Part shown: in pieces, positions 1 through 64,000 of the stretch
Position numbering within the stretch: the stretch's first letter is position 1
Layout of the letters: the number at the start of each line of letters is the position of its first letter
Assembly: GCA_016935525.1 (NCBI GenBank)
Contig: JAFGQU010000002.1
Location: forward strand, 98,560-162,559
DNA: 64,000 nucleotides
Direction of reading: 5' to 3'
Source of the DNA: Candidatus Omnitrophota bacterium
Lineage (GTDB): Bacteria > Omnitrophota > Gorgyraeia > Duberdicusellales > 4484-171
Notes under the pieces: model-generated
What the model was told of the DNA's origin: nothing
Database searches by the model: none
The model's input: only the letters and a program-made list of their open reading frames with translations
Program-made: the position numbers and the translations under genes

Positions 1-208
1 GGACTTTAATCGCTCCTCTGGTATAAGGAGGTACTCTTACCGAATACCTCATATCATCCTTTACAACTCCCTTGCTCAAGCCAATATATTCACCGTTTTT
101 ATCAAAAACCGAAGCGAATACATGTATGGTATCTACAGCGTATTGACAAAGGCCTATCTTTCCGGAAATCAATACCCCATACTCTTTCCGGACACATCCT
201 ATTCCCAC
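1..208 (-). CDS. partial ORF running off window start (C-terminus outside), unknown function
   Basis: Open minus-strand frame from about 208 (possible GTG start) to position 1 without a stop. It is absent from the supplied track because it is incomplete. Confidence 0.2.
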   Translation of the reverse strand, partial: MGIGCVRKEYGVLISGKIGLCQYAVDTIHVFASVFDKNGEYIGLSKGVVKDDMRYSVRVPPYTRGAIKV

Positions 209-268
209 TATACACACTATTAAAAAGCAATAAAAATATTTTTTAGTATGTTTCACGTTATCCTCCTG

Positions 269-2371
269 TTATTCGTGAGTGACGATAAAATCAACCGGTT
301 CGTAAATCTGGGCCTGTCCGTATTCCCAGCTTTCTACCAGATCCTCATGTGCATCAAAAGGGATCCGCAGGCAGGTAAGGCTGAGTGCTGGAAATGTATA
401 CAAAAAGGTACGTGCTCTTTCCGATATTTCCTGCCCGGCTACGGTAATTTCACCCGTGAGTTCTTTACCGTTTTTATTTATCACCATCATTATTATATCA
501 CTATCATTTTGGCACGCATAGATGTTGAATGCCCCGGATAATGACGTCGTTACCTTGAGAATACGGCCGTGAAAATAACGGGAAAAAAGATAAAAAGGGT
601 AATAAAGAGGCGTCTTTTGATCGGTATCATCGATAAGCGCAGCGTATTGGTCAGAAGAATTAAGGCAAAACTGAAGAGCATAATCGACCCCGTGAGTCGC
701 GAATATCCCGTAACAATCGGCAAGGTACAATACTTTAAGAATATACGGGTAAGGAATCATGGAATCCGCTTCAACGTTAAATTCGGTAATTGCTAATTCT
801 AATTGCGGATCGATCTCCTCAATCCATGTTCTAAACGCAGGCACTATTGCATTTACTTCATCGTACGGCAAAGACAGATCATATTTATTAGGGTATTCCT
901 GATCCCACCAGTTTCGTGTCGAACACAGCAACTCTTTCAAAGGAACTTTTTTTATATCTCCAAAATCGGCAAAAAAGTGAAAACTAAACACGTCTAAAAT
1001 ACGTACTCCTTCGGGATTCTCCGTGCTATTCTGTTCATAATCCCGGCATTTCTTTATAAAAGAAAGCGCAGCGTTTTCATTTTGGTCATCCCCGGAAAAG
1101 GTCTTCCAGTCTTGATGTGATGTCGAGATGCCGGGGGCGAAGATCTTTATATCCAAAGAAGGATCTATTTCCTGCTGAACCTTTTTTATCATATACGCGA
1201 TCTTTTTGAATGTATTGAAATACTCTTCGACCGCATACGGTTTATCAACCACATCATAATGCACGTTATGCCAGATAAACGGTTCGTTACCGATTTCAAA
1301 AAACCGTACATTATATTTTTTCTCCTGATTAAGATACCGAATAAACGAGGCGACATCCGAAAGCGAGTTTTCTTTAAATACGGTGTCGCCATTCGTTCCG
1401 GTCGTAAAATAGCCCAAGGCATTTATTTGAATAAGCGGTTCCGCTCCCAAGGACCGGCAATAACGGATAAATTCATCAAGTCCGGTCATCAGCTGAGTCT
1501 GATCTGAACCCGGGAAAGAATATGTATTTTCCCGCCAGTCGTAACGGTCCATAAACGGACCGCCGGCACGGATCATTTTAAGATTGAGCGGAATCACTTC
1601 CTTTTTATCGGGAAGATCAAGCCACACCCCCCAATTCACGCCGTATAGATACGGATGTATCATCGGGCCCGCTGATGATACGGGGGGAAGATGTATTTCT
1701 ATCGACGGAGCTCCACGGGGTTGCATGTGACTGGCTATTTGTGTAAAAATATGACGAGGTGGCTTACTGCGTATATCTTCCAGGCTCACTCTTCCGGTTA
1801 CTTTTTTTAAAAATTTCATGTTTTGCACATACATCGTCCCTTTTTCTTGATCGTATCCTTTTTTATGAAAGCCGATTCCTTTTACTCTATCCCATTCGAT
1901 AGAAGGAGAATATCCGGGGTGACGGGGCGCCCAATCCTTCGCTATTTTGAAATCGGAGAATACAAGGCAAAAAGATTGATAGCCAGGAGTAATCATGAAT
2001 TTCGTCTGATAACGTTTAGACAGGCCTGTATTCTTATCTTCGGTGACGACATAACAGTATATTTCCTGAGGGATATCGCTTTTGGCGACTAATTCAATAC
2101 CCTGGTATCCTTCAATATTTCGAGGGTTTTCATACTCAAGATAAAAATCTATTTCCGGCCAGGGCCATAGCTTAGTCGCCCCTAAAGAATATGTCAGTTG
2201 GATACCGTCTTTTTCTTCGATGACCCCTTGAGAGCCGCCTTGGTGCCCTGAATCGGATATGACTTTCCAGGAAGAAAGTTTCCCCAGAGTTACCGGGATG
2301 TCCTGCCGGCCGCCGCAGCCGGAAAGCAGGACAGCAAGGAAAAAGAAACAAACGAAAATTATCCTTTTCAT
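269..2371 (-). CDS. glycoside hydrolase lipoprotein, clan GH-A-like (GH5/GH39-like catalytic domain) with N-terminal beta-sandwich region
   Basis: N-terminal signal peptide with lipobox LLSGC. 'FEIGNEPFIW' matches the clan GH-A acid/base NEP motif. 'AITEFN' is a candidate nucleophile motif. Long unbroken ORF. Confidence 0.5.
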   Translation of the reverse strand: MKRIIFVCFFFLAVLLSGCGGRQDIPVTLGKLSSWKVISDSGHQGGSQGVIEEKDGIQLTYSLGATKLWPWPEIDFYLEYENPRNIEGYQGIELVAKSDIPQEIYCYVVTEDKNTGLSKRYQTKFMITPGYQSFCLVFSDFKIAKDWAPRHPGYSPSIEWDRVKGIGFHKKGYDQEKGTMYVQNMKFLKKVTGRVSLEDIRSKPPRHIFTQIASHMQPRGAPSIEIHLPPVSSAGPMIHPYLYGVNWGVWLDLPDKKEVIPLNLKMIRAGGPFMDRYDWRENTYSFPGSDQTQLMTGLDEFIRYCRSLGAEPLIQINALGYFTTGTNGDTVFKENSLSDVASFIRYLNQEKKYNVRFFEIGNEPFIWHNVHYDVVDKPYAVEEYFNTFKKIAYMIKKVQQEIDPSLDIKIFAPGISTSHQDWKTFSGDDQNENAALSFIKKCRDYEQNSTENPEGVRILDVFSFHFFADFGDIKKVPLKELLCSTRNWWDQEYPNKYDLSLPYDEVNAIVPAFRTWIEEIDPQLELAITEFNVEADSMIPYPYILKVLYLADCYGIFATHGVDYALQFCLNSSDQYAALIDDTDQKTPLYYPFYLFSRYFHGRILKVTTSLSGAFNIYACQNDSDIIMMVINKNGKELTGEITVAGQEISERARTFLYTFPALSLTCLRIPFDAHEDLVESWEYGQAQIYEPVDFIVTHE

Positions 2372-2383
2372 TATTTTACTTAT

Positions 2384-3394
2384 TTATTTCTTGCATGAAA
2401 TCTTCCGCAGGAACAATACGACGACGATAGGGACGCCTGCGGAGATACCGGTCACACCGAACATGGCCAGGGTTACTACCCATGCGGTAGTAATTACCCA
2501 TAGCGGTACGAAAGATAGCGATAATAAAAGCACCGCGGATAACGGAAACACACTCACGATGGAATCCAGCGCATCGAAACAGCTCGCCTGCGACAGGACC
2601 GACATCAGGATAATGCCTGCCGTCACCAGTAAAGGAGCCGAAAAGACACACCAACCAAAACCTCTTCTTTCCGACATGCTTTCGGTATATCGAGAAGATT
2701 CTACACCTAACCGATACAGAAAACTCAATATTATCAGTATTCCTAAAAAACCGTAATCATACATCTCCCGGGGGATATCCCGGCCGATAAAGAGCATCGT
2801 GTACACTCTTGTGAACGGAAGAAGGAAAAATAAATATTTCCAGCCGGTTTTTTTAAAACGAGAACATTCTATGAGGAAATAAGGCGTAAAAAAAGAGATC
2901 GAGAAATAAAACCAGGCACTGAGCGCGAAAGGATGGACGTGTTCAGTCAAGTAACCGGAACCCAACGGATCAAAAAAATGCCATCGCCACCAGTGGCAGC
3001 CCACCGCAGCCTCTTCAATCCCATAGGCAAACGCGGCGACGATCATCGCCGCGACTAATATGAGCGGGAATATTTCCGGTGATGACTTTCTGATCCGATC
3101 AAAAATCCTCTCAGCAAGATGCCAGGAAAGATAGAATACGATCATCCAGCCTATTGCCGTATTTACTATCGCCAGGGACAACGGCATACCGGAAGTATGT
3201 ATAAAAGGAGCCGGATGGGAAAAAACTCCCGGAATGGATATAAAAGACCCGGTTTCTTTTGCCAATCCGAAAAGGAAAGAAGATACAAAAAAACTCACAG
3301 TAAGCCGGCGCCCCCGGAGGCGCCGGGAATGGACAATAAGCAACGGGATACTCAGATACATAACCAGGAAAACAACAAGAATATGAATCGTCAT
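2384..3394 (-). CDS. polytopic membrane protein, paralog 1 of a three-member uncharacterised family in this window
   Basis: Hydrophobic throughout. Shares motifs with 11291..12358 and 12334..13518: 'GWMIVFYLSWHLAE', 'IEEAAVGCHWWRW' and 'YFLIECSRFKK'. Confidence 0.55.
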   Translation of the reverse strand: MTIHILVVFLVMYLSIPLLIVHSRRLRGRRLTVSFFVSSFLFGLAKETGSFISIPGVFSHPAPFIHTSGMPLSLAIVNTAIGWMIVFYLSWHLAERIFDRIRKSSPEIFPLILVAAMIVAAFAYGIEEAAVGCHWWRWHFFDPLGSGYLTEHVHPFALSAWFYFSISFFTPYFLIECSRFKKTGWKYLFFLLPFTRVYTMLFIGRDIPREMYDYGFLGILIILSFLYRLGVESSRYTESMSERRGFGWCVFSAPLLVTAGIILMSVLSQASCFDALDSIVSVFPLSAVLLLSLSFVPLWVITTAWVVTLAMFGVTGISAGVPIVVVLFLRKISCKK

Positions 3395-3464
3395 AGAATA
3401 GCCATCTTTAAAAAACCGCGCGGCAATACCATGGATTTATTCCGCAAGGACCCTGTTTTTTGCA

Positions 3465-4694
3465 CTATTCAATTATATTTTTACTTTTTAAGGATGGTGT
3501 AAGATAAAAAATATTTCCCGAAACAATACTTTCGAGAAACGCTTCGTAATTGACGATGAGTTCTTTCAACGCGTTCTCATCAGTCACCGTGACGGATTTT
3601 TGAGCCATCTTCTTACAATAGGCACATTCAGAACAAACCCGCTGCGCACCGGCATCGTCGTTTAGAAAATGTTCGATGAATCCGTCTAAGGCGCGATTAT
3701 CGATATAAAGCGGCGGAGAAACCATAAGTTCCTTCATTTTGGAAAATCTCAGGACATCTACCTCCAGGGGACGGAAAAAATGCCGTAAGACATGGACCAG
3801 TTTTTTCACCGGGGAAAGATTTTCAAAGACAAAGGTCCGGCTGGGGTCGGAAAACAGATCCAACAGATTTCCGTCGTATCGTCGCCGGGTATAGGCAGCG
3901 ACAGTGCGGACAATATCCCTGGTCGGCATCGTTCTATTTACCAGTTTAAAATTATCTATCCCTATTTCTTCGTACACACCGGTATCTTCCGGACGGATCC
4001 ATCCGGACCGTATAAATTCTTCCGGGTTTTTCAAACGGATATGATTACACATAAGGAAACAATAGTCGACTACGAACCGGTTCCCGCTTTCGTCGGTCTG
4101 AGAGCTATGAGAACTGCTGTTTCCATGGTAAAGCCAGAAAGGACAATTTTTCAAACACTGGAGATTTACTATTAATTGCACTTCGCAAGATACATGATCC
4201 TTTAGTCTTCTCAATAAAAGAAAATTACGGTTGGCCCGGTGGACCGAAAGAGTGATCCTGTCGGCACCCATATCCTGCCAATGCCGCGCTTCCTGGATTG
4301 TATCGATACCGGTTTGAGTTGAAACATACACTTTGAATCTCGGATATCTTTTTTTGATACGCTGGAGGAGGTAGGGATTGGCGACAGTCAATGCGTCAAC
4401 ACCGATATGGTCAAGCCAACCCAGAAGACGCTCGATCTCATATTGCCCTTTCCTTGACCATTCTCTATTCCCCAAACAGGTACTGTTAAGCAGATAGTTA
4501 AAACGTAAACCATATCGATGCGTTTTTTCTACATAGCGCTTCACGGCACGCCGGGAAATGTCCGGTAACGCAAACGAGACTCGTCCTCCCCCGATGATAT
4601 CTTTCGCTAATTTACCGTATATTTCCGCCGCCGCGGTTTTATCGATTTGATCCAGCAATTGAAGGTCCCAATTAGTAGGAATGCTCAGTTGCAT
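3465..4694 (-). CDS. peptidase U32-family (UbiU/RlhA-type TIM-barrel) protein, divergent paralog
   Basis: Aligns with the canonical U32 gene at 8387..9409. 'GVDALTVANPYLLQRIKKR' matches 'GVDAVIISDIGLLRYVREK', 'VYVSTQ' matches 'VHISSC', and 'EVQLIVNLQCLKNCPF' matches 'EIEVFILNERCFYVDGFC'. Has a C-terminal CxxCxxC cluster. Confidence 0.55.
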   Translation of the reverse strand: MQLSIPTNWDLQLLDQIDKTAAAEIYGKLAKDIIGGGRVSFALPDISRRAVKRYVEKTHRYGLRFNYLLNSTCLGNREWSRKGQYEIERLLGWLDHIGVDALTVANPYLLQRIKKRYPRFKVYVSTQTGIDTIQEARHWQDMGADRITLSVHRANRNFLLLRRLKDHVSCEVQLIVNLQCLKNCPFWLYHGNSSSHSSQTDESGNRFVVDYCFLMCNHIRLKNPEEFIRSGWIRPEDTGVYEEIGIDNFKLVNRTMPTRDIVRTVAAYTRRRYDGNLLDLFSDPSRTFVFENLSPVKKLVHVLRHFFRPLEVDVLRFSKMKELMVSPPLYIDNRALDGFIEHFLNDDAGAQRVCSECAYCKKMAQKSVTVTDENALKELIVNYEAFLESIVSGNIFYLTPSLKSKNIIE

Positions 4695-4750
4695 TATCTT
4701 TTCTTCACACTAAAACGCGCCGACGCGATTCGATACCCCACGGAACTATC

Positions 4751-7543
4751 TTATTCTAATAAACGGTTTTTCACAATTATTTTGCTTATCTGCTGTGCGA
4801 ATAGTTTTTGGCCAAAACTCGTAAGATGCATGAAATCCCACCAGAGCGGATTGTCCACATCCTGTTGATCTAACCCAGCTTGGGGCGAAAGCAAAGGCAC
4901 GCGATAACGATGCGCCAGTCCTTCCAGGACCACATGCATAATGGCGGCATGTTTGATATCCGCCTCCTGAGAATTAGGTTCTTTGACAAATACAATATCG
5001 ATCCCGCGTTGCTGGCAGGGAAGAATGAATTTTTCTATAAGAGTCTGACGGAATTTTTCCCGGATGGTCTCTTTGTCCGGCCGGCTATCGGCGCCATGTA
5101 CGCCGGTGAGTCGAAGCCGGGCGCCTATACGATAGACCATCCGCCGGTACCAGGGAAAAGACTGCTTCTTATATGTCTCTCTCGCGTTCAACCAGAAATA
5201 ATAATCGTTGTTCGAAAGATTTAACACAATAACCTTGGGGTTATATTTGTAGAGAAAATTATTAAAAAAATTGCCAAGAAAAAGAGAATTTGCGCCATTG
5301 ATACCGCAGTTGATCACTTTGATATTTTTTCCCCGGGCCGACTGATTAAGATACTCTTCCACATACGCCGCGATGGTATGAGCCCGGTCCACTGCTCCGG
5401 CGCCCCAGGTCTGCGATGAACCCAAAAGCAACACAATATCTTTCCCTTTTATTTCCTCATCATACCCTTCGCCAAAATCATTATTACGTAAAAACGCGGC
5501 CAACCCTTGAGGCGGACGGCAGAGTTCACTGATGTCTTTTTTGAGACGAAAATAGGAAAATACCGTAGGCTGTAGATCTAAAGGGAGATCCGAAACCGGC
5601 TCACGGCCTATCGCAAGGATAAGTATCGTAGCGGCCAGTATGAATATACCGTTACGGATACGGTGTGCCCGTACAAGAAAGAAAACGATTATTGCCAGGC
5701 AGGCGCAATACAACATAAAATAGAAGAATTTATCGTTACAAAGGATATCCCTGAACACGATAGAGAGGATGAAAAAAGGAAACAGCAGAGAAAAAAACAG
5801 GAATACACCGTAAAAAGAGAACTGCCCTTCTTTTGTCCGATAACGGGGAGCAATGCTCACCGCGAACAACATCGTCAGAAAAAGGATTATCCCCAACACA
5901 AACACCGAAGAAATGATTTTTTTCGTTTTTACCCAATCCAGAATATGTATACCCTCAGGCAATTGCCGGACAGATATGTCCGATAACCGAGGGGTGCCGG
6001 CAACCGGAAATAAATAGAACGGACCATCTTCCTTTTCTTCTTCATCGTACCGTTTCCGGTCGACCACAATACCGTCGATCTTCGCCTCTAACATCCCACC
6101 GCTTTTAAAAATATCCAGCCGATACCGTGTCCCTTTTTGTAACGGATATATGGTACGGGGAGATGTATAGTTAAACGAAAAATCGTTATAGGCACCGAAA
6201 TAAGGGGCTATTTCTTCAAAGCCGGAGGGAACATCCGGGTCTGCGCTTAAAATAAACTTGTTATTCCCCATACCCACAAGCAGTTTTGAATATCCGTCCA
6301 ACATACAGAGAGAAGAAAAATGGTACCCCTCTGCCGGCAGCTCGATGCGTTTAGGCCATACCAATTGTATCGGGCCGCGATAAGATTCCGATCGAGATGA
6401 CCCCGGATTCGGACGGTACCTTTTGAATATATTCAGTGAGGTCCCGTTATATATGAATAAAAACACACAACTTAAAAAAAGTACCATATAGAGAATATTC
6501 CGGGGAGAAAAATCGCCCTGGCGGACAAGGGATTTATACCGACTCCCATATACATACGCTGTCACAAATACCAGGCAATAAAGAGAAAAAAACCACAGAG
6601 AAGGGATCCAGACGGTCCCGAAATAGAACAGAGAAAAAACGGTAAACCGTAACGAAGGCCACAGATAGTTGACGAGTAACAGCGTGCTCCCGGCACACAA
6701 TAATACTCTCAACAAAGGCCGGACTATTTCCTGTACCGCTTCCGCCATACGATCTTCCGGCGATTTCCCTCCTATATATATCGCCAGGGATAAGAACAGG
6801 ACATGGATACCGAAACTGATCAAAACCGAATAAAGGAATACTATCGGCACCGGTAACGGTCCCTGGAAATCGTCATGAAAGACAACGAACTCTTTGCTCT
6901 CACTACCGGCATACCTCCCGATAATCTCGACATTATCGATTACTACCGAATGGAGCCCGCTTCTAAACCCGATCCGCCCCAATTCGACAGAAGGTTCGGC
7001 GATTACACCCGCTGGTTGTCCGTCAATATATAATTCAAATTGCCCTTCACGTAATACCACCGAAACCGCGTACCATCGGCCCACTTCCAGCGGAGAATGT
7101 GCTGCATCGATTTTTTTAATATTTTCCATGAACGGAGAGAACCGGATAAAACTCACATTCCGGCTGAGAGAACTACCCAGACGAAACGCGAAGCTTCCTT
7201 GCTCATTCTTTTTGAACAGAAAATATACATAACTTTGAGGGCTTCCTAAATACACATCAAAATTCACCCTGGTGAATCGCAACTGTTCATCCTCGGGAAT
7301 CTTACATTCGATCTGATTAAAACCGTAGAATTTATTGAGTGCTAAATTGTCGTCGACAAGATAATGCAAATACTTAAAGGAATACGTTCCCATTACCGGG
7401 TACGCCAAATGATCTTTCGCAATATCCCAATGCGTATCATCAAAAGCATTGAAGTAAGAATGTAAAAATATATAGGTATTGAGCGAAAACACCAGGACCG
7501 TAGCGAAAAAAAGGACAGCTGAAGAGGTGAAGTGTTTTTTCAT
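4751..7543 (-). CDS. large multi-pass membrane protein with two concanavalin/LamG-like domains and a C-terminal SGNH (GDSL-like) hydrolase domain
   Basis: C-terminal SGNH blocks: 'LLLGSSQTWGAG' (block I), 'CGINGANS' (II/III) and 'WWDFMHLT' (block V DxxH). Two LamG-like segments ('WYAVSVVLREGQFELYIDGQP' and 'GGMLEAKIDGIVVD') are separated by hydrophobic TM clusters. Confidence 0.55.
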   Translation of the reverse strand: MKKHFTSSAVLFFATVLVFSLNTYIFLHSYFNAFDDTHWDIAKDHLAYPVMGTYSFKYLHYLVDDNLALNKFYGFNQIECKIPEDEQLRFTRVNFDVYLGSPQSYVYFLFKKNEQGSFAFRLGSSLSRNVSFIRFSPFMENIKKIDAAHSPLEVGRWYAVSVVLREGQFELYIDGQPAGVIAEPSVELGRIGFRSGLHSVVIDNVEIIGRYAGSESKEFVVFHDDFQGPLPVPIVFLYSVLISFGIHVLFLSLAIYIGGKSPEDRMAEAVQEIVRPLLRVLLCAGSTLLLVNYLWPSLRFTVFSLFYFGTVWIPSLWFFSLYCLVFVTAYVYGSRYKSLVRQGDFSPRNILYMVLFLSCVFLFIYNGTSLNIFKRYRPNPGSSRSESYRGPIQLVWPKRIELPAEGYHFSSLCMLDGYSKLLVGMGNNKFILSADPDVPSGFEEIAPYFGAYNDFSFNYTSPRTIYPLQKGTRYRLDIFKSGGMLEAKIDGIVVDRKRYDEEEKEDGPFYLFPVAGTPRLSDISVRQLPEGIHILDWVKTKKIISSVFVLGIILFLTMLFAVSIAPRYRTKEGQFSFYGVFLFFSLLFPFFILSIVFRDILCNDKFFYFMLYCACLAIIVFFLVRAHRIRNGIFILAATILILAIGREPVSDLPLDLQPTVFSYFRLKKDISELCRPPQGLAAFLRNNDFGEGYDEEIKGKDIVLLLGSSQTWGAGAVDRAHTIAAYVEEYLNQSARGKNIKVINCGINGANSLFLGNFFNNFLYKYNPKVIVLNLSNNDYYFWLNARETYKKQSFPWYRRMVYRIGARLRLTGVHGADSRPDKETIREKFRQTLIEKFILPCQQRGIDIVFVKEPNSQEADIKHAAIMHVVLEGLAHRYRVPLLSPQAGLDQQDVDNPLWWDFMHLTSFGQKLFAQQISKIIVKNRLLE

Positions 7544-7598
7544 TATGGTCTCCGGTCTTTTTCCGAAATAACTTCCCTATTCTTATCGGACATACCGG

Positions 7599-8369
7599 TC
7601 ATGGGTACAAAGTATAGACAATTCTATCGACCGGATGATCTTCTCCGTCATACGCCTCAAAATGAGGGTTTTTATAAAAAAAAGCGTTCTTTCGAATAAA
7701 AATAGGGGTTTCGATATTTTTTATAGCTATGACGATCTCTTCCGGTAAAGACGCCCCGCTCCCCGAAAAGATTTTAAATCTATCCCGGCCGCTAAACAGC
7801 GGATAGCGGGTAAGAGTAAGATACACATCCGGTACATGCAAGGAAAAAGAGAACGGCATCTCATCCAACTGTTCTTTAGCGACCCCCAAAGCGGTATTAC
7901 TCAATTCAATACGTTCAATATGCTGTTCTTTCATAAAGGCGGTAAAATATGTATTTACGGGAATCCGTTGCCATTTTTCGGAAATATTTTTTCCCGGCCG
8001 GCGATGGGTACCTAGCCTTGGATCCGACGGTTGGTGGGTTAAAAGCCGCCCTAAAGAAATTTTTACCCCGCTCTCCCGGCAGAGAGGGAGAAAACCCCAG
8101 TCGTTAAGCACGACTTCTAGGTCCAATCCTTGACAGCCCGATAACAACCGTACTATCCCTGCGTAGGCGTCAACACCTCTATCGGTAAGGAAAGGGGTCA
8201 CTAAGGTCATTCTCAATGCGTGTTGGCTGCAGAAATCCATCAACCGTTTCGTATCATCGACGGAAGGGATGTTTTCATTACAGAATTCATCGCCAAAATA
8301 AATCCGTTGATACCGGTCATCCCAAAGATCACATTGATCGATATGTTGTATATTTAACGCATATTCCAT
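7599..8369 (-). CDS. U32-family protein, short UbiV-like subunit
   Basis: 'RIYFGDEFCNEN' resembles the UbiV N-terminal 'IYLGEAVCSKR' region. It lies immediately downstream (minus-strand sense) of a canonical U32 gene, as in the ubiU-ubiV pair. Start moved to the internal Met (MEYALN) to avoid overlap. Confidence 0.45.
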   Translation of the reverse strand: MEYALNIQHIDQCDLWDDRYQRIYFGDEFCNENIPSVDDTKRLMDFCSQHALRMTLVTPFLTDRGVDAYAGIVRLLSGCQGLDLEVVLNDWGFLPLCRESGVKISLGRLLTHQPSDPRLGTHRRPGKNISEKWQRIPVNTYFTAFMKEQHIERIELSNTALGVAKEQLDEMPFSFSLHVPDVYLTLTRYPLFSGRDRFKIFSGSGASLPEEIVIAIKNIETPIFIRKNAFFYKNPHFEAYDGEDHPVDRIVYTLYP

Positions 8370-8386
8370 AATAAAAACATCATGAT

Positions 8387-9409
8387 TTATCGATAATAAC
8401 AGTATTGATCGCCGCAATACTTGCGGTATTTTTGAGCAAGACCCCGTACCTCAGCAACAAATTCTCCCTGCGGAATATCCTGTTCCGACAAGGCAATCGC
8501 ATCTTTTACGAACCGTATATTCCGAATCCGTTCGGTAAACATTGACCGCCCGCAAATCTTCACATGACTCACTTTTAATTCTTTCAAATCGCGCAAAGCG
8601 CAGGCTCCACAGGCATATAAAAATGACCGGGGATCATTAAAGTATTTTTGTGGTCGAAAAGCCGGTTCTCCCCCATCCTCAATCCCATAGGGGAAACAAC
8701 ACGCATGGTCATGGTTCACTACATACCTGTGCATTACCTGAAGTATTTTTCTGGGAATAACCGCCGCAGCAGATGCCAGCCACATATTGAAATGCCACAG
8801 AACAGTGGCGGCACCTAATCTTTTTGTAATATTCCCATGCTGGAAACGGCAAAACCCGTCCACATAAAAACAACGTTCGTTGAGGATAAAAACTTCGATC
8901 TCCATGCCGCCACCGGCGCAGATAGACCCTATTTCTTCTCTCGTCAGCTGGCGAGGCAGGATAATCCGCGAAGCCCCCATATTTTTATAAAAAGCGCGTG
9001 TGTGGGAATTGAATACGTTCGCGCAGGAACTGATATGTACAGATACATCGTATCCCTTCTCCCGCACATATCGTAAAAGCCCGATATCGCTTATGATAAC
9101 CGCGTCAACGCCGCAGTCATACGCTTGTTTTACCTGCTCCATTGCCGCACACAGCTTGTCGTCATCGTAAAACTCATTGAGCACCAAGCTCAAGGGAATT
9201 TTTAAATCGTGCGCTTTTTTCACTAACCGTCTTAACTGAGAAAAGTCGTTCAGGTTGGAAAACACCTCCGAACGGTGGTTTACGCATCCGGACCCTCTTG
9301 AATCACACCATTCATCCTTGGTGAACACGCCGCAATACAACTCATCGGCGCCGGCGGCAACGAGACTCTCAGCATCCTGCACTCTGTGGATAGGGACAAC
9401 TATATTCAT
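8387..9409 (-). CDS. peptidase U32-family protein (UbiU/RlhA-like, canonical)
   Basis: N-terminal 'GADELYCGV' and 'EIEVFILNERCFYVDGFCRFQHGN' match the U32 signature (E-x-F-x-H-G-x-x-C-x-x-x-x-G-x-C). TIM-barrel-like alternating pattern. Confidence 0.7.
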   Translation of the reverse strand: MNIVVPIHRVQDAESLVAAGADELYCGVFTKDEWCDSRGSGCVNHRSEVFSNLNDFSQLRRLVKKAHDLKIPLSLVLNEFYDDDKLCAAMEQVKQAYDCGVDAVIISDIGLLRYVREKGYDVSVHISSCANVFNSHTRAFYKNMGASRIILPRQLTREEIGSICAGGGMEIEVFILNERCFYVDGFCRFQHGNITKRLGAATVLWHFNMWLASAAAVIPRKILQVMHRYVVNHDHACCFPYGIEDGGEPAFRPQKYFNDPRSFLYACGACALRDLKELKVSHVKICGRSMFTERIRNIRFVKDAIALSEQDIPQGEFVAEVRGLAQKYRKYCGDQYCYYR

Positions 9410-10950
9410 CTGATCGGCATACGCGGGTCGGATACGTTCATCAAATAGAAATAAAGCGGTATCCGTTGGTCATATCTGATATATTCTACCTTTATATTGC
9501 CGCTCATCGCCTCCGGATCTATACGTTCTAAAGAAAGCAATACCGCTTGTTCATGACGGGGAAAACCGGTCAGGACAGTCATCGTCTGCATATCATATAT
9601 TCCGTTACCGATATATTGCACCACACGATGTTCTCCGCCAACTCCGTACAAACTGGTACTTCCCGGTAAATACATCCATATTCGTCTTATTACTTTGTGG
9701 GTAGTCAGACTTCCCGGCACGCATACTGCGGAAATGTTCTGCTGGCGCATATATACTGAAAGCCACCGGCTCGATTCCTTGATCTGATATTCCTGACTAC
9801 GGCTTAACGAATCCCCTTTCCTTTTTACGTCATACTGTAATGCTCTTATCTGAAAAACACACACCAAAACAAGCAGGGCTATTCCCCCTACGAAATATAT
9901 TTTTTTCATCATGAATCGGGGGAAGAGATACCGCTCGAGAACGGCAGAAGATAAAATAGCCATTAAAGGCACCAATGGGATCAGGATTCGCCCCTCTAAA
10001 CAGAAAAGCCCTTGTGATAAAATCCTCAGGGAATGGAAAAAATGGGTAATCTGGAATCCGGCGAGAAAAGCGACCATAATCAAAAAAAATCGCGTCACAA
10101 ACCAGTAGCGCGGATCCCGCCAGTTCATCTTTGCCCCCCAGAAAGCCATAAGAATAACCGGATGTAAAAACAGTATGCCGCCGAGTATAAGGAACCTATC
10201 GAATGGGCCGGTCGCACTCACCGGGAATACCGACGGATACAGATAAAAAAATATCTGGAAAAAATCATACTTTAAAAAATGAATAATAAAAATACTCCAT
10301 AGGATAAAAGGTATACCCATAAAAATCGCATATCGCTTCTTATATTTCCCCCGGAAAAGGCCCAACCAGATCGCGATACACAAAAGGCCTTCTACCTGCC
10401 GAAATAAAGGCAAAAAGGCAACCAGCATGAATGATACGGTATATTTTCTTTTCAATGTCAGAAAAACCGCAAGAAGGATCATAAAGGCGAACATGATCTC
10501 GGAAAACGTAGAAATAGATCCGAGGAAATAGACCGGAAATGTAATCGCCAAAAATACGGCTATTGACGCGGCCCGGCGGGAAAGCGAAAGCATCCGGGCA
10601 ATCCGATAGACGAGAAAAAGGGTCGCACAGGAAAATAAAATATTCATTATCCGCAGTGAAAATATACCAAAAGGCAGGAGAATATGGAATACGCTCCCCA
10701 TAATGGCGTATCCGACCTTTACATAGGGATTGAGAAAAATAAGCCAGTTATAGGGCGCAGCCTTGATATAGCAATAACGGAATATATCATCGACGTTATA
10801 TAAGATATATTGATCGAGCAAAGCCGCGCGGAGAGGCTCACGGATACACCAGGCAAAAATCATGAGAACCCCACCAATCGCAGAAATAAGAAGGAGAGGA
10901 AGCTGTGTGTCTTTTTCCTCGTGGGAAGGGCGCATTGTCTTATTGAACAA
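9406..10950 (-). CDS. GT-C fold membrane glycosyltransferase, ArnT/PMT_2-like
   Basis: More than 10 predicted TM helices. 'LPFGIFSLRIMNILFSCATLFLVYRIARML' matches the PMT_2/ArnT family pattern. ATGA overlap with the upstream gene. Confidence 0.5.
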   Translation of the reverse strand: MFNKTMRPSHEEKDTQLPLLLISAIGGVLMIFAWCIREPLRAALLDQYILYNVDDIFRYCYIKAAPYNWLIFLNPYVKVGYAIMGSVFHILLPFGIFSLRIMNILFSCATLFLVYRIARMLSLSRRAASIAVFLAITFPVYFLGSISTFSEIMFAFMILLAVFLTLKRKYTVSFMLVAFLPLFRQVEGLLCIAIWLGLFRGKYKKRYAIFMGIPFILWSIFIIHFLKYDFFQIFFYLYPSVFPVSATGPFDRFLILGGILFLHPVILMAFWGAKMNWRDPRYWFVTRFFLIMVAFLAGFQITHFFHSLRILSQGLFCLEGRILIPLVPLMAILSSAVLERYLFPRFMMKKIYFVGGIALLVLVCVFQIRALQYDVKRKGDSLSRSQEYQIKESSRWLSVYMRQQNISAVCVPGSLTTHKVIRRIWMYLPGSTSLYGVGGEHRVVQYIGNGIYDMQTMTVLTGFPRHEQAVLLSLERIDPEAMSGNIKVEYIRYDQRIPLYFYLMNVSDPRMPIR

Positions 10951-11147
10951 TTCTGCCGATTTCTATATGTCGGCGATTATGTGTCAGGGATCCTTGTGAT
11001 CGGTCATTATACCACTCTTGACAAAGGCTGCCCCGGACCTTCGTGAGTATCCTGAAAAAATCAGAAATCATTATATCCAATAAGCTTTATAAGTACAACT
11101 TTAAAATAGTGCCGCCGAGGTCCCCTCGGTGCCTAAAAAACGGTTTT

Positions 11148-11166
11148 TTGACAATACTCTTGTCAA
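11148..11166 (+). promoter_or_regulatory. perfect palindrome TTGACAA-tactc-TTGTCAA in divergent intergenic region (candidate operator or -35 element)
   Basis: Read directly in the sequence, about 125 nt upstream of the likely start of the membrane-paralog gene. Nearby are an AAAAAACgGTTTTTT palindrome and a CCGAGGtcccCTCGG hairpin. Confidence 0.3.
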
Positions 11167-11290
11167 GGGCCCGAGACGATGATATCCTCTTTTTGGAGAG
11201 GCGGAATTGTTTTCCGCGTCTCCTGTTCTACACGGAAATTCTCATGTCTATGTATTGCGATATGCCCTTTCTTTCATTCTCTACACATTA

Positions 11291-12358
11291 ATGGATATCA
11301 ATATATACCCAACTATCCTGGCTATCGGCGAAATGAGTATCTTCGCCCTGCTGATTTTTCATTGTTGGTCACTAAGAGGGAAACGTATTACTTTTACCTT
11401 TTTTATCTTTTCTTTTATCTGCATGGCCTGGAAAGTGATCGGGGTCACGCCTAAACGTCCCCCGAATATCCCTCAGATGGCTTCTCATCATTATCAATTA
11501 CTCTTTTTCCCCCAACAGGCATCTCTTTTAGGGGAATTCATTGCCATCGTGGGGTGGATAATCGTATTTTATTTAAGTTGGCGGTTGGCGGAAAAAATCA
11601 TAGAAAACATTCCCTATTACAAAAACCGGATATTCCCGGTATTATTTTTCAGCGGTCTGGCCGCCATAGGATTCTCTTATGCAATTGAAGCAACCGCTAT
11701 TGCGGCCAAATGGTGGGCCTGGAAATATGAATACAAAGAAATCGCGGCCAGCTCGTTTTTGGTGGGGACGGTACCCTTCTATGCGTTAACCGCATGGTTT
11801 GATACTACCGTGCATTTGTTAGCGGCATATTTTCTTATCGAATGCACCCGATTCAGAAAATATTGGTGGAAGTTCATTTTTCTGTTCATCCCCCAATGTA
11901 GTTACCGATTCGAAATCATGGGATTAAGGGTATATGAAGAATTGGTTATGATAACTTTCCTATCCTTTTTCTCATTTTTCAATAAGTTGCCGTTTATGTA
12001 TGGGAACATAGATCTCGTATCGCCTGTAAGACGGGGAAAGAATATCGCCGGTTATCTACTGAAACGTGAACCCCACATGATACTCATTCTCACCGCAAGC
12101 ATTCTGGCGTATGTGCTGTTCATCGATATGTTCGTAATACAACAACCCGTACTGATTATTTCTAAATTGCCGCTGGGGATCATGCTCCTTCTCGCCGGTA
12201 AAAGGATAAAAACTGCTTACTTTCTTGCCCTCGGGATACTGTTTTTAGCTTTTTTTATCAAAAGCCGGCCGCTTCTGATCACTCTCTTCCCGGCGGCTAT
12301 CTTTCTTGTGTTTGAAGGAAAAGCCCGGTTTACTCAATCCCGCGGTACCAGGCAATAA
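11291..12358 (+). CDS. polytopic membrane protein, paralog 2 of the uncharacterised family
   Basis: Shares 'GWIIVFYLSWRLAEK', 'IEATAIAAKWWAWKY' and 'YFLIECTRFRKYWWKF' with the other two paralogs. Start set at MDINIY to match the paralog N-termini; the track ORF starts at 11207. Confidence 0.5.
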   Translation: MDINIYPTILAIGEMSIFALLIFHCWSLRGKRITFTFFIFSFICMAWKVIGVTPKRPPNIPQMASHHYQLLFFPQQASLLGEFIAIVGWIIVFYLSWRLAEKIIENIPYYKNRIFPVLFFSGLAAIGFSYAIEATAIAAKWWAWKYEYKEIAASSFLVGTVPFYALTAWFDTTVHLLAAYFLIECTRFRKYWWKFIFLFIPQCSYRFEIMGLRVYEELVMITFLSFFSFFNKLPFMYGNIDLVSPVRRGKNIAGYLLKREPHMILILTASILAYVLFIDMFVIQQPVLIISKLPLGIMLLLAGKRIKTAYFLALGILFLAFFIKSRPLLITLFPAAIFLVFEGKARFTQSRGTRQ

Positions 12359-13518
12359 AAGCTAATGGTTGTTTCCCTCCCCTGATTTTTTGGAATATCT
12401 TCATGAAAAAAGCTCAACCCCACAGATTTTGGGCGGGGACTTAATAGATAAAAACTGGCAGCGATCATACACAACGCGCCTATGATATATCCCGCTTTGG
12501 GAGGAAACAGATTGAACCGTATTGGTCCGGACCGGTCCCGGGAGAGAGACGACCGGATATATAACCAGTCCAGCGCATATAAGAGAGAAACGAACAGGAC
12601 CACTACCAAGCCGGGAACAGCCGGCTTACCGAAAAATCCGGCCAAAAGGCCGGCCAACGCCAGCGGGATGACAACAGGGATCCTGCCGATAGTCAGAAGG
12701 ATAATAAAAATGAAAGGTAATTTTGAAAAAATCAATTGCGGTTCTCTGACCACGCACAGATCAACCGCCGTAAAAACCATCACGGTACCGACCGCAAGGA
12801 AAGAAGGCGCCATTTTTAAAAAGCTATTGGCAGATTCTTTTGTTCGCGAAGGCCGGTATACTAATTTTAAATGAGAAAAAAAAGCCAAAACTATCACGCC
12901 ATCAAAAACGATGAATCTGATCAAAGCGAATTCCCGGGAAAAATATATCCACATGTAGCTGGCGGGAATAAGAAAAAACAGCGATTTCCACACATTGTCC
13001 TTGAACGAAGAACTTTCGATTAAAAAGAAAGGCAGCATAAAAAAGATATAAAATTCTATCCATCCGATAACCGCGCCGTAATTATATCCGGCCACAAAAA
13101 ACGATGAAAATTCCGAAGAAACCGCCTGCCATACCCACCATCCGGCACTGATACCGGTAGCTTCAAAGGCATAGGATATCGTCCCGGCAATGAATAACGA
13201 AAGGAATAAGGTGCTGAACAATCTCTCTCTAAAAACCCGGGTCCTCCCGAGTATTAATTCGGAAAGATACCAACTCATATAGAAAGTGAATATCCATCCT
13301 AAAATAACCGCACATATGACGAGAACGGTTGAAACCCCTTCGACGGTAAACCGGTAAGGCGCGACCGGAGAAAACGGCAACGTACTTTCTCTACGGAATC
13401 CCCAGAGTAACATAAAAAGGAAAAAGTGGAAGGTGATCCTCGCTCCTTTAGTCGATGAGGAATGGAATATGAGCACTATAACGCTCACGATGGCTGAAAT
13501 CAAAAGGAAATGAAACAT
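12334..13518 (-). CDS. polytopic membrane protein, paralog 3 of the uncharacterised family
   Basis: Shares 'GWIFTFYMSWYLSE', 'FEATGISAGWWVWQ' and 'FFLIESSSFKDNVWK'. Convergent 3'-end overlap of 25 nt with paralog 2. Confidence 0.5.
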   Translation of the reverse strand: MFHFLLISAIVSVIVLIFHSSSTKGARITFHFFLFMLLWGFRRESTLPFSPVAPYRFTVEGVSTVLVICAVILGWIFTFYMSWYLSELILGRTRVFRERLFSTLFLSLFIAGTISYAFEATGISAGWWVWQAVSSEFSSFFVAGYNYGAVIGWIEFYIFFMLPFFLIESSSFKDNVWKSLFFLIPASYMWIYFSREFALIRFIVFDGVIVLAFFSHLKLVYRPSRTKESANSFLKMAPSFLAVGTVMVFTAVDLCVVREPQLIFSKLPFIFIILLTIGRIPVVIPLALAGLLAGFFGKPAVPGLVVVLFVSLLYALDWLYIRSSLSRDRSGPIRFNLFPPKAGYIIGALCMIAASFYLLSPRPKSVGLSFFHEDIPKNQGRETTISFYCLVPRD

Positions 13519-13547
13519 AGATATTTTTCTCTCCGTTACCCGGCAGC

Positions 13548-14273
13548 TTATTCGATAATCATATCAATATCCGTGAGATCACTATCTCCTATATGTAACG
13601 GATTGTCCTTATAAGAAACCCGGCGGCAGCGCGGATCGTTCCCGCTGCTTGCTCCCGGGGGCACGGTTACCGCCATCAGACATACGTCGCCTACCCCTTG
13701 GGGAACACTAATAGTATACGGCCCGGGAGCCGAAAGAACAATATTGGCGATATCAGGAGGCAACCGGACCTTATGATACCGTTCGACTTCATATACTCCC
13801 ACCTCCACCCTTCCGCCAGTGAACTGAGCGTCATAGACCTGACCGGATATCGTCACCGTCGGGCCGGAATATCGTTCCATCACCAAACGGTTCGCGCGTA
13901 AAGGGATCGTATAATGAGATATATTTTCCTCACCGATAACGATAGGATCGGAGATAAAATACGCAAATGAATATCGCTTCTGGGGAGTGTCGCCGCGGTT
14001 ACGGGAAAGAAGATATATCGGCCCGGAATTCTTAGGGATCTTCAGTGTATACCGGCCGGGGCGGTTTAAATATACTATGCCTTGAGCGGCAGGATTTCCA
14101 TGTTGCAGTTTCTTCGACCATAACACCTCGATATCGCCCTTTTCGAACTCATCATAGACGACTTCCCCTTCAATGACTATATACGACCGTTGTTGATGCC
14201 AGATCTTAATACAAAGAGCCCCTACCACAATACCGATAATAATACCTGCCAATATTTTCCGGACCATGTTCAC
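13548..14273 (-). CDS. membrane-anchored exported protein of unknown function (two beta-rich repeats)
   Basis: N-terminal TM anchor 'ILAGIIIGIVVGALCIKIW'. Internal repeat 'GRYTLKIPKNSGPIYLL' / 'GPYTISVPQGVGDVCLM'. No recognisable catalytic motif. Confidence 0.4.
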   Translation of the reverse strand: MNMVRKILAGIIIGIVVGALCIKIWHQQRSYIVIEGEVVYDEFEKGDIEVLWSKKLQHGNPAAQGIVYLNRPGRYTLKIPKNSGPIYLLSRNRGDTPQKRYSFAYFISDPIVIGEENISHYTIPLRANRLVMERYSGPTVTISGQVYDAQFTGGRVEVGVYEVERYHKVRLPPDIANIVLSAPGPYTISVPQGVGDVCLMAVTVPPGASSGNDPRCRRVSYKDNPLHIGDSDLTDIDMIIE

Positions 14274-15808
14274 CGCTCTTTTATTCTACAATAATATGTC
14301 TCAACGCCGGGTATCTTTTTATCCTGAAAAACTATTTCCTGTTCTCTCAACCATTCCCGTAGCTGCGAGGAAAGATAAGGAACTCCTTCCCAATGAGAAC
14401 ATACGACCCACGCGCCGCGGGCTGAGGAAGCGATCCGATGGATATCGGCTATTTCAAAACCATAGGTACCCTGCAACGCGGAAAAAGAACCATCGTCGGG
14501 AAAATCTGCAGGGTCGATAATTAAATAAATATACTGTCGTAACCGCTGAGGGAAATAATACTGAAATGACGGCCAAATATTCTGAGTCGAGAGGACGATG
14601 ATATCGCCTTCCTTGTATCGTGAGACGATCGACCGGGCGATCTGACGCAGCGGCTTCCGGGGAAATACACTGACGGTCCTGCGAAAATTTTTTTCATCGT
14701 AATAATTCCCTAACGTAAGAACCGTCACCGATAGAAAAAGCGCTCCCATCAGTACCGCAAGGTATTTATATTTAAAAAGCCGTTCCCACCCCAGCACGAG
14801 CACGAGATAGTAACACGGCGACAACGCGATCAACGTACGGGTCAAAAGTATCGGTTTTGCTGAATAAGAGAAAATAATTATAAGCGCCAGAGGAGCCCAT
14901 AGGTAGCTCGCGATGAAACTCCTTTGGCTGAAAGAGTCGTCCTGCCCGGTCTTTCCGGAAACAATGGGATAAAATAGTATCGCCCACAGTAATCCTCCCG
15001 CAGTGATCAGCAATAATAACCATCCGTTGATATTGGCAGTATAATATCCGAACAGGAACTGTTCAAATACCTCAATAAGCCTCTGGATTGAGACCGGAGG
15101 GATCCAAAAATCGTTTCGTATACTCCCCAGATGAGCAAAAAACTTAGCCCCCCAGGGAATGAACAATAAGATGAGTATGCCCTGAGCTGACAGCCAGGAC
15201 GGTATTAATTCCTTATATCTCCTCCAATTGAAAAACAAAAATACATTATGGGAAAGAATAATAAGAAAAGCAAAATAATGAGTGTAAAGAGAAAGGGCAG
15301 TAACAAAGACCGTGATTCCCAGTATTCTACCGTCTCGTGTTTTTAAAAATACCTGAAAAAAATATATCGAACCGAGAGACAATAAAAGAAGAAGAGAATA
15401 CATCCGGATCTCCTGGGCATAATGTATCTGAAAAGGAGAAACCGCGATAAAAAATGCACCGAGCAACGCTATTTTTTTAGAAAAGATCAGTTCAGCGAGT
15501 TTATACAGTAACCAGATGCTGATAATACTGAATACTACCGACGGGATTCTCAGAAAGGCGTCACTTGACCCCAGATGTTTCCACCAATACATGAGAAGCC
15601 GATAGAGCGGAGGATGTGTCCCGACGCTAAAGGTGGTAAAAATACTTTTTAATCCCTGTTCAGCCTGTAATAATGTCTGCGCTTCATCGAACCATACCGA
15701 TTTCACATCCAAACGGAAAAAACGCAACATCGCTCCTACTCCCAGCACACAGATAAGGCCGCTATATCCGCGGGATATCTTTGCGATGAGCTGCGAAATT
15801 ATCGGCAT
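14270..15808 (-). CDS. GT-C fold membrane glycosyltransferase, ArnT/PMT (GT39/GT83)-like
   Basis: 'VWFDEAQT' DE-motif loop after TM1, 'THPPLYRLL', and 'RIPSVVFSIISIWLLYKLAELIF'. Polytopic. Confidence 0.6.
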   Translation of the reverse strand: MPIISQLIAKISRGYSGLICVLGVGAMLRFFRLDVKSVWFDEAQTLLQAEQGLKSIFTTFSVGTHPPLYRLLMYWWKHLGSSDAFLRIPSVVFSIISIWLLYKLAELIFSKKIALLGAFFIAVSPFQIHYAQEIRMYSLLLLLSLGSIYFFQVFLKTRDGRILGITVFVTALSLYTHYFAFLIILSHNVFLFFNWRRYKELIPSWLSAQGILILLFIPWGAKFFAHLGSIRNDFWIPPVSIQRLIEVFEQFLFGYYTANINGWLLLLITAGGLLWAILFYPIVSGKTGQDDSFSQRSFIASYLWAPLALIIIFSYSAKPILLTRTLIALSPCYYLVLVLGWERLFKYKYLAVLMGALFLSVTVLTLGNYYDEKNFRRTVSVFPRKPLRQIARSIVSRYKEGDIIVLSTQNIWPSFQYYFPQRLRQYIYLIIDPADFPDDGSFSALQGTYGFEIADIHRIASSARGAWVVCSHWEGVPYLSSQLREWLREQEIVFQDKKIPGVETYYCRIKER

Positions 15809-17227
15809 TTAATTCGTCCCTCTTGCGCATTCTTTCAATACACTCAATCCGGCGTGCCAGTAGTGGACGATCTGGCGGATATTCCGGACGCCACCGATGA
15901 TATTCACCATTCGTCGAGGATAAAGATAAAAACTAAGGTTTGCTTTCTTTATACATTCCGTGACCTTTTCTGAGCCGAGTTCAGTTTCGACATAAGGCGG
16001 GTCTCTCCTTATAGTATTACCCCGGATATATTCCCGCCAGTAATCGAACCGGTTTTTGGCCAGATACTGTTCATAAAGCGGGGTCGCCTGGATTATGGTC
16101 AACTTGGAAAATTGGGCGAAATCCAATTGTGATTTTTGCGCAAAACGTAACGTAGATCGGATCGTATGAAGCGTCTCCCCGGGAGCGCCTAACATAAAAA
16201 AACCAAAAGGCACTATTCGGTATTTCTTAGTCATCTCGATTTTCCTATTCATCTGCTCGATCGATATCGACGGCCTGTTGAGGTTTTTCTGTATCATCGG
16301 ATCGGCCGATTCGATCCCGTACATGAGCATCCGGCATCCGCTTTGAGCCATTTCTTTCAGTAATTCTTCATCGACCAGGTGGATACGGGTCCGGGCCATC
16401 CAGCTTAAAGAAAGCCGGTTCCTCCGTATCCTTTGGCATAGATCGATCGTTCTTTGCCGGTCGAGAGTAAATACTGTATCATAAAAATCCACATCCCGGA
16501 CGGAAAATCGATCATAACATTCTTTAAGTTCTTCGATCACATCATCGATATCTCTTATCTGTAAAGGATCGGGCCGGGAACAATATGTACATTCGAACGG
16601 GCATCCTTTCATGGTAACTACGGCGGTAAAATTTTTTCTTTGAGAGAACGAAGAAAAATATCTGCCATTAGGAAGCAGTTCCCTGGCCGGATGAGGCATC
16701 TTAAGAAAACTGTCCTGCTGATCCTCGCGGGGATTCACATAGAGCACATCGTCTTTACGGAAACAAAGGCCGCTCACGCTATTAAGATCTCCGCTATTGC
16801 CTAACACCGTTAAGAATTCCGGTAACGCGGAAAGCCCCGATCCCTGCAACGCGTAATCGATCTCGGGATGAGCCATGACTTCATGAGGATATATACTCAC
16901 CAGCGCGCCGCCGATGATTACCGGCAAAGAGACAATTTCTTTTATCTTTTTGATCCAAGCCCGCACATTATGAAAAGTAGCGGTAGTGACCGTAAATCCG
17001 AGGATATCGGGGTCGCTCTTTCTTATTTCTTTTATGACTTCGGCAAAAGACAGCCTCAATATATTCGCGTCAATAATATGTACCTGGTGTCCGGTCTTTT
17101 TAAGGATTGCCGCAAGATACGCGAGAGTTAACGGCGGATATCCGCGCATGTTTTCTTCATATCCGCCGATCTCAAACAGATTGTGCGCGGAAATAGTACT
17201 GTGCGGATATAGTAAGGAAACTCTCAT
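15809..17227 (-). CDS. B12-binding radical SAM protein (class B radical SAM, methyltransferase-like)
   Basis: N-terminal cobalamin-binding Rossmann region ('DILGFTVTTATF'). Radical SAM motif 'KGCPFECTYCS' (CxxxCxxC). Confidence 0.7.
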   Translation of the reverse strand: MRVSLLYPHSTISAHNLFEIGGYEENMRGYPPLTLAYLAAILKKTGHQVHIIDANILRLSFAEVIKEIRKSDPDILGFTVTTATFHNVRAWIKKIKEIVSLPVIIGGALVSIYPHEVMAHPEIDYALQGSGLSALPEFLTVLGNSGDLNSVSGLCFRKDDVLYVNPREDQQDSFLKMPHPARELLPNGRYFSSFSQRKNFTAVVTMKGCPFECTYCSRPDPLQIRDIDDVIEELKECYDRFSVRDVDFYDTVFTLDRQRTIDLCQRIRRNRLSLSWMARTRIHLVDEELLKEMAQSGCRMLMYGIESADPMIQKNLNRPSISIEQMNRKIEMTKKYRIVPFGFFMLGAPGETLHTIRSTLRFAQKSQLDFAQFSKLTIIQATPLYEQYLAKNRFDYWREYIRGNTIRRDPPYVETELGSEKVTECIKKANLSFYLYPRRMVNIIGGVRNIRQIVHYWHAGLSVLKECARGTN

Positions 17228-17293
17228 CTGGCAAGGTTACGTTGAGCCGATCTTTCTTGAAAAAAATCTATCATTTTTTGCCCGAAGGCACCG

Positions 17294-18718
17294 TCAGTTC
17301 TTACAAGTGACATGCTTCCATATATCCAAAGCGAAGGAAGCTTTCTGAACCATGCTTTTCAAAGAAAAAGCATCTCCCAGGTGCCGCATGATATAAAGGG
17401 GACGGAAATAAAAAGATTTGTAGGCATATTTTAATAATCCATTCAATTCCTGCTCGCTCAGATCCCCTGTCCAAAAAGGCAATTTAAAACCCGCCGTCGG
17501 GTGCTGGGCATAGGTTTTCCAACAATCTCCATAGATACCCTGTTCTAATCCCCTGGTGTACAACTCTGTTCCCGGAAAAGGAGCGACGATGGCAAACATC
17601 GCGTAATTCGGATCGAGTTCAATCGCGAATCGGATCGTGTTCATAATATCTTCTTTTGTCTCAGTCGGCGCACCGATCAAAAAATATAAAAGCATCTGTA
17701 TACCCGCCTCTTTTGTATCAGCAACAACTCTTCGGGCCTGTTCAACGGTAATCCCTTTTTTAAGCACTTTTAACATCCGGTCGGTACCGGCTTCAATACC
17801 GTACTGGATACGGGTACACCCGGCCGCGTTTAATCGTTCCAGCATTTTCCGATTCATCAGATCTACCCGAGCCCGGATATTCCATTTAAAATCCAATCGG
17901 GCAGCGATAATCCGGTCACATATCTCATATACCCGTTGTTCATCAAAATTAAAGAGATCATCGTAGAAAAATATCTCCTGAATGCCATTGGCCACACATT
18001 CGGAGATTTCACTCACGATATTCTCGGGGCTGCGGCTGCGGATCTTATACCCTTGATGTTGGCGAGAGCAAAAAATACACTGATAAGGACAGCCCCGGGA
18101 AGTAATCATTACCGTATAGGGGACATTTCTCCCCAGCAGGGTACGATAGCTGTACTTATCGACTAAATGCCTGGCCGGAAACGGCAATACATCCAAATTA
18201 TCCAGAAAAGGCCTCAGAGGAGTCTCAACGATCTTCCCCTCGTTCTTGTACAATATCCCTTTCACCGCAGAAAAATCACCGTCATGTTCAATTGTGTCGA
18301 CTAATTCGGCAAGGGTTATTTCGCCATCGCCGCGGACAACGAAATCGACCTCAGCAAACTCGATGGTTTGAAAAGGATAGACTGAACAATGGGGACCGCC
18401 GATACAGACTGTGATTTTCTCGTCTACCGCTTTTACTATTTTCGCAATTGCCAAAACATTTGCTAAATTAAACGTGACGGCATATATTCCTACGATACGC
18501 GGAGAAGTATCGCGAAGGTATTTTTCTATCGAGTCTATTCCTCCCGGTTCCCGCTGGCAATCAATAAGATTGACTTCATGAGAGCCGTAGCGAGCCATAT
18601 AGGAAGCAAGATACAATAATCCTAACGGGGGATATATCGAAAGTGACGCCGCAATGTTTTCCAGTAATCCCCTGCTGGTGACCATATTATTCGCAGGATT
18701 AATAAGGGTTATCTTCAT
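17294..18718 (-). CDS. B12-binding radical SAM protein
   Basis: 'RIVGIYAVTFNLANV' B12 domain. 'SRGCPYQCIFCS' CxxxCxxC. Confidence 0.7.
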   Translation of the reverse strand: MKITLINPANNMVTSRGLLENIAASLSIYPPLGLLYLASYMARYGSHEVNLIDCQREPGGIDSIEKYLRDTSPRIVGIYAVTFNLANVLAIAKIVKAVDEKITVCIGGPHCSVYPFQTIEFAEVDFVVRGDGEITLAELVDTIEHDGDFSAVKGILYKNEGKIVETPLRPFLDNLDVLPFPARHLVDKYSYRTLLGRNVPYTVMITSRGCPYQCIFCSRQHQGYKIRSRSPENIVSEISECVANGIQEIFFYDDLFNFDEQRVYEICDRIIAARLDFKWNIRARVDLMNRKMLERLNAAGCTRIQYGIEAGTDRMLKVLKKGITVEQARRVVADTKEAGIQMLLYFLIGAPTETKEDIMNTIRFAIELDPNYAMFAIVAPFPGTELYTRGLEQGIYGDCWKTYAQHPTAGFKLPFWTGDLSEQELNGLLKYAYKSFYFRPLYIMRHLGDAFSLKSMVQKASFALDIWKHVTCKN

Positions 18719-18759
18719 CGCCTTTATTATACCTTAATAACCTTACAATGAATCGATAT

Positions 18760-20280
18760 TTAACCGGGATGCCCCGCTTCTTTAGGACGAGTGGCGGTCT
18801 CTTTATAATGGTTCGTCCATTTTCCGATCGTATTACGGACTTTAAGTGACCATAATTTAACATAGTCGTTCATTAAAAAATAACCTCCATACACCATATC
18901 GGCAAGAGAGAAAGTCCTCCGCCACAATGTCCGCACGATAAACCAGGGCCGCAGATAAAAAGAAGCCATTGCTTTCCGCTGCAGAGCGCTCAATTCCGGT
19001 TTGGTCATCTTTTCGGGGCTATAGAGGATCTCTCCTTCGGTATCCGACCAATCATACCAGCTGGTATATCTATCGGGATCGTCTTCCCCTTTGGCCGGTT
19101 CCCATTGGTCTTCATAAAATTTCGACCCCGGGAAGGGAGTCGCGATATTGAATTTAACGATGTCCGGATTTACCTTTTTCGCGAATCGGATCGTTTCTTC
19201 GCAGGTAGAGGCATCTTCTTGCGGCAACCCCAATACAAATAATCCTAAAGAAAGGACTCCGGCTTTCCTGGTATATTCCATCGCCTGATACCCTTGCTCA
19301 AGGGTGGCGCATTTATTTACCGAATCAAGGATCCTCTGATTTCCCACCTCAAATCCATACATGATCAAATACAGGTTAGCTTCTTTCATCCTGCGCAGCA
19401 AATCGAGATTTACCTTATCTACTCTAGTCTCAGTAAACCAGCGTATCTTTTTATGCAGTTTGCGTTTTATAAACTCATCACAAAATGCTAAGCCGGATTC
19501 TATCGAAACCGGAAAATAGGCGTCGGTAAAACCGACATACTCTATTCCGAACCGCTCATAAAGATATTCTATCTCATCGATAACTTTATAGATATTCCGG
19601 CAGCGGAACGTATCGTACATCTTATCCTGGGAACAGAAAGTACAACGATAAGGACATCCCCGGGAAGCTTGTATCGGCAAAACAAGTTTATTATAAATAC
19701 CCAGCATAGGATATCTCCGATAGTACCGAAGCTGACACAGATCCCAGGCCGGAACAGGAAGCTGATCCAGATCCGCGATGCATCCCCGTCCTTTATTATG
19801 ATATACTCCCCCGGCGTACCGATAACTGATCCCCTCGATTTCATTCAACATCCGGTCATCCCGTAACGCGGTGAGCGCCTCCAGAAAACTCTCTTCGCCT
19901 TCGCCGCGGACAACAATATCCGCGACATCATCTTTCAGGAGTTCATCGGCAAAAAGGGTCGGATGGATATTACCCAGTATGCAGGTACATGATCTTTTCG
20001 CCGACCGGATCTGGCTTACTAAAGATATCACGTTGCCCATGACCGCGGTCAAACAGGAAATACCGACGACATCAAAATCCTCATCCACGATCATTCTGGC
20101 GATATCCTGGTTGCTTCGGCGGGTAGCATACTGATCTTCGATGGAAACCTCAAATCCCCCGTCCCGAGCGATAGCGGCCAAATAGGCTAGTCCTAACGGT
20201 GGCAGAGGGCTTACCGAACGATAATACCGCGCACTTTTTTGGGCTACATGCGATATGGGGTTAATTATTAAGATTTTCAT
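18760..20280 (-). CDS. B12-binding radical SAM protein
   Basis: 'DVVGISCLTAVMGNV' B12 domain. 'SRGCPYRCTFCS' CxxxCxxC. Confidence 0.7.
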   Translation of the reverse strand: MKILIINPISHVAQKSARYYRSVSPLPPLGLAYLAAIARDGGFEVSIEDQYATRRSNQDIARMIVDEDFDVVGISCLTAVMGNVISLVSQIRSAKRSCTCILGNIHPTLFADELLKDDVADIVVRGEGEESFLEALTALRDDRMLNEIEGISYRYAGGVYHNKGRGCIADLDQLPVPAWDLCQLRYYRRYPMLGIYNKLVLPIQASRGCPYRCTFCSQDKMYDTFRCRNIYKVIDEIEYLYERFGIEYVGFTDAYFPVSIESGLAFCDEFIKRKLHKKIRWFTETRVDKVNLDLLRRMKEANLYLIMYGFEVGNQRILDSVNKCATLEQGYQAMEYTRKAGVLSLGLFVLGLPQEDASTCEETIRFAKKVNPDIVKFNIATPFPGSKFYEDQWEPAKGEDDPDRYTSWYDWSDTEGEILYSPEKMTKPELSALQRKAMASFYLRPWFIVRTLWRRTFSLADMVYGGYFLMNDYVKLWSLKVRNTIGKWTNHYKETATRPKEAGHPG

Positions 20281-20300
20281 CGTTATGTTCCGAAAGTGAA

Positions 20301-20435
20301 TCTCCTCGGACTAAAAGTCCGAGGCTTCTTCACGTCCCGCCAGACTTCGTTCGGCGGGACATCCGCCTCAGGCGGATAATTTCTCTCATTCATCCCCGAT
20401 CTGAAGCCCGGGGACTTCTGCGTAGAAATTAAAAA
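20301..20435. repeat. ~135 nt four-hairpin intergenic repeat, copy 1 (REP-like or structured RNA element)
   Basis: Near-identical to 22993..23127. Hairpins CCTCGGAC-taaaa-GTCCGAGG, GTCCCGCC-(11 nt)-GGCGGGAC, CCGCCT-c-AGGCGG and CCCCG..CGGGG, with the shared tail TTCTGCGTAGAAATTAAAAA. Confidence 0.7.
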
Positions 20436-20542
20436 GCAGGTCGGGATTACCCGTTCGACAACAACACACGGTGTTTATTATAAATCCATATCCTCACCTG
20501 TCAAATACCTCAAACAATCGGATTGGTTCGTGCTTGCATGCC

Positions 20543-22105
20543 TTATTGCCGGTTTTTACGAGAGGCATATATCTTAATCATCGGATGGTACTGGGTGTTT
20601 ATAAAGGAACGGTGGACCGTAGGGATCCGGGGGATAAATTCCTTTATCAATAAAAAACGTTGATCGATATAATCATAAAAACCTTTTACATATCCCTGGG
20701 GATATCTCTCTTTCAAAATAATAAAATCAAATTCGTTATTCCTAAACAAATTCTCATATTGCCTCAGTTGTTCTTCTCCAATAACCTGGACATCATAAGG
20801 ATCTTCCCGACGAAAAACAAAAGACATTCCTCCGCCGTAGCTGTCGCTAAGAATACGGGCGCCATGGGGGACCTCGCGAGAAGCCCACTGCCTCACCATG
20901 ATCCGCGTATCTTTTTGATTCATCCAACGGACATAATATCCGGCCCAAAAAATACTATTGCCCAGAAAAACCGCGCAGGCCAATAAAAGGATCCAATTGA
21001 CACCTCTGTTGAGAAGAAATTTTTTCTTAAAAAAGCACATAACATCCATTAAGAACCACCCGGCAAACAACACCATCCACGGCAACAAAGGGAGCATATA
21101 TCGGGCGCGGTTCAGCATGAAAAATCCCATAATAAAATAATAAGCAAAAGGGAAAGAGAGCATAAAAATGTCTTTTTTTGAGTGACGCCAGACAGCTGCC
21201 GCCATACCGCCTATCGCGCATATGAAAACCGGGAATGTCAATATATCGATGAGTATCCCCGGATAATTCCACCACCCCCGTCGCAGGGGCACCAGATACG
21301 AAGGAAATCCCTGCAGGCCGGCATTCAACTGAAAGAACACATCATTTAAAAAACTTCTGATATCAAAAAACAGAGAAAAATTGCAAAGGAAAAAAATCCC
21401 GGCGGCGATACTACCTGAAAGCAAAAAGTATTTGCTGCTGGAAAATTTGTTTTTCGCCTTTAATAGACCCGCCGCATAAAGGGAAATACTCCCTATAAAA
21501 GCATGGTATTTTGCCGCTATTGCCAACCCCAGCCATAACCCGCTCAATACATAAGCCTTCCGCATCGGACTTTCTCCCAAAAAAATATCGCACATATAAT
21601 AAAAAGCGATAAGTAACAATACTACCATTACCATATCCGCTTTCATCTCGCAGGAATACATCACATGGAACGGGTTGACCGACAAAAACGCTGCGGCAAT
21701 CAATCCTACCTGTGGTGTAAATAATTTCTTTCCGATTCTATACACCATACCTATCTGAAAAATCGAACATACGGCTATCCATGCTCTTCCGCTTAAAATA
21801 ATGATGCTTTCCAGATCCCACGAGAACCATTGCGTAAGAAGCGGGAGCACGGTGATCTTAAGTACGCAAAATGTCCCCCATAACAGGTAGTAAAAAAGAT
21901 GGGGTATAATAAAATTGTGAGGGTTAAGATCGTTGAGATTCAATTCGAGAACGATTCCGGCAATAATGTTTTCATCGATTGCCGGCAACGCCGGGAGATG
22001 ATGCAGAAGGCATTGTATTCGTATCAGAGCGCCGATGAAAACGATCAGGGAGAGTATGTATCGCGGCCAGATTTCTGATAGAACGGTTATTTTCGGTTTA
22101 CACAC
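20543..22105 (-). CDS. GT-C fold membrane glycosyltransferase, ArnT/PMT_2-like
   Basis: Polytopic. 'GRAWIAVCSIFQIGMVYRIGKKLF...FLSVNPFHVMYS' fits the PMT_2 pattern. 'AIDEN' candidate DE loop. Confidence 0.5.
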   Translation of the reverse strand: MCKPKITVLSEIWPRYILSLIVFIGALIRIQCLLHHLPALPAIDENIIAGIVLELNLNDLNPHNFIIPHLFYYLLWGTFCVLKITVLPLLTQWFSWDLESIIILSGRAWIAVCSIFQIGMVYRIGKKLFTPQVGLIAAAFLSVNPFHVMYSCEMKADMVMVVLLLIAFYYMCDIFLGESPMRKAYVLSGLWLGLAIAAKYHAFIGSISLYAAGLLKAKNKFSSSKYFLLSGSIAAGIFFLCNFSLFFDIRSFLNDVFFQLNAGLQGFPSYLVPLRRGWWNYPGILIDILTFPVFICAIGGMAAAVWRHSKKDIFMLSFPFAYYFIMGFFMLNRARYMLPLLPWMVLFAGWFLMDVMCFFKKKFLLNRGVNWILLLACAVFLGNSIFWAGYYVRWMNQKDTRIMVRQWASREVPHGARILSDSYGGGMSFVFRREDPYDVQVIGEEQLRQYENLFRNNEFDFIILKERYPQGYVKGFYDYIDQRFLLIKEFIPRIPTVHRSFINTQYHPMIKIYASRKNRQ

Positions 22106-22850
22106 GTTTTTTTGATTTTAATCTGCCGGGGATAAAACGCGGGACACGAGACATATAATCGGCGTACGCCTGCGGGTATTCACCCAATAATTCTTTCTCT
22201 TCCTGTAACGCCAGCCGCCAGTAAGTAAACAATAGTATCGGCAATAACAATAACGTAGGGAACGTCGGCCAGGAAATACACCATCCCACGAGGATAAGGG
22301 AAATCCCTACATACTGGGGGTGGCGGATGAAACGATAGATACCGTCGGTAACCAGCCCTTCGCCCTTGTATATTTTACGCCAGGCCGCGATGATTAAAAA
22401 AATGCCGAATGCCACCGGAATCCTCCCCAATAAAAGGACCCAGCGGATAATCAGTTCCTGGTGGACAATGAACCGTCGGAAATCGGGGTATTGAAAAAAC
22501 GGGGAAAACATATACATCCCGAGCGCAAACCCGAACATCTCGGTAAATAAAGAGATCCAGAATGCCGTCAACATGCCTTTTGATTTCCAGCTTCTTATAC
22601 GGGTATGTTCCGGCCTCTTACGATAGAGCAAAAAAGGGAACAATAGACAAAAAATAAATACATTGAGGAAAAACATCCCTTTGGGACCGATATATTTTAA
22701 TAAAAAAGCGCTGGTGGGAGGAGGGGCCTTTAATCCCCATAACCCGAGGGCACTTCCACTGTATAAATAGAGAAACCCTGCCACATGGATGATACCGCAT
22801 AGTATCAATATCTTTTCATACAGCCGGCTTTTTACCTTCTCTTTACGCAT
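22098..22850 (-). CDS. isoprenylcysteine carboxyl methyltransferase (ICMT)/phospholipid methyltransferase family membrane protein
   Basis: 'RHPQYVGISLILVGWCI' followed by 'EEKELLGEYPQAYADYMSRVPRFIP' matches the ICMT/PEMT signature. Confidence 0.7.
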   Translation of the reverse strand: MRKEKVKSRLYEKILILCGIIHVAGFLYLYSGSALGLWGLKAPPPTSAFLLKYIGPKGMFFLNVFIFCLLFPFLLYRKRPEHTRIRSWKSKGMLTAFWISLFTEMFGFALGMYMFSPFFQYPDFRRFIVHQELIIRWVLLLGRIPVAFGIFLIIAAWRKIYKGEGLVTDGIYRFIRHPQYVGISLILVGWCISWPTFPTLLLLPILLFTYWRLALQEEKELLGEYPQAYADYMSRVPRFIPGRLKSKKRV

Positions 22851-22992
22851 TGTATTTTCTTGATAAGGAATACAAAATAACTCGTCATTATTCTATAAAA
22901 AACCTCATATACCGATTTATTTTAGCAAAAGGAAGTGCCAAAAACAATCTTTGCTCTCTGGCCAAAAGCAGTTACTCCTCACTTTAGTGAAT

Positions 22993-23127
22993 CGCCTCGG
23001 ACTAAAAGTCCGAGGCTTCTTCACGTCCCGCCGAACGAAGTTTGGCGGGACATCCGCCTGAGGCGGATAATTTCTCGCATTCATCCCCGGTCTAAAGCCC
23101 GGGGATTTCTGCGTAGAAATTAAAAAT
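22993..23127. repeat. ~135 nt four-hairpin intergenic repeat, copy 2
   Basis: Same order of the four hairpins and the same tail as copy 1. The loops of hairpins 2 and 3 are reverse-complemented relative to copy 1. Confidence 0.7.
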
Positions 23128-24301
23128 ACCGGTAAAGTTTTCCGGAAATCATTTCGTCCACACAACGTCTGTATTTCATTTTCAAATCGGCAAGACGTTC
23201 ATCATCAATTTCTCCGACTTTCGCCATAACCTCGAAACAATATCCGCAGTCCTCACACACCTGCTTGCTGCATTGTTTTTCGATGATGCCGGCAAGAAAA
23301 CCGTCGAGTTTTTTGTTCTCAATATACACCGGATTCCCGATGAGCCCTTTAAATTTTTTCAGCTTAAAGATATTTACCGATCCCGGCCGTAAAAAATATT
23401 TCAATGTACGAAATACATTCATTTTTTTGAAAAGAATGCTTTTTGACGGGTCGGGAAATAAATCCAACAAATTGCCGTCGTAAGTCCTCTTCACATACGC
23501 ATCCACAATGGATAGGATTGTAGAGGTAGTCATCCCCCTATCGATAATCTTGAACCAATCGATCCCGATTGTTTCGTAATACCCGGTATCTTCCGGACGG
23601 ATCCACGTGCTACGGATAAAATTGACCGGTTCGGCAAGCTGCTGATAACGGCACCTGATCCGGCAATAATCAATGACAAACCCCCGTGATACATGTCCAC
23701 TTTGAGAAGCATGGGAAGCTATATTCGCATGGTAGATATAGAAAGGGCAATTATGTAAACAGTTTACGTTTACAATAAGCTTCAACTCACAACGGACATC
23801 TTTACGGATCTGCTTAAGAGTCGAAAAATCTCTATTCAAATCGACATTAAAAAGAGTAATACGCCCAGCTCCCAGATCCTGCCAGTATTTCGCCCGGCGG
23901 GCGGTATTCACATAGGCTAAATCCGAAACGCATATGTTCAAGTGAGGGTATCTCTTTTTTATCAATTCTAAAAGATAGGGAGTTGCCACTGTCACCGAGT
24001 CGACTTTGATCCCGACCAACCAGTCAAGAAGACGGGTAATCCGTTTTTGCCCCCGACGGGTCCACTCCGCATTATCCAGACACGTGCTATTTAAAAGATA
24101 GTTAAACTCGATCCCGCAGCCGTGGGCCTGGGTGACGGCGTGAGCCAATCTTTTCTTTGATATGAAAGGCAACTGAAACGAATGTTTTCCTCCGCCGATA
24201 TCATCGGCAGGAAGTTTTCCATAAAGCTCTTTTACCTCAGAGAACTCCGCCACCGAAGCGATCAGGCTACAATCCCCATTAAAAGGAACCGTGAGTTTCA
24301 T
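23120..24301 (-). CDS. U32-family-like protein, divergent paralog
   Basis: 'FNYLLNSTCLDNAEW', 'GVDSVTVATPYLLELIKKRYP' and 'ELKLIVNVNCLHNCPF' parallel 3465..4694 and the canonical U32 gene. Start trimmed to MKLTVPFNGD; the track ORF starts with TTG at 24478. Confidence 0.5.
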   Translation of the reverse strand: MKLTVPFNGDCSLIASVAEFSEVKELYGKLPADDIGGGKHSFQLPFISKKRLAHAVTQAHGCGIEFNYLLNSTCLDNAEWTRRGQKRITRLLDWLVGIKVDSVTVATPYLLELIKKRYPHLNICVSDLAYVNTARRAKYWQDLGAGRITLFNVDLNRDFSTLKQIRKDVRCELKLIVNVNCLHNCPFYIYHANIASHASQSGHVSRGFVIDYCRIRCRYQQLAEPVNFIRSTWIRPEDTGYYETIGIDWFKIIDRGMTTSTILSIVDAYVKRTYDGNLLDLFPDPSKSILFKKMNVFRTLKYFLRPGSVNIFKLKKFKGLIGNPVYIENKKLDGFLAGIIEKQCSKQVCEDCGYCFEVMAKVGEIDDERLADLKMKYRRCVDEMISGKLYRYF

Positions 24302-25500
24302 CTTTTCTCTTTCCTGTAGGAGAACATATCCCCCGAGACAATACTTTGGAGATATCGAGCATAGCAGTCTAACATTTTTTTTCTCTGGGCCTGGTCTATA
24401 CGAAGCGCGCGCGCGATAAAATTTTGGCAGTCCGGACAATGTTCCCCGCTTAGCCCCTGAGGATGAACCATCAGCCAATGCGCTAAAAAGCCGTCTAATG
24501 ATGCATTGTCAACGGAAATACCGGAAGCATCCCGTAGCGACTGCATCGTGGCGAATTTAAATATATTCACCGCCTGAGGACGGAAAAAGTAACGGAATGT
24601 CTGCAAAAAAGGTGTTTTTCCTCGAGAAATTTTACCCTCAGAAGTACGTTCCTGAAAAAGGGCCAAGAGATTCCCTTCATACTGTCTTTGGGAATAACTT
24701 ACGAGCATTTTCTCTACATGGGACGTACTTAACGGACGATTGGCGAATTTAATGCTGTCGATCCCTATTTCTTCATAGTAACCCACATCTTCCGGCCGGA
24801 TCCAGGCCGAATAGATGAATTCACCGGGATCGCATAATTTTATATAGTTACAGCGCAAGAAACAATAATCGATCAGGAATCCTCCCGAAGGATGACCGGA
24901 TTGAGAGGCGTGAGCATGCGACACGGCATGGTATTGCCAGAAGGGGCATTCGGAAAGACAGGTAAGATTGGCGATAAGCTGGATTTCGCAGCGCAGCTGT
25001 TTTTTCAAAAGCCGTAAGAGAGGAAAATTGCGGATAACACTCGATGTCGTCGCCAAAGTTATTTTATCGGCACCTAACGATTCCCAATAACGGGCCCGCA
25101 CAAGAGAATCTACGCCGGCCATGGTCGATACCGACACCGTAAGCGTCGGATAATTATGTTTGATAAGTTCCAACAAATAAGGGATCGATACGGTTACCGA
25201 TTCGACGCCGCTATCAATAAGCCATTGCAGAAAATGCCGGATCTTCCGCTGGCCGGCGCGGGTGAATTCACGATTATCCAGACACACCGCATTGAGCAGA
25301 TAGTTAAACCGATATCCTTTATCCCGTACTTCTTTTACATGGCGTTTGAATCGGCCGCGCGAGATGTGCGGTAACATAAAAGACGGTCTCCCTCCGCCGA
25401 CCGGGTCATAGGCTAAAGCTCCGTACAATTCCTCTACGGTATCGTGAGGGATCGCGTCTAAAAGAGCGTTCTCCCAATTCGTAGGAATAACAAATTTCAT
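24298..25500 (-). CDS. U32-family-like protein, divergent paralog
   Basis: 'FNYLLNAVCLDNREF', 'GVESVTVSIPYLLELIKHNYP' and 'EIQLIANLTCLSECPF'. Start set to MKFVIPTNW, adjacent to the upstream stop. Confidence 0.5.
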   Translation of the reverse strand: MKFVIPTNWENALLDAIPHDTVEELYGALAYDPVGGGRPSFMLPHISRGRFKRHVKEVRDKGYRFNYLLNAVCLDNREFTRAGQRKIRHFLQWLIDSGVESVTVSIPYLLELIKHNYPTLTVSVSTMAGVDSLVRARYWESLGADKITLATTSSVIRNFPLLRLLKKQLRCEIQLIANLTCLSECPFWQYHAVSHAHASQSGHPSGGFLIDYCFLRCNYIKLCDPGEFIYSAWIRPEDVGYYEEIGIDSIKFANRPLSTSHVEKMLVSYSQRQYEGNLLALFQERTSEGKISRGKTPFLQTFRYFFRPQAVNIFKFATMQSLRDASGISVDNASLDGFLAHWLMVHPQGLSGEHCPDCQNFIARALRIDQAQRKKMLDCYARYLQSIVSGDMFSYRKEKR

Positions 25501-25504
25501 GTGT

Positions 25505-26920
25505 TTATCTTCTTTTCGGGTACAATTTAGAATAGCTTTTAGGGGAATAATATCGATCAGAGATCTTAAGGATAATCGGCAGCGTATCAACGAGATGACC
25601 CCGGTCGTCCAATAACACTTTATCTGGGGGAACGACTGTTTCCAGAAATTCTTTAAGTACTTTCTCCCGGTTGTTACTCGCTTTCAACAGAGGACCGCGG
25701 AATATCTTAAGAACCGGAGATGAGATTAACACTAAAATTATCCCTATAAATATAATAGATGTTGCCGGGCGTAACGGAAAATAACTCTTCATGCGCCCGA
25801 GAAAGGAAGCTCCGATAAAAGCGATAAAAGGAAGCATATAAAGGGTATAGTAAGGCATCAGTATCCGCATACCGCATAAACAAATATAGATACAGAGAAC
25901 GTATCCCGTCACTACTATCATTTTTCGGTCTTTTCTCCACACGCTATATACCGCCCCGGCTACGAACGGGATAAGAAAACTCAAACCGACACTTTCATAG
26001 AGGATACGCACATACCCCGACCACGAAGGAGAATCCGGAAAAGACCAAGGCAACTCGGTAGTTAACGTTACCGAATAATGTTTAAAAGCAAATAGAATTG
26101 CATCCAGATTTTTAAAAAATAACGGATAACCGGCAAAAAAGCCAAGCGCTATGAAAACGATGCCCGCGAATAATGGCTTGAGCGATGTTTTCTTAAAAGC
26201 CTCAGAAACAGTAGTAAACCTTAGTACATGGGCCAAAAGGAAAGGCGCAACCGTTACAAAAGAACTTGGTTTGATCGCGCCTCCCAATCCGATAAGGAAT
26301 CCCGTGAGCAGATAATATTTCCTTTTCCCTTCGAACATACGCAACAGAAAAAGAAAAGCCAGTGTCACAAAAAAAACCAGAGGGATCCTATAGGCAATAA
26401 ACCGTGATTCCCGCACATGCAGATACATCACTGATAAAAATAAAGCGCTCAACAATCCCGTATTTTCATCCTCATTCTGTTTCCCGATAAGATATGCCAC
26501 ATATACAGTAGCTATCCCGAACAACGCGTTGACCATTCTTCCGGTAAAAAGGAACATCCATACATCGGTGAGCCGTCTGGAATCAAAATCAACTACTGAC
26601 TTAAAAAAACCGAACATATACCCCAACGCATAGAGGAACCACTCTGCGATAAAGTGAATTAAATTATGAAAAGGCCACTTATCTAATATAAGCGTACATT
26701 GCGGCGGTAAATAGTTCAATCGCCGTGACCAGACCCAGCCAAGCTCACTGAATAAATTCGGGGATTGTGAATAAAGATTAACTAACCGCAGGAATGCCGC
26801 TATAAGAAGAATCGCCAACAGCAGCAATTTCTTCGTAGAAATCTTCTTTTTCCATCTTTCCCAGACAGGCCGGGCACACTCACACATAGGTAACCTTTTC
26901 ATACATTTTCGGGATCGCAT
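25505..26920 (-). CDS. GT-C fold membrane glycosyltransferase, ArnT/PMT_2-like
   Basis: Polytopic. 'GRMVNALFGIATVYVAYLIGKQ...LSALFLSVMYLHVRESRF' fits the PMT_2 pattern. Confidence 0.45.
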   Translation of the reverse strand: MRSRKCMKRLPMCECARPVWERWKKKISTKKLLLLAILLIAAFLRLVNLYSQSPNLFSELGWVWSRRLNYLPPQCTLILDKWPFHNLIHFIAEWFLYALGYMFGFFKSVVDFDSRRLTDVWMFLFTGRMVNALFGIATVYVAYLIGKQNEDENTGLLSALFLSVMYLHVRESRFIAYRIPLVFFVTLAFLFLLRMFEGKRKYYLLTGFLIGLGGAIKPSSFVTVAPFLLAHVLRFTTVSEAFKKTSLKPLFAGIVFIALGFFAGYPLFFKNLDAILFAFKHYSVTLTTELPWSFPDSPSWSGYVRILYESVGLSFLIPFVAGAVYSVWRKDRKMIVVTGYVLCIYICLCGMRILMPYYTLYMLPFIAFIGASFLGRMKSYFPLRPATSIIFIGIILVLISSPVLKIFRGPLLKASNNREKVLKEFLETVVPPDKVLLDDRGHLVDTLPIILKISDRYYSPKSYSKLYPKRR

Positions 26921-27974
26921 CGATCTTGGCCATCACCGGTTCATAGTCAAGGCCTACTTTTTGTAAATAAGCCCGGATCTCATCGTACCTCGGTCGGTTT
27001 TCTTCCCTCACGATCCTCAAGGCATCATCCCGGGTAAGCATGCCTTCACGTATCTGGTTACTGCGGAACACATCGTTTTCGGTAAACCCGGCTACGGTAC
27101 AATAGATATAATTATAAAAAGGAGAAGTCCCATCATCGGTCCTCCACGTAAGGATTGTATCATTTTCTGTTTTCCAATTATACTCTTCTTTCAACGTGCG
27201 GACAATTGTCTCTTCATCCCATTTCAGATAATGCCAAAGGTATATAAAATTAAAACGGATCATATAGGTGCTCCAATAAGCAAATAACGTTTCCCATAGC
27301 GACCTATTGAAATACACCGGATTAAGCAGATGTTGCCATCCGGCAGATAAAGCGAGCTTTATTCTCCCCCCCAGAGCTAAATCATGCATAACTCCGTGCG
27401 GCTCACTGTGTTTTACTCCTAAAAATCCAAACTTATACTCGGATGTTTCCAGTTCATTGCCCCGGCAAAGGAAAATCAATTTAATACCGCGGGCTCGGGC
27501 GACTTTAGTCACATAATATTCTACCGGTTTATCTCCGGCCATAAAAAGCGGCACCATTCCCAAATGAGGCCGGTTAAGCCAGGCGGTGATATACTGTTTT
27601 ATGTACCTCCTTTTTCTCGGGATATCTCCTGAAATAATTACATGTTCTATTCCCAATGTGCCTACCATACGAGCCTGGTTTCTTCGTCCCACATCCGCGA
27701 CCATTCCCCAATCATAGGTAAAGGCGATCGGATTCATCTTCAGGATACGCTTTACATAATGAAGACCATATGAACTGTCGCGGCCTCCGCTAAAGGCTAC
27801 CACACAATCGGGCTCACCGGATTTACTGCGATATCGCTCTGTGAGCTCTTTGAGTGTTTCTTCTCCTTTCACCTGGATCTTCTTATACTCACCACAATAA
27901 TTGCACACCCCGCTTCCATTGAATCGGATAAAAGGCATCGTGTCCGGAAGAATGCATTGTACACACCGTCTCAT
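26880..27974 (-). CDS. N-acetyl sugar amidotransferase (WbuX/WbpG-like PP-loop ATP pyrophosphatase)
   Basis: N-terminal zinc ribbon 'CVQCILPDT...FNGSGVCNYC' followed by the PP-loop 'VAFSGGRDSS'. Architecture of the TIGR03573-type LPS sugar amidotransferases. Confidence 0.6.
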   Translation of the reverse strand: MRRCVQCILPDTMPFIRFNGSGVCNYCGEYKKIQVKGEETLKELTERYRSKSGEPDCVVAFSGGRDSSYGLHYVKRILKMNPIAFTYDWGMVADVGRRNQARMVGTLGIEHVIISGDIPRKRRYIKQYITAWLNRPHLGMVPLFMAGDKPVEYYVTKVARARGIKLIFLCRGNELETSEYKFGFLGVKHSEPHGVMHDLALGGRIKLALSAGWQHLLNPVYFNRSLWETLFAYWSTYMIRFNFIYLWHYLKWDEETIVRTLKEEYNWKTENDTILTWRTDDGTSPFYNYIYCTVAGFTENDVFRSNQIREGMLTRDDALRIVREENRPRYDEIRAYLQKVGLDYEPVMAKIDAIPKMYEKVTYV

Positions 27975-28789
27975 GAGAATTTTTCCTCAAAAGCACATTC
28001 TTTTTGAACGGATTGTGAAGGATTTAGAAAAAGAAAAGATTGGACATTGTGCTTTATATCAAACAAATAGGCCTGACTCGGTTTTAATTGGAACATCGCA
28101 AACTCCCCGGGATGCCGTTCTAACCGCTGTTTTCTTAACACGGCACGCAGAGTAGTCGATTCCGATGCACACAGAAAAATATCTTTTTCACGGTTACTGC
28201 ACAGATAAAGAGAGCCGGTATTGGTGGCAAATACGGTTTCCTGCCGGTTCATCAAGAGAGCGGCGATTGAAGCCGACCCCTCAATATGACTAAATATCCA
28301 ACTCAATGATTCTTGGGGAGAAAAACCTTTTTGAGTGAGGTCATCGAGTAACGCAAATAATACTTCACTATCTACCTGGGATGTGCGTCCAACAGAAAAA
28401 TAATGTTCCCAAAGCGCATCCGCATTCACCACAATGCCGTTATGAACCCCTATGATTTCATGGGTTTTAATCGGATTGTTATTATCATTTTCCCTCTGGG
28501 GCCCATTCGTCGCAAGGCGGGTATGGCCTAACACGACGATCGGCACGTTATGCCTAAGGCATTGCGCCGCATCATCAAGAATTGTGTTATATATCCGGCA
28601 ACGGATGAAGTCCCTGGAACGAAACGGCTCTTTATAAATTCTTGTCTTTTTTTGATAATACAGTCCGATCCCTGAAGCTTCTTTTCCCCGCGATTCAGAA
28701 AGAAGAAAAAGTTGATTAACTGTATTCTTGAATCTATTCGGTGAGAATTTTGCGCTCGGGGCAGCAATAACACCAAAAATACCGCACAT
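27971..28789 (-). CDS. class II (Ntn) glutamine amidotransferase domain protein
   Basis: 'MCGIFGV' N-terminal nucleophile Cys after Met, 'LGHTRLATNG'. Start trimmed to place the Cys at position 2. ATGA overlap with the WbuX-like gene. Confidence 0.55.
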   Translation of the reverse strand: MCGIFGVIAAPSAKFSPNRFKNTVNQLFLLSESRGKEASGIGLYYQKKTRIYKEPFRSRDFIRCRIYNTILDDAAQCLRHNVPIVVLGHTRLATNGPQRENDNNNPIKTHEIIGVHNGIVVNADALWEHYFSVGRTSQVDSEVLFALLDDLTQKGFSPQESLSWIFSHIEGSASIAALLMNRQETVFATNTGSLYLCSNREKDIFLCASESTTLRAVLRKQRLERHPGEFAMFQLKPSQAYLFDIKHNVQSFLFLNPSQSVQKECAFEEKFS

Positions 28790-28953
28790 AATTATATTCT
28801 TCGAAAAAACCTGCCGGAATTCCGGCACCAAGAAGACTGTTTATTATACCATTGTGCCCTTTTTTTTCAAGATAACCGCAATGAGCCTATTCAAAATCAT
28901 TGCGCCTTAAGATATTTTACCCTATAATAATTTTCCCTACTACCGATAGCACA

Positions 28954-29799
28954 ATGGACAATCTGTTACATGCGTTAAGCATTGACCTTGAAGAATGGTA
29001 CCATCCTGCGCTCGTAAAAGGCTCTATAAAAACCCCGAAAGAAAGTCAAATATGGGATTCTAGTAATGAGTTACTCACACTGCTCAACGACTATGATATA
29101 AAAGCCACTTTCTTTATTGTAGGGGAAATCGCTCAAGAACATCCTCAATTAATACACACAATTTTTCATGCCGGCCATGAGGTCGCTTTTCACGGATTTT
29201 CTCATACTCCTCTTTACAAACTCACCCCAGTTTCTTTTCAAGACGAACTGGTAAAAGCAAAAAACCTGTTTGGATCCATCTTGGGAAGTGCGGCAATAAA
29301 AGGGTTCCGGGCCCCTAATTTTTCGCTTACTCAAAAAACCGCGTGGGCTGTCGATATTTTAAAATCCTGCGGGTTTACATATGATTCAAGCGTGTTTCCG
29401 GTCACATTTCCTTATTTCTACGAGTGCGCCGGCGCGCCGCTTTCGGCATATGGAATAAACGCCTCCGATATTACTATTGCCGATGCGACCAGCACATTAA
29501 AAGAATTCCCGGTAACCGTATCTCAATTCGGAAGAATACGCCTCCCTATTACCGGCGGGACTTATTTACGAATATATCCGTTTTGGCTGCAGAAAAGGAT
29601 ATTGACGCACATCAGCCGACACCGTCCTTTACTGCTCTACATTCACCCCTGGGAATGTTTTGAACACACCCCCAGGATCAGGATTAATCCGATCGGACGG
29701 TTTTTATCTTATCATAATATACATTCGACCGTTGCCCGGTTAAAAATTCTTTTTCGGGCTTTCCGTTTCACGCGTATCGATACTGTGTTAGGAGTGTAA
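28954..29799 (+). CDS. polysaccharide deacetylase (CE4-like, PEP-CTERM-locus type)
   Basis: 'SIDLEEWYHP' and 'TFFIVGEIAQEHPQLIHTIFHAGHEVAFHGFSH'. Start set at MDNLLHA; the track ORF starts at 28900. Confidence 0.55.
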   Translation: MDNLLHALSIDLEEWYHPALVKGSIKTPKESQIWDSSNELLTLLNDYDIKATFFIVGEIAQEHPQLIHTIFHAGHEVAFHGFSHTPLYKLTPVSFQDELVKAKNLFGSILGSAAIKGFRAPNFSLTQKTAWAVDILKSCGFTYDSSVFPVTFPYFYECAGAPLSAYGINASDITIADATSTLKEFPVTVSQFGRIRLPITGGTYLRIYPFWLQKRILTHISRHRPLLLYIHPWECFEHTPRIRINPIGRFLSYHNIHSTVARLKILFRAFRFTRIDTVLGV

Positions 29800-29801
29800 A
29801 A

Positions 29802-31526
29802 ATGAATATCCTTGGGATCAATGGGTTAGGGATTGCTCCTGCTGCCTGCCTGGTTCAAGACGGAAGATTAACCGCAATGGCTGAAGAAGAACGGTTTACT
29901 CGAATAAAAGGCTCTTTCGGAATAATGCCCGCACACGCAGCCGGGTTTTGTCTTGATTTCGCACACATACGCACTCTAGACGAAATTGATTATATTGCCT
30001 TTCCTTGGGATACGCATAAATATCTTTTTTTTATGCCATATTTTTTCCTACGCACCTACCTTTTATATGCAAAAAAAACCGGCAGCGGATCGTTGATCCC
30101 TGCAATAAAAGAATTATATAAGTATCAAAGGGGCAACGTAATACGGTGCATTGAGGTAATGCTGCGGACTGCAGGGTTTTCAGGGAAAATCCCTCCAGTT
30201 ATTTTTATTCCTCATCATCTTGCCCATGCTGCCTGTGCATTTTACACTTCGGGTTTTGAAGAAGCCGACATTCTTATCATAGACGGAAGTGGCGAAGAAA
30301 AATGCACCTCGGTATTTTTGGGAAAAAACTTCGCATTACACCAGGCACATTCTTTCTCTATCCCCCATTCTCTGGGATGGTTTTACCAGAGCCTTACTGA
30401 ATTTTTAGGGTTCACTCCGAATCAAGGAGAAGGGAAACTGATGGGGCTGGCCGGATACGGGAATTATGATCCCTCTATCCATTCGTTACTGAAAAAGATG
30501 ATTTCTTTTGATGCTGACGGAAACTACCGTTACGACGCTACCTATAGTTTTTTAGGCAGCCACTCTCAAGGCACTGTCTATAGCGACCGGATGGTTTCCC
30601 TGCTGGGTCCTGCGCGTATTGAGCCGGATACCTTTACTCAGAAATATAAAAATATCGCGTTTTCAGCTCAATATATATTGGAAGAGATTACCGGTCGACT
30701 TGTACGTATTCTTTCTTCTCGAGGTGGATTTTCCGGAAAATTATGTCTGGCCGGAGGGGTAACATTAAACTGTAAAATGAACGGGGAAATAGCGACACAA
30801 GAATATATTGATGACTTATTTGTCCCTCCCGTACCGCATGATGCCGGAGCTGCTCTCGGTGCGGCATTATATGCGGCGAAAGAAAAAGGAGATCGGCCGG
30901 ACACCGTTTTTGAACATCCCTATTATGGCCCTGAATTTTCCGATCATCAGATTTATTCGGCATTAAAAGAGCATTCTTTAACATTTCAGCACGAACCGGA
31001 TATTGCCGGAAAAGTCGCGCATCTGCTTTTTCAGGAAAAAATTGTAGCCTGGTTCCAGGGGAGAATGGAAATCGGGCCGCGCGCGCTGGGCGCCCGTTCA
31101 ATAGTAGCGAATCCGGCAAAGGTTTCGACAAGAGACCTGGTGAACGCGATCAAAAAACGTGAACCTTGGCGGCCGCTGGCGCCTTCTCTTCTGGATCGGG
31201 AAAAAGATGCGTATCTCGTAACCAGCCGACAATCCCCGTTTATGGCAATTGCGTGTGAGATGTCCGCGCAGGGTAAAATCAAAACTCCCGCAGTAGTCCA
31301 TGTCGACGGGACAACTCGTCCTCACCTTGTCAGTGAAAAGAACAATCCCCGTTATTGGAAGCTGATCTCGGAATTTGAAAAACTGTCCGGGATACCGCTT
31401 ATTCTCAACACATCATTCAATATCGGGAAAGAACCTATCGTCTGCACTCCCACCGATGCGATCCGGACATTTATCCGTTCCGACTTACACTATCTTGCGA
31501 TAGGCGATTATCTTGTTCGGAAATAA
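29802..31526 (+). CDS. carbamoyltransferase, NodU/CmcH/TobZ family
   Basis: 'MNILGINGLGIAPAACLVQDGRLTAMAEEERFTRIKG' is the conserved N-terminus of the family. Length about 570 aa. Confidence 0.65.
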   Translation: MNILGINGLGIAPAACLVQDGRLTAMAEEERFTRIKGSFGIMPAHAAGFCLDFAHIRTLDEIDYIAFPWDTHKYLFFMPYFFLRTYLLYAKKTGSGSLIPAIKELYKYQRGNVIRCIEVMLRTAGFSGKIPPVIFIPHHLAHAACAFYTSGFEEADILIIDGSGEEKCTSVFLGKNFALHQAHSFSIPHSLGWFYQSLTEFLGFTPNQGEGKLMGLAGYGNYDPSIHSLLKKMISFDADGNYRYDATYSFLGSHSQGTVYSDRMVSLLGPARIEPDTFTQKYKNIAFSAQYILEEITGRLVRILSSRGGFSGKLCLAGGVTLNCKMNGEIATQEYIDDLFVPPVPHDAGAALGAALYAAKEKGDRPDTVFEHPYYGPEFSDHQIYSALKEHSLTFQHEPDIAGKVAHLLFQEKIVAWFQGRMEIGPRALGARSIVANPAKVSTRDLVNAIKKREPWRPLAPSLLDREKDAYLVTSRQSPFMAIACEMSAQGKIKTPAVVHVDGTTRPHLVSEKNNPRYWKLISEFEKLSGIPLILNTSFNIGKEPIVCTPTDAIRTFIRSDLHYLAIGDYLVRK

Positions 31527-31598
31527 CCAGCCGGGAACCTCCGCCGCTTAAGCTTATTCCCGCAGGACGGGTCGAAAAGACAGGGCTAAAAAACTACA

Positions 31599-32411
31599 TT
31601 ATTTGTTCGGCAGATTTATATTGAGCTCGTGATCTTTCATGCCAGGAAACTCAAAAGAATTGTCGGGAAGAAAATGGCGGATTCGATACATACTTTTTCC
31701 GAATACCCGTTTCAAGCGGATTTTCAAAGAGACCAACAGTGAACACATACTATTCAGAAACAAGTCGAAAAAGATCGGGCCGCGGCGGCGATAACGCGCC
31801 ACTTTCACATCATAAGAATTATCTATGCGATAACCGAGTAATCCGGCGATAACGCCGATCTCGTTCGCACAGGAATAACGGAATCCGATATAATAATCTA
31901 TCAGATCTTCAAGAAAACTCATGCTCAATATCTTAAATCCACATTCAACATCCTGAAAGCGATAGCCTCCTATCAATGACGCAAAAAGAGAAAGGATTTT
32001 ATTGCCTATCACGCGATGATAAGGATAACATGTAAAGTCGCGGCGGCCGATAAGGACGTCCAGATTATTTCTTTTAAAAAACTCGTGCATCGGGGGGATA
32101 TCCTGAGGGTCATGCTGACCATCGGCATCGATTGTGACTACTGCATCAGAGAGAGAAAATACCTGCCTCTCTACTTGCCGCAGAAAGAACTTAAAACCAG
32201 AAAGCAATGCGGTCGACATCCCTTTATTTACGGGAAGAAACAAGTAAAAAACGTTCGGTTTATCTGCCCGCCAGCGAGTGATCAAAGAATGAGAAGAATC
32301 ACTGGAACCGTCATTCACCACGATTAAAGCATCGACATATTGGATTAATCGTTCAAGCACGTGAATGATATCTATTTCCTCATTATATACCGGGACAAGA
32401 GCGACGATCAT
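31599..32411 (-). CDS. GT2 polyprenol-phosphate sugar synthase (DPM1/ArnC/GtrB-like)
   Basis: 'IVVNDGSSDSS' and 'TIDADGQHDP' are GT2 DXD-type motifs. Size and organisation match the ArnC/DPM1 family. Confidence 0.6.
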   Translation of the reverse strand: MIVALVPVYNEEIDIIHVLERLIQYVDALIVVNDGSSDSSHSLITRWRADKPNVFYLFLPVNKGMSTALLSGFKFFLRQVERQVFSLSDAVVTIDADGQHDPQDIPPMHEFFKRNNLDVLIGRRDFTCYPYHRVIGNKILSLFASLIGGYRFQDVECGFKILSMSFLEDLIDYYIGFRYSCANEIGVIAGLLGYRIDNSYDVKVARYRRRGPIFFDLFLNSMCSLLVSLKIRLKRVFGKSMYRIRHFLPDNSFEFPGMKDHELNINLPNK

Positions 32412-32435
32412 ATTGGCACAGGCAATTTCATATAT

Positions 32436-33875
32436 TTAATGATAGAGATAGTTAAACAGAGCCCAGCCCATTTCAATCTTTCTCATAAAATTTCTTAACA
32501 ATCCTGGCTGCCCCATGTGTTTAAATATATTCCTCACAATAAAATCGGGACGCATATAAAAACGCCGGTACGCGTATTTGAACATCTCTTCGATTTCTTT
32601 TTCCGATATATGCTTATCCCAGAGATGGGGCGAGAAATTCGGACGCGGACAAAGAGCGAATTCTTTCCAAAAATCTTTTTCATAAATTTTTTCCTTTAAT
32701 CCAAGTTCATATAATTCGGTCCCGGGAAAAGGGGTAGTAATCGAAAAATGCGCATAATCCGGGTCCAATCTGATCGCAAGATCTATAGTGCTCAAAATAT
32801 CTGCTCTCTGTTCTTCGGGAGAGCCGATCATAAAATACGCGACGGTTTCCAGACCGGCACGTTTTACTTTTTCAAAAGCGCGCTCAACCTGAGTAAGACT
32901 AAACCTTTTCTTCAGCACCTCAAGCGTCCTTTCCGTTCCCGCTTCAACACCAAGCTGGATCCTCTTGCACCCTGCCTGTTTTAACCTTTTTAATACATCA
33001 AAACTCTTGACGGTATCGACGCGGGTACGGATCCCCCACCGTAGGTTCAATCCCTGAGCAATGATCCTATTACAAATGTCCTCCGCCCGGGATTGATCTA
33101 ATAAAAATACTTCATCGACAAAAAATATCTCTTTTATTCCCAACCGGGAACACTGTTTCATCTCTTCTACGATATGGTCGCTCCTGCGAAACCGCACCTT
33201 TCTATTAGAAGGGGGATTATAGCAAAACATGCACTGATAAGGACAGCCCAGGCTTGAGATCATTGTCGTCGAGGGAGAGTCTTCGGAAAGGACATTATAA
33301 TATTCGGATATGGGAAGTAGCGTCCGGTCGGGAAAAGGTAATGAGTCTAAATCATACCCCTCATCGGGAGGCTGGGTCTTGATTATTGTGCCGTTTTCCT
33401 TATATAACAATCCCCGTACCGGATACAGATCGGCTTTTTTCTCCAAAAGAGAAACCAACTGGGTAAAAGGGATCTCGCCGTGTCCCAGGATAATCGAATC
33501 AATCGCCGGACTGGAAAGTGTTTCTTCAGGATAAATGTTCACATGAGGGCCGCCTAAACTTATATGCGCAGAAGGAGCATACCGCTTTATCGACTCGGCA
33601 ATACAATACACATCAAAAAGCGTAAATGATGTGGTGTACATCCCCACCACATCCGGCTTGAATTGATGGATAACACTTTCTATTTTTAAGGATCGAGCAC
33701 TCCTCAACTGTAAATCGATTACTTTCACCTGATGCTGAGTAGAATGCTTAAGATAAGTCGCTACATAAAGCAGCCCCAGAGGAGGAGAAGCCATCGCTGC
33801 CTCATCAATAATGGTAGGAAAATTTGATTTCGCTATATACGTGTTCGCTGGGTTAATCAACAAAACGTTCATCAC
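32436..33875 (-). CDS. B12-binding radical SAM protein
   Basis: 'DVVGMYTTSFTLFDV' B12 domain. 'SLGCPYQCMFCYN' CxxxCxxC. Confidence 0.7.
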   Translation of the reverse strand: MMNVLLINPANTYIAKSNFPTIIDEAAMASPPLGLLYVATYLKHSTQHQVKVIDLQLRSARSLKIESVIHQFKPDVVGMYTTSFTLFDVYCIAESIKRYAPSAHISLGGPHVNIYPEETLSSPAIDSIILGHGEIPFTQLVSLLEKKADLYPVRGLLYKENGTIIKTQPPDEGYDLDSLPFPDRTLLPISEYYNVLSEDSPSTTMISSLGCPYQCMFCYNPPSNRKVRFRRSDHIVEEMKQCSRLGIKEIFFVDEVFLLDQSRAEDICNRIIAQGLNLRWGIRTRVDTVKSFDVLKRLKQAGCKRIQLGVEAGTERTLEVLKKRFSLTQVERAFEKVKRAGLETVAYFMIGSPEEQRADILSTIDLAIRLDPDYAHFSITTPFPGTELYELGLKEKIYEKDFWKEFALCPRPNFSPHLWDKHISEKEIEEMFKYAYRRFYMRPDFIVRNIFKHMGQPGLLRNFMRKIEMGWALFNYLYH

Positions 33876-33894
33876 GATATATTTCTTTTAGCCC

Positions 33895-35460
33895 CTAGGT
33901 ATCGTACCAGTCCGGTTTCCTAAGACGCATAAATCCGGTAAGCCCTTCGAAATCTTTCTTTCTCAACATCACATCTTTTAATTCTAAAAAGAGCATCCGT
34001 ATCGTATTTGTAAAAAACCACCAGTAAAGTCCCCGTTTATGCCGGTAGGGCGAGAAAAGTCCTCGGATGAGCCAGTGCGGACGGTACAGCACATAACGTT
34101 TATTCAACTCCATATTCAATTTTGCCAGCTCTTTTCGGGAAAAACCTTGTTCGGAACGCAGTATCGGGGTAGACCAGTCATAATGGGTAAAATCGGGGTC
34201 ATCGATAAGACCGTCTTCTTTTGCCTGTTGATAGAGGTAAGTCCCAGGAACCGGAGCAACGGGATGGAAGGCGGGATAATCGATATCGATTTCAACCGCA
34301 TACTTGACCAGATCGAACATGGAACATTCGGTTTCGAAAGGGAGACAGGTGACAAAAGTCCCCTGACGGAACACCTGGGGATATTTTCTCTTAAAAAGAG
34401 TAAATACTTCTTTCACCATATCCCGGGTATATTCGGATTTATTCACCAGCCGTAGATGTTCGGTACAACCCCGTTCAATTCCGATCAGAGGGTGGACCAG
34501 CCCGGCCCGGACCATTTTCTTTAAAACGCCCATCCGCTCATCCCGCAAGGCGAAATCGGCCCGGATAAACGCCCACCATTTAAGGTCTTTATAATTCCGT
34601 TTTAAAAGCCCTTCGCAAAAAGCGTCAGTCCAACGCGGATCGACATTAAACGTAGGATCAGCCCAAATAATATATTTACGGTTATATTTTTTATAGACAA
34701 TGTCTATTTCTTCTAATGTCCGTTCAACACTTTTTGAACGATAATGCGGCATCACTTCCAGTTCGCCTTTTTCTATCTCAGTCTTTTCCTGTCTGCCCCA
34801 GAACGTCCATAACGAACAGAAAGTACATTTGTCGATACAGCCGCGGGAATGTTCCAATGTCGCACTTACTGGCCAGAGATACCCGAAAGGGGAGTATTTC
34901 CCCATAGGCATCAGATCATACGCGGGAAGAGGCAGATCATCGAGATTTTTGACTAACGGGCGTAGAGCCGTAGTGACAGGCTTTCCGTTCCGTTTATACG
35001 CGATCCCCGGGACCGCGTCCAGGCTTTTCCCTTCGCGTAACGTCTGGATGAGATCGACGACGGTACGTTCTCCTTCAAACCGCACGATAACATCGATAGG
35101 GAATTTAGTTAATGAATAGTCGACCATCCAGGAAAAGAAATGCCCGCCGGCGAACGTGACGGTATCGGGATTGATCTCTTTTACCAGCTTGTATAATCGA
35201 ACCGCTTCATGATGATATAACGCCTCTTCTCCCGCACCGACGATGTCCGGACGTTCGCGGCGGACGATATCGGCAAGGGCCTTCCAGCCGATCTTAAGCG
35301 GCGGACAGTCGATTATTTTCAACTCGATATCCGGAAAACTTTCCCGGATAGCGGCAGCAATACAGGGAAGCCCTAAAGGAAGAAGGAAATTGTCGGACTC
35401 GTTTATAAACGGCCAGAGATATCGCGGCGGCCTTATTAAAAGGATCTTCTTTGTCTTCAT
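33895..35460 (-). CDS. B12-binding radical SAM protein
   Basis: 'DIVGAGEEALYHHEAV' B12-like N-terminal domain. 'SRGCIDKCTFCS' CxxxCxxC. Confidence 0.65.
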   Translation of the reverse strand: MKTKKILLIRPPRYLWPFINESDNFLLPLGLPCIAAAIRESFPDIELKIIDCPPLKIGWKALADIVRRERPDIVGAGEEALYHHEAVRLYKLVKEINPDTVTFAGGHFFSWMVDYSLTKFPIDVIVRFEGERTVVDLIQTLREGKSLDAVPGIAYKRNGKPVTTALRPLVKNLDDLPLPAYDLMPMGKYSPFGYLWPVSATLEHSRGCIDKCTFCSLWTFWGRQEKTEIEKGELEVMPHYRSKSVERTLEEIDIVYKKYNRKYIIWADPTFNVDPRWTDAFCEGLLKRNYKDLKWWAFIRADFALRDERMGVLKKMVRAGLVHPLIGIERGCTEHLRLVNKSEYTRDMVKEVFTLFKRKYPQVFRQGTFVTCLPFETECSMFDLVKYAVEIDIDYPAFHPVAPVPGTYLYQQAKEDGLIDDPDFTHYDWSTPILRSEQGFSRKELAKLNMELNKRYVLYRPHWLIRGLFSPYRHKRGLYWWFFTNTIRMLFLELKDVMLRKKDFEGLTGFMRLRKPDWYDT

Positions 35461-36644
35461 AGGAATATCTTACGCAATTTTAAATAAAACCGGTAAAGTA
35501 TTTTCAATACGGTAAACTGCAATTTGACAAAAACGAACCGACGAAAATCCTTGTCCACAAAATATCTGCCTTCTTCCGGTAACAACACCAGACTCACTTT
35601 AATCCTCGGAGCAATACCGATGGGGATCTTATTCTCCATACACACTTCATACATCCGTCGGAATACGGGGATCAATTCGTCAGGTTGCGGTGGATCAAGA
35701 TGGGCAAAATCAGTACCTAGGCAAGGACGGAACACGCATACCGTAGATACGACGCCTCTCTTTGCGAAATATTCAATAGCCGCGATCGTACTTGAAACCG
35801 GTTCTAATCCGGCAATGATTTCGCCGGCAACCCTCCCTTTACCGAACATCTTTGAACAATATTCGATCGTATCCAGATATGTTTCCTGCGTGAGATACCG
35901 ATGTTTACCCGGACAGATCTCCTTAAATTTTTCTTTATCGAATACCTCTACGCAGAACGAAAGATGGTCCACTCCGAGCTTTTTAAGATTTTTATAATAT
36001 TCCCGTTCGGCGACCGGCGGGCATTGTACTCCCACCATAAGCTTTCTTTTTTTGACGGCTTTAATATACGGGCCCAATATCTTCAACTCGTCACCCCAAA
36101 GAAATCCCGTATTAAAATGGACAAAAGTGATATGTTCTTCCTGTTGAGCCGCAGTCACGGTTTCCATCACGTCTTCGACCGTTTTTTCAGTTTCCTCGGT
36201 ACTGCCGACATTGAGGCCTATTGAACAGAACCGGCAGTTCATCCGGGGATCCATTTGCCAGAACTCACATATGTTCGTGGGGTATATCCCCAAATAGGTA
36301 CCTTGCATCATTCCTATGCGCGACATTGGCTTACCGGCTTTTGTCTTCTGAGCATAAAACCGGGGACGGGGAGGGATTTTTACCGTACAAAGCTTTACGT
36401 TTTCTTTCTCGATAAAATAAGTATCCTTTTTTTTGTAAAGCACATACGGACTCTTAGCAACAAAATGTTCCTCTATCGGCACGTTTGCATAGAGGCCGTC
36501 CGGAAGTATTATTTCCAACCCGCTGCCTAATCCACCCCGCGTCCGGGAAACCGAACGGGCATCATCGTTTAATCTACAGCTGGCATCGATTCTTATCCCT
36601 CTGCAGAAAAGGTCTAGTTTGAGGAACCCCGGATTGAGCTTCAT
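35457..36644 (-). CDS. putative radical SAM-like protein with non-canonical cysteine spacing
   Basis: 'NICEFWQMDPRMNCRFCS' (Cx12CxxC) and a glycine-rich 'GEIIAGLE' segment. No B12 domain. 4 nt overlaps with both neighbours. Confidence 0.35.
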   Translation of the reverse strand: MKLNPGFLKLDLFCRGIRIDASCRLNDDARSVSRTRGGLGSGLEIILPDGLYANVPIEEHFVAKSPYVLYKKKDTYFIEKENVKLCTVKIPPRPRFYAQKTKAGKPMSRIGMMQGTYLGIYPTNICEFWQMDPRMNCRFCSIGLNVGSTEETEKTVEDVMETVTAAQQEEHITFVHFNTGFLWGDELKILGPYIKAVKKRKLMVGVQCPPVAEREYYKNLKKLGVDHLSFCVEVFDKEKFKEICPGKHRYLTQETYLDTIEYCSKMFGKGRVAGEIIAGLEPVSSTIAAIEYFAKRGVVSTVCVFRPCLGTDFAHLDPPQPDELIPVFRRMYEVCMENKIPIGIAPRIKVSLVLLPEEGRYFVDKDFRRFVFVKLQFTVLKILYRFYLKLRKIFL

Positions 36645-37507
36645 AAAGAGACCAAATAGGCGATGCTAAGGCCGATATGGCCGGTAATCAGTATACAATA
36701 CATATGCCACCAAGAAATATGGTTTTCGTTACCGGCTACACGACAGGGATATTTCCTGATAAGATATACGACATACCTTCCCCACACACTTAATAAAAGA
36801 AGCGGGAATACGCTCACGGGCAATATGTTCCATAGTATCCCTAACGGTATCATGAAAAAAGGGATATAAAAAAATGGGGCGATGAGCTTAATCGTTTTCT
36901 CCCGTCCATAAAGGACCGGGAGTGTTTTGACCCCTTCGCACTCATCACCGGCAATATCATTAAAGTCTTTTGTCGTGACCGCCCCCCAAAGGTAGAGTGT
37001 AAACATGAATCCGATAAACCATGGCTCCCACGTAAAAATCGTCTTTTTTATACTCCATCCGGCAAGGATTACACCCGCCCCGCGAGGAAATGCGATCGCG
37101 AGATTGTTTAAAAAAGGCTTCTTTTTACTCCGCAACGGAGGAGCTGAATAGAAAAAGGTAAATAGCGATCCGCATATAATAAGCAAAAAGAATCTTAACC
37201 CCACGCTCCCGGCAAGGGAAAAACTTACGATATAAAGGGTTATGGCAAATATCAACGCCTGAGACCGTAAGATCCTTTTGGAAGGGATAGGCCTTTGCGG
37301 CTTATTAATTGCATCCGCTTCGTAGTCAAAATACTGGTTAATGACATTAGAGGCGGCATTAAGAAACATCCCGGCACATGCCCCTATAATTACCTTCACA
37401 TCAGGGAAATTTCTCGATGCGATTATTCCTCCGGCGATTACCCCGCTCACCGGAGCCAGAAGGGTAAAAGGGCGGACAAGTTCTACATAAATTTTATATA
37501 TGCCCAC
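36641..37507 (-). CDS. UbiA-family prenyltransferase, DGGGPS/chlorophyll-synthase-like
   Basis: 'NQYFDYEADAINKPQRPIPS' matches the NDxxDxxxD motif, with the RPIPS extension typical of DGGGP synthase and chlorophyll synthase. Second DxxxD in 'FNDIAGDE'. Eight to nine TM helices. Confidence 0.75.
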   Translation of the reverse strand: MGIYKIYVELVRPFTLLAPVSGVIAGGIIASRNFPDVKVIIGACAGMFLNAASNVINQYFDYEADAINKPQRPIPSKRILRSQALIFAITLYIVSFSLAGSVGLRFFLLIICGSLFTFFYSAPPLRSKKKPFLNNLAIAFPRGAGVILAGWSIKKTIFTWEPWFIGFMFTLYLWGAVTTKDFNDIAGDECEGVKTLPVLYGREKTIKLIAPFFYIPFFMIPLGILWNILPVSVFPLLLLSVWGRYVVYLIRKYPCRVAGNENHISWWHMYCILITGHIGLSIAYLVSL

Positions 37508-37794
37508 TTTTTTAGATGTACTTTATCTCAACGTATACGCTAAGCCTTAAAAATATATTTAAAATCATTGTACTGGGTTCGATTTGAGTGTCAAGCCAGC
37601 TATTGCCTCAGGATCGACCGGCAGATCATCTGTCCGCTGCTCTTCGGTGTGGTTTCTATCTCCCTGCCGGACATAGACAATCTCTTGCATACAATATCCC
37701 AAATATGATACTATGATGACAATGTTTTATTACACGCATCGTCATTACCGGAGGAACCATATTTCTACTTAATCCTTATTCCTATCGGAGAAAT

Positions 37795-38670
37795 ATGTCG
37801 ATCTCAATCGTAATGCCTACCTATAATTGCCGGGACCTCATCGCCGACACGTTACATCCCCTCCTGGCCGCACCCGGTTATTTCCAGGAATTGATCATTA
37901 TTGATAACGGATCAAACGACGGGACCAAAGAATTTATCCAAAACCGATACCCCGATATCACCCTTATCGCAAACTCCCACAATCGCGGAGCAAGCGCCGC
38001 TCGTAATCAGGGAATCGACCGGGCCCAGGAAGAATATATTTTATGTATGGATTGTGACGTGATGTTAAGTAAAGGATTTTTTAAAAACCTCAAGAGGATC
38101 CTGAAAAAACTGCCTGAAAGTGTCGCCGCCATCTCGCCAAAAACCATCCAGTCCGGCACCGACAAAATATTCTCTTGCGGACTAGCCGTCTCCTCTCTAT
38201 TAAGAACCCATGATATCGGCAAAAATAAGGATACCGCCTCATTGGGGAAAAGAAAACCTATCGACGGCCCCAACACCTGCTGTGCGATCTACCGTAAAAA
38301 GTATCTCGATTTGGTAAAAGAGCATTCTTATTTTGACGAAGACTTCTTTTTTATCGGAGAAGATGCCGACCTGGCCTTACGGTTTAAGGAGAAAGGATTC
38401 CTTTGCCTTATGTTTCCGCAATTAACCTGCAGCCACCGGGGAAAAAGTTCCGGGTTTTCAGACCAACGCCGGCGTTATTTCTCATTCCGTAACCGTCTTT
38501 ACATGATCCTCAAACATTATCGGGGAAAAAATATGGCTTCCTTTTTTATAAGAAGTTTTTTCTATGATGTTATCCGTACCGTTCATTTTTTCTTAACCAA
38601 CAAGTACGCTTTTAACATATTTTCCGACCTCTATGAAAAATGGCAAAAAGAAAAAAATAATCATATTTAA
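37795..38670 (+). CDS. glycosyltransferase family 2
   Basis: 'SIVMPTYNC', 'IIIDNGSNDGT' and 'CMDCD' are GT2 motifs. Confidence 0.65.
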   Translation: MSISIVMPTYNCRDLIADTLHPLLAAPGYFQELIIIDNGSNDGTKEFIQNRYPDITLIANSHNRGASAARNQGIDRAQEEYILCMDCDVMLSKGFFKNLKRILKKLPESVAAISPKTIQSGTDKIFSCGLAVSSLLRTHDIGKNKDTASLGKRKPIDGPNTCCAIYRKKYLDLVKEHSYFDEDFFFIGEDADLALRFKEKGFLCLMFPQLTCSHRGKSSGFSDQRRRYFSFRNRLYMILKHYRGKNMASFFIRSFFYDVIRTVHFFLTNKYAFNIFSDLYEKWQKEKNNHI

Positions 38671-39757
38671 TCCGGCCGCGAACCTTTATGGGACCGAACG
38701 CGGGCTTATGAATTTTATCAAAGCTATTGGCGATAGGTTCGAGGTTACCGTAATCCTTCCCGAAACCGGGCCGCTCGTCGAACAATTGAGAAGGTTACCC
38801 TTTTCTTGCCGGATAAAAATATTTCCTCTTGCGATACTCGTCAATTCGTATTCTCCCCTCTATTATCTGTTCTTTTTGATGTATTCTCTGCTCAATGTAG
38901 GGTACTTCACTCTCTATATTGCCGTAAAAAAAATAGATATCGTCTGTACGAACAGCTTATTGATCCCGACCCCTGCGCTTATCGCCTGGATTTTGAAACG
39001 CACACACATCTGGTATATCTGGGAGATGAGCCCGCGGGTGGCGTTAAACCGGTTATGTTCCCGGTATATCCAGACTTTCTCTTCTGCGATCATCTGCGCT
39101 TCACACACGATTAAAACATATCTTGCTCTTCCGGATTCGACTAAAGTGGTGTATAATCCGATCGATCCGGCGCAATATCGAATCTATGCCCCGGCCCGGG
39201 CCCGAAGAGATCTGGCGTTACCTCAAGCAGCTATCGTCCTTACGATAATCGCGCGCATCCACCCTTCAAAAGGTCAGTTGGAGTTTCTTCGTTCTTACCA
39301 TACAATACTGAAAAAATATCCTGAGGTAATTCTCCTTATCGTAGGCGATATCGGCGTGAAAACATTACGGAATAGTATGTACAAAAAAAACCTGTTACAT
39401 TTCATCCGCACCCACTGTCCGAATAACATCCGCTATGTAGGTGCCCGTAACGATATCGATAAGCTACTCTCGGCCAGTGACATATGTATCTTCCCTTTTT
39501 GCCGGATCGAACCGTTCGGGATAGCGCTCGCCGAGGCCCTCAGCTTTCAGAAACGGTGTCTTTTCCCCGGCTCCGGGGGATTTAAAGAAATCGGCACGCT
39601 GTTCTCGCAAGGTGAAGAGTTACGCCAGGACACACTCGAGGAAGCCATACTCCAATGCCGGACATCAAAAAAAGAAACCGTTAAAGAATTATTCGTTCCT
39701 TTTGCTCTCTCGGTCGATTATTATACACAAGCTATTGAAAACATTCTTGCACGATGA
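38633..39757 (+). CDS. glycosyltransferase family 4
   Basis: 'CRIEPFGIALAEALSF' is the GT4 E-x7-E region. N-terminal 'KKIIIFNPAANLYGTERG'. Confidence 0.6.
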   Translation: MKNGKKKKIIIFNPAANLYGTERGLMNFIKAIGDRFEVTVILPETGPLVEQLRRLPFSCRIKIFPLAILVNSYSPLYYLFFLMYSLLNVGYFTLYIAVKKIDIVCTNSLLIPTPALIAWILKRTHIWYIWEMSPRVALNRLCSRYIQTFSSAIICASHTIKTYLALPDSTKVVYNPIDPAQYRIYAPARARRDLALPQAAIVLTIIARIHPSKGQLEFLRSYHTILKKYPEVILLIVGDIGVKTLRNSMYKKNLLHFIRTHCPNNIRYVGARNDIDKLLSASDICIFPFCRIEPFGIALAEALSFQKRCLFPGSGGFKEIGTLFSQGEELRQDTLEEAILQCRTSKKETVKELFVPFALSVDYYTQAIENILAR

Positions 39758-40890
39758 AAAATCCGGAAAAGAAAATCCTCTTTATCATTACCCATTTAAA
39801 GTTAGGCGGCGCCCAGAAACACCTGTTTTCTCTTATAGACCATTGCCTGGCATCCGGATATACCGTACACCTTATCACCGGAAGAGACGGCTTTTTCTTG
39901 CAAAAGCTGATCAAATTTCCTCAATTAAAGGTTATATGCATCCCGGCTCTGGTCAGACACATCAATTTATTTAATGATATCGCAAGTTTTTTCACGATCT
40001 ATTTTTATATAAAAAAACATACATTCTCGCTCGTCCACACTCATTCTCCCAAAGGCTCTTTTCTGGGACGATGGGCGGCATATGCATCCGGCGTAAAAAA
40101 TATCGTCTATACGGTCCATGGCTGGCCGTTTCACTATCCGATGAATATTCTTACGTATGGGTTTTATGCATTTCTGGAAAGGATCAGCGCGCGGATCACT
40201 CGAAAGATCATCATCGTTTCCTCTGCCGATTTGAATACCGCGTTACAAAAGAAAATCGCGCCCCCTGAGAAGATGGAACTTATCCACTGCGGCGTACACG
40301 TAGAATACTGCGAAAAAATATACCGTCACCGGTCCCCTCCGTTAAAAAATAACCCCATGATCATTACGGTTTCTGCGCTGAAACCACAAAAAGGACTGAT
40401 GCATTTTCTCTCCATGGCTGCCTATGTCACCGAAACATTCAAAAATGCTCAGTTCTACATTATCGGCGAAGGCCCGTTAAGAAAACAATTAGAAAAAAGA
40501 ATAAAAAATCTTGGCCTCAAAGAAAACGTGCATTTGATTGATTGGCATGAAGATCTTTCTTTTTTCTATACGCACGCCTCGCTGTTTGTACTTTCTTCAC
40601 TCTGGGAAGGATTGCCGATGGCGCTTATCGAAGCGGTGCTTTCGGGAATACCGGTTTTAGTCAGCGACACGCAAGGCATACACGATATCGTTTCGCAAAA
40701 CGAACAAGGCCGGATCGTGAGACTTGACTCGCTTGATTCTTTAGGAAAAGTATGCCGAGAGTTATTGCAGAATATCGAGTATTGGAATATAATAGTCTCA
40801 CACGCCAGGAAAAATATTCTTCGCGATTACTGGTCCGAACAAAGGGCCTTAAGAGAAATAGATTCGTTATATTCTCGATTGTGTATATGA
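39754..40890 (+). CDS. glycosyltransferase family 4
   Basis: 'WEGLPMALIEAVLSGIPVLVSD' E-x7-E motif. ATGA overlaps on both sides. Confidence 0.65.
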   Translation: MKNPEKKILFIITHLKLGGAQKHLFSLIDHCLASGYTVHLITGRDGFFLQKLIKFPQLKVICIPALVRHINLFNDIASFFTIYFYIKKHTFSLVHTHSPKGSFLGRWAAYASGVKNIVYTVHGWPFHYPMNILTYGFYAFLERISARITRKIIIVSSADLNTALQKKIAPPEKMELIHCGVHVEYCEKIYRHRSPPLKNNPMIITVSALKPQKGLMHFLSMAAYVTETFKNAQFYIIGEGPLRKQLEKRIKNLGLKENVHLIDWHEDLSFFYTHASLFVLSSLWEGLPMALIEAVLSGIPVLVSDTQGIHDIVSQNEQGRIVRLDSLDSLGKVCRELLQNIEYWNIIVSHARKNILRDYWSEQRALREIDSLYSRLCI

Positions 40891-41852
40891 CATATGCATT
40901 AAATTTTTTCCTGACGCTCACCATTTCTTTTGTTTTCTTTTCATTCCTGCTCAAAATCTCATCCCGGATCAAGCAGTTTCAGGACCAGGGAGTCTCGGTC
41001 CTGGGCGGGACCGGCATACTGTTTTCCGGTACTCTGTTTCTCGCCTATATTCATTTTTACCGTTCTCCGTTACCGCCGGAGCTGCTCAACATCTGTCTTT
41101 TTGCCTCTATTATTTTCTTCGTAGGATTACTGGACGATATCCGCGAGCTTTCGCTTCTTTTAAAACTGATAATCCAGATTGTCGTATTCGCCCTGTTTCT
41201 TTTGACTGCCAAAGGGGTACACATATATTTTTTGCCGGGATACCTTAACTATCTTATTTCCTTTTTGTGGCTGGTGGGTATCACCAATGCCTTTAATTTA
41301 CTCGATATCAATGACGGCCTCTGCAGCGGAGTGAGCCTGCTGACCGGACTTTCCTTTGCGATCGCTGCATTCCTTTGCAACGATATCATCATCACTCATC
41401 TTTTTATCTGTATTTCGGCGACGTTATTCGCGTTTTACGTCCTTAATGTCCCCCCAGCCAGGATGTATTTAGGAAATTCAGGAAGTCACTTCCTGGGATT
41501 CCTTTTTGCGTCCTTAAGTATGCACATAGATTATACGGCCATCGCACGGACCTATACCGTTTTGATTCCTCTCCTTTTTCTGGCCTTCCCCATTCTCGAC
41601 ACTTTCTTCCTCATCTTCGCCCGGGCTAAAAGGGGGATCCTTCCGTTACATAAAAGTAATGACCATATTTTTATGCGGCTGACAAAAAAGGGTATCCGTT
41701 ATCACCGCGCTCTGCTTATTATTTATATGGTGACGATAAACTGGTGCGCAACCGGTATCTTTATGCTGTTAGGAAAAGAAATTGCCGCCATATGCTGTCT
41801 GATTATTGCCGGTATCTTAACCTTACTTACGATAAAAAAAGCCCGCCGATAG
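40887..41852 (+). CDS. polyprenyl-phosphate sugar-1-phosphate transferase (WecA/MraY family)
   Basis: 'VGLLDDIRELS' and 'TNAFNLLDINDGLCSG' are MraY/WecA signature motifs. Start placed at MTYALN, which overlaps the upstream stop as ATGA; the track ORF starts at 40752. Confidence 0.65.
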   Translation: MTYALNFFLTLTISFVFFSFLLKISSRIKQFQDQGVSVLGGTGILFSGTLFLAYIHFYRSPLPPELLNICLFASIIFFVGLLDDIRELSLLLKLIIQIVVFALFLLTAKGVHIYFLPGYLNYLISFLWLVGITNAFNLLDINDGLCSGVSLLTGLSFAIAAFLCNDIIITHLFICISATLFAFYVLNVPPARMYLGNSGSHFLGFLFASLSMHIDYTAIARTYTVLIPLLFLAFPILDTFFLIFARAKRGILPLHKSNDHIFMRLTKKGIRYHRALLIIYMVTINWCATGIFMLLGKEIAAICCLIIAGILTLLTIKKARR

Positions 41853-41853
41853 A

Positions 41854-42618
41854 ATGGCAAAACTTATTTTTCTGGGAACATCTTCCAGTATCCCCTCGGT
41901 TCGACGCGATAATACCGCCTTACTCTTACGCTATGGAAATACCTCTTTATTAATCGATTGCCCCGGCTCACTCGTCCAGAAACTCTCTAAAGCCCATATC
42001 GATTTCAAAAAAATCCGCCGGGTAATCATCACTCATCACCATATCGATCATTATTACGGACTGTTCCACCTCATCCACGCTCAAGCTTATATAAACACAA
42101 AAGTAACGATATACAGCAACCTTGCGGTGATCGGTTTATTGAAAACGCTTCTTAAAAAAATGGACCTTACCCGCCCGCGGTATCCCAAAATAGAATTTAA
42201 GGATGTCTTTTCAAAAAAATATTTCTATTCTCATGGCGGTCTTACCATACGCGCGGTAAAGAATTGTCACGTCGATGATTCTTTCGGAACGAAAATATCG
42301 TTTCGAAAAAAGAATATATTATACAGTTCAGATACTGCCCTTTGCTCATCCGTAATCGCCCAGGCCGCAGATTGCGATTATCTTATTCATGACTGTACCG
42401 CGTCGTCTTCTTATTTCCGCAGGCATCCCCGGTTGGATGAAGTCCATACCAACGCTAAAGACCTTACCGTGACGTTTATTCGTTCGAAAATAAAAAAAAT
42501 AATCCCGGTACATTTTTTATTACTGCGTAAAGACGAAGAACAAAAGATAAAAAAAGAATTAAAACCTTTCGGTAAAAGGCTGTTTTTCCCTTCGGATTTT
42601 GACGTAATTGAATTTTAA
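41854..42618 (+). CDS. MBL-fold metallo-hydrolase
   Basis: 'ITHHHIDHYYGL' matches the HxHxDH motif. Confidence 0.55.
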   Translation: MAKLIFLGTSSSIPSVRRDNTALLLRYGNTSLLIDCPGSLVQKLSKAHIDFKKIRRVIITHHHIDHYYGLFHLIHAQAYINTKVTIYSNLAVIGLLKTLLKKMDLTRPRYPKIEFKDVFSKKYFYSHGGLTIRAVKNCHVDDSFGTKISFRKKNILYSSDTALCSSVIAQAADCDYLIHDCTASSSYFRRHPRLDEVHTNAKDLTVTFIRSKIKKIIPVHFLLLRKDEEQKIKKELKPFGKRLFFPSDFDVIEF

Positions 42619-42636
42619 GAAAGGGCGGGCATGGGT

Positions 42637-43305
42637 TCAGGTGCTCTTTAAGAGACGGCGGGCAGCATCCATATAATCTGCCTGCTGGATAATCGGCCGG
42701 CCGACCACAAAATAATCCACTTGAGCGCGCAGGGCATCGGCAACCGTTGCGATCCTCCTCTGGTCATCGCCGCCTTGGGCGCGGATCCCCGGAGTAATGG
42801 TTATAAGTGAAAGGTCCGTTTTGATTTGTCGGGCTTCCCATACACTGCAAACAACAGCTTCTAATCCGGCGATCGAAGCATCCTGAGCCAGAGAAAACAC
42901 CTTATCAATACTGGAGACCTGAGAGGTAAGTTCAGTCACTCCGACAAGGAGCGGTTTACGAAGCTTCTTTTTGTCCGCATGCTCCCGTAATGAATCCGCG
43001 AGTATTTTGAGCGATTCTCCTCCGGACTTAGCATGGACCGTGATCCCCCACACACCCATATCGGTCATCACTTTTACCGCTTCCGTCATAGTGTGAGGGA
43101 TATCAAACAGTTTTAAATCAAGAAATACGTCGACTTTTTTCTTCGTCAACCATTGGATGATGTTCGGCCCTAAGAGAGTATAGGCAATAAGGCCTACTTT
43201 GAACTTTTTTACCCGGGGAGAAAGCTCATCTACAATACGTTTGATCTCTTTTTCCCGGTTGAGATCTAAGGCAACGATCAATTTATCCCAAGCCAGTTTA
43301 TTCAT
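42637..43305 (-). CDS. pyrF: orotidine 5'-phosphate decarboxylase
   Basis: 'LIVALDL' and 'KFKVGL' match OMPDC motifs. About 220 aa. Confidence 0.75.
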   Translation of the reverse strand: MNKLAWDKLIVALDLNREKEIKRIVDELSPRVKKFKVGLIAYTLLGPNIIQWLTKKKVDVFLDLKLFDIPHTMTEAVKVMTDMGVWGITVHAKSGGESLKILADSLREHADKKKLRKPLLVGVTELTSQVSSIDKVFSLAQDASIAGLEAVVCSVWEARQIKTDLSLITITPGIRAQGGDDQRRIATVADALRAQVDYFVVGRPIIQQADYMDAARRLLKST

Positions 43306-44215
43306 GCGCCCTCCCGGTCAATTCGTTTATCTTTTTTATTTTATGAGCCCGCATATACGCGATGATCCCCCCGGTAATATCTGCGCAGGCGTTCGGATAA
43401 AGAAAATTGAGCGTACCGATACTTACCACGTGCGCGCCGGCAAGGAAAAATTCTATCGCGTCGGCCGCGTTCATTACGCCGCCGCCGCCGATAAGCGGGA
43501 TATCCACTGCCTGAGCCGCGTTCCATACCCGATACACGCTTAACGGTTTGATTCCTTTTCCGGAATATCCTCCATAGCCTTTGCCTAAATAAGGTTTTTG
43601 CCGGACGATATCGATGGCCATGCCGAAAAAAGTGTTGACCAGAGACACCGCGTCAGCCCCGCCGCTCTTTGCCGCACCGACTATTTTCGCGATATCTTCT
43701 GTCTCCCCGGTCACCTTCACAATCAGGGGCCTTGCGGTCTTTGCCCGCAACGTCTTGACTACTTTATAGGTAGCGTGGGGATCCTGGGAAATCATCCGTT
43801 TTAACTGCAGGTTAGGACAGGATAAATTTATTTCATAGGCTCTGATACCTTTTACCGATTCAAGTTTTTTTAACACTTCCTTGTATTCTTCAAAGGTATG
43901 CCCGCCGATACTTACAATACATTCACACGGTATCTTTTTTATGTGCGGCACATAGTCTTGAATAAATATATCGACACCGGGATTTTCCAGCCCGATAGAA
44001 TTCAAAACGCCGGTTTCTACCTCAATGATCCGGGGCGGTAGATTGCCCACGCGGGGCTCACCCGTGATGGTTTTGGTAATAAACGCCCCCAATCGCGAAA
44101 AGTCGGTAAGCCCCTTCATCTCTAATCCGTAACCGAACGTCCCGGAAGCGCATACGATAGGTGACTTTAAAGTAAGTGTGCCTAATTTTACTTTTATATC
44201 GACTGGTTTTGACAT
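43298..44215 (-). CDS. pyrD: dihydroorotate dehydrogenase class 1B, catalytic subunit
   Basis: 'LKSPIVCASGTFGYG', 'NLSCPN' and 'IGGGGV'. Paired with a pyrK-like gene. Confidence 0.75.
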   Translation of the reverse strand: MSKPVDIKVKLGTLTLKSPIVCASGTFGYGLEMKGLTDFSRLGAFITKTITGEPRVGNLPPRIIEVETGVLNSIGLENPGVDIFIQDYVPHIKKIPCECIVSIGGHTFEEYKEVLKKLESVKGIRAYEINLSCPNLQLKRMISQDPHATYKVVKTLRAKTARPLIVKVTGETEDIAKIVGAAKSGGADAVSLVNTFFGMAIDIVRQKPYLGKGYGGYSGKGIKPLSVYRVWNAAQAVDIPLIGGGGVMNAADAIEFFLAGAHVVSIGTLNFLYPNACADITGGIIAYMRAHKIKKINELTGRAHE

Positions 44216-44223
44216 AAAAAGAA

Positions 44224-44583
44224 TTATTTGCCCAGGATCATTTTAAGAGCGACCCCTAATAAAAATACTCCAAAGACTTTCTTCAACAACGGCTCGCTTA
44301 TTCTATGAGCTATTTCGGCCCCCAGATATCCTCCGATAAAAAAACCGATACACACAAAGATCGCAAGCGATACTTTGACGTTCCCTTCGGAATAGTAGCG
44401 CATGGCCGCCAATAGCCCTATCGGCGGGACCATTAACGCCAGAGTCGTACCTTGAGCTTGATGTTGAGTCAATCCGAAAAGGAAGATGAATGCCGGAATA
44501 AGAATGGTGCCGCCGCCGATTCCGAATATGCCGCTGGCGACTCCCGCGAGCAACCCTAACAATATATACACGGCTATATTCAT
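44224..44583 (-). CDS. TauE/SafE (DUF81)-like small membrane protein, half-size
   Basis: 'FGIGGGTILIPAFIF' glycine-rich TM motif. Only 119 aa with 4 TM helices. Confidence 0.4.
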   Translation of the reverse strand: MNIAVYILLGLLAGVASGIFGIGGGTILIPAFIFLFGLTQHQAQGTTLALMVPPIGLLAAMRYYSEGNVKVSLAIFVCIGFFIGGYLGAEIAHRISEPLLKKVFGVFLLGVALKMILGK

Positions 44584-44595
44584 GAGTCCTCCTTA

Positions 44596-45411
44596 TTAAA
44601 AAATACTCTTTAAATCAAAAACCGGCCCGTCTTTACAGACCCGTTTATACCCGTCGTGTGTATCGATGACACAGCCCAGGCACACCCCTATTCCGCACCC
44701 CATGAACTGCTCAAAAGAGACTTCGCAATCACAAAAAGGATATTGTTTTAACAAACGCGCGCATTCGGCGAACATCGGTTTAGGACCGCAGGCATATATT
44801 TTTATCCGGGGATTCTTATCTTTCACCTGGATAAGTTTTTTCTCCAACGCATCGATTACCGAGCCTTTGATCCCTATAGTCCCGTCATCGCTCGCCGTAT
44901 ATATTTTGAACTGGCGGGGAAAATCACTTTTAGCAATGAGGTCTTTTTTTGTTTTTACGCCTACACACACATGTGCATCTACTAATGACCGGCCCGTACC
45001 CTGGGCTATTTTTTGTGAAAGAAATACCAAAGGAGCGACCCCCATCCCTCCGGCAACGAGAAACACATGAGAATATTTATGTGCCTCATGAAAACGAAAC
45101 CCATTCCCCAGCGGCCCCAGTATGTCGAGCGTATCGCCGCGGTGATATTCTTTCAATCGCCTTGTTCCCCGGCCGACCACCCGGAATAATAAAAAGACTT
45201 CATTCCCTTTTATCTTATGGATACTGAACGGCCTTCGTAACGATAATCCACCTCCCACATTCACATGGACAAATTGCCCGGGGCGGGCGCATCGCGCAAG
45301 ATGCTCCGAGACAAAGCTTAACCGGTAGGTCTGATAAGCGACTTTTTCTATCGTGCGCAGACTACACTGGATATGTTTTATCGCATCCCTATTTTCTGTT
45401 TTTTTCTTCAT
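44596..45411 (-). CDS. pyrK: dihydroorotate dehydrogenase electron transfer subunit
   Basis: FAD/NAD-binding ferredoxin reductase-like fold. C-terminal 'MGCGIGVCLGCV' 2Fe-2S ligands. Confidence 0.7.
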   Translation of the reverse strand: MKKKTENRDAIKHIQCSLRTIEKVAYQTYRLSFVSEHLARCARPGQFVHVNVGGGLSLRRPFSIHKIKGNEVFLLFRVVGRGTRRLKEYHRGDTLDILGPLGNGFRFHEAHKYSHVFLVAGGMGVAPLVFLSQKIAQGTGRSLVDAHVCVGVKTKKDLIAKSDFPRQFKIYTASDDGTIGIKGSVIDALEKKLIQVKDKNPRIKIYACGPKPMFAECARLLKQYPFCDCEVSFEQFMGCGIGVCLGCVIDTHDGYKRVCKDGPVFDLKSIF

Positions 45412-45458
45412 CGTATTTCATTGATCCGATATTATTGTAACGGAGCCTTTCTTCCTTC

Positions 45459-47321
45459 TCAAACGGTTTTTTGTAAAGACCGGACAAGGCCTTCTATCTC
45501 TTCTACCGCCAATAATCCCCGGACGGAATTCCCCACATATATCTTATCGGCACCGACGATGTCCTCTCTATACATGATCTTCTCCTGCGCTTTTCCCTGC
45601 CGCAACAACTCTTCGCGTAATACCCCCGGAAGGACTCCGCAGGAAAGCGGGGGAGTGAAAAGATTCTGATCTTTTTCTATATACACATTGGTCACCGCCC
45701 CTTCGGTAAGCTGACCATAGCGGTTGAAAAACAACACATCAAAAAACCCTTCAGACAGGGCTTTGTTGCGTTCACTATCGTACAAGAGCCGCTCGGTGGT
45801 TTTATGATAAAGAAAACATGAGCCCGGATCGATAATTTTATCACTGATCTTTACTCTTATCGCCGGCGCAATCTCATCGATGATTTCAAAAGTCGAGGTA
45901 ATTTTGCCGGTACGATCTACTTCAACTTTTATCTTATACATAACCCCTTCCTCAAAAAATCTTTTTAGTCTCTTTACATGACGTTTAATTTTATTCTCAT
46001 TATATTCAAACCCAAAATAGGCACAAGATTTTTTAAGACGGGCCAGATGGCCGTCGAGAAGATAACACCCGTTATGCCAACGGATCGTTTCGATAAGCGA
46101 AAAATCAGGCGGTATTTTAAGAAAAAAATCGGCTTTAAGCAACGCTTCTTTAAATTCCTGGGTATCGACCGAATCATAGACGATACCGCCGCCGATACCT
46201 ATCTCACAGTTCTTTTTAAAAGGATCCACTACCAGCGTCCGTATGGCGACGTTAAAACACCCCTGTCCCTGCGGCCCCAGATATCCGATCGCGCCGGTAT
46301 ATATCCCCCGCGCCTCGCGTTCCAGGTCACGGATGAGCTGCATGGTGCGGATCTTAGGCGCGCCGGTAACCGATCCCGACGGAAACAGAGCGGTGAATAT
46401 ATCTTTTAAAGCATACTGCCGGGGAACCCGGGCGCTCACCGTTGAGGTCATCTGGTAGAGAGTCTGATATTTCTCAATAGTAAACAGATCTTCTACCTTT
46501 ACCGTACCTTTTTGAGCGATTTTCCCCAGATCGTTACGGAGAAGGTCAACGATCATAAGATTTTCTGCTTTAATTTTAGTGTCACGTAAAAATTCGTCTT
46601 CGTAACGGACATCCTCCTCGAGATACCGGCCGCGCTGAATAGTCCCTTTCATCGGCCGGGTGATTATCCGCCGTCGATCGGTGCGGAAAAACAGTTCCGG
46701 AGAAAAAGAGAGAAAATCCCTGTCTTCGGTATGGATAAAGGCGCTGTAGGAAGTAGGCTGAGCTTTACGCAAAGACAGATAAAGAGGCACACTCTCGTAA
46801 TCAAAACATTCCGATTTTAATTTAAACGTGTAATTTACCTGATACGTCTCGCCCTGTTCTAAATAATCTTTGATCATCGCGATGCTATCGATATACTCTT
46901 TTTGAGTGATGTTAGGATGAACATCAAAATCGAGCGGATGAGTAAAATCTTCTTTGCTATCGTCCTGCCTCAACGGGTGGGTATACCGGACCGGCCGGCG
47001 GCACACGCCGATCCAGGCCAGAGGATAGCCGAGAAAAATGTCCCGGCAAGGCGCAAGTTTTCTTTCTAAAAAATAACCGAGCTCATAACTGAAAAATCCG
47101 CATATCCAGTATCCTTGACGTAAACGATCTTCTATTTTTTTAAAAAACGTATCGACACAATCGCCGGGATGAAACTTTAGGATATCGACAAAAGAACCGA
47201 AAAAGAACGACCGGGAATTTTCCCGGGAAAAAATTCCGGTCTCCAAAAACACGAACGGTTCTCCCAAGGAAGCATTAAGGATCCGGTTGACCTTTTCCGC
47301 AGGAAATGTTCTTGATCTCAT
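45459..47321 (-). CDS. pabB: aminodeoxychorismate synthase component I fused to class IV aminotransferase/aminodeoxychorismate lyase (PabB-PabC fusion)
   Basis: Chorismate-binding domain 'TRPMKGT...ENLMIVDLLRNDLG'. C-terminal class IV aminotransferase fold. Start trimmed to the internal Met so that it does not overlap mutM. Confidence 0.6.
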   Translation of the reverse strand: MRSRTFPAEKVNRILNASLGEPFVFLETGIFSRENSRSFFFGSFVDILKFHPGDCVDTFFKKIEDRLRQGYWICGFFSYELGYFLERKLAPCRDIFLGYPLAWIGVCRRPVRYTHPLRQDDSKEDFTHPLDFDVHPNITQKEYIDSIAMIKDYLEQGETYQVNYTFKLKSECFDYESVPLYLSLRKAQPTSYSAFIHTEDRDFLSFSPELFFRTDRRRIITRPMKGTIQRGRYLEEDVRYEDEFLRDTKIKAENLMIVDLLRNDLGKIAQKGTVKVEDLFTIEKYQTLYQMTSTVSARVPRQYALKDIFTALFPSGSVTGAPKIRTMQLIRDLEREARGIYTGAIGYLGPQGQGCFNVAIRTLVVDPFKKNCEIGIGGGIVYDSVDTQEFKEALLKADFFLKIPPDFSLIETIRWHNGCYLLDGHLARLKKSCAYFGFEYNENKIKRHVKRLKRFFEEGVMYKIKVEVDRTGKITSTFEIIDEIAPAIRVKISDKIIDPGSCFLYHKTTERLLYDSERNKALSEGFFDVLFFNRYGQLTEGAVTNVYIEKDQNLFTPPLSCGVLPGVLREELLRQGKAQEKIMYREDIVGADKIYVGNSVRGLLAVEEIEGLVRSLQKTV

Positions 47322-47332
47322 CCAACGCCTTT

Positions 47333-48136
47333 TTAATTCTGACAGACCGGGCAGAAACAAGTCCCCCGGCCGCCTACGGTTTTCTTCACTATTTCGTTTT
47401 GACACCGCCGGCACGGTTCTCCCTGCCGCTGATATACGCAGAGAAACCTCACAAATTCTCCTTGCGCCCCGTCGGGCTGTGTATAAGTATCGGTTGATGT
47501 CCCGCACTTTTTTATCGCTTTTCGTAATATCTTTCTAAGACAACGATACAGATTCCCTAATTCTTCTTTCGTGATCATATGGACATGCCGTTCGGGATGA
47601 ATACCGGCACAGAACAAAGCTTCTTGAGCGTAAATGTTCCCCAATCCCGCGATAAAAAATTGGTCCATCAATAACGGTTTTATCTTCGCCGTTTTCCCTT
47701 CAAACAATCGTATAAACTTTTTCTCTGAAAGCGTAAGCGGCTCCGGCCCCATACGCTCAAGAAACCGGACGGTACCGAGTTGACGTACCAGACGGATCTC
47801 TCCCAAAACCCGGGAATCGCAAAACTGGATAGATCGGCCGTCGGGGAGCCGAAACAATACCCGTACGCAAGGTTGAGGCGACTCATCCAGTATCAACCAG
47901 CCGCTGATCCGTAAATGGATCAAAAGATAATACTCTCCGGATAACCCGCAAATGATCATCTTCCCGCGGCGGGTGACCGAACGGATAGTTTTTCCGCACA
48001 CAACGGTTCTTAGTTTCTTCACGGTGATCTCTTTAATGACCCGCTTATCTTTGACGTCGACTCCGACAATACGTCTACCCGTCACTTCTTGAGAAAGCTG
48101 CCTACAGATGGTTTCTACCTCCGGCAATTCCGGCAT
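47333..48136 (-). CDS. mutM: formamidopyrimidine-DNA glycosylase
   Basis: 'MPELPEVE' N-terminus and a C-terminal zinc finger 'CRRCQ...CFCPVCQ'. Confidence 0.8.
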   Translation of the reverse strand: MPELPEVETICRQLSQEVTGRRIVGVDVKDKRVIKEITVKKLRTVVCGKTIRSVTRRGKMIICGLSGEYYLLIHLRISGWLILDESPQPCVRVLFRLPDGRSIQFCDSRVLGEIRLVRQLGTVRFLERMGPEPLTLSEKKFIRLFEGKTAKIKPLLMDQFFIAGLGNIYAQEALFCAGIHPERHVHMITKEELGNLYRCLRKILRKAIKKCGTSTDTYTQPDGAQGEFVRFLCVYQRQGEPCRRCQNEIVKKTVGGRGTCFCPVCQN

Positions 48137-48153
48137 GGGTTCAGACTCCGTTT

Positions 48154-48552
48154 CTATTCCTTACTCATGATTTCAACATATACTTTCCGCGTGCGCGGCC
48201 CGTCAAATTCGCAGAAATATATACCCTGCCACGTCCCCAGTTGAAGCGTTGAGGTATCGATAATAACCGATACAGAACTGCCTATACATGATGCCTTGAT
48301 ATGGGCATCGGAATTCCCTTCGAGATGGCTGTAATCTTCCCGGAAAGGGATACGGGTATTCAAATACTGGAGTATATCCCGGCATACCGAAGGGTCCGCA
48401 TTTTCATTGATGGTAAGAGCCGCAGTGGTATGAGGACAAAAAATAAAACAGATCCCCGAGGAAACACGCTGTTTTTTGATTATCGTGCTCACCGCAGCGG
48501 TAATATCGATAAACTCTTCTCTTTTTTTTGTTGATAAAGAAAAAATTTCCAT
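48154..48552 (-). CDS. YjbQ/UPF0047 family protein
   Basis: 'CPHTTAALTINENADP' and 'GNSDAHIKAS' match family motifs. 132 aa. Confidence 0.6.
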   Translation of the reverse strand: MEIFSLSTKKREEFIDITAAVSTIIKKQRVSSGICFIFCPHTTAALTINENADPSVCRDILQYLNTRIPFREDYSHLEGNSDAHIKASCIGSSVSVIIDTSTLQLGTWQGIYFCEFDGPRTRKVYVEIMSKE

Positions 48553-48559
48553 TTCGACA

Positions 48560-48811
48560 TCATCTCCTCAACAACCCGGTCAGACCGATAATAAACCGCA
48601 CAAGGAAAATACCGGCTATGGCCGCGAATGCCCAGACTACCCACTTTTTACCGGGCGACAGGCTCCTGCCGCAATAATAACAGCTGACCGCATCAGCCGG
48701 AATCGGGTTTTGACAATGAGGACAGGGTTTCGTACGATTAAAATCGAGTTGTTCGGATTGTTCGGTTACTTCCTGGAATTCAGAATATTCATTGTTCATT
48801 ACGGTCGCCAA
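48560..48811 (-). CDS. small zinc-ribbon membrane protein
   Basis: 'CPHCQNPIPADAVSCYYCG' followed by one TM helix. Confidence 0.35.
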   Translation of the reverse strand: MATVMNNEYSEFQEVTEQSEQLDFNRTKPCPHCQNPIPADAVSCYYCGRSLSPGKKWVVWAFAAIAGIFLVRFIIGLTGLLRR

Positions 48812-49316
48812 AATTCTGATATATACCGTTATATTGTTCGGTCTCGGCTATCGGCAGGAATATCAACTGGATGAGACGCGCATTTTCCTTTAAAGAAATG
48901 CCGTGCTCATTTTCAACTACGAGGATGAATTCGCTTTTGCCTTTAAACCCGGCATCCCACACCCCGTTCTGGGTAAACGCTCCCATCCGCAAAAGTGATG
49001 TCCGGGAAAAAGCTAATGCCGTAAGGGTAGCAGGCATATTCACTTTTTCATTAGTACGCACTTTATATACCCCTTTTTGCAAATACCACCATCCGAACCT
49101 ATCCTGAGGATCTTTTTTTTGCGGAGCAATTTCCTGTCCTTGAGGGACTATTCTTTCCGAATTAGAAAAATCAAGTGACCCGCCTTCGGTCCACACAAAG
49201 ATCTCTCCGGCAGTAAGGTCAAACCCGTTAGGGGTAAGCTGCACATCAAGGTCGACATATCCGGTGATGAGGCCATCTTCCCGGATCAGCTTTTTGATCT
49301 GTTCTTTATTCAGCAT
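48789..49316 (-). CDS. dCTP deaminase/dUTPase superfamily protein
   Basis: 'AFSRTSLLRMGAF' and 'DAGFKGKSEFILVVENEH' parallel the Dcd motifs RSSLARLG and DPGWSG..LE. Confidence 0.5.
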   Translation of the reverse strand: MLNKEQIKKLIREDGLITGYVDLDVQLTPNGFDLTAGEIFVWTEGGSLDFSNSERIVPQGQEIAPQKKDPQDRFGWWYLQKGVYKVRTNEKVNMPATLTALAFSRTSLLRMGAFTQNGVWDAGFKGKSEFILVVENEHGISLKENARLIQLIFLPIAETEQYNGIYQNFGDRNEQ

Positions 49317-49319
49317 ATT

Positions 49320-52300
49320 TTATTTTTTGATCTCCCGATGATAATCCTGGATGCTCTTTACCTGTAATTCTTCTTTATGCAACATCTCGATCGCCGTGGC
49401 GGATGCCACCGCGCCGGCAACGGTAGTCACTACCGGGATATTATACAGTACGGCTGCGCTGCGTATAGTCACCTCGTCTTTACGCGGGATCCTTCCCGAA
49501 GGAGTATTGATGATCAGTTGCACATCGCGGTTCTTTATGTAATCCAGGATATTCGGCCGGGTTTCCGCCAATTTAGGCAGTACCGTTACTTTTAATCCTT
49601 CTTCGTTAAGCTTTGCGCTGGTACCTTCAGTACTTAAAATTTCGAACCCTAACTTTTCGAGCCTTTTAGCGATAGCGACTATCGCGGGTTTATCTTTATC
49701 TTTTACCGAAATAAACACTTTACCCTGTTTAGGAAGTAATTGCGAAGCTGCGATCTGACTCTTCAAATAAGCTCGGCCAAAGTCGCTGTCGATCCCCATC
49801 ACCTCACCGGTCGACCGCATTTCCGGCCCCAGAATGATATCGACACCATGAAACCGGTTGAAAGGGAATACCGACTCTTTAATGCAGCGGTACGGCGGGA
49901 TTACCTCTTTTACAAATCCGATTTCTTCCAAGGTCTTACCCGACATCACTTTTGCCGCAAGTTTCGCCAAAGGAACCCCTACTGCCTTGGAAATAAACGG
50001 TACGGTGCGTGAGGCCCGGGGATTCACTTCGATCACATAAAGATTATTATCCTTTACGGCAAACTGGATATTCATCAACCCTACGATATACAACTCCCGG
50101 GCAAGCGCGTAACTTGCCTCTTTGATCTGGTGAAGCATTTCTTCGGAAAGACTGAACGTAGGCAGACACATCGCGCTGTCTCCGGAATGGATCCCAGCCT
50201 CTTCGATATGTTCAAGGATCCCGCCGATCACAAACGCATGGCCATCCCCGATAACGTCTACGTCGACTTCAATCGCATCTTCCAGGAACCGGTCGATCAA
50301 GATCGTCTGGTTCATCGACGAGACCAATGCGTTATGCACGAAACGTTCTAACGATTCTGAGTCATAGACGATTTCCATGGCTCTCCCGCCTAAGACATAA
50401 GACGGCCGGACCAGGACCGGATAGCCCAGTTTGGCGGCAAGGCCGCGCGCATCTTTTATGGTACGGGCAATCGCGCTGGGCGGCTGTTTTAATCCCAATT
50501 TATCAAGCATGGTCCGGAATTTGTCCCGATCTTCGGCCCGGTCGATATGTTTTGCTTTCGTTCCCAGGATATTGACCCCTTCCTGTTCAAGACCTAATGC
50601 CAGATTAAGCGGAGTCTGCCCTCCGAACTGCAGGATAACTCCCCACGGTTTCTCTTTCCGGACAATATTCATCACATCTTCTAACGTGATCGGCTCAAAA
50701 TACAGTTTATCGGAAGTATCATAATCGGTAGACACCGTTTCCGGATTACAATTCACCATGATTACTTCAATATCTTCTTCCCGTAAAGAAAAAGCCGCGT
50801 GCACACAACAATAATCAAATTCAATCCCCTGACCGATACGGTTGGGCCCTCCCCCGAGAATCATGACTTTTCTCTTTTTAGACGGCCTTACTTCGCATTC
50901 CGTTTCGTACGTAGAATAATAGTATGGGGTACGGGCATAAAATTCGGCCGCGCAGGTATCGACAAGTTTATAGGTTGCCTGCACCTTATACTTTTTCCTC
51001 AAATCATTTATCTTTTTCTCTGGTACCGAACGGAGTCCCGCTAGATATTTATCGGAAAATCCGTATTGTTTCGCTTTACCTAACAGATCCGCAGAAAGTT
51101 TTTTAGCGTGGACCAGCGTTTTTTCAAGATCGACGATATCTTTGATATTCTGTAAAAACCAGGCGTCTATTTTGGTCAATTCACATATTTCATCAAGCAT
51201 AAATCCTCCCCGGAAGGCATCGGCGATATAAAACAACCTCTTTTCATTGGGGACGATCAGGTATTCTTTTATTTTATCCCTTGTCTCGGCACTAACCGGA
51301 TACGGTTCCTGCCGAGATAACGATGAATACAACCCGCAGGCACCGATCTCCAGCGCCCGGATCCCTTTTTGAAGCGCTTCCTTAAAAGTCCTCCCGATAG
51401 CCATTACCTCGCCTACCGATTTCATCGAAGTAGTGAGGGTAGGATCAGCTCCGGGAAACTTTTCGAAAGTAAACCGGGGGATTTTTACCACACAATAATC
51501 CAGGGCCGGTTCAAACGATGCCGGCGTTTCCCCGGTAATATCGTTAGGGATCTCATCCAACGTGTAACCGATAGCCAATTTCGCGGCGATCTTGGCAATA
51601 GGAAATCCGGTCGCCTTTGATGCCAGAGCCGACGAACGCGAGACCCGGGGATTCATCTCGATGATCACCATCCGGCCGTCTTTAGGGTTTATTGCAAACT
51701 GGACATTACTCCCACCGGTCTCGACGCCTATCGCGCGCATCGTTTTGATCGTTGCCGTTCTCATTTTCTGGTATTGCACGTCGGTCAATGTCTGCGCCGG
51801 AGCAACCGTAATCGAATCGCCGGTATGAATACCCATGGGATCGAAATTCTCTATAGAACAGATTATTACTACATTATCATTTTTATCCCGCATTACTTCC
51901 AGTTCGAATTCTTTCCACCCCAGAAGGCTTTCCTCGATAAGCACCTCACGGATGAGGCTTAAATCCAATCCCCGCGTCACCAGTTCGCGGAATTCCTCTT
52001 TGTTATACGCGATTCCGCCGCCGGTACCGCCTAAAGTAAACGCCGGACGGATCACACAGGGTAATCCGATATCTTCCAGAATATCTTCGGCTTCCTTAAG
52101 GGTATACACCGTTTTTGAACGCGGCAGTTCGATCCCCGCTTTATGCATGGTCTCTTTAAACAATTCCCGGTCCTCAGCCCGGGCGATCACTTCTTCGCTG
52201 GCGCCGATGAGTTGGACATTATGCTTCTTAAACACTCCTTTTTTTGACGCTTCAAACGCGACGTTTAACGCGGTCTGTCCGCCGAGAGTAGGAAGGCACG

Positions 52301-52553
52301 CCTGAGGTTTTTCCCGAATAATGATCTTTTCAAGTATTTCCACCGTGATCGGTTCGATATACGTGGCATCGGCAAATTCCGGATCGGTCATGATCGTTGC
52401 CGGGTTGGAATTAAGCAGTACGACTTTATATCCTTCCTGTGTAAGCGCTTTACAGGCCTGAGCTCCGGAATAATCAAACTCACAAGCCTGACTGATGATG
52501 ATCGGACCGGCGCCGATAATTAAAATCTTTTCTAGATCATCGCGTTTAGGCAT
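49320..52553 (-). CDS. carB: carbamoyl-phosphate synthase large subunit
   Basis: 1077 aa with duplicated ATP-grasp halves. N-terminal '[25 protein letters not shown]'. Confidence 0.9.
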
Positions 52554-52572
52554 AAATCGTTTTTTTCCTTTC

Positions 52573-53706
52573 TTATCCTAATGAATCCACCATCTTCTTG
52601 AATTTTTCAAAAATATACCGGGCATCAAACGGACCGGGGCCGGCTTCGGGATGGAATTGAACGCTCACAATAGGAAGGGTTTTGTGCCGTAACCCTTCCA
52701 GGGTACGGTCATAAAGATTTACATGGGTAGGGACGAGCTCGTCCTGGGGGAGCGTATATTCCGGAACGATAAAATTGTGATTTTGAGAAGTGATGTCTAT
52801 CTGTCCGGTCGCATGATCTTTCACCGGATGGTTTCCTCCGTGATGACCGAACTTTAACTTCTCGGCCCTGCCTCCGAAAGCCAAACCGATGATCTGATGC
52901 CCCAAACATATCCCCATAAGTCCTACAGATAATTCTTTTCTTCTTAACTTTTCTATTATTTCCCTGGCCAGAGAAATCACATACCGAACCGGTTCGGGAT
53001 CCCCGGGCCCGTTAGAGATCACAACGGCATCCGGCTTCAGTGTAATAAGTTCCGGGAAAGAAATCCGGGCCGGCGCCACGATTACCCGGTTAAATTGTTC
53101 TTTTAAATTCCGTAAAATACTGAACTTGACCCCGCAATCGATAACGACCACGGTCTTTGTTTTTTCCGAAACTTCGCTGGCGCCGCGATATTCTAATCCT
53201 TCGGTCCACTCATACATCTCGGTACAGGTAACGGTCTTGACGAGATCACGGCCGATAATCGAAGGGGAAGCTTTTAGTTTTTCTTTTAATCGTTTCAGTT
53301 TATACTCGCCGGTAGCGATGACCCCTTTCATAGCCCCTTTTTCCCGTAACCGTTTGGTGATCATACGCGTATCGATATTCTCTATACCCACGACCTTGTG
53401 TTCTTTCAGATATTCGTCGAGGCCCTGCTGGGCTTGCCAATTAGATACTATCCTGCTGCGTTCTTTGACGATAAACCCTTCTACCTGAACACACCCGGAT
53501 TCCTTATCGTGCGCGGTTATCCCGTAATTGCCGATAAGCGGATAGGTCATACAGACGATCTGCCCGCGGTAAGACGGGTCGGTAAGGATCTCCTGATACC
53601 CGCTCATCGCCGTATTGAACACGACCTCTCCGATGGTCTCTACCTCTGCTCCGAACGCGGCCCCTTCTACACACAATCCGTCTTCTAAAAGAAGCACTGC
53701 CTTCAT
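52573..53706 (-). CDS. carA: carbamoyl-phosphate synthase small subunit (glutamine amidotransferase)
   Basis: '[18 protein letters not shown]' N-terminal domain and class I GATase 'GICLGHQ'. Confidence 0.85.
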
Positions 53707-53707
53707 C

Positions 53708-54160
53708 TTAGACTCCTATTCTTTTTCTTATATATTCAATTGCGGCCTGAGGGGTTTTCACCTTAAACACTCCTTTTATATCCCAGGTATCAATACCGAC
53801 AACGGGTTTTTCTTCATTACACCCAAACGCTATTTCCGAAAGGGTTCCGTATTTTCCATCGATAGCGATCAGGGCCAAAGATGCCCGTACGACTAAAATA
53901 TTTCGGGCATATCCGAATCCGGTAGGAATTTTCACGTCGACATACGCATTTGCCGAACGTTCATCATCCGTCGGCAAAATCCCTACGGTAAGCCCTCCGG
54001 CTTCTTTCGCTCCCCGGCAGGCGGCCTCCATTACTCCGCTCCCGCCGCCGCAAACCAGCGTCCACCGTTCTTGGGCAATAAGCGTACCCACGGTATACGC
54101 GGTTTTATACACACTCTTCGAACATTTATATCCACCGATCACTCCGATATTCATAACCAC
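53708..54160 (-). CDS. TIGR00725/LOG-like Rossmann-fold protein
   Basis: 'IGVIGG' and 'LVCGGGSGVMEAACRGAKEAGG' match the LOG/SLOG family pattern. Confidence 0.5.
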   Translation of the reverse strand: MVMNIGVIGGYKCSKSVYKTAYTVGTLIAQERWTLVCGGGSGVMEAACRGAKEAGGLTVGILPTDDERSANAYVDVKIPTGFGYARNILVVRASLALIAIDGKYGTLSEIAFGCNEEKPVVGIDTWDIKGVFKVKTPQAAIEYIRKRIGV

Positions 54161-54269
54161 GTCACGCGTTGCATAGACACATAGTCACACGTATTCAATG
54201 AATTATTTCTCCCTATTTATTTGCCAAAACCACATGTGTCCTTGTGACATGTGACTTGTGACCTGAATA

Positions 54270-54341
54270 TGTCCCTGGGCAGAATCGAACTGCCATGCCA
54301 GGCTCCGGAGGCCTGTGCCTTATCCTTTAGGCCACAGGGAC
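54270..54341 (-). tRNA. tRNA-Arg (anticodon CCG)
   Basis: Folded by hand as a cloverleaf. Acceptor GUCCCUG/CAGGGAC, D-stem GCCU/AGGC, anticodon stem CAGGC/GCCUG with loop CUCCGGA, T-stem GGCAG/CUGCC with loop UUCGAUU. CCA is not encoded. Confidence 0.8.
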
Positions 54342-54442
54342 AATATGAATACAGTAGTTTATTATCGGTCCGCCCGTACTCGCGTTGTTCTGCCTCCGGC
54401 AGAATCATCCGTACTCCCGTTTTGAACGGGCGAACGCGCTTG

Positions 54443-55675
54443 TCAAAAGAGAGTCATTTGCGGTTTTTCTGAATCTTTTTCTTTATCAAAAATTTTAATA
54501 GTCCCATATTCGCCGTCAAAACCCGGCAGGATATCAACTTGTCGGGCCCGGACTCTTTTTATGCCTTCGGCGATCTTATAATCGAGATGTGAAGAGAAAT
54601 CCTTTTCGTCCACATTCACCAGAAGATTGAACTCTGAATCGAATTCTCTTACCAGGCCGATATATTCTTTCTCGACGGCCTTGCTTGTACGGCTTACCCC
54701 TTTGGCTTCGGCAATGATCTCATCGAGCGGGATGAGGCTTTTAAAACCGATCGCACCGGGAGGGGCGACCCCTTCTTCCCGGTCAGCCAGTTCGTCCACC
54801 CGATAGAGCACACCGCGAGTCAACGGCCGCTTACAGACCGGACAGATGTTCTTATGTTCTTTGGTCTGGGACGGATGGAACCGTATGTGACAATTACGGT
54901 GCCCGTCATAATGGTATTTCCCTTCTTCGGGAAAAAATTCTATCGTGTATAAAAACTTGTTTTTATCTTTGGTCTTGAGCGCCCTCTTTATCTCCCAATA
55001 ATCCAAGGCGCATTCGAACACATTTGCCTCTCGGCCGATACGTTGAGGAGAATGGGAATCGGAATTCGAGATCAGACTGAACTTATCTAAATGCGACAGG
55101 CGCCAATTCATCGCCGGGTCACTGGACAGGCCCGTTTCCAGCGCGGTGATAAAATCAAGATGCCCCCCAAAAGCGTCCTCCAGAGAATTAAACCCGGAAT
55201 TAGACCCAAACACGCTGAACCATGGCGTCCAGATATGCGCGGGTACCAGCATGATATCTTCGGATATCCGGGCGAGTTCACCGGCTAACGCTTCACAACT
55301 CATCCCCAGTATCGGCCGGCCGTCGCTGGCCAGATTCCCATAGTGGCTGAGGCATTTATTCACCTCATAGGCCAGCGCAAATGAAGGGACCATGATAATA
55401 TTATGTACCCGGTACCCTTTTCCATGTTGAGAAAAAATATTGGACACCTCTCCGGAAAGGATAAAATGAATACCCTGCGAATATAATAATCCTTTATCTT
55501 CCCGCACCTCAAGGTCTTGTTTTAACTCTTGAAGCCAGAGATGGTGAGTAAAATCGCCCGTACCGAGAAGCTGAATACCTTTATAGTGAGCCCATTGAAT
55601 AAGGCCGGGGATATTCATATTCCTGGAAGTAGCCCTTGAGTATTTAGAATGGATATGAAAATCAGCTACAAACAT
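54443..55675 (-). CDS. endonuclease Q-like PHP-domain protein
   Basis: 'DFHIHSKYSRATS', 'LLGTGDFTHHLW', 'PAHIWTPW', 'SNSDSHSP..IGREANVF', a zinc-finger region 'GKYHYDGHRNC...CPVCKRP', and C-terminal 'ILPGFDGEYGTI'. These match the EndoQ family layout as I recall it. Confidence 0.5.
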   Translation of the reverse strand: MFVADFHIHSKYSRATSRNMNIPGLIQWAHYKGIQLLGTGDFTHHLWLQELKQDLEVREDKGLLYSQGIHFILSGEVSNIFSQHGKGYRVHNIIMVPSFALAYEVNKCLSHYGNLASDGRPILGMSCEALAGELARISEDIMLVPAHIWTPWFSVFGSNSGFNSLEDAFGGHLDFITALETGLSSDPAMNWRLSHLDKFSLISNSDSHSPQRIGREANVFECALDYWEIKRALKTKDKNKFLYTIEFFPEEGKYHYDGHRNCHIRFHPSQTKEHKNICPVCKRPLTRGVLYRVDELADREEGVAPPGAIGFKSLIPLDEIIAEAKGVSRTSKAVEKEYIGLVREFDSEFNLLVNVDEKDFSSHLDYKIAEGIKRVRARQVDILPGFDGEYGTIKIFDKEKDSEKPQMTLF

Positions 55676-55793
55676 GGTTCCGATACGGTTGCGTTGACGG
55701 ATTACGCTCTAGGCGTCCTGTTAAATCTTCTTATTATACTGCAATATTTCTTTATTGCCATGGGAAATCGCTATCCCTTCATATACCTGCCGT

Positions 55794-57071
55794 TCATCCG
55801 GCACGATAGACGACTTTACCCTGATGGATCGTACAGACCACTTTGGCCTGCACTTCCCGGCCCAGGAAAGGAGAGTTCTTTGATTTAGAGACTATATCGG
55901 TCCGTTCGATCTTCTCCGGACAATCAAGATCGACAATGACCATATCCGCGGTATTTTCTGGACGGATATACCCTTTATCGGAAAACCCGGCTATCCGGGC
56001 CGGATTGTACGACATCTTTTCGACAAGTTGCCCAAGAGTCAGCACTTTCTTTTTCACCAGACCGGTATACGATAACGCAAATGCCCATTCCAGGCCGATA
56101 AATCCGCAGGGAGCTTCTTCGAAAGGAAGATTTTTCTCTTCTTCGGAATGAGGAGCATGATCGGTAGCGATACAATCGATCACTCCTTCGGCAAGCGCGC
56201 GCGTGAGGGCAGCGCGGTCTTCATGAGATCCCAGCGGAGGATTTACTTTCCAATTTCCGTGAAAATTATTGGCCTCGACATCGTGATCGGTAAGGATCAT
56301 ATAGTGGGGAGCGGTCTCACAGGTCACGTTTACTCCTTGCGCTTTCGCTGCCCGGATGATTTCCACGCTTCTTTGCGTACTGATATGGGCAATATGGATC
56401 CGGGCGTTGAGATACCGGGTGAGTTCAATATCACGAAACACCATTATAGCTTCACTGGCACACGGTATTCCCCGAATACCGTATTTTGAAGATATTGCTC
56501 CTTCTCTCATGACCCCTCCGGCCGAAAGAGTCTTGTCTTCGCAATGAGAAATGATCAAAAGACCGAACATTTTGGCATACTCTATTGCCCGGCGCATGAG
56601 CGAAGAATTCTTCAAAGAATCCCCGTCATCGCTTAGGCTGAGACATCCGGCTTTTTTAAGCCCGCCGAATTCGGTCAATTCTTTACCTTGCCGGCCTTTA
56701 CTGATCGCGCCTACCGGATAGATATCGACAAGACCTATACTCCGGGCCTGCTCGGTGATCCATTGCGCAAGCCCTTCATTATCTAATGCCGGAGTAGTAT
56801 TGGGCATACAGAAAATCGTAGTAAACCCGCCTTTGGCGGCAGCCCGGCTCCCACTGTAGAGGTCTTCGGTATCTTCCCGGCCCGGACTGCGCAGGTGGGT
56901 ATGCAGGTCGATAAAACCGGGCAACACATATTTACCCTGAGCATCGATCTCTTTATCGACTTTTTCTCTTACCTCACCTACCGTTTCAATACGGTTATTA
57001 TGGATAAGAATATCTCCTCTTATCTTTTTGTCATGGTTTACAATATGAGCGTTCCTAATCGCTAATTTCAT
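55794..57071 (-). CDS. pyrC: dihydroorotase
   Basis: 'DLHTHLRSPG' metal-binding motif and 'DHAPH'. Start set at MKLAIRN. Confidence 0.8.
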   Translation of the reverse strand: MKLAIRNAHIVNHDKKIRGDILIHNNRIETVGEVREKVDKEIDAQGKYVLPGFIDLHTHLRSPGREDTEDLYSGSRAAAKGGFTTIFCMPNTTPALDNEGLAQWITEQARSIGLVDIYPVGAISKGRQGKELTEFGGLKKAGCLSLSDDGDSLKNSSLMRRAIEYAKMFGLLIISHCEDKTLSAGGVMREGAISSKYGIRGIPCASEAIMVFRDIELTRYLNARIHIAHISTQRSVEIIRAAKAQGVNVTCETAPHYMILTDHDVEANNFHGNWKVNPPLGSHEDRAALTRALAEGVIDCIATDHAPHSEEEKNLPFEEAPCGFIGLEWAFALSYTGLVKKKVLTLGQLVEKMSYNPARIAGFSDKGYIRPENTADMVIVDLDCPEKIERTDIVSKSKNSPFLGREVQAKVVCTIHQGKVVYRAG

Positions 57072-57999
57072 ATTCCCGCTTTCTGGTTCCGACAAGATAT
57101 AATACCGCCATCCGGACGGCAAGCCCGTTTTCTACCTGTTTAAGAATCAACGGATGCACGATTTCTTTTAATTGCGAAGAGATCTCTACATCCCAGTTCA
57201 CCGGACCGGGATGAAGGATAAGACAATCTTTTTTTGCCTTTTTTAATCTTTCGGGAGTAAGTGAGAAATTCTCTACATATTCGCGGATACTGGGAAAAAA
57301 AGATTCCTGCTGACGTTCTTTCTGGATCCTTAACATGATGACGACATCCGCCTCTTTGAGCGCCTGATCCAGGTCATCATGTATTTCCACTCCTAATTTT
57401 TCAAAATCATAAGGGATAAGCGTCGGCGGCGCGCACACGCTTACCCGGGAATTGAATTTCTGAAATCCGAAAATATTCGACCGGGCGACCCGGGAATGCA
57501 TGATATCGCCGACAATAAGTACCCGTAGATCTTCCAGGGCACCTTTCTCCTGCTGCACCGTAAACATATCCAGCAGACATTGAGTGGGGTGCTCGTTGCT
57601 TCCGTCGCCGGCATTGACAATACTTGCCGAAGTATACTGGGAAAGGTTGATGAGTGAATGAGAATATCCGATACGGATCACCAGTATATCGGGATGATAG
57701 GATTCAAGGTTCTTAATCGTATCGACGATCGTCTCTCCCTTATTTAAACTGCTCATGTTCGATGAAAAATTCAATACGTCTGCGCTTAACCGTTTCCCGG
57801 CCAGTTCAAATGATATCTTAGTACGGGTCGAGTTTTCAAAAAACAGGTTCACGATGGTCTTGCCCCGTAATGCCGGGGCTTTTTTTACTTCGCGTTGAGA
57901 CAGCTCCCGGAACGAATGGGCGATTTTGAATATCGTTTCCATTTCTTCGCGAGTGAGGTCTTTAATCCCTAAAATATGCTTTTTCTGCCAAGGCTCCAT
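57055..57999 (-). CDS. pyrB: aspartate carbamoyltransferase catalytic subunit
   Basis: 'STRTKISFE' carbamoyl-phosphate binding motif and 'HPTQ'. Confidence 0.85.
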   Translation of the reverse strand: MEPWQKKHILGIKDLTREEMETIFKIAHSFRELSQREVKKAPALRGKTIVNLFFENSTRTKISFELAGKRLSADVLNFSSNMSSLNKGETIVDTIKNLESYHPDILVIRIGYSHSLINLSQYTSASIVNAGDGSNEHPTQCLLDMFTVQQEKGALEDLRVLIVGDIMHSRVARSNIFGFQKFNSRVSVCAPPTLIPYDFEKLGVEIHDDLDQALKEADVVIMLRIQKERQQESFFPSIREYVENFSLTPERLKKAKKDCLILHPGPVNWDVEISSQLKEIVHPLILKQVENGLAVRMAVLYLVGTRKREYEISD

Positions 58000-58550
58000 T
58001 ATCGTTTCTTCCGGAGGATCACCGCTTCGTCTTTCCCATCGATCTCTTTAAGCCGTATTTCCACCAATTCGTTCTTTGCCGTAGGGATATTTTTACCGAC
58101 AAAATCGGCCCGGATCGGCAATTCCCGATGCCCGCGGTCGATAAGGACAAGTAATTCAATCCGGTGCGGCCGGCCAAAATCCATGATTTCGTCTAATGCC
58201 GCCCGGATAGTCCTTCCGGTAAACAATACATCATCGATAAGGATGACTATCCTGTTCTTCAGGTCACACGGGATCTTGGTCTCTTTTACCAGGGGGACTT
58301 CCGAAACAGTGGTTAAATCGTCGCGGTAAAGCGTAATATCAAGGATCCCCAAAGGGATCTCGATGCCTTCTAATTCTTTCACTATTTTTTGTAACCGTTG
58401 GGCCAAATAGACACCCCGGGTCTGGATCCCGATAAATACCAGCTGTTCGGCATGAGTATTTTTTTCCAGAACCTGGTGGGCAAGACGCAGAAGGATACGT
58501 TTTATGTCGGCATCCGAAAGGAGAGGGGTTTTTTCTTTATAGGTATCCAT
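57999..58550 (-). CDS. pyrR: bifunctional pyrimidine operon regulator/uracil phosphoribosyltransferase PyrR
   Basis: PRTase motif 'VILIDDVLFTGRT'. About 180 aa. First gene after the PyrR attenuator. Confidence 0.8.
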   Translation of the reverse strand: MDTYKEKTPLLSDADIKRILLRLAHQVLEKNTHAEQLVFIGIQTRGVYLAQRLQKIVKELEGIEIPLGILDITLYRDDLTTVSEVPLVKETKIPCDLKNRIVILIDDVLFTGRTIRAALDEIMDFGRPHRIELLVLIDRGHRELPIRADFVGKNIPTAKNELVEIRLKEIDGKDEAVILRKKR

Positions 58551-58574
58551 ATAACCTCCCGTAACCAGGGGTAT

Positions 58575-58606
58575 AAAAAGAAAAAACCCACTTGATAAGT
58601 GGGTCG
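58575..58606 (-). terminator. intrinsic terminator of the pyr leader attenuator
   Basis: Minus-strand hairpin ACCCACUU-auca-AAGUGGGU followed by UUUUUUCUUUUU, about 25 nt upstream of the pyrR start. Confidence 0.65.
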
Positions 58607-58639
58607 CATATTGTAAGATATAGGTTATTTTTCATACAG

Positions 58640-58670
58640 GTTCCTTGCCAGCCTCACAGGACCGGCTTAA
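58640..58670 (-). promoter_or_regulatory. PyrR-binding anti-antiterminator loop
   Basis: Minus-strand GGUCCUGUGAGGCUGG matches the PyrR consensus RNUCCNGNGAGGYU. It sits in the loop of a GCCGG/CUGGC stem between the promoter and the terminator. Confidence 0.6.
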
Positions 58671-58680
58671 AGGTTATTTG

Positions 58681-58709
58681 AGTATACCGTATGCCGAACG
58701 CTTTGTCAA
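58681..58709 (-). promoter_or_regulatory. sigma70-type promoter of the pyrR-pyrB-pyrC operon
   Basis: Minus strand TTGACA, a 17 nt spacer, then TATACT, upstream of the PyrR-binding loop. Confidence 0.5.
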
Positions 58710-58724
58710 TACATAATCATCGTT

Positions 58725-59861
58725 TTATTTTCGTTCTAAAAAGGTCAGGCATTCCACATGGGGGGTATGGGGGAAAAAGTCAAAAGGCTCAATAAAATCA
58801 ACCCGATAAAGGCTGGCAAGGTCGGAAATGTCCTCACAAAGGGTCTGAGGGTTGCAGGAAGAATAGACGATCCGGGGCGGATGGGCCCGGAGGATCTTAC
58901 GTTTTATCTTTTTCGATAACCCGCTCCGGGGAGGATTTAAGACCATGATATCTATCCCGGATGTGTCCGAATCGGACAGGAACCGCCGGACATCCGTACA
59001 GACAAAAGAGATATTCTCAATATTGTTCAGTTGAGCGTTTACTTTGGCGTTCTGGACTATCTCTTCCCGCAATTCCACGCCCCAGACATACTGCACATCT
59101 CTGGCCAGGAATAAACCTATGGAACCTACTCCGCAATAGAGGTCCAATATCTTCTCTTTCCCGGTCACATGCGCGTACTGACGGATCTTTTCATAAAGGG
59201 TCTTGATCCCCCGGGAATTGATCTGGAAAAAAGAATCGATATAAATACGGAACTGCAGATCACCTAATATCTCGGTCACAAACGGCTCCCCCAAAAGCAG
59301 TTCTTTCTTTTGGAAAGTGACCGCATCGCCGAAAGAATCATTGGTGATCCAGTATAACGATTTTATCGGGATCTGTTCATTTAATGAGACGATCTTTTTC
59401 TTGAGACCTTCAGTATCCATCGTCCCCTGGCTGGAAGTCACTATTCCCAACATAAACTGCCCGGTAAACTTTGTATTCCGGATGATCAAGTGCCTTAGGA
59501 ACCCTTCATGAGTAAATGTATTGTAAGGGGCTTGCGTACTGAAGAACTCACGCAGACAATCAAGGATCATCCCTGCATGTTCCGAGAAGATCACACATTC
59601 TTTTGCATTAAAGACTTTCCGTTTTTCCGCTTTACGATGGAGGCCGCAGACCAGCTCTCCTTCTTCTTGAGAAAAAGTAAACTCCATTTTGTTACGATAA
59701 TACCAGGGATCAAAACTATTGATCGGTTTAAGTTCGGTTTCGATCCCAAATTCCTCAAGAAGCCCTTTGATCCGGTCTTCTTTACCGGCGAGCTGTTCGG
59801 GATAAGGGGTATCCTGGAATCGACACCCGCCGCAATCAGGAAAATGCTGGCATATATTCAT
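58725..59861 (-). CDS. RNA (uracil-5)-methyltransferase, RlmD/RumA/TrmA family
   Basis: N-terminal Fe-S motif 'CQHFPDCGGC' and a class I SAM-MTase fold ('LDLYCGVGSIG'). Start trimmed to MNICQHF. Confidence 0.55.
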   Translation of the reverse strand: MNICQHFPDCGGCRFQDTPYPEQLAGKEDRIKGLLEEFGIETELKPINSFDPWYYRNKMEFTFSQEEGELVCGLHRKAEKRKVFNAKECVIFSEHAGMILDCLREFFSTQAPYNTFTHEGFLRHLIIRNTKFTGQFMLGIVTSSQGTMDTEGLKKKIVSLNEQIPIKSLYWITNDSFGDAVTFQKKELLLGEPFVTEILGDLQFRIYIDSFFQINSRGIKTLYEKIRQYAHVTGKEKILDLYCGVGSIGLFLARDVQYVWGVELREEIVQNAKVNAQLNNIENISFVCTDVRRFLSDSDTSGIDIMVLNPPRSGLSKKIKRKILRAHPPRIVYSSCNPQTLCEDISDLASLYRVDFIEPFDFFPHTPHVECLTFLERK

Positions 59862-60367
59862 ATCTTCACAATGAGTTTTTTCAAAGGGAAACGGCGGCCT
59901 CCTCCCGGCCTCTTTGCGGGAACCCCCAGGGCGATACATCCCCAGAGTTCCAGGGTATGCGCGCAGTTGAGAGCCTTTTGAATCGCTTTTTTCTGATTAA
60001 GGATCTCGCCTAACCAACAGGCTCCCAGCTTGACCGCCGAGGCGGCAAGAAGCATATTCTGAATACACGCTCCCAACGCCATCAGATCTTTTTCGCGGTG
60101 ATAACTCTTCTTTTTATCCAGAAATACTAACACCACCTTATCGGCGGCTTTCACGACATGCCCGTAATGGGTATACGGCACCAACCGGTCTTTGTCGCTT
60201 TTTTCTAACACCATAAATCTCCAAGGCTGATTATTTAGTCCCGAAGGAGCCCATCGGCCGGCTTCGAGTATTTTTTCAACGGTTTTTAAAGAAAGCGATT
60301 TTTCTTTAAACGAACGGACCGATCTCCGGTTCTTAATTAAATCCATACCTATTTTTTCTTTGTTCAT
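59858..60367 (-). CDS. nitroreductase family protein
   Basis: 'RRSVRSFK' and 'ILEAGRWAPSGLNNQPWRF' are nitroreductase N-terminal motifs. Confidence 0.6.
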   Translation of the reverse strand: MNKEKIGMDLIKNRRSVRSFKEKSLSLKTVEKILEAGRWAPSGLNNQPWRFMVLEKSDKDRLVPYTHYGHVVKAADKVVLVFLDKKKSYHREKDLMALGACIQNMLLAASAVKLGACWLGEILNQKKAIQKALNCAHTLELWGCIALGVPAKRPGGGRRFPLKKLIVKI

Positions 60368-60419
60368 TTTTCTTTTTATTTTTGGTTTTTTAATATTTAC
60401 TTTTTTATTTTTAATTTTT

Positions 60420-61337
60420 CTAGCAGTATCCCAGTTCCTGCAGGATCCGGGGTTGAGTCTGCCAATCTTTTACTACCCGCACCCGCAGTTGAAGATAGAC
60501 TTTCTTCTTAAAGATAGTTTCGATCTCGCCGCGGGCGGCGATCCCGACGTCTTTTATAAATCCGCCTTTTTTTCCGATCACGATCTGTTTTTGAGAATCC
60601 CGGTTCACATACACCGCCGCATAAATACACACCAGTTTTTCTTTATCCTCTATCTCTTCTACTTCTACCGCGAGCGAATGGGGTATTTCCTCAGACAATT
60701 TTTCGAAGATCTTTTCTCTGATGATATCGGCGACCCTGAAAGATAACGGAAAATCAGTCACCGTGCCCGGCTCATAAAAAGGGGGCCCCTCCGGTAACAG
60801 CGAGATGACCGCTTCTTTTAATTCTTCTATATTTTTCCCGGTTTTCGCCGAAACCGGCACATAATAACGGACCGGATCGGTTTTATTTCTTCCCAGCATC
60901 GCTTTCCAGGCGTCAATGTAAAGAGTGATATTCTTTTTCTGCATATCCAGCTTATTTAATACCATGATAATCGGGATCTTCTGTTTTATTAATGAACGCA
61001 TAATATGCGTTTCTTCTACTCCCGGACGCCGGGTAAGATCGACGACATAAAGGATCACCTCGATATCTTCAAGGCTCTTAAACGCCAGAGAATTCAGATG
61101 GTTGGCCAGTTTATGCCGAAACCGATGAATACCGGGAGTATCGACAAAAATGATCTGAGCGTTTTTCAAATTGGCAATCCCGCGGATCTGGTGCCGAGTA
61201 GTCTGGGGGATACTTGAGACAATGCTTATTTTATCCTGTAAAAATGTGTTTAACAGCGTTGATTTGCCGGCATTGGGCCGGCCGATGAATACCACAAATC
61301 CCGATTTAAATGAAGGTTTCTTCTCAATGTTCATCAA
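60420..61337 (-). CDS. era: GTPase Era
   Basis: G1 'GRPNAGKST', G3 'DTPG', G4 'NKLD', and a C-terminal KH domain. About 300 aa. Confidence 0.8.
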   Translation of the reverse strand: MMNIEKKPSFKSGFVVFIGRPNAGKSTLLNTFLQDKISIVSSIPQTTRHQIRGIANLKNAQIIFVDTPGIHRFRHKLANHLNSLAFKSLEDIEVILYVVDLTRRPGVEETHIMRSLIKQKIPIIMVLNKLDMQKKNITLYIDAWKAMLGRNKTDPVRYYVPVSAKTGKNIEELKEAVISLLPEGPPFYEPGTVTDFPLSFRVADIIREKIFEKLSEEIPHSLAVEVEEIEDKEKLVCIYAAVYVNRDSQKQIVIGKKGGFIKDVGIAARGEIETIFKKKVYLQLRVRVVKDWQTQPRILQELGYC

Positions 61338-62457
61338 AATACCTATCTAGTTTTTCAAGATATTCATATAATACTTTAGTCCCTTTGATAAGGTTAGATA
61401 CTTTTACATATTCATTTACCGTATGAGCACACCCCCGGGACCCGAATCCGAACGCAAAAGATTCGATTCCCCGTGCTTCTAAAAAGGTCAGCACGGTCGC
61501 GCCAAAACTGGGTTTACAGTGTGCCGGTATGTTATGTTGAACGAGGATCTTTCTCATTAACCCGACCAGAAAATGATCGTGATCGATCTCTACCGGCCCC
61601 TGATTGGCTAATATCTTCAACGTATATGTCCCGGTATGGATCTTGATGATCTTCTCTATTCTCTCTAAAATCACCGTTTCTTTCAAGGGAGGTACATAAC
61701 GGATATCCAGTTCGCACGCGCAATATCCGGCCACAATATTGACTTTTTCTCCTCCTTCGATTTTCCCGACATTAAGGGTAGGCGATTTAAGCAAAGGATG
61801 TACTTTTTTAAATAACGGTTCTTTTTTGATATCGCCGATAATATTCATCGTTTTTTCGATCGCATTTTTCCCCCGCCAGGGATAGGCGCCATGGGCTTCT
61901 TTTCCGTAGACCTCTACACGCAGATGAAGGAGCCCTTTCTGCGCGACAATCATATCAAACTCATTACTGTCCAGCACGATCCCGTAATCTATATTTTTTA
62001 GGCGCCGGATGAGCGGCCGGATCCCATAATCACTGCCGGTCTCCTCATCCGCGGTGAATGCGCATATCAAATCGATATTATCCAGAACCCGGTTTTTTGA
62101 TTTAAATTCTTTCAAGGTCGCAAGGGTCACCGCGACATTGGCTTTATCATCGGTCGCGCCCCGGCCATAGATCTTTCCTTTTACATAGGTACCGGAAAAC
62201 GGAGGATATTTCCATTTCCCGGTAGGCGGGACCACATCGATATGCGGCGTCAACAACACTTTCTTTTTCCGTGTGCGTGAAGGAAGTTCACATACGATAT
62301 TAGGCCGGTTTTTTTTAAACTCATACCGTTTCGATTTTATATCGATCCCTTGAAGATACTTCTGTATGAACAAAGCGACCCCTTTTTCTTTTCCCGGGGG
62401 GTTAGAAGAATCCTGCCTAATGAGTTTCTGTGTAAGATCTATTATCTCTTTCTTCAT
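61324..62457 (-). CDS. M20 family metallopeptidase (ArgE/DapE-like)
   Basis: 'HIDVVP' and 'GRGATDDK' metal-binding motifs. Confidence 0.55.
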   Translation of the reverse strand: MKKEIIDLTQKLIRQDSSNPPGKEKGVALFIQKYLQGIDIKSKRYEFKKNRPNIVCELPSRTRKKKVLLTPHIDVVPPTGKWKYPPFSGTYVKGKIYGRGATDDKANVAVTLATLKEFKSKNRVLDNIDLICAFTADEETGSDYGIRPLIRRLKNIDYGIVLDSNEFDMIVAQKGLLHLRVEVYGKEAHGAYPWRGKNAIEKTMNIIGDIKKEPLFKKVHPLLKSPTLNVGKIEGGEKVNIVAGYCACELDIRYVPPLKETVILERIEKIIKIHTGTYTLKILANQGPVEIDHDHFLVGLMRKILVQHNIPAHCKPSFGATVLTFLEARGIESFAFGFGSRGCAHTVNEYVKVSNLIKGTKVLYEYLEKLDRYFDEH

Positions 62458-63982
62458 ACACACTCCTGATCGGAACCGCAAGGGCCTCTCCGGTTAACGG
62501 ATTGAAACCTTGATAAGAAATTAAAAAATAAGCGGTCGCCGCCAGCGACCCCACCTGGTCCCCTTTAGGCGTACGCCACCCATGGCCGGTATCAATAAAA
62601 CTCTGAGAAGCATAGGGTAACGTAGGGTACGCTTTCCCTACGGGTGAAGGGGAATTAATCACCATTTTTTGCAATTCTTCGAAATAAAACAGAGCTTTTT
62701 CGAAATAATAACGGGATTTTTCCGCATCACGAGTGCGATAATAATCCGCCAATATTTCCAGAGCAAGGACCATCTGGGAAGTCCATTCGCAGGAAATGAC
62801 TCCGCCGCGCGGGATATGTTGCGCCTTGGCAAAATCGAATCCGGTCACCTGGACCAGGAGATCATGCCGGCGTAAATCCACGTTCACCTCACAATTCTTT
62901 ATCGCGAACTCTACGATCTGATCCGGGTCCATATCGTATTGGAGAAGCACCTGCGGCCCCAAGGCCGTAATCGACCAGGTATAGGTGTCGGTCGCGATAG
63001 TCGCATCGCCGCGGCCGCGGTTAATCGGAACGGCTTTCTGAGTATACGCGTACCGATCAAGCCACTCATCGATCTTTTTCGCATAGGTACTGCATATCGG
63101 ATGCGCGCTTACCCGGGAGAACAATTTAAAGAATGCCGAAGAATCGAGATTATGTTCGGTAGAGTACCACTGCACTTTCGGCCCGCCTTTAATTCCTCCT
63201 TCATCATCCATCATCTCAAGGAGGAAATCGGAAACTTTTTCGGCAATTTTCAGATAGGTACGGTCTTTGGTCATATCGACATAATGTAACGCGGCAAGCC
63301 CGATCCAGGCATTCGGGCCGGCATGCACGACATATTCAAATACCCCCCCGCTCGTGTAATACGCATTATAGATATCCTGATCATGTTCGACCGCGTTAAG
63401 GTAGAAATCCAGGATCTTTTTTGCCCGATCGGGTCTCTGGTACAGGCAGAACACAATTGCGGCCAGTGCCTGGTCATAACTAAAGGCGACTCTCTTTAAA
63501 TCGTCATCCCCCTCATAACTTAACACCAGACCGGTGTGTAAGTCCTGACGGGAAGAAATCCATTGATACATCCCCGCGGTGATCCGGGCGGCATATTCCC
63601 GTTTTTCTTTCTCTTTCACCCGGGACCCTTGAGCCAATATATCGGTAAGCTCTTTCTTTTCGGCAAGTTGAGCCTGGAGGATCTGGTTCTTGCGAGAAAG
63701 TTCGCGGATATCGTTTTGAAGCCGGCTGATGTTATTGTGCAGCTCTGCGGCACTCACATCCGCAGCGGCAGACACCTCATCGGCGCCAGAAGAGACTTGA
63801 GCGTATTTTTCCTGCCAGATGAGGAGTTCTTCATTAAGCTCCTGTAATTGTTTTTCCAGCGTTTTTTGTTGTCCGCGGAAATACGCAAGAAGTTTCTGTT
63901 CGCTTTCCAATCCTGAATTTAACATGTTCGTTTCCTGTATCGTCTGAAAATACCGGGCAACCAGCGTTTTATTCTCCCGCAC
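62417..63982 (-). CDS. hypothetical protein with N-terminal coiled-coil and large C-terminal domain
   Basis: Long ORF with heptad-like N-terminal 100 aa. No confident motif. Confidence 0.3.
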   Translation of the reverse strand: MRENKTLVARYFQTIQETNMLNSGLESEQKLLAYFRGQQKTLEKQLQELNEELLIWQEKYAQVSSGADEVSAAADVSAAELHNNISRLQNDIRELSRKNQILQAQLAEKKELTDILAQGSRVKEKEKREYAARITAGMYQWISSRQDLHTGLVLSYEGDDDLKRVAFSYDQALAAIVFCLYQRPDRAKKILDFYLNAVEHDQDIYNAYYTSGGVFEYVVHAGPNAWIGLAALHYVDMTKDRTYLKIAEKVSDFLLEMMDDEGGIKGGPKVQWYSTEHNLDSSAFFKLFSRVSAHPICSTYAKKIDEWLDRYAYTQKAVPINRGRGDATIATDTYTWSITALGPQVLLQYDMDPDQIVEFAIKNCEVNVDLRRHDLLVQVTGFDFAKAQHIPRGGVISCEWTSQMVLALEILADYYRTRDAEKSRYYFEKALFYFEELQKMVINSPSPVGKAYPTLPYASQSFIDTGHGWRTPKGDQVGSLAATAYFLISYQGFNPLTGEALAVPIRSVYEERDNRSYTETH

Positions 63983-64000
63983 AAGACGAGCCTGTTCAAA

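What the first reader, a model, noticed from the sequence alone, without database searches (positions are those of the whole stretch)
7599..9409. Adjacent long and short U32 genes arranged like ubiU-ubiV
A 340 aa canonical U32 protein with the E-x-F-x-H-G-x-x-C signature is followed, on the same minus strand, by a shorter U32-like protein whose N-terminus resembles UbiV (IYFGDEFCNEN). In E. coli the UbiU-UbiV heterodimer performs O2-independent ring hydroxylation. Here no ubiT and no obvious ubi methyltransferases are adjacent. Instead the pair is ATGA-coupled to a GT-C glycosyltransferase, so the substrate may not be ubiquinone.
Basis: partly seen in the sequence, partly recalled or inferred. 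Interest (0 to 1): 0.55.

Follow-up and report, generated by a model that had tools for sequence, protein, structure and literature searches.

The report
Two-gene U32 iron-sulfur enzyme pair
Two neighbouring genes in an uncultured Omnitrophota bacterium encode a long and a short subunit of a previously undescribed, widespread kind of U32 iron-sulfur enzyme, which probably adds hydroxyl groups without oxygen; it resembles the ubiquinone enzymes UbiU-UbiV in layout but is not them and almost certainly does not make ubiquinone.

Summary
The two genes are real and tightly linked. The 340-aa protein (8387-9409, minus) is a clear U32 protein. The short partner is 256 aa (7599-8369) and matches no Pfam or NCBIfam model. 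Profile comparison (hhalign 93%) and its family's UbiV-type cysteine pattern make it a remote U32 relative.

Neither protein is a UbiU, UbiV, TrhP or RlhA orthologue. Together they belong to an unnamed long+short gene-pair family found in many anaerobic phyla. In 69 species genomes, 51 of 72 short genes lie directly beside a long-family gene.

Elsewhere the pair sits inside quinohemoprotein amine dehydrogenase (qhp) operons where no QhpG, the O2-dependent tryptophan hydroxylase, was seen. It also sits in Omnitrophota peptide (RiPP-like) clusters. This suggests O2-independent hydroxylation of aromatic rings.

The substrate is unknown but is not ubiquinone.

Unusually, this genome's short subunit has lost three of its four iron-sulfur cysteine ligands. 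The "GT-C" label for the upstream gene is unproven. The quoted E-x-F-x-H-G-x-x-C motif is not present as written.

The parts
8387..9409 (-). Long subunit: a 340-aa U32 family protein. Invariant residues are C180-x6-C187-x3-H191, C237, C267-x2-C270 and C332-x4-C337. It has no PF16325 C-terminal domain.
   Evidence: Pfam PF01136 at 115 bits. NCBIfam UbiU 85/440 and TrhP 76/534. Family alignment A2. Alignment to E. coli U32 proteins. A2 HMM 415 bits.
7599..8369 (-). Short subunit: 256 aa, a remote U32-like TIM-barrel protein of an unannotated family. It keeps C30 (YFGDEFC) but has lost the family's C190/C203/C207 triad.
   Evidence: No Pfam or NCBIfam hit. Homologues and start site. hhalign 93.4% to the long family. 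AF2 pLDDT 75, beta/alpha repeats. Foldseek TIM barrels, best TM to 5d88. Matches 26 of 31 conserved columns; C->P190, C->G203, C->S207.
9406..10950 (-). 514-aa polytopic membrane protein, ATGA-coupled upstream of the long U32 gene. It is possibly GT-C-like, but this is unproven.
   Evidence: ATGA overlap. DUF2079 at 14 bits, below the 28.2 cutoff. No similarity to the window's PMT_2 paralogues. AF2 pLDDT 45.
4751..7543 (-). 930-aa membrane protein with LamG-like and C-terminal SGNH/GDSL domains. It is the next gene downstream in the same operon.
   Evidence: Pfam. A GDSL gene also neighbours the pair in L004.
3465..4694 (-). U32-like paralogue of type B (409 aa), one of three in the cluster.
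   Evidence: Pfam U32 N-terminal part only. About 1e-115 to 23120-24478 and 24298-25590. Conserved order long-short-U32B in L001. Alignment.
2384..3394 (-). 336-aa membrane protein, a paralogue of 11207-12358 and 12334-13518.
   Evidence: phmmer 1e-27 to 1e-32. A 342-aa unannotated gene occupies the equivalent position in L001; its homology was not tested.
269..2371 (-). GH44-like glycoside hydrolase (700 aa), last gene of the operon.
   Evidence: Pfam. Conserved at the same position in L001/L002.
14270..20280 (-). One PMT_2 GT-C gene plus three B12-binding radical SAM genes.
   Evidence: Pfam. NCBIfam best hits are HpnJ/BchE, all below cutoffs. Paralogy.
20543..26920 (-). PMT_2 GT-C, PEMT/ICMT-type membrane methyltransferase, two U32-like type B paralogues, and a second PMT_2 GT-C.
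   Evidence: Pfam.
26880..42618 (.). Rest of the cluster: WbuX-like amidotransferase, Ntn glutamine amidotransferase, polysaccharide deacetylase, carbamoyltransferase, GT2, two B12-rSAM, a variant rSAM, a UbiA-family prenyltransferase, GT2, two GT4, a WecA-like transferase and an MBL hydrolase.
   Evidence: Pfam. NCBIfam.

Best explanation
**What it is.** The two genes encode the long and short subunits of a two-component U32-type iron-sulfur enzyme. They belong to a distinct gene-pair family that has not been described and is widespread in anaerobes. This family is a relative of UbiU-UbiV and TrhP1-TrhP2, not an orthologue of either.

**Likely chemistry (inferred).** The most likely reaction is O2-independent hydroxylation of an aromatic or sp2 carbon, probably with prephenate as the oxygen donor, as in the characterised U32 enzymes.

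**Likely substrate (inferred).** In this Omnitrophota lineage the pair is a tailoring enzyme of a conserved ~42-kb envelope-biosynthesis cluster. That cluster contains B12-radical-SAM enzymes, GT-C, GT2 and GT4 glycosyltransferases, a UbiA prenyltransferase and three further U32-like proteins. The substrate is therefore a cluster-specific lipid-linked, glycan-linked or peptide intermediate, not ubiquinone.

**Role of the short subunit (inferred).** Here the short subunit has lost three of its four [4Fe-4S] ligands but keeps the rest of its conserved core. It probably serves as a cluster-less structural or substrate-binding partner, with the redox chemistry carried by the long subunit and its eight invariant cysteines.

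**Shown:** homology, family membership, conserved adjacency and synteny, and the cysteine loss.
**Inferred:** heterodimer formation, hydroxylase chemistry, the oxygen donor and the substrate class.
For: **Long protein.** It is a U32 protein but lies outside the UbiU, TrhP and RlhA models.

**Short family.**
- It is large and unannotated: 2102 clusters at 50% identity with E<=1e-3.
- It is remotely U32-like.
- Of the top 150 representatives, 138 carry both GxExC and Cx(6-24)Cx(2-4)C. These positions align with UbiV C39/C180/C193/C197. UbiV's motif is described in PMC6747719.

**Adjacency and synteny.**
- In 69 species genomes, 51 of 72 short genes are adjacent and co-oriented with a long-family gene scoring 190-400 bits, in both gene orders and across at least 8 phyla.
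- The gene order long - short - U32B - membrane protein - GH44, with B12-rSAM and PMT_2 genes nearby, recurs in other Omnitrophota at only 38-41% identity.

**Evidence for hydroxylase chemistry.**
- The pair lies inside qhp operons as qhpD-qhpC-short-long-qhpF-qhpE. No QhpG was seen there. QhpG is the O2-dependent Trp dihydroxylase (PMC7876137).
- In Omnitrophota RiPP-like clusters the pair accompanies W/Y/H-rich precursor peptides.
- The short protein occurs fused to SAM methyltransferases, which fits hydroxylation followed by O-methylation.
- True DAHP synthase genes neighbour the short gene (alone, or paired as in L050) in 5 loci from 2 phyla.
- U32 enzymes are proposed to be prephenate-dependent hydroxylases (PMC10990095).

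**Cysteine loss.** The window protein matches 26 of 31 conserved columns. Three of the five mismatches are the cysteine triad, each 99% conserved in the family. Orthologues in sister clusters keep these cysteines.
Against: - No biochemical data exist for any member of this pair family. Direct hydroxylase activity has not been shown in vitro even for TrhP or RlhA.
- Sequence evidence linking the short family to U32 and UbiV is remote. Direct UbiV scores are insignificant, and the Foldseek hits are generic TIM barrels.
- The qhp- and RiPP-associated members are only about 29-31% identical to the window's long protein and fall in other clades of a rough NJ tree. Function transfers at best at the level of chemistry.
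- The window cluster has no obvious aromatic substrate, precursor peptide, ABC exporter or qhp-like gene.
- Loss of three Fe-S ligands could mean that the short subunit, or the whole pair, is decaying in this genome.
- Nine short genes occur alone, so the partnership is not obligatory.
- The adjacency sample was seeded with two short-family sequence patterns and is therefore biased.
Confidence: 0.55

Rival explanations
1. The pair hydroxylates aromatic residues (Trp, Tyr or His) of a ribosomal peptide or envelope protein. The same substrate would also be C-methylated by the B12-rSAMs and glycosylated by the PMT-like GT-Cs of this cluster. On this reading the whole cluster is a protein or peptide modification system rather than a lipid or glycan pathway. 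This is a sub-variant of the best explanation that differs only in the substrate.
For: - The strongest functional associations of the family are peptide-based: qhp operons and Omnitrophota RiPP-like clusters with leader-bearing precursors, SPASM-type rSAM and ABC exporters.
- ABC exporters (20 of 69 loci) and rSAM genes (17 of 69) are the most frequent neighbours.
- The PMT_2 family includes protein O-mannosyltransferases.
- The B12-rSAMs also score against RiPP C-methyltransferase models such as ApyD and TIGR03975.
Against: - The window contains no precursor-like ORF, ABC exporter, leader peptidase or qhpD-like rSAM.
- The cluster carries typical lipid-linked sugar machinery: WecA-like transferase, GT2, GT4, WbuX, deacetylase, carbamoyltransferase and GH44.
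- The B12-rSAMs score higher against HpnJ and BchE than against the RiPP models.
Confidence: 0.2
2. The pair is an RNA hydroxylase analogous to B. subtilis TrhP1/TrhP2 (tRNA ho5U34) or RlhA, and its position in the biosynthetic cluster is incidental.
For: - Among the E. coli U32 proteins, TrhP is the long protein's best direct match, at 1e-19.
- B. subtilis uses a tandem long+short U32 pair in an operon with a methyltransferase.
- In Bacillota and Elusimicrobia the pair lies among housekeeping genes: recA, rny, and a rimO/mtaB-like gene.
- Methyltransferase fusions exist.
Against: - The TrhP model scores 76 bits against a cutoff of 534, and the TrhP-type C-terminal domain PF16325 is absent.
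- The long family branches outside TrhP and RlhA.
- Synteny with the cluster genes is conserved at about 40% identity.
- Some Omnitrophota carry two pairs per RiPP-like cluster.
- Embedding in qhp operons makes no sense for an RNA enzyme.
Confidence: 0.1
3. In this genome the short gene is a decaying remnant. The long U32 protein works alone or with another partner such as one of the three type-B U32-like proteins.
For: - Three cysteines that are each 99% conserved in the family are lost.
- Only 1 of 51 other adjacent partners lacks the triad.
- AF2 confidence collapses exactly in that region, residues 193-220.
- Three other U32-like genes lie in the same cluster.
Against: - The ORF is intact and tightly linked, with a 17-nt gap.
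- It retains 26 of 31 highly conserved columns, including E28, N89, D90, R108, R153, E155 and R188.
- The rest of the model is confident, with pLDDT above 85 over residues 1-110.
Confidence: 0.1
4. The pair is a genuine UbiU-UbiV system performing O2-independent ubiquinone ring hydroxylation. A further rival of the same low standing is that it is a U32 'collagenase-like' peptidase.
For: - The gene layout and the UbiV-like N-terminal motif.
- A UbiA-family prenyltransferase lies 27 kb away in the same cluster.
- The historical family name 'peptidase U32'.
Against: - UbiU scores 85 against a cutoff of 440. The short protein shows no UbiV hit, and even the long protein reaches only 22.5 bits against the UbiV model's cutoff of 275.
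- The cysteine motif differs from UbiU's CX6CX16CX38C.
- No UbiT is present.
- The UbiA homologue's best hits are archaeal-type, ChlG and DGGGP-type prenyltransferases, all below cutoff. The proteobacterial UbiA model scores 36 against a cutoff of 275.
- The UQ pathway is known only in Pseudomonadota and one Desulfobacterota class. Omnitrophota are fermentative with a fragmentary electron transport chain.
- No peptidase activity is established for characterised U32 proteins.
Confidence: 0.03

Closest known systems
UbiU-UbiV (E. coli YhbU/YhbV), the O2-independent, prephenate-dependent ubiquinone hydroxylase heterodimer
   Same: - Adjacent co-transcribed genes for a ~340-aa U32 protein and a shorter partner.
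- The partner family has one cysteine in an N-terminal (I/V)Y(F/L)G-x-E-x-C strand motif plus a distal C...C-x3-C triad, like UbiV's CXnCX12CX3C.
- The first two cysteines of the long subunit are spaced C-x6-C, as in UbiU.
   Different: - About 15-20% identity; both proteins fail the NCBIfam UbiU and UbiV models.
- The short family is not even recognised by Pfam PF01136.
- The long subunit lacks the canonical third cysteine. It has an insert of ~45 aa plus two extra invariant cysteine pairs.
- No UbiT is present and the host lacks ubiquinone.
- This genome's short subunit lacks three of the four ligands.
TrhP1/TrhP2 (B. subtilis YrrO/YrrN) and E. coli TrhP/RlhA, the prephenate-dependent RNA C5-hydroxylation factors
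   Same: - A tandem long+short U32 gene pair, both required, in an operon with a methyltransferase. Compare the short-family-methyltransferase fusions.
- TrhP is the closest E. coli sequence match to the long protein.
   Different: - Both YrrN and YrrO carry a recognisable Pfam U32 motif. YrrO and TrhP also carry the PF16325 C-terminal domain, which is absent here.
- The genomic contexts are different: biosynthetic, qhp and RiPP clusters.
QhpG, the FAD-dependent peptidyl-tryptophan 6,7-dihydroxylase of CTQ biogenesis
   Same: In several genomes the long+short pair occupies the qhp operon between qhpC/qhpD and qhpF/qhpE, where a Trp hydroxylase is required. It is therefore a likely functional analogue.
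   Different: - The fold and cofactor are unrelated: a flavoprotein that uses O2.
- The window's cluster contains no qhp genes.
U32 structure 5d88 (Methanopyrus kandleri Mk0906)
   Same: The only solved relative. The A2 profile hits it at E 4e-4, and the short-subunit model has its best TM-score to it (0.49/0.51).
   Different: It is a single-domain archaeal protein of unknown function with no partner subunit.

Membership tests
Pfam Peptidase_U32 (PF01136) | Score above the gathering threshold (22.4 bits) | tested here: met
   The long protein scores 114.9 bits over residues 89-316.
Pfam Peptidase_U32 (PF01136) | The short protein scores above the gathering threshold | tested here: not met
   No hit even at E<=10. 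Only 6 of 141 family members give sub-threshold hits. Remote homology is supported by hhalign at 93.4%, E 2.6e-7.
UbiU (NCBIfam NF047963 equivalog) | Whole-protein score of at least 440 bits | tested here: not met
   85 bits, N-terminal half only.
UbiU | Four [4Fe-4S] ligands arranged CX6CX16CX38C (PMC6747719) | tested here: not met
   C180-x6-C187 is present. There is no cysteine at the Cys3 position, where H191 and a ~45-aa insert occur instead. C237 aligns with canonical Cys4. Extra pairs C267xxC270 and C332x4C337 are present.
UbiV (NCBIfam NF047965 / PRK15447) | Whole-protein score above the cutoff (275 / 283 bits) | tested here: not met
   No hit for the window protein. Only 1 of 27 relatives hits each model, at E 0.025-0.044.
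UbiV | CXnCX12CX3C cysteine motif with the first cysteine upstream in the N-terminal strand | tested here: not met
   The family as a whole meets it as CXnCX(8-18)CX3C. The window protein keeps only C30, with C190P, C203G and C207S.
UbiUVT system | An SCP2 protein (UbiT) and a ubiquinone pathway in the same organism | tested here: not met
   No UbiT homologue in the 64-kb window. The rest of the genome could not be searched. Literature reports no UQ pathway in Omnitrophota.
UbiU-UbiV-type heterodimer | Physical association of the two subunits | not testable with these tools
   Only genomic linkage is available: 51 of 72 short genes adjacent and co-oriented, in both gene orders. No multimer prediction tool was available.
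TrhP / RlhA | Score above the equivalog cutoff (TrhP 534 bits) and the Peptidase_U32_C (PF16325) domain | tested here: not met
   TrhP model 76 bits. No PF16325. The family branches outside E. coli TrhP and RlhA.
Unnamed long+short U32 pair family (defined here) | Long subunit matches the A2 profile. Short subunit matches the A1/A3 profile. The genes are adjacent and co-oriented. | tested here: met
   A2 415 bits and A1 263 bits. The gap is 17 nt. The window groups with L001, L004 and L016 in the 'B12-cluster' clade.
Prephenate-dependent hydroxylase activity | Oxygen atom transferred from prephenate; anaerobic hydroxylated product | not testable with these tools
   Only indirect evidence is available: qhp-operon placement with no QhpG seen, DAHP synthase neighbours and methyltransferase fusions.
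GT-C glycosyltransferase (the upstream 514-aa gene) | Match to a GT-C clan family, or a GT-C fold | tested here: inconclusive
   DUF2079 at 14 bits against a cutoff of 28.2. No similarity to the window's PMT_2 proteins. AF2 pLDDT 45.5, so no fold search was run.

The most novel reading that the evidence does not exclude
The long+short pair defines a new class of O2-independent hydroxylases for aromatic rings, including peptidyl residues. In anaerobes this class would replace flavin- and O2-dependent enzymes such as QhpG in making tryptophylquinone cofactors, and it would tailor RiPPs. In this Omnitrophota cluster a variant with a cluster-less short subunit would work with three further U32-like proteins, five B12-radical-SAM enzymes, a UbiA prenyltransferase and several GT-Cs. 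Together they would build a so far unknown hydroxylated, C-methylated and glycosylated envelope molecule entirely without oxygen.
Probability: 0.3. Interest if true: 0.8.

Novelty: new variant of a known kind. Interest (0 to 1): 0.62.

Why it matters
Only three substrates are known for U32 'hydroxylases': ubiquinone precursors, tRNA U34 and 23S rRNA C2501. Most U32 subfamilies are uncharacterised.

This finding exposes a large, unannotated partner family with about 2100 clusters at 50% identity and no Pfam or NCBIfam model. Together with a dedicated long U32 clade it forms a conserved two-gene module across anaerobic phyla.

Placement of the module in qhp operons where no QhpG was seen gives a directly testable answer to how anaerobes could make the cysteine tryptophylquinone cofactor without O2. 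It would also extend prephenate-type hydroxylation from small molecules and RNA to peptides and natural products.

For annotation, it shows that 'hypothetical protein' genes next to U32 genes should be read as second subunits. It also shows that 'ubiU/ubiV-like' calls outside Pseudomonadota should not be taken as evidence of ubiquinone synthesis.

The window's own copy, with a cysteine-less short subunit, offers a natural experiment on what the second Fe-S cluster is for.

Tried and rejected
**Searches that found nothing useful**
- Exact-sequence lookup of the window's U32 protein found nothing.
- Direct PDB sequence searches with either protein found nothing relevant. The A1 profile against PDB gave only noise.
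- Single-sequence UbiV or UbiU as hhalign targets gave probabilities of 5% or less, because the templates had no depth.
- The UbiV homologue search returned only relatives of 85% identity or more among the 120 listed, so no deep UbiV profile could be built.
- A literature search for an existing description of U32 in qhp or RiPP contexts found none in the held library.

**Tools or inputs that failed**
- The search for related loci with A2 failed because the alignment had no conserved stretch to search with.
- AF2 of the 514-aa membrane protein without an alignment gave pLDDT 45, so the GT-C claim could not be tested by fold.

**Ideas tested and dropped**
- I looked for qhp genes, the Omnitrophota precursor-peptide family, or any plausible small precursor ORF in the window. 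None was found.
- I suspected a GxGxxG ORF near a qhp locus might be QhpG. It is a UDP-sugar dehydrogenase.
- I considered that the loss of the cysteine triad might be a frameshift artefact. This was rejected: the flanking alignment is continuous and the three positions are substitutions.
- I considered that the cluster might make hopanoid derivatives, given the HpnJ-like best hits. All scores are far below cutoffs and no cyclase is in the window, so this is left open and not adopted.
Full report
**1. What is in the sequence**

The region holds two co-oriented minus-strand ORFs.
- The 340-aa product of 8387-9409 is an unambiguous U32 protein: Pfam PF01136 at 114.9 bits against a cutoff of 22.4.
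- Its start overlaps the stop of the upstream 514-aa gene as ATGA.
- The downstream ORF is listed as 272 aa from a TTG at 8417. Homologue N-termini and the NCBI record (JXD21_00565, 256 aa) place the start at ATG 8369, 17 nt after the U32 stop codon.
- The source is a Candidatus Omnitrophica MAG on a contig of 171,716 bp.

The sequence reads E172-V-F-I-L-N-E-R-C180-x6-C187-x3-H191-G. The canonical H-G is absent, and so is the canonical third cysteine. The equivalent of the fourth cysteine (C237) follows a ~45-aa insert. Two extra invariant pairs, C267xxC270 and C332x4C337, are specific to this family.

**2. Is the short protein U32/UbiV-like?**

Direct searches say no.
- It has no Pfam, NCBIfam or PDB hit and no phmmer hit to UbiV.

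Deeper evidence says it is a remote relative.
- A profile search of 1.84 billion representatives found a large unannotated family: 2102 clusters at E<=1e-3 and 656 at E<=1e-30.
- A 141-sequence alignment of this family (A3) matches the long-U32 family by hhalign at 93.4% probability, E 2.6e-7, over 101 columns. The 27-sequence alignment had given only 64.5%.
- Peptidase_U32 is the only Pfam family hit by more than one member, in 6 of 141.
- The AF2 model (pLDDT 75, pTM 0.75) is a beta/alpha barrel. Foldseek returns generic TIM barrels, with the highest TM-scores (0.49/0.51) to the U32 structure 5d88.
- Of the 150 best representatives, 138 carry both an N-terminal G-x-E-x-C and a distal C-x(6-24)-C-x(2-4)-C. 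The profile aligns these four cysteines with UbiV C39, C180, C193 and C197. Pelosi et al. showed that these residues bind UbiV's [4Fe-4S] cluster in a CXnCX12CX3C motif peculiar to UbiV (PMC6747719).

The family is therefore UbiV-like in architecture. The sequence signal to UbiV itself is weak.

**3. A peculiarity of this genome**

The window's short protein matches 26 of the 31 columns that are at least 85% conserved in the family.
- Three of its five mismatches are exactly the distal cysteines: C190P, C203G and C207S. Each is 99% Cys in the family.
- Orthologues in sister Omnitrophota clusters keep them.
- Only 1 of 51 other adjacent partners lacks the triad.
- The flanking alignment is continuous, so this is substitution and not a frameshift.
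- AF2 confidence collapses in just this segment.

**4. Not UbiU/UbiV, TrhP or RlhA**
- The long protein scores 85 bits on the UbiU equivalog (cutoff 440) and 76 bits on TrhP (cutoff 534).
- Direct phmmer E-values are 1e-19 to TrhP, 3e-16 to RlhA and 2e-15 to UbiU.
- It lacks the TrhP-type C-terminal domain.
- In a rough NJ tree, all long-family members form one group outside the three E. coli proteins.
- No UbiT homologue is in the window.
- A genomic survey found the UQ pathway only in Pseudomonadota and one Desulfobacterota class. Omnitrophota genomes look fermentative, with a fragmentary respiratory chain.

**5. A conserved two-gene module**

A scan of one genome per species with the short-family alignment returned 69 loci. 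They come from Omnitrophota, Thermodesulfobacteriota and other delta lineages, Desulfosporosinus and other Peptococcaceae (including cultured strains), Elusimicrobia/Endomicrobia, Chloroflexota, Actinomycetota, Gemmatimonadota and a SAG labelled Nanoarchaeota.

Of the 72 short genes in these loci:
- 51 are immediately adjacent and co-oriented with a long-family gene (A2 profile 190-400 bits): 27 in long-then-short order and 24 in short-then-long order;
- 8 have a long-family gene within 10 kb;
- 9 are solo, all from one Thermodesulfobacteriota/delta subgroup;
- 4 lie at contig ends.

The sample is biased towards sequences that match the two seed patterns.

**6. Functional clues from other contexts**

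(a) qhp operons.
- Distant long-family members (29-31% identical) sit in complete quinohemoprotein amine dehydrogenase operons. The order is qhpA, qhpC, qhpB, qhpD (radical SAM), short, long, qhpF (ABC exporter), qhpE (S8 peptidase).
- The core qhpD-qhpC-short-long-qhpF-qhpE recurs in at least six species genomes.
- No QhpG-like flavoprotein is annotated there. One candidate proved to be a UDP-sugar dehydrogenase.
- QhpG is the O2-dependent enzyme that dihydroxylates the CTQ-precursor tryptophan of QhpC (PMC7876137). The pair is therefore a natural candidate for the O2-independent substitute.

(b) RiPP-like clusters.
- Other Omnitrophota loci carry one or two pairs.
- With them are 1-4 copies of 80-94-aa ORFs that have a conserved leader (KFRPxITRIKLNPEQAVLxCxCY) and a hypervariable W/Y/H/C-rich core.
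- These loci also carry SPASM-like radical SAM genes, ScmC and a qhpF-like exporter.
- ABC exporters (20 of 69 loci) and radical SAM genes (17 of 69) are the commonest neighbours.

(c) Fusions. The short domain occurs fused to class-I SAM methyltransferases, and once to a B12-rSAM plus GT4 plus methyltransferase. This fits hydroxylation followed by O-methylation.

(d) Shikimate link. Genuine DAHP synthase genes (with the FXD domain in the scanned Thermodesulfobacteriota representative) neighbour the short gene — solo in four loci, paired with a long-family gene in L050 — in five loci from two phyla. This fits the proposed prephenate dependence of U32 enzymes (PMC10990095).

(e) Prior literature. 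No paper in the held library links U32 proteins to qhp or RiPPs.

**7. The window's own context**

The pair lies in a seven-gene minus-strand run from 10950 to 269: 514-aa membrane protein, long, short, 930-aa LamG/SGNH membrane protein, U32-like type B, membrane paralogue, GH44-like.

This run is part of a ~42-kb cluster (269-42618) containing:
- three type-B U32-like paralogues, about 1e-110 to each other, with their own conserved cysteines;
- five B12-binding radical SAM paralogues, with best but sub-threshold hits to HpnJ and BchE;
- a variant radical SAM;
- a UbiA-family prenyltransferase, with best hits to archaeal-type, ChlG and DGGGP-type models and not to proteobacterial UbiA;
- three PMT_2 GT-Cs and a PEMT/ICMT methyltransferase;
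- a WbuX-like amidotransferase, a deacetylase and a carbamoyltransferase;
- GT2, GT4 and WecA-like transferases.

From 42.6 kb onward the genes are housekeeping pyrimidine-biosynthesis genes.

Synteny is conserved. The order long, short, U32B, 342-aa unannotated gene (same position as the window's membrane paralogue), GH44, with B12-rSAM and PMT genes upstream, recurs in other Omnitrophota at 38-41% identity. These long proteins form their own clade together with the window's.

The window has no qhp genes, no precursor family and no exporter. The upstream neighbour is not conserved. Its GT-C nature is unproven.

**8. Conclusion**

*Observation: partly confirmed.* The pair is real and non-random. 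The short gene is shorter than stated and is only a remote U32 relative. The motif was misquoted, and the larger context was missed.

*Interpretation: partly supported.* The ubiU-ubiV analogy in layout and the 'not ubiquinone' guess both hold. Orthology to UbiU/UbiV does not hold, and GT-C coupling is not established.

*Best explanation (confidence about 0.55).* This is a two-subunit U32 Fe-S enzyme of a new long+short family. It most likely acts as an O2-independent hydroxylase that tailors a product of this Omnitrophota envelope cluster. Here it has a short subunit without its cluster.

*Rivals.* They are a peptide or protein substrate, an RNA hydroxylase, a decaying short gene, and true UbiUV or a peptidase.

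The substrate and the chemistry are inferences. The qhp-operon members offer the most direct experimental test.

Noticed in passing
L085 7115-9020; L086 1799-3772; L054 7048-14600; also L060, L062, L063, L082, L083: The long+short U32 pair is embedded in quinohemoprotein amine dehydrogenase (qhp) operons between qhpD/qhpC and qhpF/qhpE. No QhpG flavoprotein is visible there. This suggests an O2-independent route to the cysteine tryptophylquinone cofactor.
   Followed up: partly
L017 1342-1617, 5460-5732, 13344-13619, 13790-14047; L019 15032-15283; L030 2436-2720, 3864-4148; L031 76-640; L048 4263-4508: A family of 80-94-aa ORFs with a conserved leader (KFRPxITRIKLNPEQAVLxCxCY) and hypervariable W/Y/H/C-rich cores ending in SS. 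They lie next to U32 pairs, SPASM-like rSAM genes, ScmC and ABC exporters, and look like an undescribed Omnitrophota RiPP class.
   Followed up: partly
window 3465-4694, 23120-24478, 24298-25590: Three closely related U32-like paralogues of 409-452 aa match Pfam U32 only in the N-terminal third. They have their own conserved motifs: FNYLLNSTCL, N..CL..CP, WIRPED and a C-terminal C..C.YC. The family recurs in other Omnitrophota clusters (L001, L004, L016).
   Followed up: partly
window 20295-20435 and 22986-23126: A 141-nt intergenic repeat, 91% identical, is made of four consecutive GC-rich hairpins. One hairpin differs between the copies only in its loop. Both copies lie between minus-strand genes of the cluster. 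There is no Rfam match.
   Followed up: partly
window 2384-3394, 11207-12358, 12334-13518: Three paralogous polytopic membrane proteins (1e-27 to 1e-34 to each other) have no Pfam or NCBIfam hit. Together with the 5 B12-rSAM, 3 U32-B and 3 PMT_2 genes, they give the cluster a repeated, set-like composition.
   Followed up: no
P0102, P0126, P0190, P0210, P0057 (L011 340-1755); P0133: The short-family domain occurs fused to class-I SAM methyltransferases, in either order. In one 1220-aa protein it is fused to a B12-radical SAM and a GT4 domain as well.
   Followed up: no
L050 8911-9729; L039 7377-8384; also L036, L037, L041: DAHP synthase genes (with the ferredoxin-like FXD domain in the one Thermodesulfobacteriota representative scanned, L039) lie within about 2 kb of the short U32-like gene in two phyla. 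This is a possible link to prephenate supply.
   Followed up: partly
L027, L036, L037, L039, L041, L045, L051, L053, L057; L007/L008: A 264-aa subgroup of the short family in Thermodesulfobacteriota/delta lineages occurs without any adjacent long U32 gene, yet it keeps all four cysteines. It may act alone or with an unlinked partner.
   Followed up: no
window 23120-24478 vs 24298-25590; 24298-25590 vs 25505-26920; 26880-27974 vs 25505-26920: The mechanical ORF calls overlap by 40-180 nt, and several use TTG or GTG starts. The true starts are probably further downstream, so the gene boundaries in this part of the cluster need curation.
   Followed up: no
window 45459-47507: A fused chorismate-binding (PabB-like) and class IV aminotransferase (PabC-like) gene lies just outside the cluster among pyrimidine-biosynthesis genes. 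It shows that chorismate metabolism is present in this organism.
   Followed up: no

Follow-up and report, generated by a model that had tools for sequence, protein, structure and literature searches.

What are the three related polytopic membrane proteins that are encoded in the window (the whole stretch of 64,000 nucleotides of Candidatus Omnitrophota DNA analysed here), and which role might they have in the cell envelope? Two of the genes, A and B, are convergent with a short overlap at their 3' ends, as the preliminary description had stated, while the third, C, lies several genes away:

11291..12358, forward strand: paralogue A, 355 aa (MBN2482677.1, labelled hypothetical protein)
12334..13518, reverse strand: paralogue B, 394 aa (MBN2482678.1)
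12334..12358, both strands: overlap of A and B, 25 nt, convergent 3' ends with stop codons TAA and TGA
2384..3394, reverse strand: paralogue C, 336 aa (MBN2482671.1 / JXD21_00550)

The frame of A is open from a TTG codon at 11207 and encodes 383 aa if this TTG is used, or 355 aa from the ATG at 11291. Promoter-like sites around A and B were found at chance level only; terminator-like sites in the same region are unremarkable. Judged by sequence comparison, the kinship of A, B and C is far beyond chance, with pairwise BLASTP E values of 7e-37 (A-B), 2e-33 (A-C) and 1e-27 (B-C), and the three-way alignment (31-32% identity) contains 55 invariant columns. The motifs quoted previously were all found in the translations and in this alignment, namely HxxSxxGxR(I/L)T, GW(I/M)xxFY(L/M)SWxL(A/S)E, (I/F)E(E/A)(A/T)xxxxxWWxW and (Y/F)FLIE(C/S)(S/T)xF, the last of which is looser than in its earlier form because B reads FFLIESSSFKD at this position. 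Beyond the family domain, B carries one additional C-terminal TM helix and a tail of approximately 35 aa; its nearest relative is a protein from Planctomycetia (L005_1, 42% identity). None of the three proteins had a match at E<=1 in scans against Pfam and NCBIfam.

Described at first as a three-member family, the genes are indeed genuine paralogues, but the family is not limited to three members. A profile of the family matched 257 representative clusters (50% identity) at E<=1e-3, of which 51 remain at a cut-off of 1e-30, so that the family comprises at least 257 clusters. Members are found in Omnitrophota, Planctomycetota and Elusimicrobiota, and short forms in Myxococcota and Asgard archaea. 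The family, unannotated so far, is thus real and widespread, with proteins of approximately 330-350 aa and 10-11 TM helices. Some members are fused to periplasmic TPR domains, to sulfatase-type domains of the alkaline-phosphatase superfamily (relatives P0082 and P0114) or to beta-rich domains of the type found in the window protein unk241, which forms the C-terminus of P0009 and P0030 (E 1.3e-12 and 2e-11). The fused domain is always preceded by one extra TM helix.

The assignment of the family to a superfamily relied on profile comparison and intermediate sequences, as neither A, B and C nor the 56 core members matched PF04240 directly; in the Pfam scan, these 56 relatives gave no match to the Wzy, O-antigen ligase or exosortase models either. 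Compared by hhalign with sets of PF04240, the core of the family aligned over TM1-5 at 95% probability (94.6%, E 6.9e-8; 95.5%, E 1.5e-8 over 153 columns). In a search of a database of 5.8e9 sequences with the family profile, genuine PF04240 proteins were recovered at E values of 4e-7 to 9e-6, one of which clusters with sequences named 'carotenoid biosynthesis protein' in RefSeq. Archaeal proteins of 205 aa were matched by the family profile at E 1e-23 to 1e-28 (hhalign 98.9%, E 1.2e-17), and two of the six that were scanned passed the PF04240 gathering score of 25 bits across nearly the whole model. PF04240 was also matched by 6 of 52 further divergent members (best E 6.6e-9). On these profile comparisons, the family of A, B and C is a very distant and enlarged relative of PF04240, remotely homologous to it over TM1-5. 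The earlier statement that the proteins could not be assigned to a known family therefore holds insofar as no curated HMM recognises A, B or C, but they are not orphans.

These Asgard-type archaeal proteins of 205 aa and approximately 295 aa (e.g. P0170 from Candidatus Helarchaeota) bridge the family and PF04240. They consist of the core alone or of the core and an unrelated tail, share with A, B and C the residues H22, G28, R30, T32, E47, G82-W83, F87-Y88, E127, WWxW and W161 (numbering of C), and their genes adjoin those of unrelated small 4-TM proteins rather than island genes. Between the family and PF04240, the aligned residues are H22=H63, G28=G69, E47=E88, Y88/W91=Y128/W131, E127=D170, W136/W138=W180/W182 and W161=W199. 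When the residues invariant in PF04240 (E88, TGFPFGxY, GYxxW, D166, D170, WxW and FGVPxxNxxGW) were compared, the His, the Gly, the Tyr/Trp pair, D170 (as E127), WxW and W199 were found to be kept in the family and E88 (as E47) in B and C only, while D166 and the TGFPFGxY and FGVPxxN motifs are not kept. The equivalent of E47 is Val in A, the only one of the three proteins without Glu at this position.

The two families differ in size and setting. A PF04240 protein has approximately 210-310 aa around one domain, compared to 336-394 aa and four to five extra TM helices in A, B and C, and, unlike PF04240, the family forms ordered arrays of several paralogues and fusions to periplasmic domains. 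No structure has been solved for either. In C, the core and the extension are arranged as follows:

2795..3394, reverse strand: PF04240-like core of C, residues ~1-200, six helices in the model
2384..2794, reverse strand: C-terminal extension of C, specific to the family, residues ~201-336, four to five TM helices

The core comprises approximately 190-200 residues, of which the hhalign match to PF04240 spans residues 11-172 of C (TM1-5), and holds H22, G28, R30, T32, K46-E47, G82-W83, Y88, W91, E95, Y124, E127, W135/136/138 and W161. In the extension, which neither PF04240 proteins nor the archaeal forms of 205 aa possess, P254 and P284 are conserved. Neither inside the core nor on comparison of core and extension was an internal duplication detected. 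Candidates for a separately encoded extension (small membrane genes downstream of short relatives, namely unk206 in locus L020 and those for Asgard proteins of 128 aa, and a glycine-rich neighbour of 298 aa) were all unrelated to the extension, and the idea of a split gene was rejected.

An AlphaFold2 model of C, calculated with an alignment of 56 sequences, reached a pLDDT of 91.6 and a pTM of 0.92 (with only four sequences, the pLDDT was 49 and the model unusable). Hydropathy and the model agree on approximately 10 helices. A Foldseek search of the PDB with this model yielded no structural neighbour (best E 0.095; TM <=0.22 and all unrelated in the first ten matches), and the family profile gave a chance match only among PDB sequences (E 0.17). 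Acidic and aromatic residues had been noted as conserved inside predicted TM helices, and this was borne out in 147 relatives, in which H22 and Y88 are conserved to 96%, E127 to 94%, W136 to 96%, W138 to 92% and W161 to 90%; Glu is present at position 47 in only 41% of all relatives. We infer a topology with the N-terminus outside and the C-terminus inside, and the positive-inside rule suggests that H22 and E127 could be located on opposite faces of the membrane.

The CruF carotenoid 1,2-hydratases and bisanhydrobacterioruberin hydratase presumably belong to PF04240, and to our knowledge the former are its only characterised members; in the literature on PF04240, Caroten_synth and DUF422, no paper was found that ties CruF to the Pfam family. 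Many PF04240 genes are located in contexts unrelated to carotenoids, e.g. with uninformative neighbours in Methylobacterium and on plasmids of Vibrio, Bradyrhizobium and Legionella, and membership in PF04240 therefore does not imply hydratase activity. CruF has been described as a membrane-associated carotenoid 1,2-hydratase (PMC6013536). In bacterioruberin clusters, cruF forms a conserved pair with lyeJ, encoding a UbiA-family enzyme (PMC8305020; PMC9948471). The family described here also recurs next to a UbiA-family prenyltransferase gene, the only gene common to the two settings; its context is an envelope island of anaerobes without carotenoid genes.

In the window, this island includes the following genes:

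3465..4694, reverse strand: U32-family paralogue, directly upstream of C (70 nt) and co-directional
7599..10950, reverse strand: triad of unk514, U32_b and unk272 in conserved gene order
13548..14273, reverse strand: unk241, N-terminal TM helix and beta-rich domain, 29 nt upstream of B
14270..20280, reverse strand: PMT_2 (GT-C) gene and three B12-binding radical SAM genes, upstream of unk241 and B
35457..36644, reverse strand: variant radical SAM protein (NF045502), in every case found together with the UbiA gene
36641..37507, reverse strand: UbiA-family prenyltransferase, nearest solved relative DGGGP synthase

The U32 gene beside C had been called divergent, and the adjacency was found as described; the word fits the U32 sequence only, since C is located 70 nt downstream on the same strand. 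Within the triad, unk514 is a 9-TM protein without a family match and U32_b is UbiU/TrhP-like; for unk272, neither BLAST nor hhalign supported a role as a diverged UbiV-like U32 partner, an idea that was discarded. The UbiA protein most resembles DGGGP synthase and chlorophyll synthase. The island also harbors genes typical of a glycan cluster (WecA-like, GT2, GT4, GT-C, UDP-galactopyranose mutase, ABC exporter) and a DUF3473-type deacetylase gene. Neither a phytoene synthase nor a desaturase was found among the genes scanned across the island. An Amino_oxidase-family gene to the left of the window, considered as a CrtD-like desaturase by analogy to crtD-lyeJ-cruF, encodes a UDP-galactopyranose mutase (E 6e-45).

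Loci in other genomes show the same type of island. Collinear tandem arrays of four to five paralogues occur together with U32, B12-radical-SAM and GT-C genes, and the order of orthogroups is identical in the arrays of L001, L002 and L013. Paralogue C corresponds to the orthogroup at position 4 (38-41% identity to L001_4, L002_5 and L013_4). PMT_2 and B12-radical-SAM gene families also flank the arrays in L001, L002, L004, L013 and L021, and the order unk514-U32_b-unk272 is found upstream of the arrays in L013 (directly) and L001 (with a PMT_2 gene in between). U32 and GT-C genes, the partners proposed initially, are thus both present in the island, but they are not the only ones: orthologues of the UbiA protein (34-56% identity) and of the variant radical SAM protein (42-65% identity) are each encoded no more than three genes away from a family member in L006, L014, L017 and L020. 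L017 additionally encodes a trans-polyprenyl diphosphate synthase (PF00348), and L020 harbors a DUF92 gene. Some members occur in single copy with the UbiA and radical SAM gene alone, with no U32 or B12-radical-SAM gene nearby.

With this gene context, which is consistent with the lipid-related role suggested earlier, A, B and C most likely modify or handle an isoprenoid lipid within a large cell-envelope island of anaerobic bacteria. How they would do so can be stated only tentatively. The reading we prefer, with a little less than an even chance of being correct, sees the proteins as intramembrane acid/base enzymes whose target would be the isoprenoid chain of a membrane lipid, with substrate class and chemistry extrapolated from homology and gene context. 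Synthesis of this lipid would be the task of the UbiA-type prenyltransferase and the variant radical SAM enzyme conserved alongside the family. E127, equivalent to the invariant Asp of PF04240, together with H22 and the Tyr/Trp cage might donate a proton to a C=C bond and stabilise the carbocation so formed, to which water would then be added; cyclisation would be an alternative outcome. In a putative division of labour, each paralogue could be responsible for another position of one lipid, or for an intermediate with another pattern of tailoring, and the B12-radical-SAM, U32, GT-C and other glycosyltransferase genes of the island might provide further modification of this lipid. Several observations speak against an isoprenoid enzyme: A, B, C and the 56 core members had no direct PF04240 match, many PF04240 genes are located outside carotenoid contexts, the island otherwise resembles a glycan cluster, neither a phytoene synthase nor a desaturase was found in it, E47 is weakly kept and replaced by Val in A, H22 and E127 may be separated by the membrane, and the TPR, sulfatase-type and beta-rich fusions suit the handling of a lipid carrier at least equally well.

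Such handling is the strongest alternative, in itself rather unlikely. Here, the core would bind a polyprenyl or isoprenoid phospholipid in periplasmic glycan assembly and leave its chain unaltered. The protein would be a transferase, polymerase or flippase of a novel kind, or else serve periplasmic catalytic partners as their lipid-binding membrane domain. The fusions to periplasmic domains, each behind one extra TM helix, would fit this role, as would the stand-alone sulfatase-family genes that follow the array in L004, the abundance of GT-C/PMT_2 and other glycan-cluster genes in the island, and the conserved His, Arg and Thr within a strongly positive loop, which could hold a phosphate head group. 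The succession of a polytopic membrane domain, a TM helix and a sulfatase-family domain in P0082 and P0114 is reminiscent of the architecture of LtaS, EptA and OpgB. The likeness is limited to these fused relatives, in which a PF04240-like domain takes the place of the 5-TM membrane domain of LtaS and EptA, and the sulfatase-type domain is absent from A, B and C. GT-C and Wzy/WaaL proteins are likewise polytopic and encoded in the same island, and a C-terminal TPR domain, as in many GT-C proteins, occurs in some relatives, but the family shows no detectable similarity to them in sequence, profile or fold. By hhalign, it was unrelated to the PMT_2, unk514, LamG-GDSL, UbiA, PEMT-like and WecA-like proteins of the window (probability <=1.1% for the GT-C, WecA and UbiA proteins). 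Scans with Pfam and NCBIfam gave no Wzy, O-antigen ligase, flippase or exosortase match, no GT-C, WaaL or SEDS structure was among the 50 best Foldseek matches listed, and the only detectable relatives are PF04240 proteins. Furthermore, the trans-polyprenyl synthase and DUF92 partners make a trans-prenyl diphosphate donor more plausible than a glycan carrier of the cis-polyprenyl phosphate type.

It is quite improbable that the paralogues lack catalytic activity and assemble into a hetero-oligomeric scaffold, which would tether the soluble U32 and B12-radical-SAM enzymes or a protein of the unk241 type to the membrane and present a lipid substrate to them. The constant order of orthogroups in the arrays of L001, L002 and L013 is typical for subunits of a single complex, U32 and B12-radical-SAM genes lie on the flanks of the arrays, and the fusion to an unk241 domain hints at physical association. 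However, the near-invariant polar and aromatic TM residues, common to PF04240, favour a binding or catalytic pocket, the single-copy members are accompanied by UbiA and radical SAM genes only, and there is no one-to-one correspondence in number between family, U32 and radical SAM paralogues.

That A, B and C are merely ordinary, highly diverged Wzy-type O-antigen polymerases/ligases or exosortases, as would suit polytopic proteins in a polysaccharide-type island with a DUF3473-type deacetylase (typical of PEP-CTERM/exosortase-associated polysaccharide loci), can be dismissed as extremely improbable, since A, B, C and 56 relatives had no Wzy, O-antigen ligase or exosortase match at E<=1 in Pfam and NCBIfam, no structural match was found in the PDB and hhalign provides positive evidence for another superfamily. 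The preliminary description had named a confident Wzy-like HMM match as the finding that would make the proteins ordinary polysaccharide cluster members, and none arose in these scans. None of its suggested comparisons (Wzy, exosortase, lycopene cyclase domain) gave an HMM match; for the lycopene cyclase domain (CrtYc/CrtYd), there was none in Pfam for A, B and C at E<=1 or for 108 relatives at E<=1 or E<=0.01. PF04240 is nevertheless closest in kind to the latter suggestion because both are membrane proteins of carotenoid pathways.

Going beyond the intramembrane acid/base enzymes preferred above, and considerably more speculative, the arrays might be part of an undescribed, oxygen-independent pathway leading to a heavily tailored isoprenoid-anchored envelope glycolipid or polymer, in which the family would constitute a novel class of intramembrane isoprenoid hydratases or cyclases with a fold absent from the PDB. 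Such a pathway would comprise the UbiA/variant-radical-SAM pair, at least four U32 proteins as candidate prephenate-type hydroxylases, five B12-radical-SAM enzymes and several GT-C enzymes, and its product might be hydrated or hydroxylated, C-methylated and glycosylated in Omnitrophota, Planctomycetota and Elusimicrobiota.

The results place several hundred 'hypothetical' membrane proteins in a superfamily and provide a confident structural model and candidate catalytic residues for them. They extend the reach of PF04240, a superfamily so far without known structure or mechanism, well past carotenoid producers to anaerobic, largely uncultured phyla, and highlight a large conserved envelope island with gene families tied to oxygen-independent tailoring of lipids and glycans. 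If the proteins are isoprenoid hydratases, new lipid structures, possibly biomarkers, would be predicted in Planctomycetota and Omnitrophota, and the family would offer a scaffold for a cofactor-free alkene hydratase.

Three genes of the window encode paralogous polytopic membrane proteins, here called A, B and C; a further gene, unk241, precedes B.

11291..12358, + strand: A, 355 aa counted from the ATG at 11291 (ORF open from 11207)
12334..13518, - strand: B, 394 aa
2384..3394, - strand: C, 336 aa
13548..14273, - strand: unk241, directly upstream of B, TM helix at the N-terminus plus repeated beta-rich domain

The products of these three genes are labelled 'hypothetical protein' in the source MAG (Candidatus Omnitrophica; locus tags JXD21_00550 for C, _00580 and _00585 for the other two) and gave zero matches at E ≤ 1 against Pfam and NCBIfam; unk241 has no family match either. 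The three-paralogue family noticed in the preliminary description is confirmed. Pairwise BLASTP gave E-values of 7e-37, 2e-33 and 1e-27, and the three-way alignment (31-32% identity, 55 invariant columns) contains all of the motifs listed there. Several TM segments are predicted from hydropathy in each protein. The convergent genes A and B have 25 nt in common, as described, and C does adjoin a U32 gene, lying downstream of it on the same strand after a gap of 70 nt.

With a profile of the three paralogues and one relative, 1.84 billion representative proteins were searched, of which 257 matched at E ≤ 1e-3, 169 at E ≤ 1e-10 and 51 at E ≤ 1e-30. Every family member seen is named 'hypothetical', and no curated library recognises the family. 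Among the best 149 matches, 64 are 261-420 aa long, 37 are ≤260 aa and 48 are >420 aa. Named sources of the full-length form are Omnitrophota, Planctomycetia/Planctomycetales and Elusimicrobia; short forms are found in Myxococcota and Candidatus Helarchaeota. The long forms consist without exception of the family domain, one more TM helix and a soluble domain. The latter is made up of TPR repeats, belongs to the sulfatase family (alkaline-phosphatase superfamily) or is beta-rich and homologous to unk241 (E 1.3e-12 and 2e-11), whose domain is fused C-terminally to the relatives P0009 and P0030. Judged by eye, the sulfatase-family domains fused in the relatives P0082 and P0114, and that encoded adjacently at locus L004 (11049..13894), apparently carry T-V-P-A-H versus the C/S-x-P-x-R of true sulfatases, a hint that they may be phosphotransferases with a Thr nucleophile and not sulfatases.

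The family belongs, as a remote branch with an extended architecture and a new genomic setting, to a superfamily that already has a name, PF04240 (Caroten_synth, 'carotenoid biosynthesis protein'). The 56 core members of the family gave no meaningful match to any Pfam family; the link was drawn from intermediates and profiles. Archaeal proteins of 205 aa were recovered by the family profile with E-values of 1e-23 to 1e-28 (hhalign probability 98.9%, E 1.2e-17) and have H22, G28, R30, T32, E47, G82-W83, F87-Y88, E127, W135/136/138 and W161 (C numbering) in common with the window proteins. Two of them pass the PF04240 gathering score over nearly the full model length. Of 52 other divergent members, six likewise match PF04240 (best E 6.6e-9), three DUF6989 and one ABA4-like. 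A profile of divergent members found genuine PF04240 proteins with E-values between 4e-7 and 9e-6 (database size 5.8e9 sequences), one of which groups with RefSeq 'carotenoid biosynthesis protein' entries of Methylobacterium. With hhalign, the 56-member core family was aligned to three such proteins at 94.6% probability (E 6.9e-8) and to eight diverse PF04240 proteins, four RefSeq-annotated ones among them, at 95.5% (E 1.5e-8, 153 columns, TM1-5). Residues H22, G28, E47, Y88/W91, E127, W136/W138 and W161 of C are aligned with H63, G69, E88, Y128/W131, D170, W180/W182 and W199, respectively, of PF04240 (numbering of P0175). In contrast, TGFPFGxY, FGVPxxN and D166 of PF04240 are missing from the window family, to which a C-terminal block of 4-5 TM helices with conserved P254 and P284 is peculiar. 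A duplication of the N-terminal core (~200 residues) as the origin of this block was not found. On Asgard-type contigs, one to three tandem unannotated genes for 128-aa proteins with 4 TM helices follow a 205-aa PF04240-like gene (L008, 8726..10153; L011, 9006..9392); these proteins are unrelated to the bacterial C-terminal extension.

AlphaFold2 gave a poor model with a 4-sequence alignment (pLDDT 49) and a model of ten long helices with 56 sequences (pLDDT 91.6, pTM 0.92). The best Foldseek match of the latter in the PDB had an E-value of 0.095, the first ten matches (TM ≤0.22) all being unrelated transporters or receptors. This is explained by PF04240 itself, for which no solved structure was found by sequence search. 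The K+R counts of the 56 sequences obey the positive-inside rule and suggest that the N-terminus is outside, with loops 1-2, 3-4, 5-6, 7-8 and 9-10 and the C-terminus inside. Such a topology would agree with the one extra TM helix in front of the presumably periplasmic fused domains. Among 147 relatives, H22, Y88 and W136 are conserved in 96%, K/R46 in 95%, E127 in 94%, W138 in 92%, W161 in 90%, W83 in 88% and E95 in 80%. Position 47 is Glu in 41% and Val in paralogue A.

The genes for A, B and C are part of a single conserved envelope island of more than 42 kb, spanning the window up to ~42.6 kb (269..42618) and followed by housekeeping genes. It comprises a GH44-like gene, four U32 paralogues, three PMT_2 (GT-C) genes, five B12-binding radical SAM genes, a PEMT/ICMT-like methyltransferase, a WbuX-like amidotransferase with a glutamine amidotransferase (GATase-domain) gene, a DUF3473-type deacetylase, a carbamoyltransferase, and GT2, GT4 and WecA-like genes. 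Beyond the left end of the window (L022, ~10 kb from the window start) lie further island genes, for a UDP-galactopyranose mutase, an ABC exporter and a GT2-radical-SAM fusion. Further genes of the island are:

4751..7543, - strand: 930-aa protein, LamG-like domain, ~8 TM helices, C-terminal GDSL lipase/acylhydrolase
7599..8417, - strand: unk272, soluble, no family match
8387..9409, - strand: UbiU/TrhP-like U32 protein, middle gene of a triad with unk272 and unk514
9406..10950, - strand: unk514, 9 TM helices and a C-terminal domain of ~130 aa, no match in Pfam/NCBIfam
35457..37507, - strand: pair of a UbiA prenyltransferase and a variant radical SAM gene (NF045502)

No support was found for the idea that unk272 is a UbiV-like U32 partner that has diverged. 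Two adjacent U32 paralogues (23120..24478 and 24298..25590, - strand) have 181 nt in common in their longest ORFs, and there is an 86-nt overlap with the PMT_2 ORF that comes next (25505..26920, - strand); the true starts are most likely downstream of the first listed TTG/ATG.

Syntenic blocks of the island also occur in Planctomycetia, Omnitrophota and metagenomic contigs. One Planctomycetia contig (L001 and L005) has four family copies in tandem and a fifth 23 kb off; L002 has five in tandem, L013 four and L021 two, the latter directly followed by an orthologue of the LamG/GDSL protein (34% identity, 917 aa). At L004 (Omnitrophota), three copies are followed by two sulfatase-family genes and another copy annotated as two adjacent ORFs. 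The gene order of the triad is kept in L001 and L013, and unk241 paralogues are dispersed in L004, L005 and L021. According to a neighbour-joining tree, distinct orthogroups make up the arrays and are collinear between them, with C in the last-position orthogroup, B paired with the L005 copy L005_1, and A alone. In a second, simpler context, a single family member is located ≤3 genes from orthologues of the window UbiA (34-56% identity) and variant radical SAM gene (42-65%). This was found at L006 (Omnitrophota), L014 (sulfatase-fused member), L017 (TPR-fused member, trans-polyprenyl diphosphate synthase present) and L020 (Myxococcota, DUF92 gene present). The UbiA of the window is closest to DGGGP synthase and chlorophyll synthase. 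The UbiA/radical SAM pair is conserved across phyla, sometimes with a 298-aa glycine-rich secreted protein alongside.

CruF is presumably a member of PF04240. It is a membrane-associated carotenoid 1,2-hydratase (PMC6013536), and in bacterioruberin producers cruF is conservedly clustered with lyeJ, encoding a UbiA-family lycopene elongase (PMC8305020, PMC9948471). The PF04240 homology, the kept His, acid and aromatic residues and the recurrent pairing with a trans-type prenyltransferase system point, tentatively, to an enzyme that works within the membrane by acid/base chemistry on an isoprenoid chain as the best-supported reading. The reaction would most likely be a hydration, and a cyclisation is possible. 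Caution is advised, as many PF04240 genes stand in non-carotenoid contexts: no carotenoid genes were found within ~6-8 kb on each side of RefSeq 'carotenoid biosynthesis protein' genes of Vibrio, Bradyrhizobium, Legionella and Methylobacterium (plasmids L023, L024 and L026; Methylobacterium L018/L019), so that the family name is a weak guide to function. The periplasmic fusions of relatives and the glycan-type gene content of the island favour the main alternative, which we regard as somewhat less likely: the PF04240-like core would do no more than bind a lipid of isoprenoid or polyprenyl type, in the service of glycan assembly in the periplasm. A non-catalytic, hetero-oligomeric scaffold formed by the paralogues would suit the ordered arrays; the conserved polar residues and the loci with one copy agree with it less well, and it is improbable. 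Wzy, exosortase and GT-C readings were unsupported in every test run. With a confident model that has no neighbour in the PDB and a conserved island, the family is worth following up, the isoprenoid-chain enzyme being its best-supported putative role.

Follow-up and report, generated by a model that had tools for sequence, protein, structure and literature searches.

In the known framework, a GT2 or UbiA donor synthase acts first, modification follows in the cytoplasm, and a GT-C enzyme carries out the transfer (PMC11127046). In the HpnJ/HpnI/HpnK system, a class-B radical SAM enzyme works on a deacetylated, lipid-linked amino sugar (PMC13459092). A B12-like Rossmann domain is no guarantee of cobalamin binding, as AprD4 and ArsL illustrate (PMC12931638). 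The substrates of the known U32 hydroxylases are in all cases aromatic or heteroaromatic rings rather than sugars, and prephenate, the product of chorismate mutase, serves as the oxygen donor for UbiU/V (PMC10990095).

In the 64,000-nucleotide window analysed here, which derives from a Candidatus Omnitrophica MAG, positions 269–42618 form one envelope-glycan supercluster of ~42 kb, exceeding the unit noted in a preceding sequence-only reading. This cell-surface sugar cluster recurs and has so far gone undescribed; a literature search found no paper on this cassette.

Five B12-binding radical SAM paralogs

Five minus-strand genes encode B12-binding radical SAM proteins, arranged as a trio of R1 (15809..17227, 472 aa), R2 (17294..18718, 474 aa) and R3 (18760..20280, 506 aa) and a pair of R4 (32436..33875, 479 aa) and R5 (33895..35460, 521 aa). 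Each carries PF02310 (B12-binding) within its N-terminal ~140 residues at 40–85 bits (77.6 bits in R1; Pfam gathering score 32.1) and PF04055 (Radical_SAM) at 50–87 bits (67.8 bits in R1; gathering score 29.5), together with a single CxxxCxxC motif at residues 208–218, which in R1 reads CPFECTYC from residue 209. The HMM analysis thus bears out the domain order read earlier from the letters, an N-terminal B12-binding domain followed by CxxxCxxC in all five. The AlphaFold2 model of R3 (pLDDT 90.4, pTM 0.87) adopts the class-B fold, and its best structural matches are the solved B12-type radical SAMs TsrM, AprD4, MgmA/QCMT, OxsB, CysS and TokK.

Spacing is operon-like, with 41 nt between R3 and R2, 66 nt between R2 and R1, and 19 nt between R5 and R4, the first two agreeing with the 40–70 nt given for the trio before. 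The trio also lies downstream of a GT-C gene as described, GTC2 (20543–22105) preceding R3 with a 262-nt gap; GTC1 (14270–15808), which follows R1 directly at its 3′ side with 0 nt between, had gone unmentioned, and the cluster holds three GT-Cs overall, not one. R5 and R4 come after a variant radical SAM gene (35457–36644) and a UbiA gene (36641–37507), likewise as placed earlier. Pairwise identity among R1–R5 is only 23–40%, with R2 and R4 forming a paralogous pair at 40%; by sequence divergence the five are therefore real, ancient paralogs and not recent duplicates. A repeat or assembly artefact is ruled out as their origin.

Upstream of R3 on the minus strand, a promoter-like site and a structured leader repeat occupy 20295..20504. 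The TTGACA-16-TATAAT sequence at 20504–20477 matches the consensus at 12/12 positions, while the 136-nt repeat has a second, 91% identical copy at 22986–23121, a predicted fold of −87 kcal/mol (z = −7.3) and no Rfam match.

Placement among named families

None of R1–R5 reaches a curated cut-off among the NCBIfam models applied (BchE, HpnJ, HpnR, AprD4, PhpK, QCMT, 'ladderane' and others), the named ones scoring 10–45% of their cut-offs, nor, by these models, is any of them orthologous to a characterised enzyme. With all five proteins under every tested cut-off, membership in a named family is not supported among these models. Specifically, BchE is the nominal top match for R1, R3 and R5, scoring 132–216 bits (216 for R3) where the cut-off is 481, the best match of R2 is HpnJ (227 bits against 578), and R4 scores 178 bits with HpnJ and 177 bits with BchE, both under cut-off. 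On ApyD and TIGR03975, two models of RiPP methylases, R2 additionally reaches 133–165 bits, also under cut-off. Among solved proteins, R1 lies nearest to AprD4 (88 bits) and R3 is closest in sequence to the protein methylase QCMT/MgmA. Because the BchE scores fall far below the cut-off and no photosynthesis context accompanies them, the BchE likeness of R1, R3 and R5 is, at the sequence level, generic class-B similarity.

Gene content of the supercluster

The cluster edge (269..7543, minus strand) comprises a GH44 hydrolase (269–2371), a membrane paralog (2384–3394), U32a and a 930-aa membrane SGNH/GDSL protein (4751–7543), with GH44 and GDSL_2 assigned by Pfam; the GDSL genes are found again in 11 related loci. 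Membrane genes on both strands fill 9406..14273 and include, by TM counts, a 10-TM protein (9406–10950) and a single-TM protein (13548–14273), as well as a paralog pair (11207–12358, plus; 12334–13518, minus) whose third copy is the gene at 2384–3394. These membrane proteins match nothing in Pfam or NCBIfam and are retained in related cassettes.

Three minus-strand genes encode GT-C proteins of the PMT_2 type: GTC1 (14270..15808, 512 aa, ~9 TM segments; PMT_2 59.6 bits), GTC2 (20543..22105, 520 aa; PMT_2 51.3 bits) and GTC3 (25505..26920, 471 aa; PMT_2 51.5 and PMT 44.6 bits). GTC2 adjoins a 250-aa membrane methyltransferase of PEMT/ICMT type (22098..22850, minus; Pfam PEMT 35.6, ICMT 27.5 bits) that weakly matches LmtA, a lipid A phosphate methyltransferase, in NCBIfam. 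Sugar-tailoring genes on both strands (26880..31526) encode a WbuX-like amidotransferase (139 bits), a GATase, a plus-strand deacetylase with DUF3473 (XrtA-system deacetylase, 223 bits) and a plus-strand NodU-type carbamoyltransferase (147 bits); the three bit scores are from NCBIfam, and Pfam matches also contribute to the assignments. Beyond these, GT2a (31599..32411, minus), separated from R5 by R4, is a small GT2 carrying a single TM segment at its C-terminus; its best partial NCBIfam matches are PpgS, PgfS, ArnC and AglJ, and its PDB matches (7/7) are ArnC, DPMS or GtrB at 19–31 bits, suggesting a polyprenyl-phosphate sugar synthase-like protein on weak scores of 19–53 bits. Cytoplasmic glycan assembly is represented on the plus strand (37795..42618) by a GT2, two GT4 proteins, a WecA/MraY-family initiating transferase (WecA, 57 bits) and a metallo-beta-lactamase-fold protein, the genes being assigned by Pfam. 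No recognisable flippase is found in the cluster.

The variant radical SAM (35457–36644, minus) has a C-x12-C-x2-C motif and matches NF045502 at 223 bits, above its cut-off of 125. Its gene overlaps that of the UbiA prenyltransferase (36641–37507, minus; Pfam UbiA 151 bits) by 4 nt at the end, the two being translationally coupled, and the pair is kept in L002, L007 and L008. The nearest solved structures to UbiA are the DGGGP synthase 6m31 (83 bits) and chlorophyll synthase, with no DPPR synthase match among solved structures. UbiA thus resembles O-prenylating DGGGP/chlorophyll synthases and not polyprenyl-phosphoribose synthases, which counts against a sugar-pathway reading.

U32 Fe-S proteins

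Four U32 Fe-S proteins and the polyprenyl-phosphate sugar synthase-like GT2 are partners that the sequence-only reading did not list. U32b (8387–9409, minus; Pfam U32 114.9 bits) is UbiU-like, scoring 85 bits with UbiU and 76 bits with TrhP, both under the NCBIfam cut-off, and is accompanied by an obligate, Pfam-less partner (7599–8417, minus), a pairing kept in 9 loci. U32c and U32d lie in tandem (23120..25590, minus; likely starts 24301 and 25500), reach 36–37 bits on Peptidase_U32 (gathering score 22.4) and match the U32 domain of PDB 5d88, and U32a (3465..4694, minus, 409 aa; Pfam U32 46.8 bits) is the third member of their subfamily. All three share a conserved C-x9-C-x3-C-x27-C-x3-C pattern, which differs from the published CX6CX15CX3C motif (PMC11574389). 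The R3 family is tied to these genes, U32c/U32d orthologs flanking R3 orthologs in related loci; moreover, a U32a ortholog (57%) adjoins the R4 ortholog in L009. In a single locus, L092, a chorismate mutase gene lies between U32 genes.

Recurrence in related loci

In a metagenomic census seeded with R3 and hence biased, R3-ortholog loci carry a directly adjacent U32 gene in 20/34 cases, a GT-C gene in 24/34 and an R5-type gene in 18/34, with GT-C and U32 in 0/11 loci of more distant R3 relatives. Adjacencies of B12 genes with U32, GT-C and other B12 genes are more frequent than in random gene order. L009 is a gene-for-gene copy of window positions 269–26920, preserving the order from membrane paralog to GH44 and an R1 ortholog (49% identity) directly upstream of the GTC1 ortholog; in other related loci, GTC1 orthologs follow R1 or have R5/R3-type genes nearby. 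UbiA, the variant radical SAM, R5 (70–77% conserved) and GT2 constitute a conserved core, to which L002 and L008 add sugar-tailoring genes, those of 26880..31526 being syntenic in L008. GT2a is kept after R5 in both, with R4 missing from the interval; L009 and L014 contain R4 orthologs (50%). The connection between the trio and the R4/R5 pair is supported by single cassettes elsewhere that share R1, R3, R4 and R5 orthologs.

R5 retains 60–77% full-length identity across >100 clusters, mostly from Omnitrophota, and forms the system's highly conserved hub, linked to both the UbiA–radical SAM–GT2 and R3/U32/GT-C cassettes. R2 has >5900 relatives, of which the closest, at 45–48% identity, all lie in glycan loci of uncultured bacteria. 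All examined contexts of R2, R3 and R5 relatives are glycan loci (GT2, GT4, Wzy, Wzx, Bac_transf, deacetylase, DUF2079). L002 holds a triad that mirrors HpnJ/HpnI/HpnK, combining a B12 radical SAM, a GT2 resembling ArnC and a YdjC protein that reaches 190 bits on the HpnK model (cut-off 233).

A proposed pathway and its alternatives

There is about an even chance that the cluster performs oxygen-independent radical tailoring of polyprenyl-phosphate-linked sugars, delivered to the cell surface by GT-C enzymes; R1–R5 could equally well be, or not be, cytoplasmic class-B tailoring enzymes of one O2-independent envelope glycan or glycoconjugate pathway. GT2a, which is ArnC/GtrB-like, would charge polyprenyl phosphate with a sugar, and in parallel WecA, the GT4s and GT2b would assemble a polyprenyl-diphosphate-linked oligosaccharide. 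Lipid-linked (or nucleotide-linked) sugars may then be remodelled at the cytoplasmic face by the deacetylase, WbuX-type amidotransferase and carbamoyltransferase. R1–R5 and the variant radical SAM, joined in related loci by SPASM radical SAMs, could use cobalamin in C-methylation or other radical rearrangements, candidates being HpnJ/Cds-type ring contraction, AprD4-type deoxygenation and BchE-type oxidation; the iterative C-methylation suggested earlier accordingly becomes one of several possible chemistries. The U32 proteins would hydroxylate without O2, with prephenate the probable source. Donors would be flipped across the membrane, possibly by the Pfam-less polytopic proteins, and the three PMT_2 GT-Cs would transfer sugars to an extracytoplasmic acceptor, with SGNH and GH44 proteins perhaps acting later on the polymer. 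In favour of this pathway are the domain content and class-B fold, clustering with sugar enzymes, operon-like spacing, conserved synteny and co-occurrence, the solved relatives of GT2a, the HpnJ/HpnI/HpnK-like triad of L002 and the chorismate mutase gene of L092; the substrate, the individual reactions and the use of cobalamin and prephenate are inferred. Weighing against it are the weak GT2a scores, the lack of a recognisable flippase, the aromatic substrates of known U32 hydroxylases, the divergent cysteine pattern of U32a/c/d, the kinship of UbiA, the precedent of AprD4 and ArsL and the restriction of the chorismate mutase link to one locus.

That radical SAM and U32 proteins act on the lipid moiety of a membrane or anchor lipid rather than on the sugar is fairly unlikely. 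With a similarly modest likelihood, UbiA would make or attach an isoprenoid or alkyl chain, which they would methylate, cyclise, bridge or hydroxylate before its glycosylation by GT-C/GT2, in analogy to GrsA/B, Hgm/Gmm, HpnP/HpnR and ladderane-type enzymes. The kinship of UbiA to the ether-forming DGGGP synthase and chlorophyll synthase, the translational coupling of the variant radical SAM and R5 to UbiA and their conservation alongside it, the basic and aromatic C-terminal tails of R1–R5, the amphipathic, membrane-anchor-like C-terminal helix of the variant radical SAM and the ICMT/LmtA-like lipid methyltransferase all fit a lipid substrate, as do class-B radical SAMs known to act on isoprenoid lipids (GrsA/B, Gmm, HpnP/R; PMC13459092) and Hbs and Mss homologs in Omnitrophota (10.1101/2023.10.20.563219). 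However, neither UbiA nor the variant radical SAM lies within 10 kb of R3 orthologs in 47/47 loci, where GT-C, GT2, deacetylase, SGNH and GH44 genes recur; the window contains no polyprenyl synthase, GGGP synthase, G1P dehydrogenase, fatty-acid or squalene genes, and the HpnR, 'ladderane' and archaeal Ta0216 and MJ_1487 families (NCBIfam) score far under cut-off. A secreted protein or peptide, C-methylated as by QCMT, Mmp10 or PoyC, hydroxylated by U32 and O-glycosylated after export, is a quite improbable substrate: PMT/PMT_2 is the protein O-mannosyltransferase family, R3 is nearest to QCMT/MgmA (PMC12931638), R2 scores on RiPP methylase models and giant surface proteins are numerous in Omnitrophota (10.64898/2026.06.07.730766), yet the RiPP and QCMT scores are all under cut-off and the cluster has many dedicated sugar-modifying genes and no precursor peptide, leader protease or export ABC transporter. 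Short ORFs in its gaps fall only within the repeated structured RNA-like element, and no conserved small ORF adjoins R3 orthologs in related loci.

An anaerobic prenylated, quinone-like aromatic, prenylated by UbiA, hydroxylated by U32 proteins in the manner of UbiU/V and methylated by the radical SAM and ICMT-type enzymes, is a distant prospect. The combination of UbiA with four U32 proteins and enzymes of methyltransferase type does parallel O2-independent ubiquinone synthesis (PMC6747719; PMC10990095), known U32 substrates are aromatic, UbiU is the best match of U32b, and the variant radical SAM faintly matches MqnE (E = 0.04). Against this stand UbiU, UbiV, TrhP, UbiA and MenA equivalog scores far under cut-off, the lack of UbiD/X, UbiE/G and Mqn genes, UbiA unlinked to U32 or R3 in the 47 related loci, the dominance of GT-C and sugar enzymes as partners, and the description of Omnitrophota as fermenters whose electron transport is incomplete (10.64898/2026.06.07.730766). 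Finally, the sequence-only reading had set best matches to BchE against its own envelope interpretation. Such matches exist nominally for R1, R3 and R5, several databases auto-name relatives 'anaerobic Mg-protoporphyrin IX monomethyl ester cyclase', and ChlG is the second-best NCBIfam match of the UbiA protein; but with scores far short of 481 bits, no bch, chl or tetrapyrrole genes within 64 kb and glycan-related contexts throughout, BchE-type cyclases or other tetrapyrrole/cofactor enzymes devoid of an envelope role are scarcely credible and disfavoured. Omnitrophota are, moreover, non-phototrophic. An envelope or sugar context, rather than one of tetrapyrrole chemistry, is supported.

Under radical tailoring of lipid-linked sugars, the presence of hydroxylase-like proteins together with membrane glycosyltransferases in one cluster therefore suggests that unusual surface sugars are probably made without oxygen.

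Five B12-binding radical SAM proteins in two gene groups

The B12-binding radical SAM genes R1–R5 all lie on the minus strand, with R1 (15809–17227), R2 (17294–18718) and R3 (18760–20280) forming one group and R4 (32436–33875) and R5 (33895–35460) forming a second. Each product carries a PF02310 B12-binding domain within its first ~140 residues, followed by the Radical_SAM domain and containing a single CxxxCxxC motif at residues 208–218. Against a Pfam gathering score of 32.1, PF02310 reaches 77.6 bits in R1, 75.0 in R2, 85.1 in R3, 70.2 in R4 and 40.4 in R5, while PF04055 is matched at 50–87 bits. The five B12-domain radical SAM genes recognised in the sequence-only reading are thus borne out at their coordinates by PF02310, PF04055 and CxxxCxxC together, and the B12-binding domain, whose absence would have counted against that reading, lies above the gathering score in every one. 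Pairwise identity among the five proteins is only 23–40%, which identifies them as ancient paralogs rather than products of recent tandem duplication.

Within the first group, spacers of 41 nt separate R3 from R2 and 66 nt separate R2 from R1. GTC1 (14270–15808), a PMT_2 GT-C glycosyltransferase gene, abuts R1 as the next gene, an arrangement repeated in the related metagenomic locus L009, and a second GT-C gene, GTC2 (20543–22105), lies upstream of R3 across a gap of 262 nt. In the second group, genes for a variant radical SAM protein (35457–36644) and a UbiA-family prenyltransferase (36641–37507), overlapping at their ends by 4 nt, precede R5 and R4, and R4 is positioned 24 nt upstream of GT2a, a small GT2 glycosyltransferase gene (31599–32411).

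The AlphaFold2 model of R3 (pLDDT 90.4, pTM 0.87) finds its top Foldseek matches in TsrM, AprD4, MgmA/QCMT, OxsB, CysS and TokK, with E values of 1e-25 to 1e-17 and TM scores of 0.59–0.70; R3 is accordingly modelled as a three-domain fold like that of TsrM, TokK, OxsB and QCMT. Because a B12-like Rossmann domain is present in AprD4 and ArsL although neither binds cobalamin (review, PMC12931638), we only infer the use of cobalamin by R1–R5 from their sequences.

A perfect sigma-70 consensus (12/12; TTGACA, 16 nt, TATAAT) occupies 20504–20477 on the minus strand, within the gap upstream of R3, and this promoter-like site suggests that R3-R2-R1-GTC1 forms its own transcription unit. The interval from this site to the R3 start codon contains a 136-nt minus-strand element (20295–20430) that forms four GC-rich hairpins, and the folding energy of the complete 196-nt leader of R3 is -87 kcal/mol (z = -7.3). 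A second 136-nt copy, 91% identical, lies in the leader of the gene for the ICMT-type methyltransferase (22986–23121), and no copy turned up in the related loci that were retrieved. Rfam leaves it unmatched at the gathering score and at E ≤ 1, so that a riboswitch, for cobalamin or otherwise, was rejected for these leaders; the element could represent either a small repeat or a novel RNA with a leader or regulatory role. A RiPP-type precursor peptide was likewise rejected, the ORFs in the gaps being mere translations of this repeated structured element, with protease and transporter absent.

The surrounding envelope-glycan supercluster

By annotation, positions 269–42618 form one envelope-glycan supercluster. 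The three PMT_2 GT-C genes, GTC1, GTC2 and GTC3 (25505–26920), score 51–60 bits against a gathering score of 26.1 and encode proteins with 6–9 predicted TM segments each. They are accompanied by four U32-family Fe-S proteins, namely U32a (3465–4694), U32b (8387–9409), U32c (~23120–24301) and U32d (~24298–25500), and by sugar-modifying functions comprising a WbuX-like N-acetyl-sugar amidotransferase with a GATase, an XrtA-type polysaccharide deacetylase (PF01522 + DUF3473) and a NodU-type carbamoyltransferase. The cluster additionally holds a GH44 hydrolase, a 930-aa SGNH/GDSL membrane protein, a PEMT/ICMT-type membrane methyltransferase, a further GT2, two GT4 enzymes, a WecA-family transferase and several Pfam-less polytopic membrane proteins, including one with 10 TM segments.

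The top partial NCBIfam matches of GT2a are PpgS, PgfS, ArnC and AglJ, and all seven of its PDB matches are ArnC (three times), DPMS or GtrB, at scores that are weak in both searches (19–53 bits). UbiA most resembles DGGGP synthase and chlorophyll synthase, without a match to DPPR synthase, and its assignment as a DPPR/PPPR synthase of the Whitfield and mycobacterial systems was rejected for that reason. The variant radical SAM protein scores 223 bits with NF045502 (cut-off 125), contains a C-x12-C-x2-C motif and has no significant relative among solved structures; used as the query of a genome-collection scan, it retrieves two loci only. Its C-terminus is strongly amphipathic and basic, resembling an in-plane membrane anchor.

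Pfam and NCBIfam detect no GtrA, SMR or MATE flippase in the cluster, and the Pfam-less polytopic proteins are candidates for this function. Three orphan membrane paralogs (2384–3394, 11207–12358 on the plus strand, and 12334–13518) have 7–10 TM segments and a conserved E...GWWRW motif, with no Pfam match even at E ≤ 1 and none in NCBIfam or PDB. L009 and a second related locus, L012, likewise contain several copies of the family, and its members are candidate flippases, polymerases or acyltransferases. The protein encoded at 9406–10950 is similarly without a match in Pfam, NCBIfam or PDB.

The right part of the window (42.6–64 kb) is devoted to housekeeping. The block at 42637–58000, which ends the cluster, contains pyrF, pyrD/pyrK, a pabB-pabC fusion, fpg, carB, carA, pyrC and pyrB together with one tRNA (54270–54341), and its GC content of 0.46–0.48 is slightly higher than the 0.43–0.46 of the cluster.

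R1–R5 and the named radical SAM families

Scanned against NCBIfam, R1–R5 reach the curated cut-off of no model. For HpnJ (TIGR03471, cut-off 577.6), R2 scores 227 bits, R4 178, R3 158, R1 129 and R5 107; the five proteins score 67–128 bits with HpnR (TIGR04367, cut-off 650) and 41–135 bits with AprD4 (NF033070, cut-off 500), and no HpnP model occurs among their hits. They also remain below the cut-offs of the PhpK, 'ladderane' lipid family, QCMT, BzaD and RiPP methylase models, and far under those of the archaeal class-B families TIGR04190, TIGR04013 and TIGR04014. Best matches to BchE-type cyclases unrelated to envelope chemistry would have spoken against the sequence-only reading, and BchE is nominally the top NCBIfam match of R1, R3 and R5. 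With BchE (TIGR02026, cut-off 481), however, R1 scores 132 bits, R2 195, R3 216, R4 177 and R5 176, and the 64 kb window contains no bch/chl genes, so that the resemblance is a generic class-B one. It is also free of shc/hpn genes.

Among solved sequences, AprD4 is nearest to R1 (88 bits) and R2 (122 bits), with the matches to PDB 6fd2 spanning the radical SAM domain only, while R3 is nearest to QCMT (63 bits) and R5 to OxsB (44 bits). Orthology to the named families was rejected on these grounds, all NCBIfam cut-offs being missed and the PDB relatives being remote class-B proteins only. The NCBIfam and PDB comparison assigns R1–R5 to the class-B radical SAM superfamily, outside any characterised family, and for the same reasons the automatic names 'anaerobic Mg-protoporphyrin cyclase' and 'YgiQ' are uninformative. 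The closest named chemistry is ring contraction for the R2/R4 clade (HpnJ), deoxygenation for R1/R2 (AprD4) and anaerobic oxidation for R3/R5 (BchE); the commonest class-B activity is C-methylation.

A divergent U32 subfamily

All four U32 proteins exceed the Pfam gathering score of 22.4, with 46.8 bits for U32a, 114.9 for U32b, 36.5 for U32c and 37.4 for U32d. U32a, U32c and U32d share a C-x9-C-x3-C-x27-C-x3-C motif and C-terminal Cys motifs, and do not fit the CX6CX15CX3C pattern of characterised U32 oxidases (PMC11574389). In NCBIfam, the best match of U32b is UbiU at 85 bits (cut-off 440), the U32 proteins score 24–76 bits with TrhP (cut-off 534), and they fall far below the UbiV cut-off. 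The U32 domain 5d88 is the only solved relative of U32a/c/d, whose subfamily is small and divergent, with 506 representative clusters at E ≤ 1e-30 among 1.84 billion proteins. This subfamily is the most consistent neighbour of R3 orthologs, both in the window and in the related loci L009–L013, L092 and L093.

In nine loci, U32b is always paired with a Pfam-less protein of ~270 aa, encoded in the window at 7599–8417. This partner might be a degenerate UbiV-like subunit, although the hhalign probability is only 12% and Pfam matches none of eight members. The mechanical ORFs of U32c (23120–24478) and U32d (24298–25590) show overlaps of 180 and 85 nt, which arise from upstream TTG starts; ortholog lengths of ~393–397 aa favour ATG starts at 24301 and 25500, and with these the overlaps would shrink to the 4–6 nt usual in operons.

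The characterised U32 proteins UbiU/V, TrhP and RlhA support hydroxylation that needs no O2 and draws its oxygen from prephenate, and the majority of U32 subfamilies are uncharacterised (PMC10990095). At L092 13454–13741, a gene for a 95-aa chorismate mutase (CM_2) is inserted between U32 genes and adjoins an R5 ortholog. Chorismate mutase forms prephenate, and this single case is a suggestive hint of prephenate use by the U32 proteins. As a general partner, chorismate mutase was discarded, being absent from the other loci.

Recurrence of the cassettes in related loci

R2 relatives, the closest of which share 45–48% identity, come from Omnitrophota, Spirochaetota, Patescibacteria and other groups, where they occupy glycan loci next to GT2, GT4, Wzy, Wzx, Bac_transf, AsnB-like and SAM-methyltransferase genes. 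The R5 module is repeated in L002 and L008, with UbiA at 51%, the variant radical SAM protein at 62–63%, R5 at 74–75% and GT2a at 45–47% identity, and R4 is missing from both; L008 further carries a carbamoyltransferase, a deacetylase, a GATase, WbuX (78%) and a GTC1-like gene. R5 itself retains 60–77% full-length identity in more than 100 clusters, mostly from Omnitrophota. Across many Omnitrophota MAGs it maintains 70–77% identity against 45–63% for its neighbours, and the closest relatives of R1–R4 reach 45–58%. Such high conservation suggests that the step performed by R5 is central and under strong constraint. In L015, L092 and L093, the gene directly upstream of R5 encodes a Fer4_12/SPASM radical SAM protein of ~500 aa in place of the variant one.

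L009 matches window positions 269–26920 almost gene for gene. Its order begins with a GT-C, U32a (57%), an R4-like gene (50%), two further GT-Cs, a B12-radical SAM gene and a U32 gene, continues through U32c (55%), R3 (57%), the 10-TM protein (36%), R1 (49%) and GTC1 (38%), and closes with membrane paralogs, U32b (41%) and its partner (35%), more membrane paralogs and GH44.

A metagenome scan with the R3-family alignment recovered 79 loci, and the 47 of at least 8 kb hold a mean of 3.2 B12-radical SAM genes each. With R3 orthologs defined by at least 44% identity, 34 non-redundant loci carry one; U32a/c/d-type genes are directly adjacent in 20 of these, GT-C genes are present in 24 and R5-type genes in 18, whereas loci with more distant R3 relatives have neither U32 nor GT-C genes (0/11 each). 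Adjacencies exceed random gene order in all four classes, with 45 observed against 23 expected for B12-U32, 16 against 5 for U32-U32, 49 against 28 for B12-B12 and 24 against 16 for B12-GT-C, counts that are biased because the loci were seeded with R3. Further recurrent partners are non-B12 SPASM/Fer4_12 radical SAM genes (13 loci), GDSL/SGNH genes (11) and extra GT-Cs (8). Two GT-Cs are interleaved with five B12-radical SAM genes in L091, and L093 combines more than 10 radical SAM genes with three GT2 genes, a deacetylase, DUF2079 and a U32-R3-U32 arrangement. Collectively, the conserved cassettes found elsewhere indicate that R1–R3 and R4–R5 are parts of a single system, with its modules rearranged from genome to genome.

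L011 1–3185 encodes an MBOAT protein, a PP-binding carrier protein and an 812-aa radical SAM/AMP-binding fusion, which together look like a Dlt/AlgI-like O-acylation set, and adjoins a cassette of five B12-radical SAM and two U32 genes. L002 1527–5216 encodes a B12-radical SAM protein (465 aa), an ArnC/PgfS-like GT2, a SAM methyltransferase and a YdjC deacetylase scoring 190 bits with the HpnK model (cut-off 233), and is by its sequence an HpnJ/HpnI/HpnK-like set with no hopanoid context.

Comparison with known systems

In three-component periplasmic glycosylation and in mycobacterial LM/LAM/arabinan synthesis, the donor synthase is a GtrB/ArnC/Ppm1-type GT2 or a UbiA-family DPPR/PPPR synthase, and cytoplasmic donor modification by ArnD, DprE1/E2 or the ORF13 epimerase is followed by a flippase and GT-C transferases (PMC11127046). 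The window has counterparts in several PMT_2 GT-Cs, a gene of the UbiA family, a deacetylase of the same Pfam family as ArnD and, as a candidate donor synthase, a small GT2 resembling ArnC, GtrB and DPMS, and would share the logic of a lipid-linked monosaccharide modified in the cytoplasm before GT-C transfer. Unlike those systems, its donor modifiers would be arrays of B12-domain radical SAM and U32 proteins, which is unprecedented; its UbiA is DGGGP-synthase-/ChlG-like rather than DPPR-synthase-like and is joined by the variant radical SAM protein, and a recognisable flippase of the GtrA, SMR or MATE type is lacking in the window.

The HpnI-HpnK-HpnJ pathway of the hopanoid cyclitol ether and the archaeal calditol synthase Cds provide a second parallel, HpnJ being the top NCBIfam match of R2 and R4, and the L002 triad uniting radical SAM, GT2 and HpnK-like YdjC proteins. 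R2 and R4 nevertheless reach only 30–40% of the HpnJ cut-off, the window lacks shc, hpnH and hpnG, and its deacetylase belongs to a family other than that of HpnK. With the C-methyltransferases GenK, GenD1, MoeK5 and Fom3, the diol dehydratase AprD4, and OxsB, the proteins share the architecture of Rossmann domain, TIM barrel and C-terminal domain, and AprD4, to which R1 and R2 come nearest among solved sequences, is still no ortholog. Moenomycin-type pathways combine a B12 radical SAM enzyme with a carbamoyltransferase, amidotransferases, a prenyl lipid and GTs, as found here. In contrast to such natural-product sugar enzymes, the genes here form a primary envelope locus in an anaerobic bacterium and not an actinomycete antibiotic cluster, and this type of locus has five or more paralogs with U32 partners.

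The U32 proteins resemble UbiU/UbiV, TrhP and RlhA in their conserved cysteine clusters and, as with UbiU/UbiV, occur in tandem pairs, one related locus having a chorismate mutase gene; they differ in their divergent subfamily, their cysteine spacing and a glycan context as opposed to quinone or RNA. GrsA/B, Hgm/Gmm, HpnP and HpnR are of the same superfamily and three-domain build and act at the membrane, but the HpnR cut-off is missed and tetraether or hopanoid synthesis genes are not nearby. Full-text literature searches yielded no paper on a U32 + B12-radical SAM + GT-C cassette or on cobalamin radical SAMs in polysaccharide loci, and a recent Omnitrophota genome survey leaves the cassette unmentioned.

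Proposed pathway and alternative substrates

The best-supported model, to which we give roughly even chances, is radical tailoring of lipid-linked sugars that are delivered by GT-C enzymes. GT2a would form a polyprenyl-phosphate sugar, which the deacetylase, amidotransferase, carbamoyltransferase, radical SAM and U32 proteins would remodel at the cytoplasmic face; the GT-C enzymes would then move the remodelled sugar to an acceptor outside the cytoplasm, and the resulting polymer would be acted on by the SGNH and GH44 proteins. ArnC-ArnD-ArnT and FlmF2-NaxD-FlmK follow the same logic of donor synthase, modification and GT-C transfer. Periplasmic glycosylation likewise starts with a donor synthase, after which the lipid-linked sugar is modified in the cytoplasm, flipped by a flippase and transferred by a GT-C (PMC11127046), and in HpnI-HpnK-HpnJ a class-B radical SAM enzyme acts on a GT2-made, deacetylated, lipid-linked amino sugar, with Cds serving for calditol (PMC13459092).

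Modification of the lipid chain rather than the sugar would accommodate the coupling of a DGGGP-synthase-like UbiA to the variant radical SAM protein and R5, the membrane-anchor-like C-termini and the precedents of GrsA/B, Gmm and HpnP/R; we consider it unlikely, since none of the 47 loci has UbiA in the vicinity of its R3 ortholog and lipid synthesis genes are not found in the cluster. A prenylated aromatic or quinone-like product, to which the parallel between the gene inventory and UbiA + UbiU/V would lend itself, is very improbable given that every equivalog score fails and the partners are sugar enzymes. The cluster has no precursor, protease or transporter that would serve a protein or peptide substrate, and PMT-type O-glycosylation of such a substrate is accordingly improbable. 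BchE or tetrapyrrole chemistry, with the BchE cut-off missed throughout and bch/chl genes lacking, has a negligible chance of being correct.

Tailoring of lipid-linked sugars can be extended to a broader and rather doubtful proposal, an anaerobic 'radical glycan factory' spanning Omnitrophota and neighbouring candidate phyla. Here the divergent U32 proteins would be prephenate-dependent hydroxylases acting on non-aromatic lipid-linked sugars and, together with the B12-radical SAM arrays, would generate C-branched, hydroxylated or carbacyclic sugars installed on the cell surface by GT-C enzymes. This would represent the first glycan role of U32 oxidases and an O2-free route to sugar diversity.

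Implications

The compact gene sets GT2a + R4/R5 + variant radical SAM + UbiA, R3 + U32 pair and R1 + GTC1 make the model of radical sugar tailoring testable. Even if the chemistry were ordinary sugar C-methylation, the assignment would usefully annotate a very common metagenomic unknown. If the model is right, it would provide functions for the orphan R3-type and R5-type B12-radical SAM families, for one uncharacterised U32 subfamily, for the NF045502 'variant' radical SAM family and for several Pfam-less membrane proteins, and would extend the substrates of prephenate-dependent hydroxylases past quinones and RNA. Strictly anaerobic, mostly uncultured bacteria would then diversify their surface sugars by radical and Fe-S chemistry rather than by O2-dependent enzymes.
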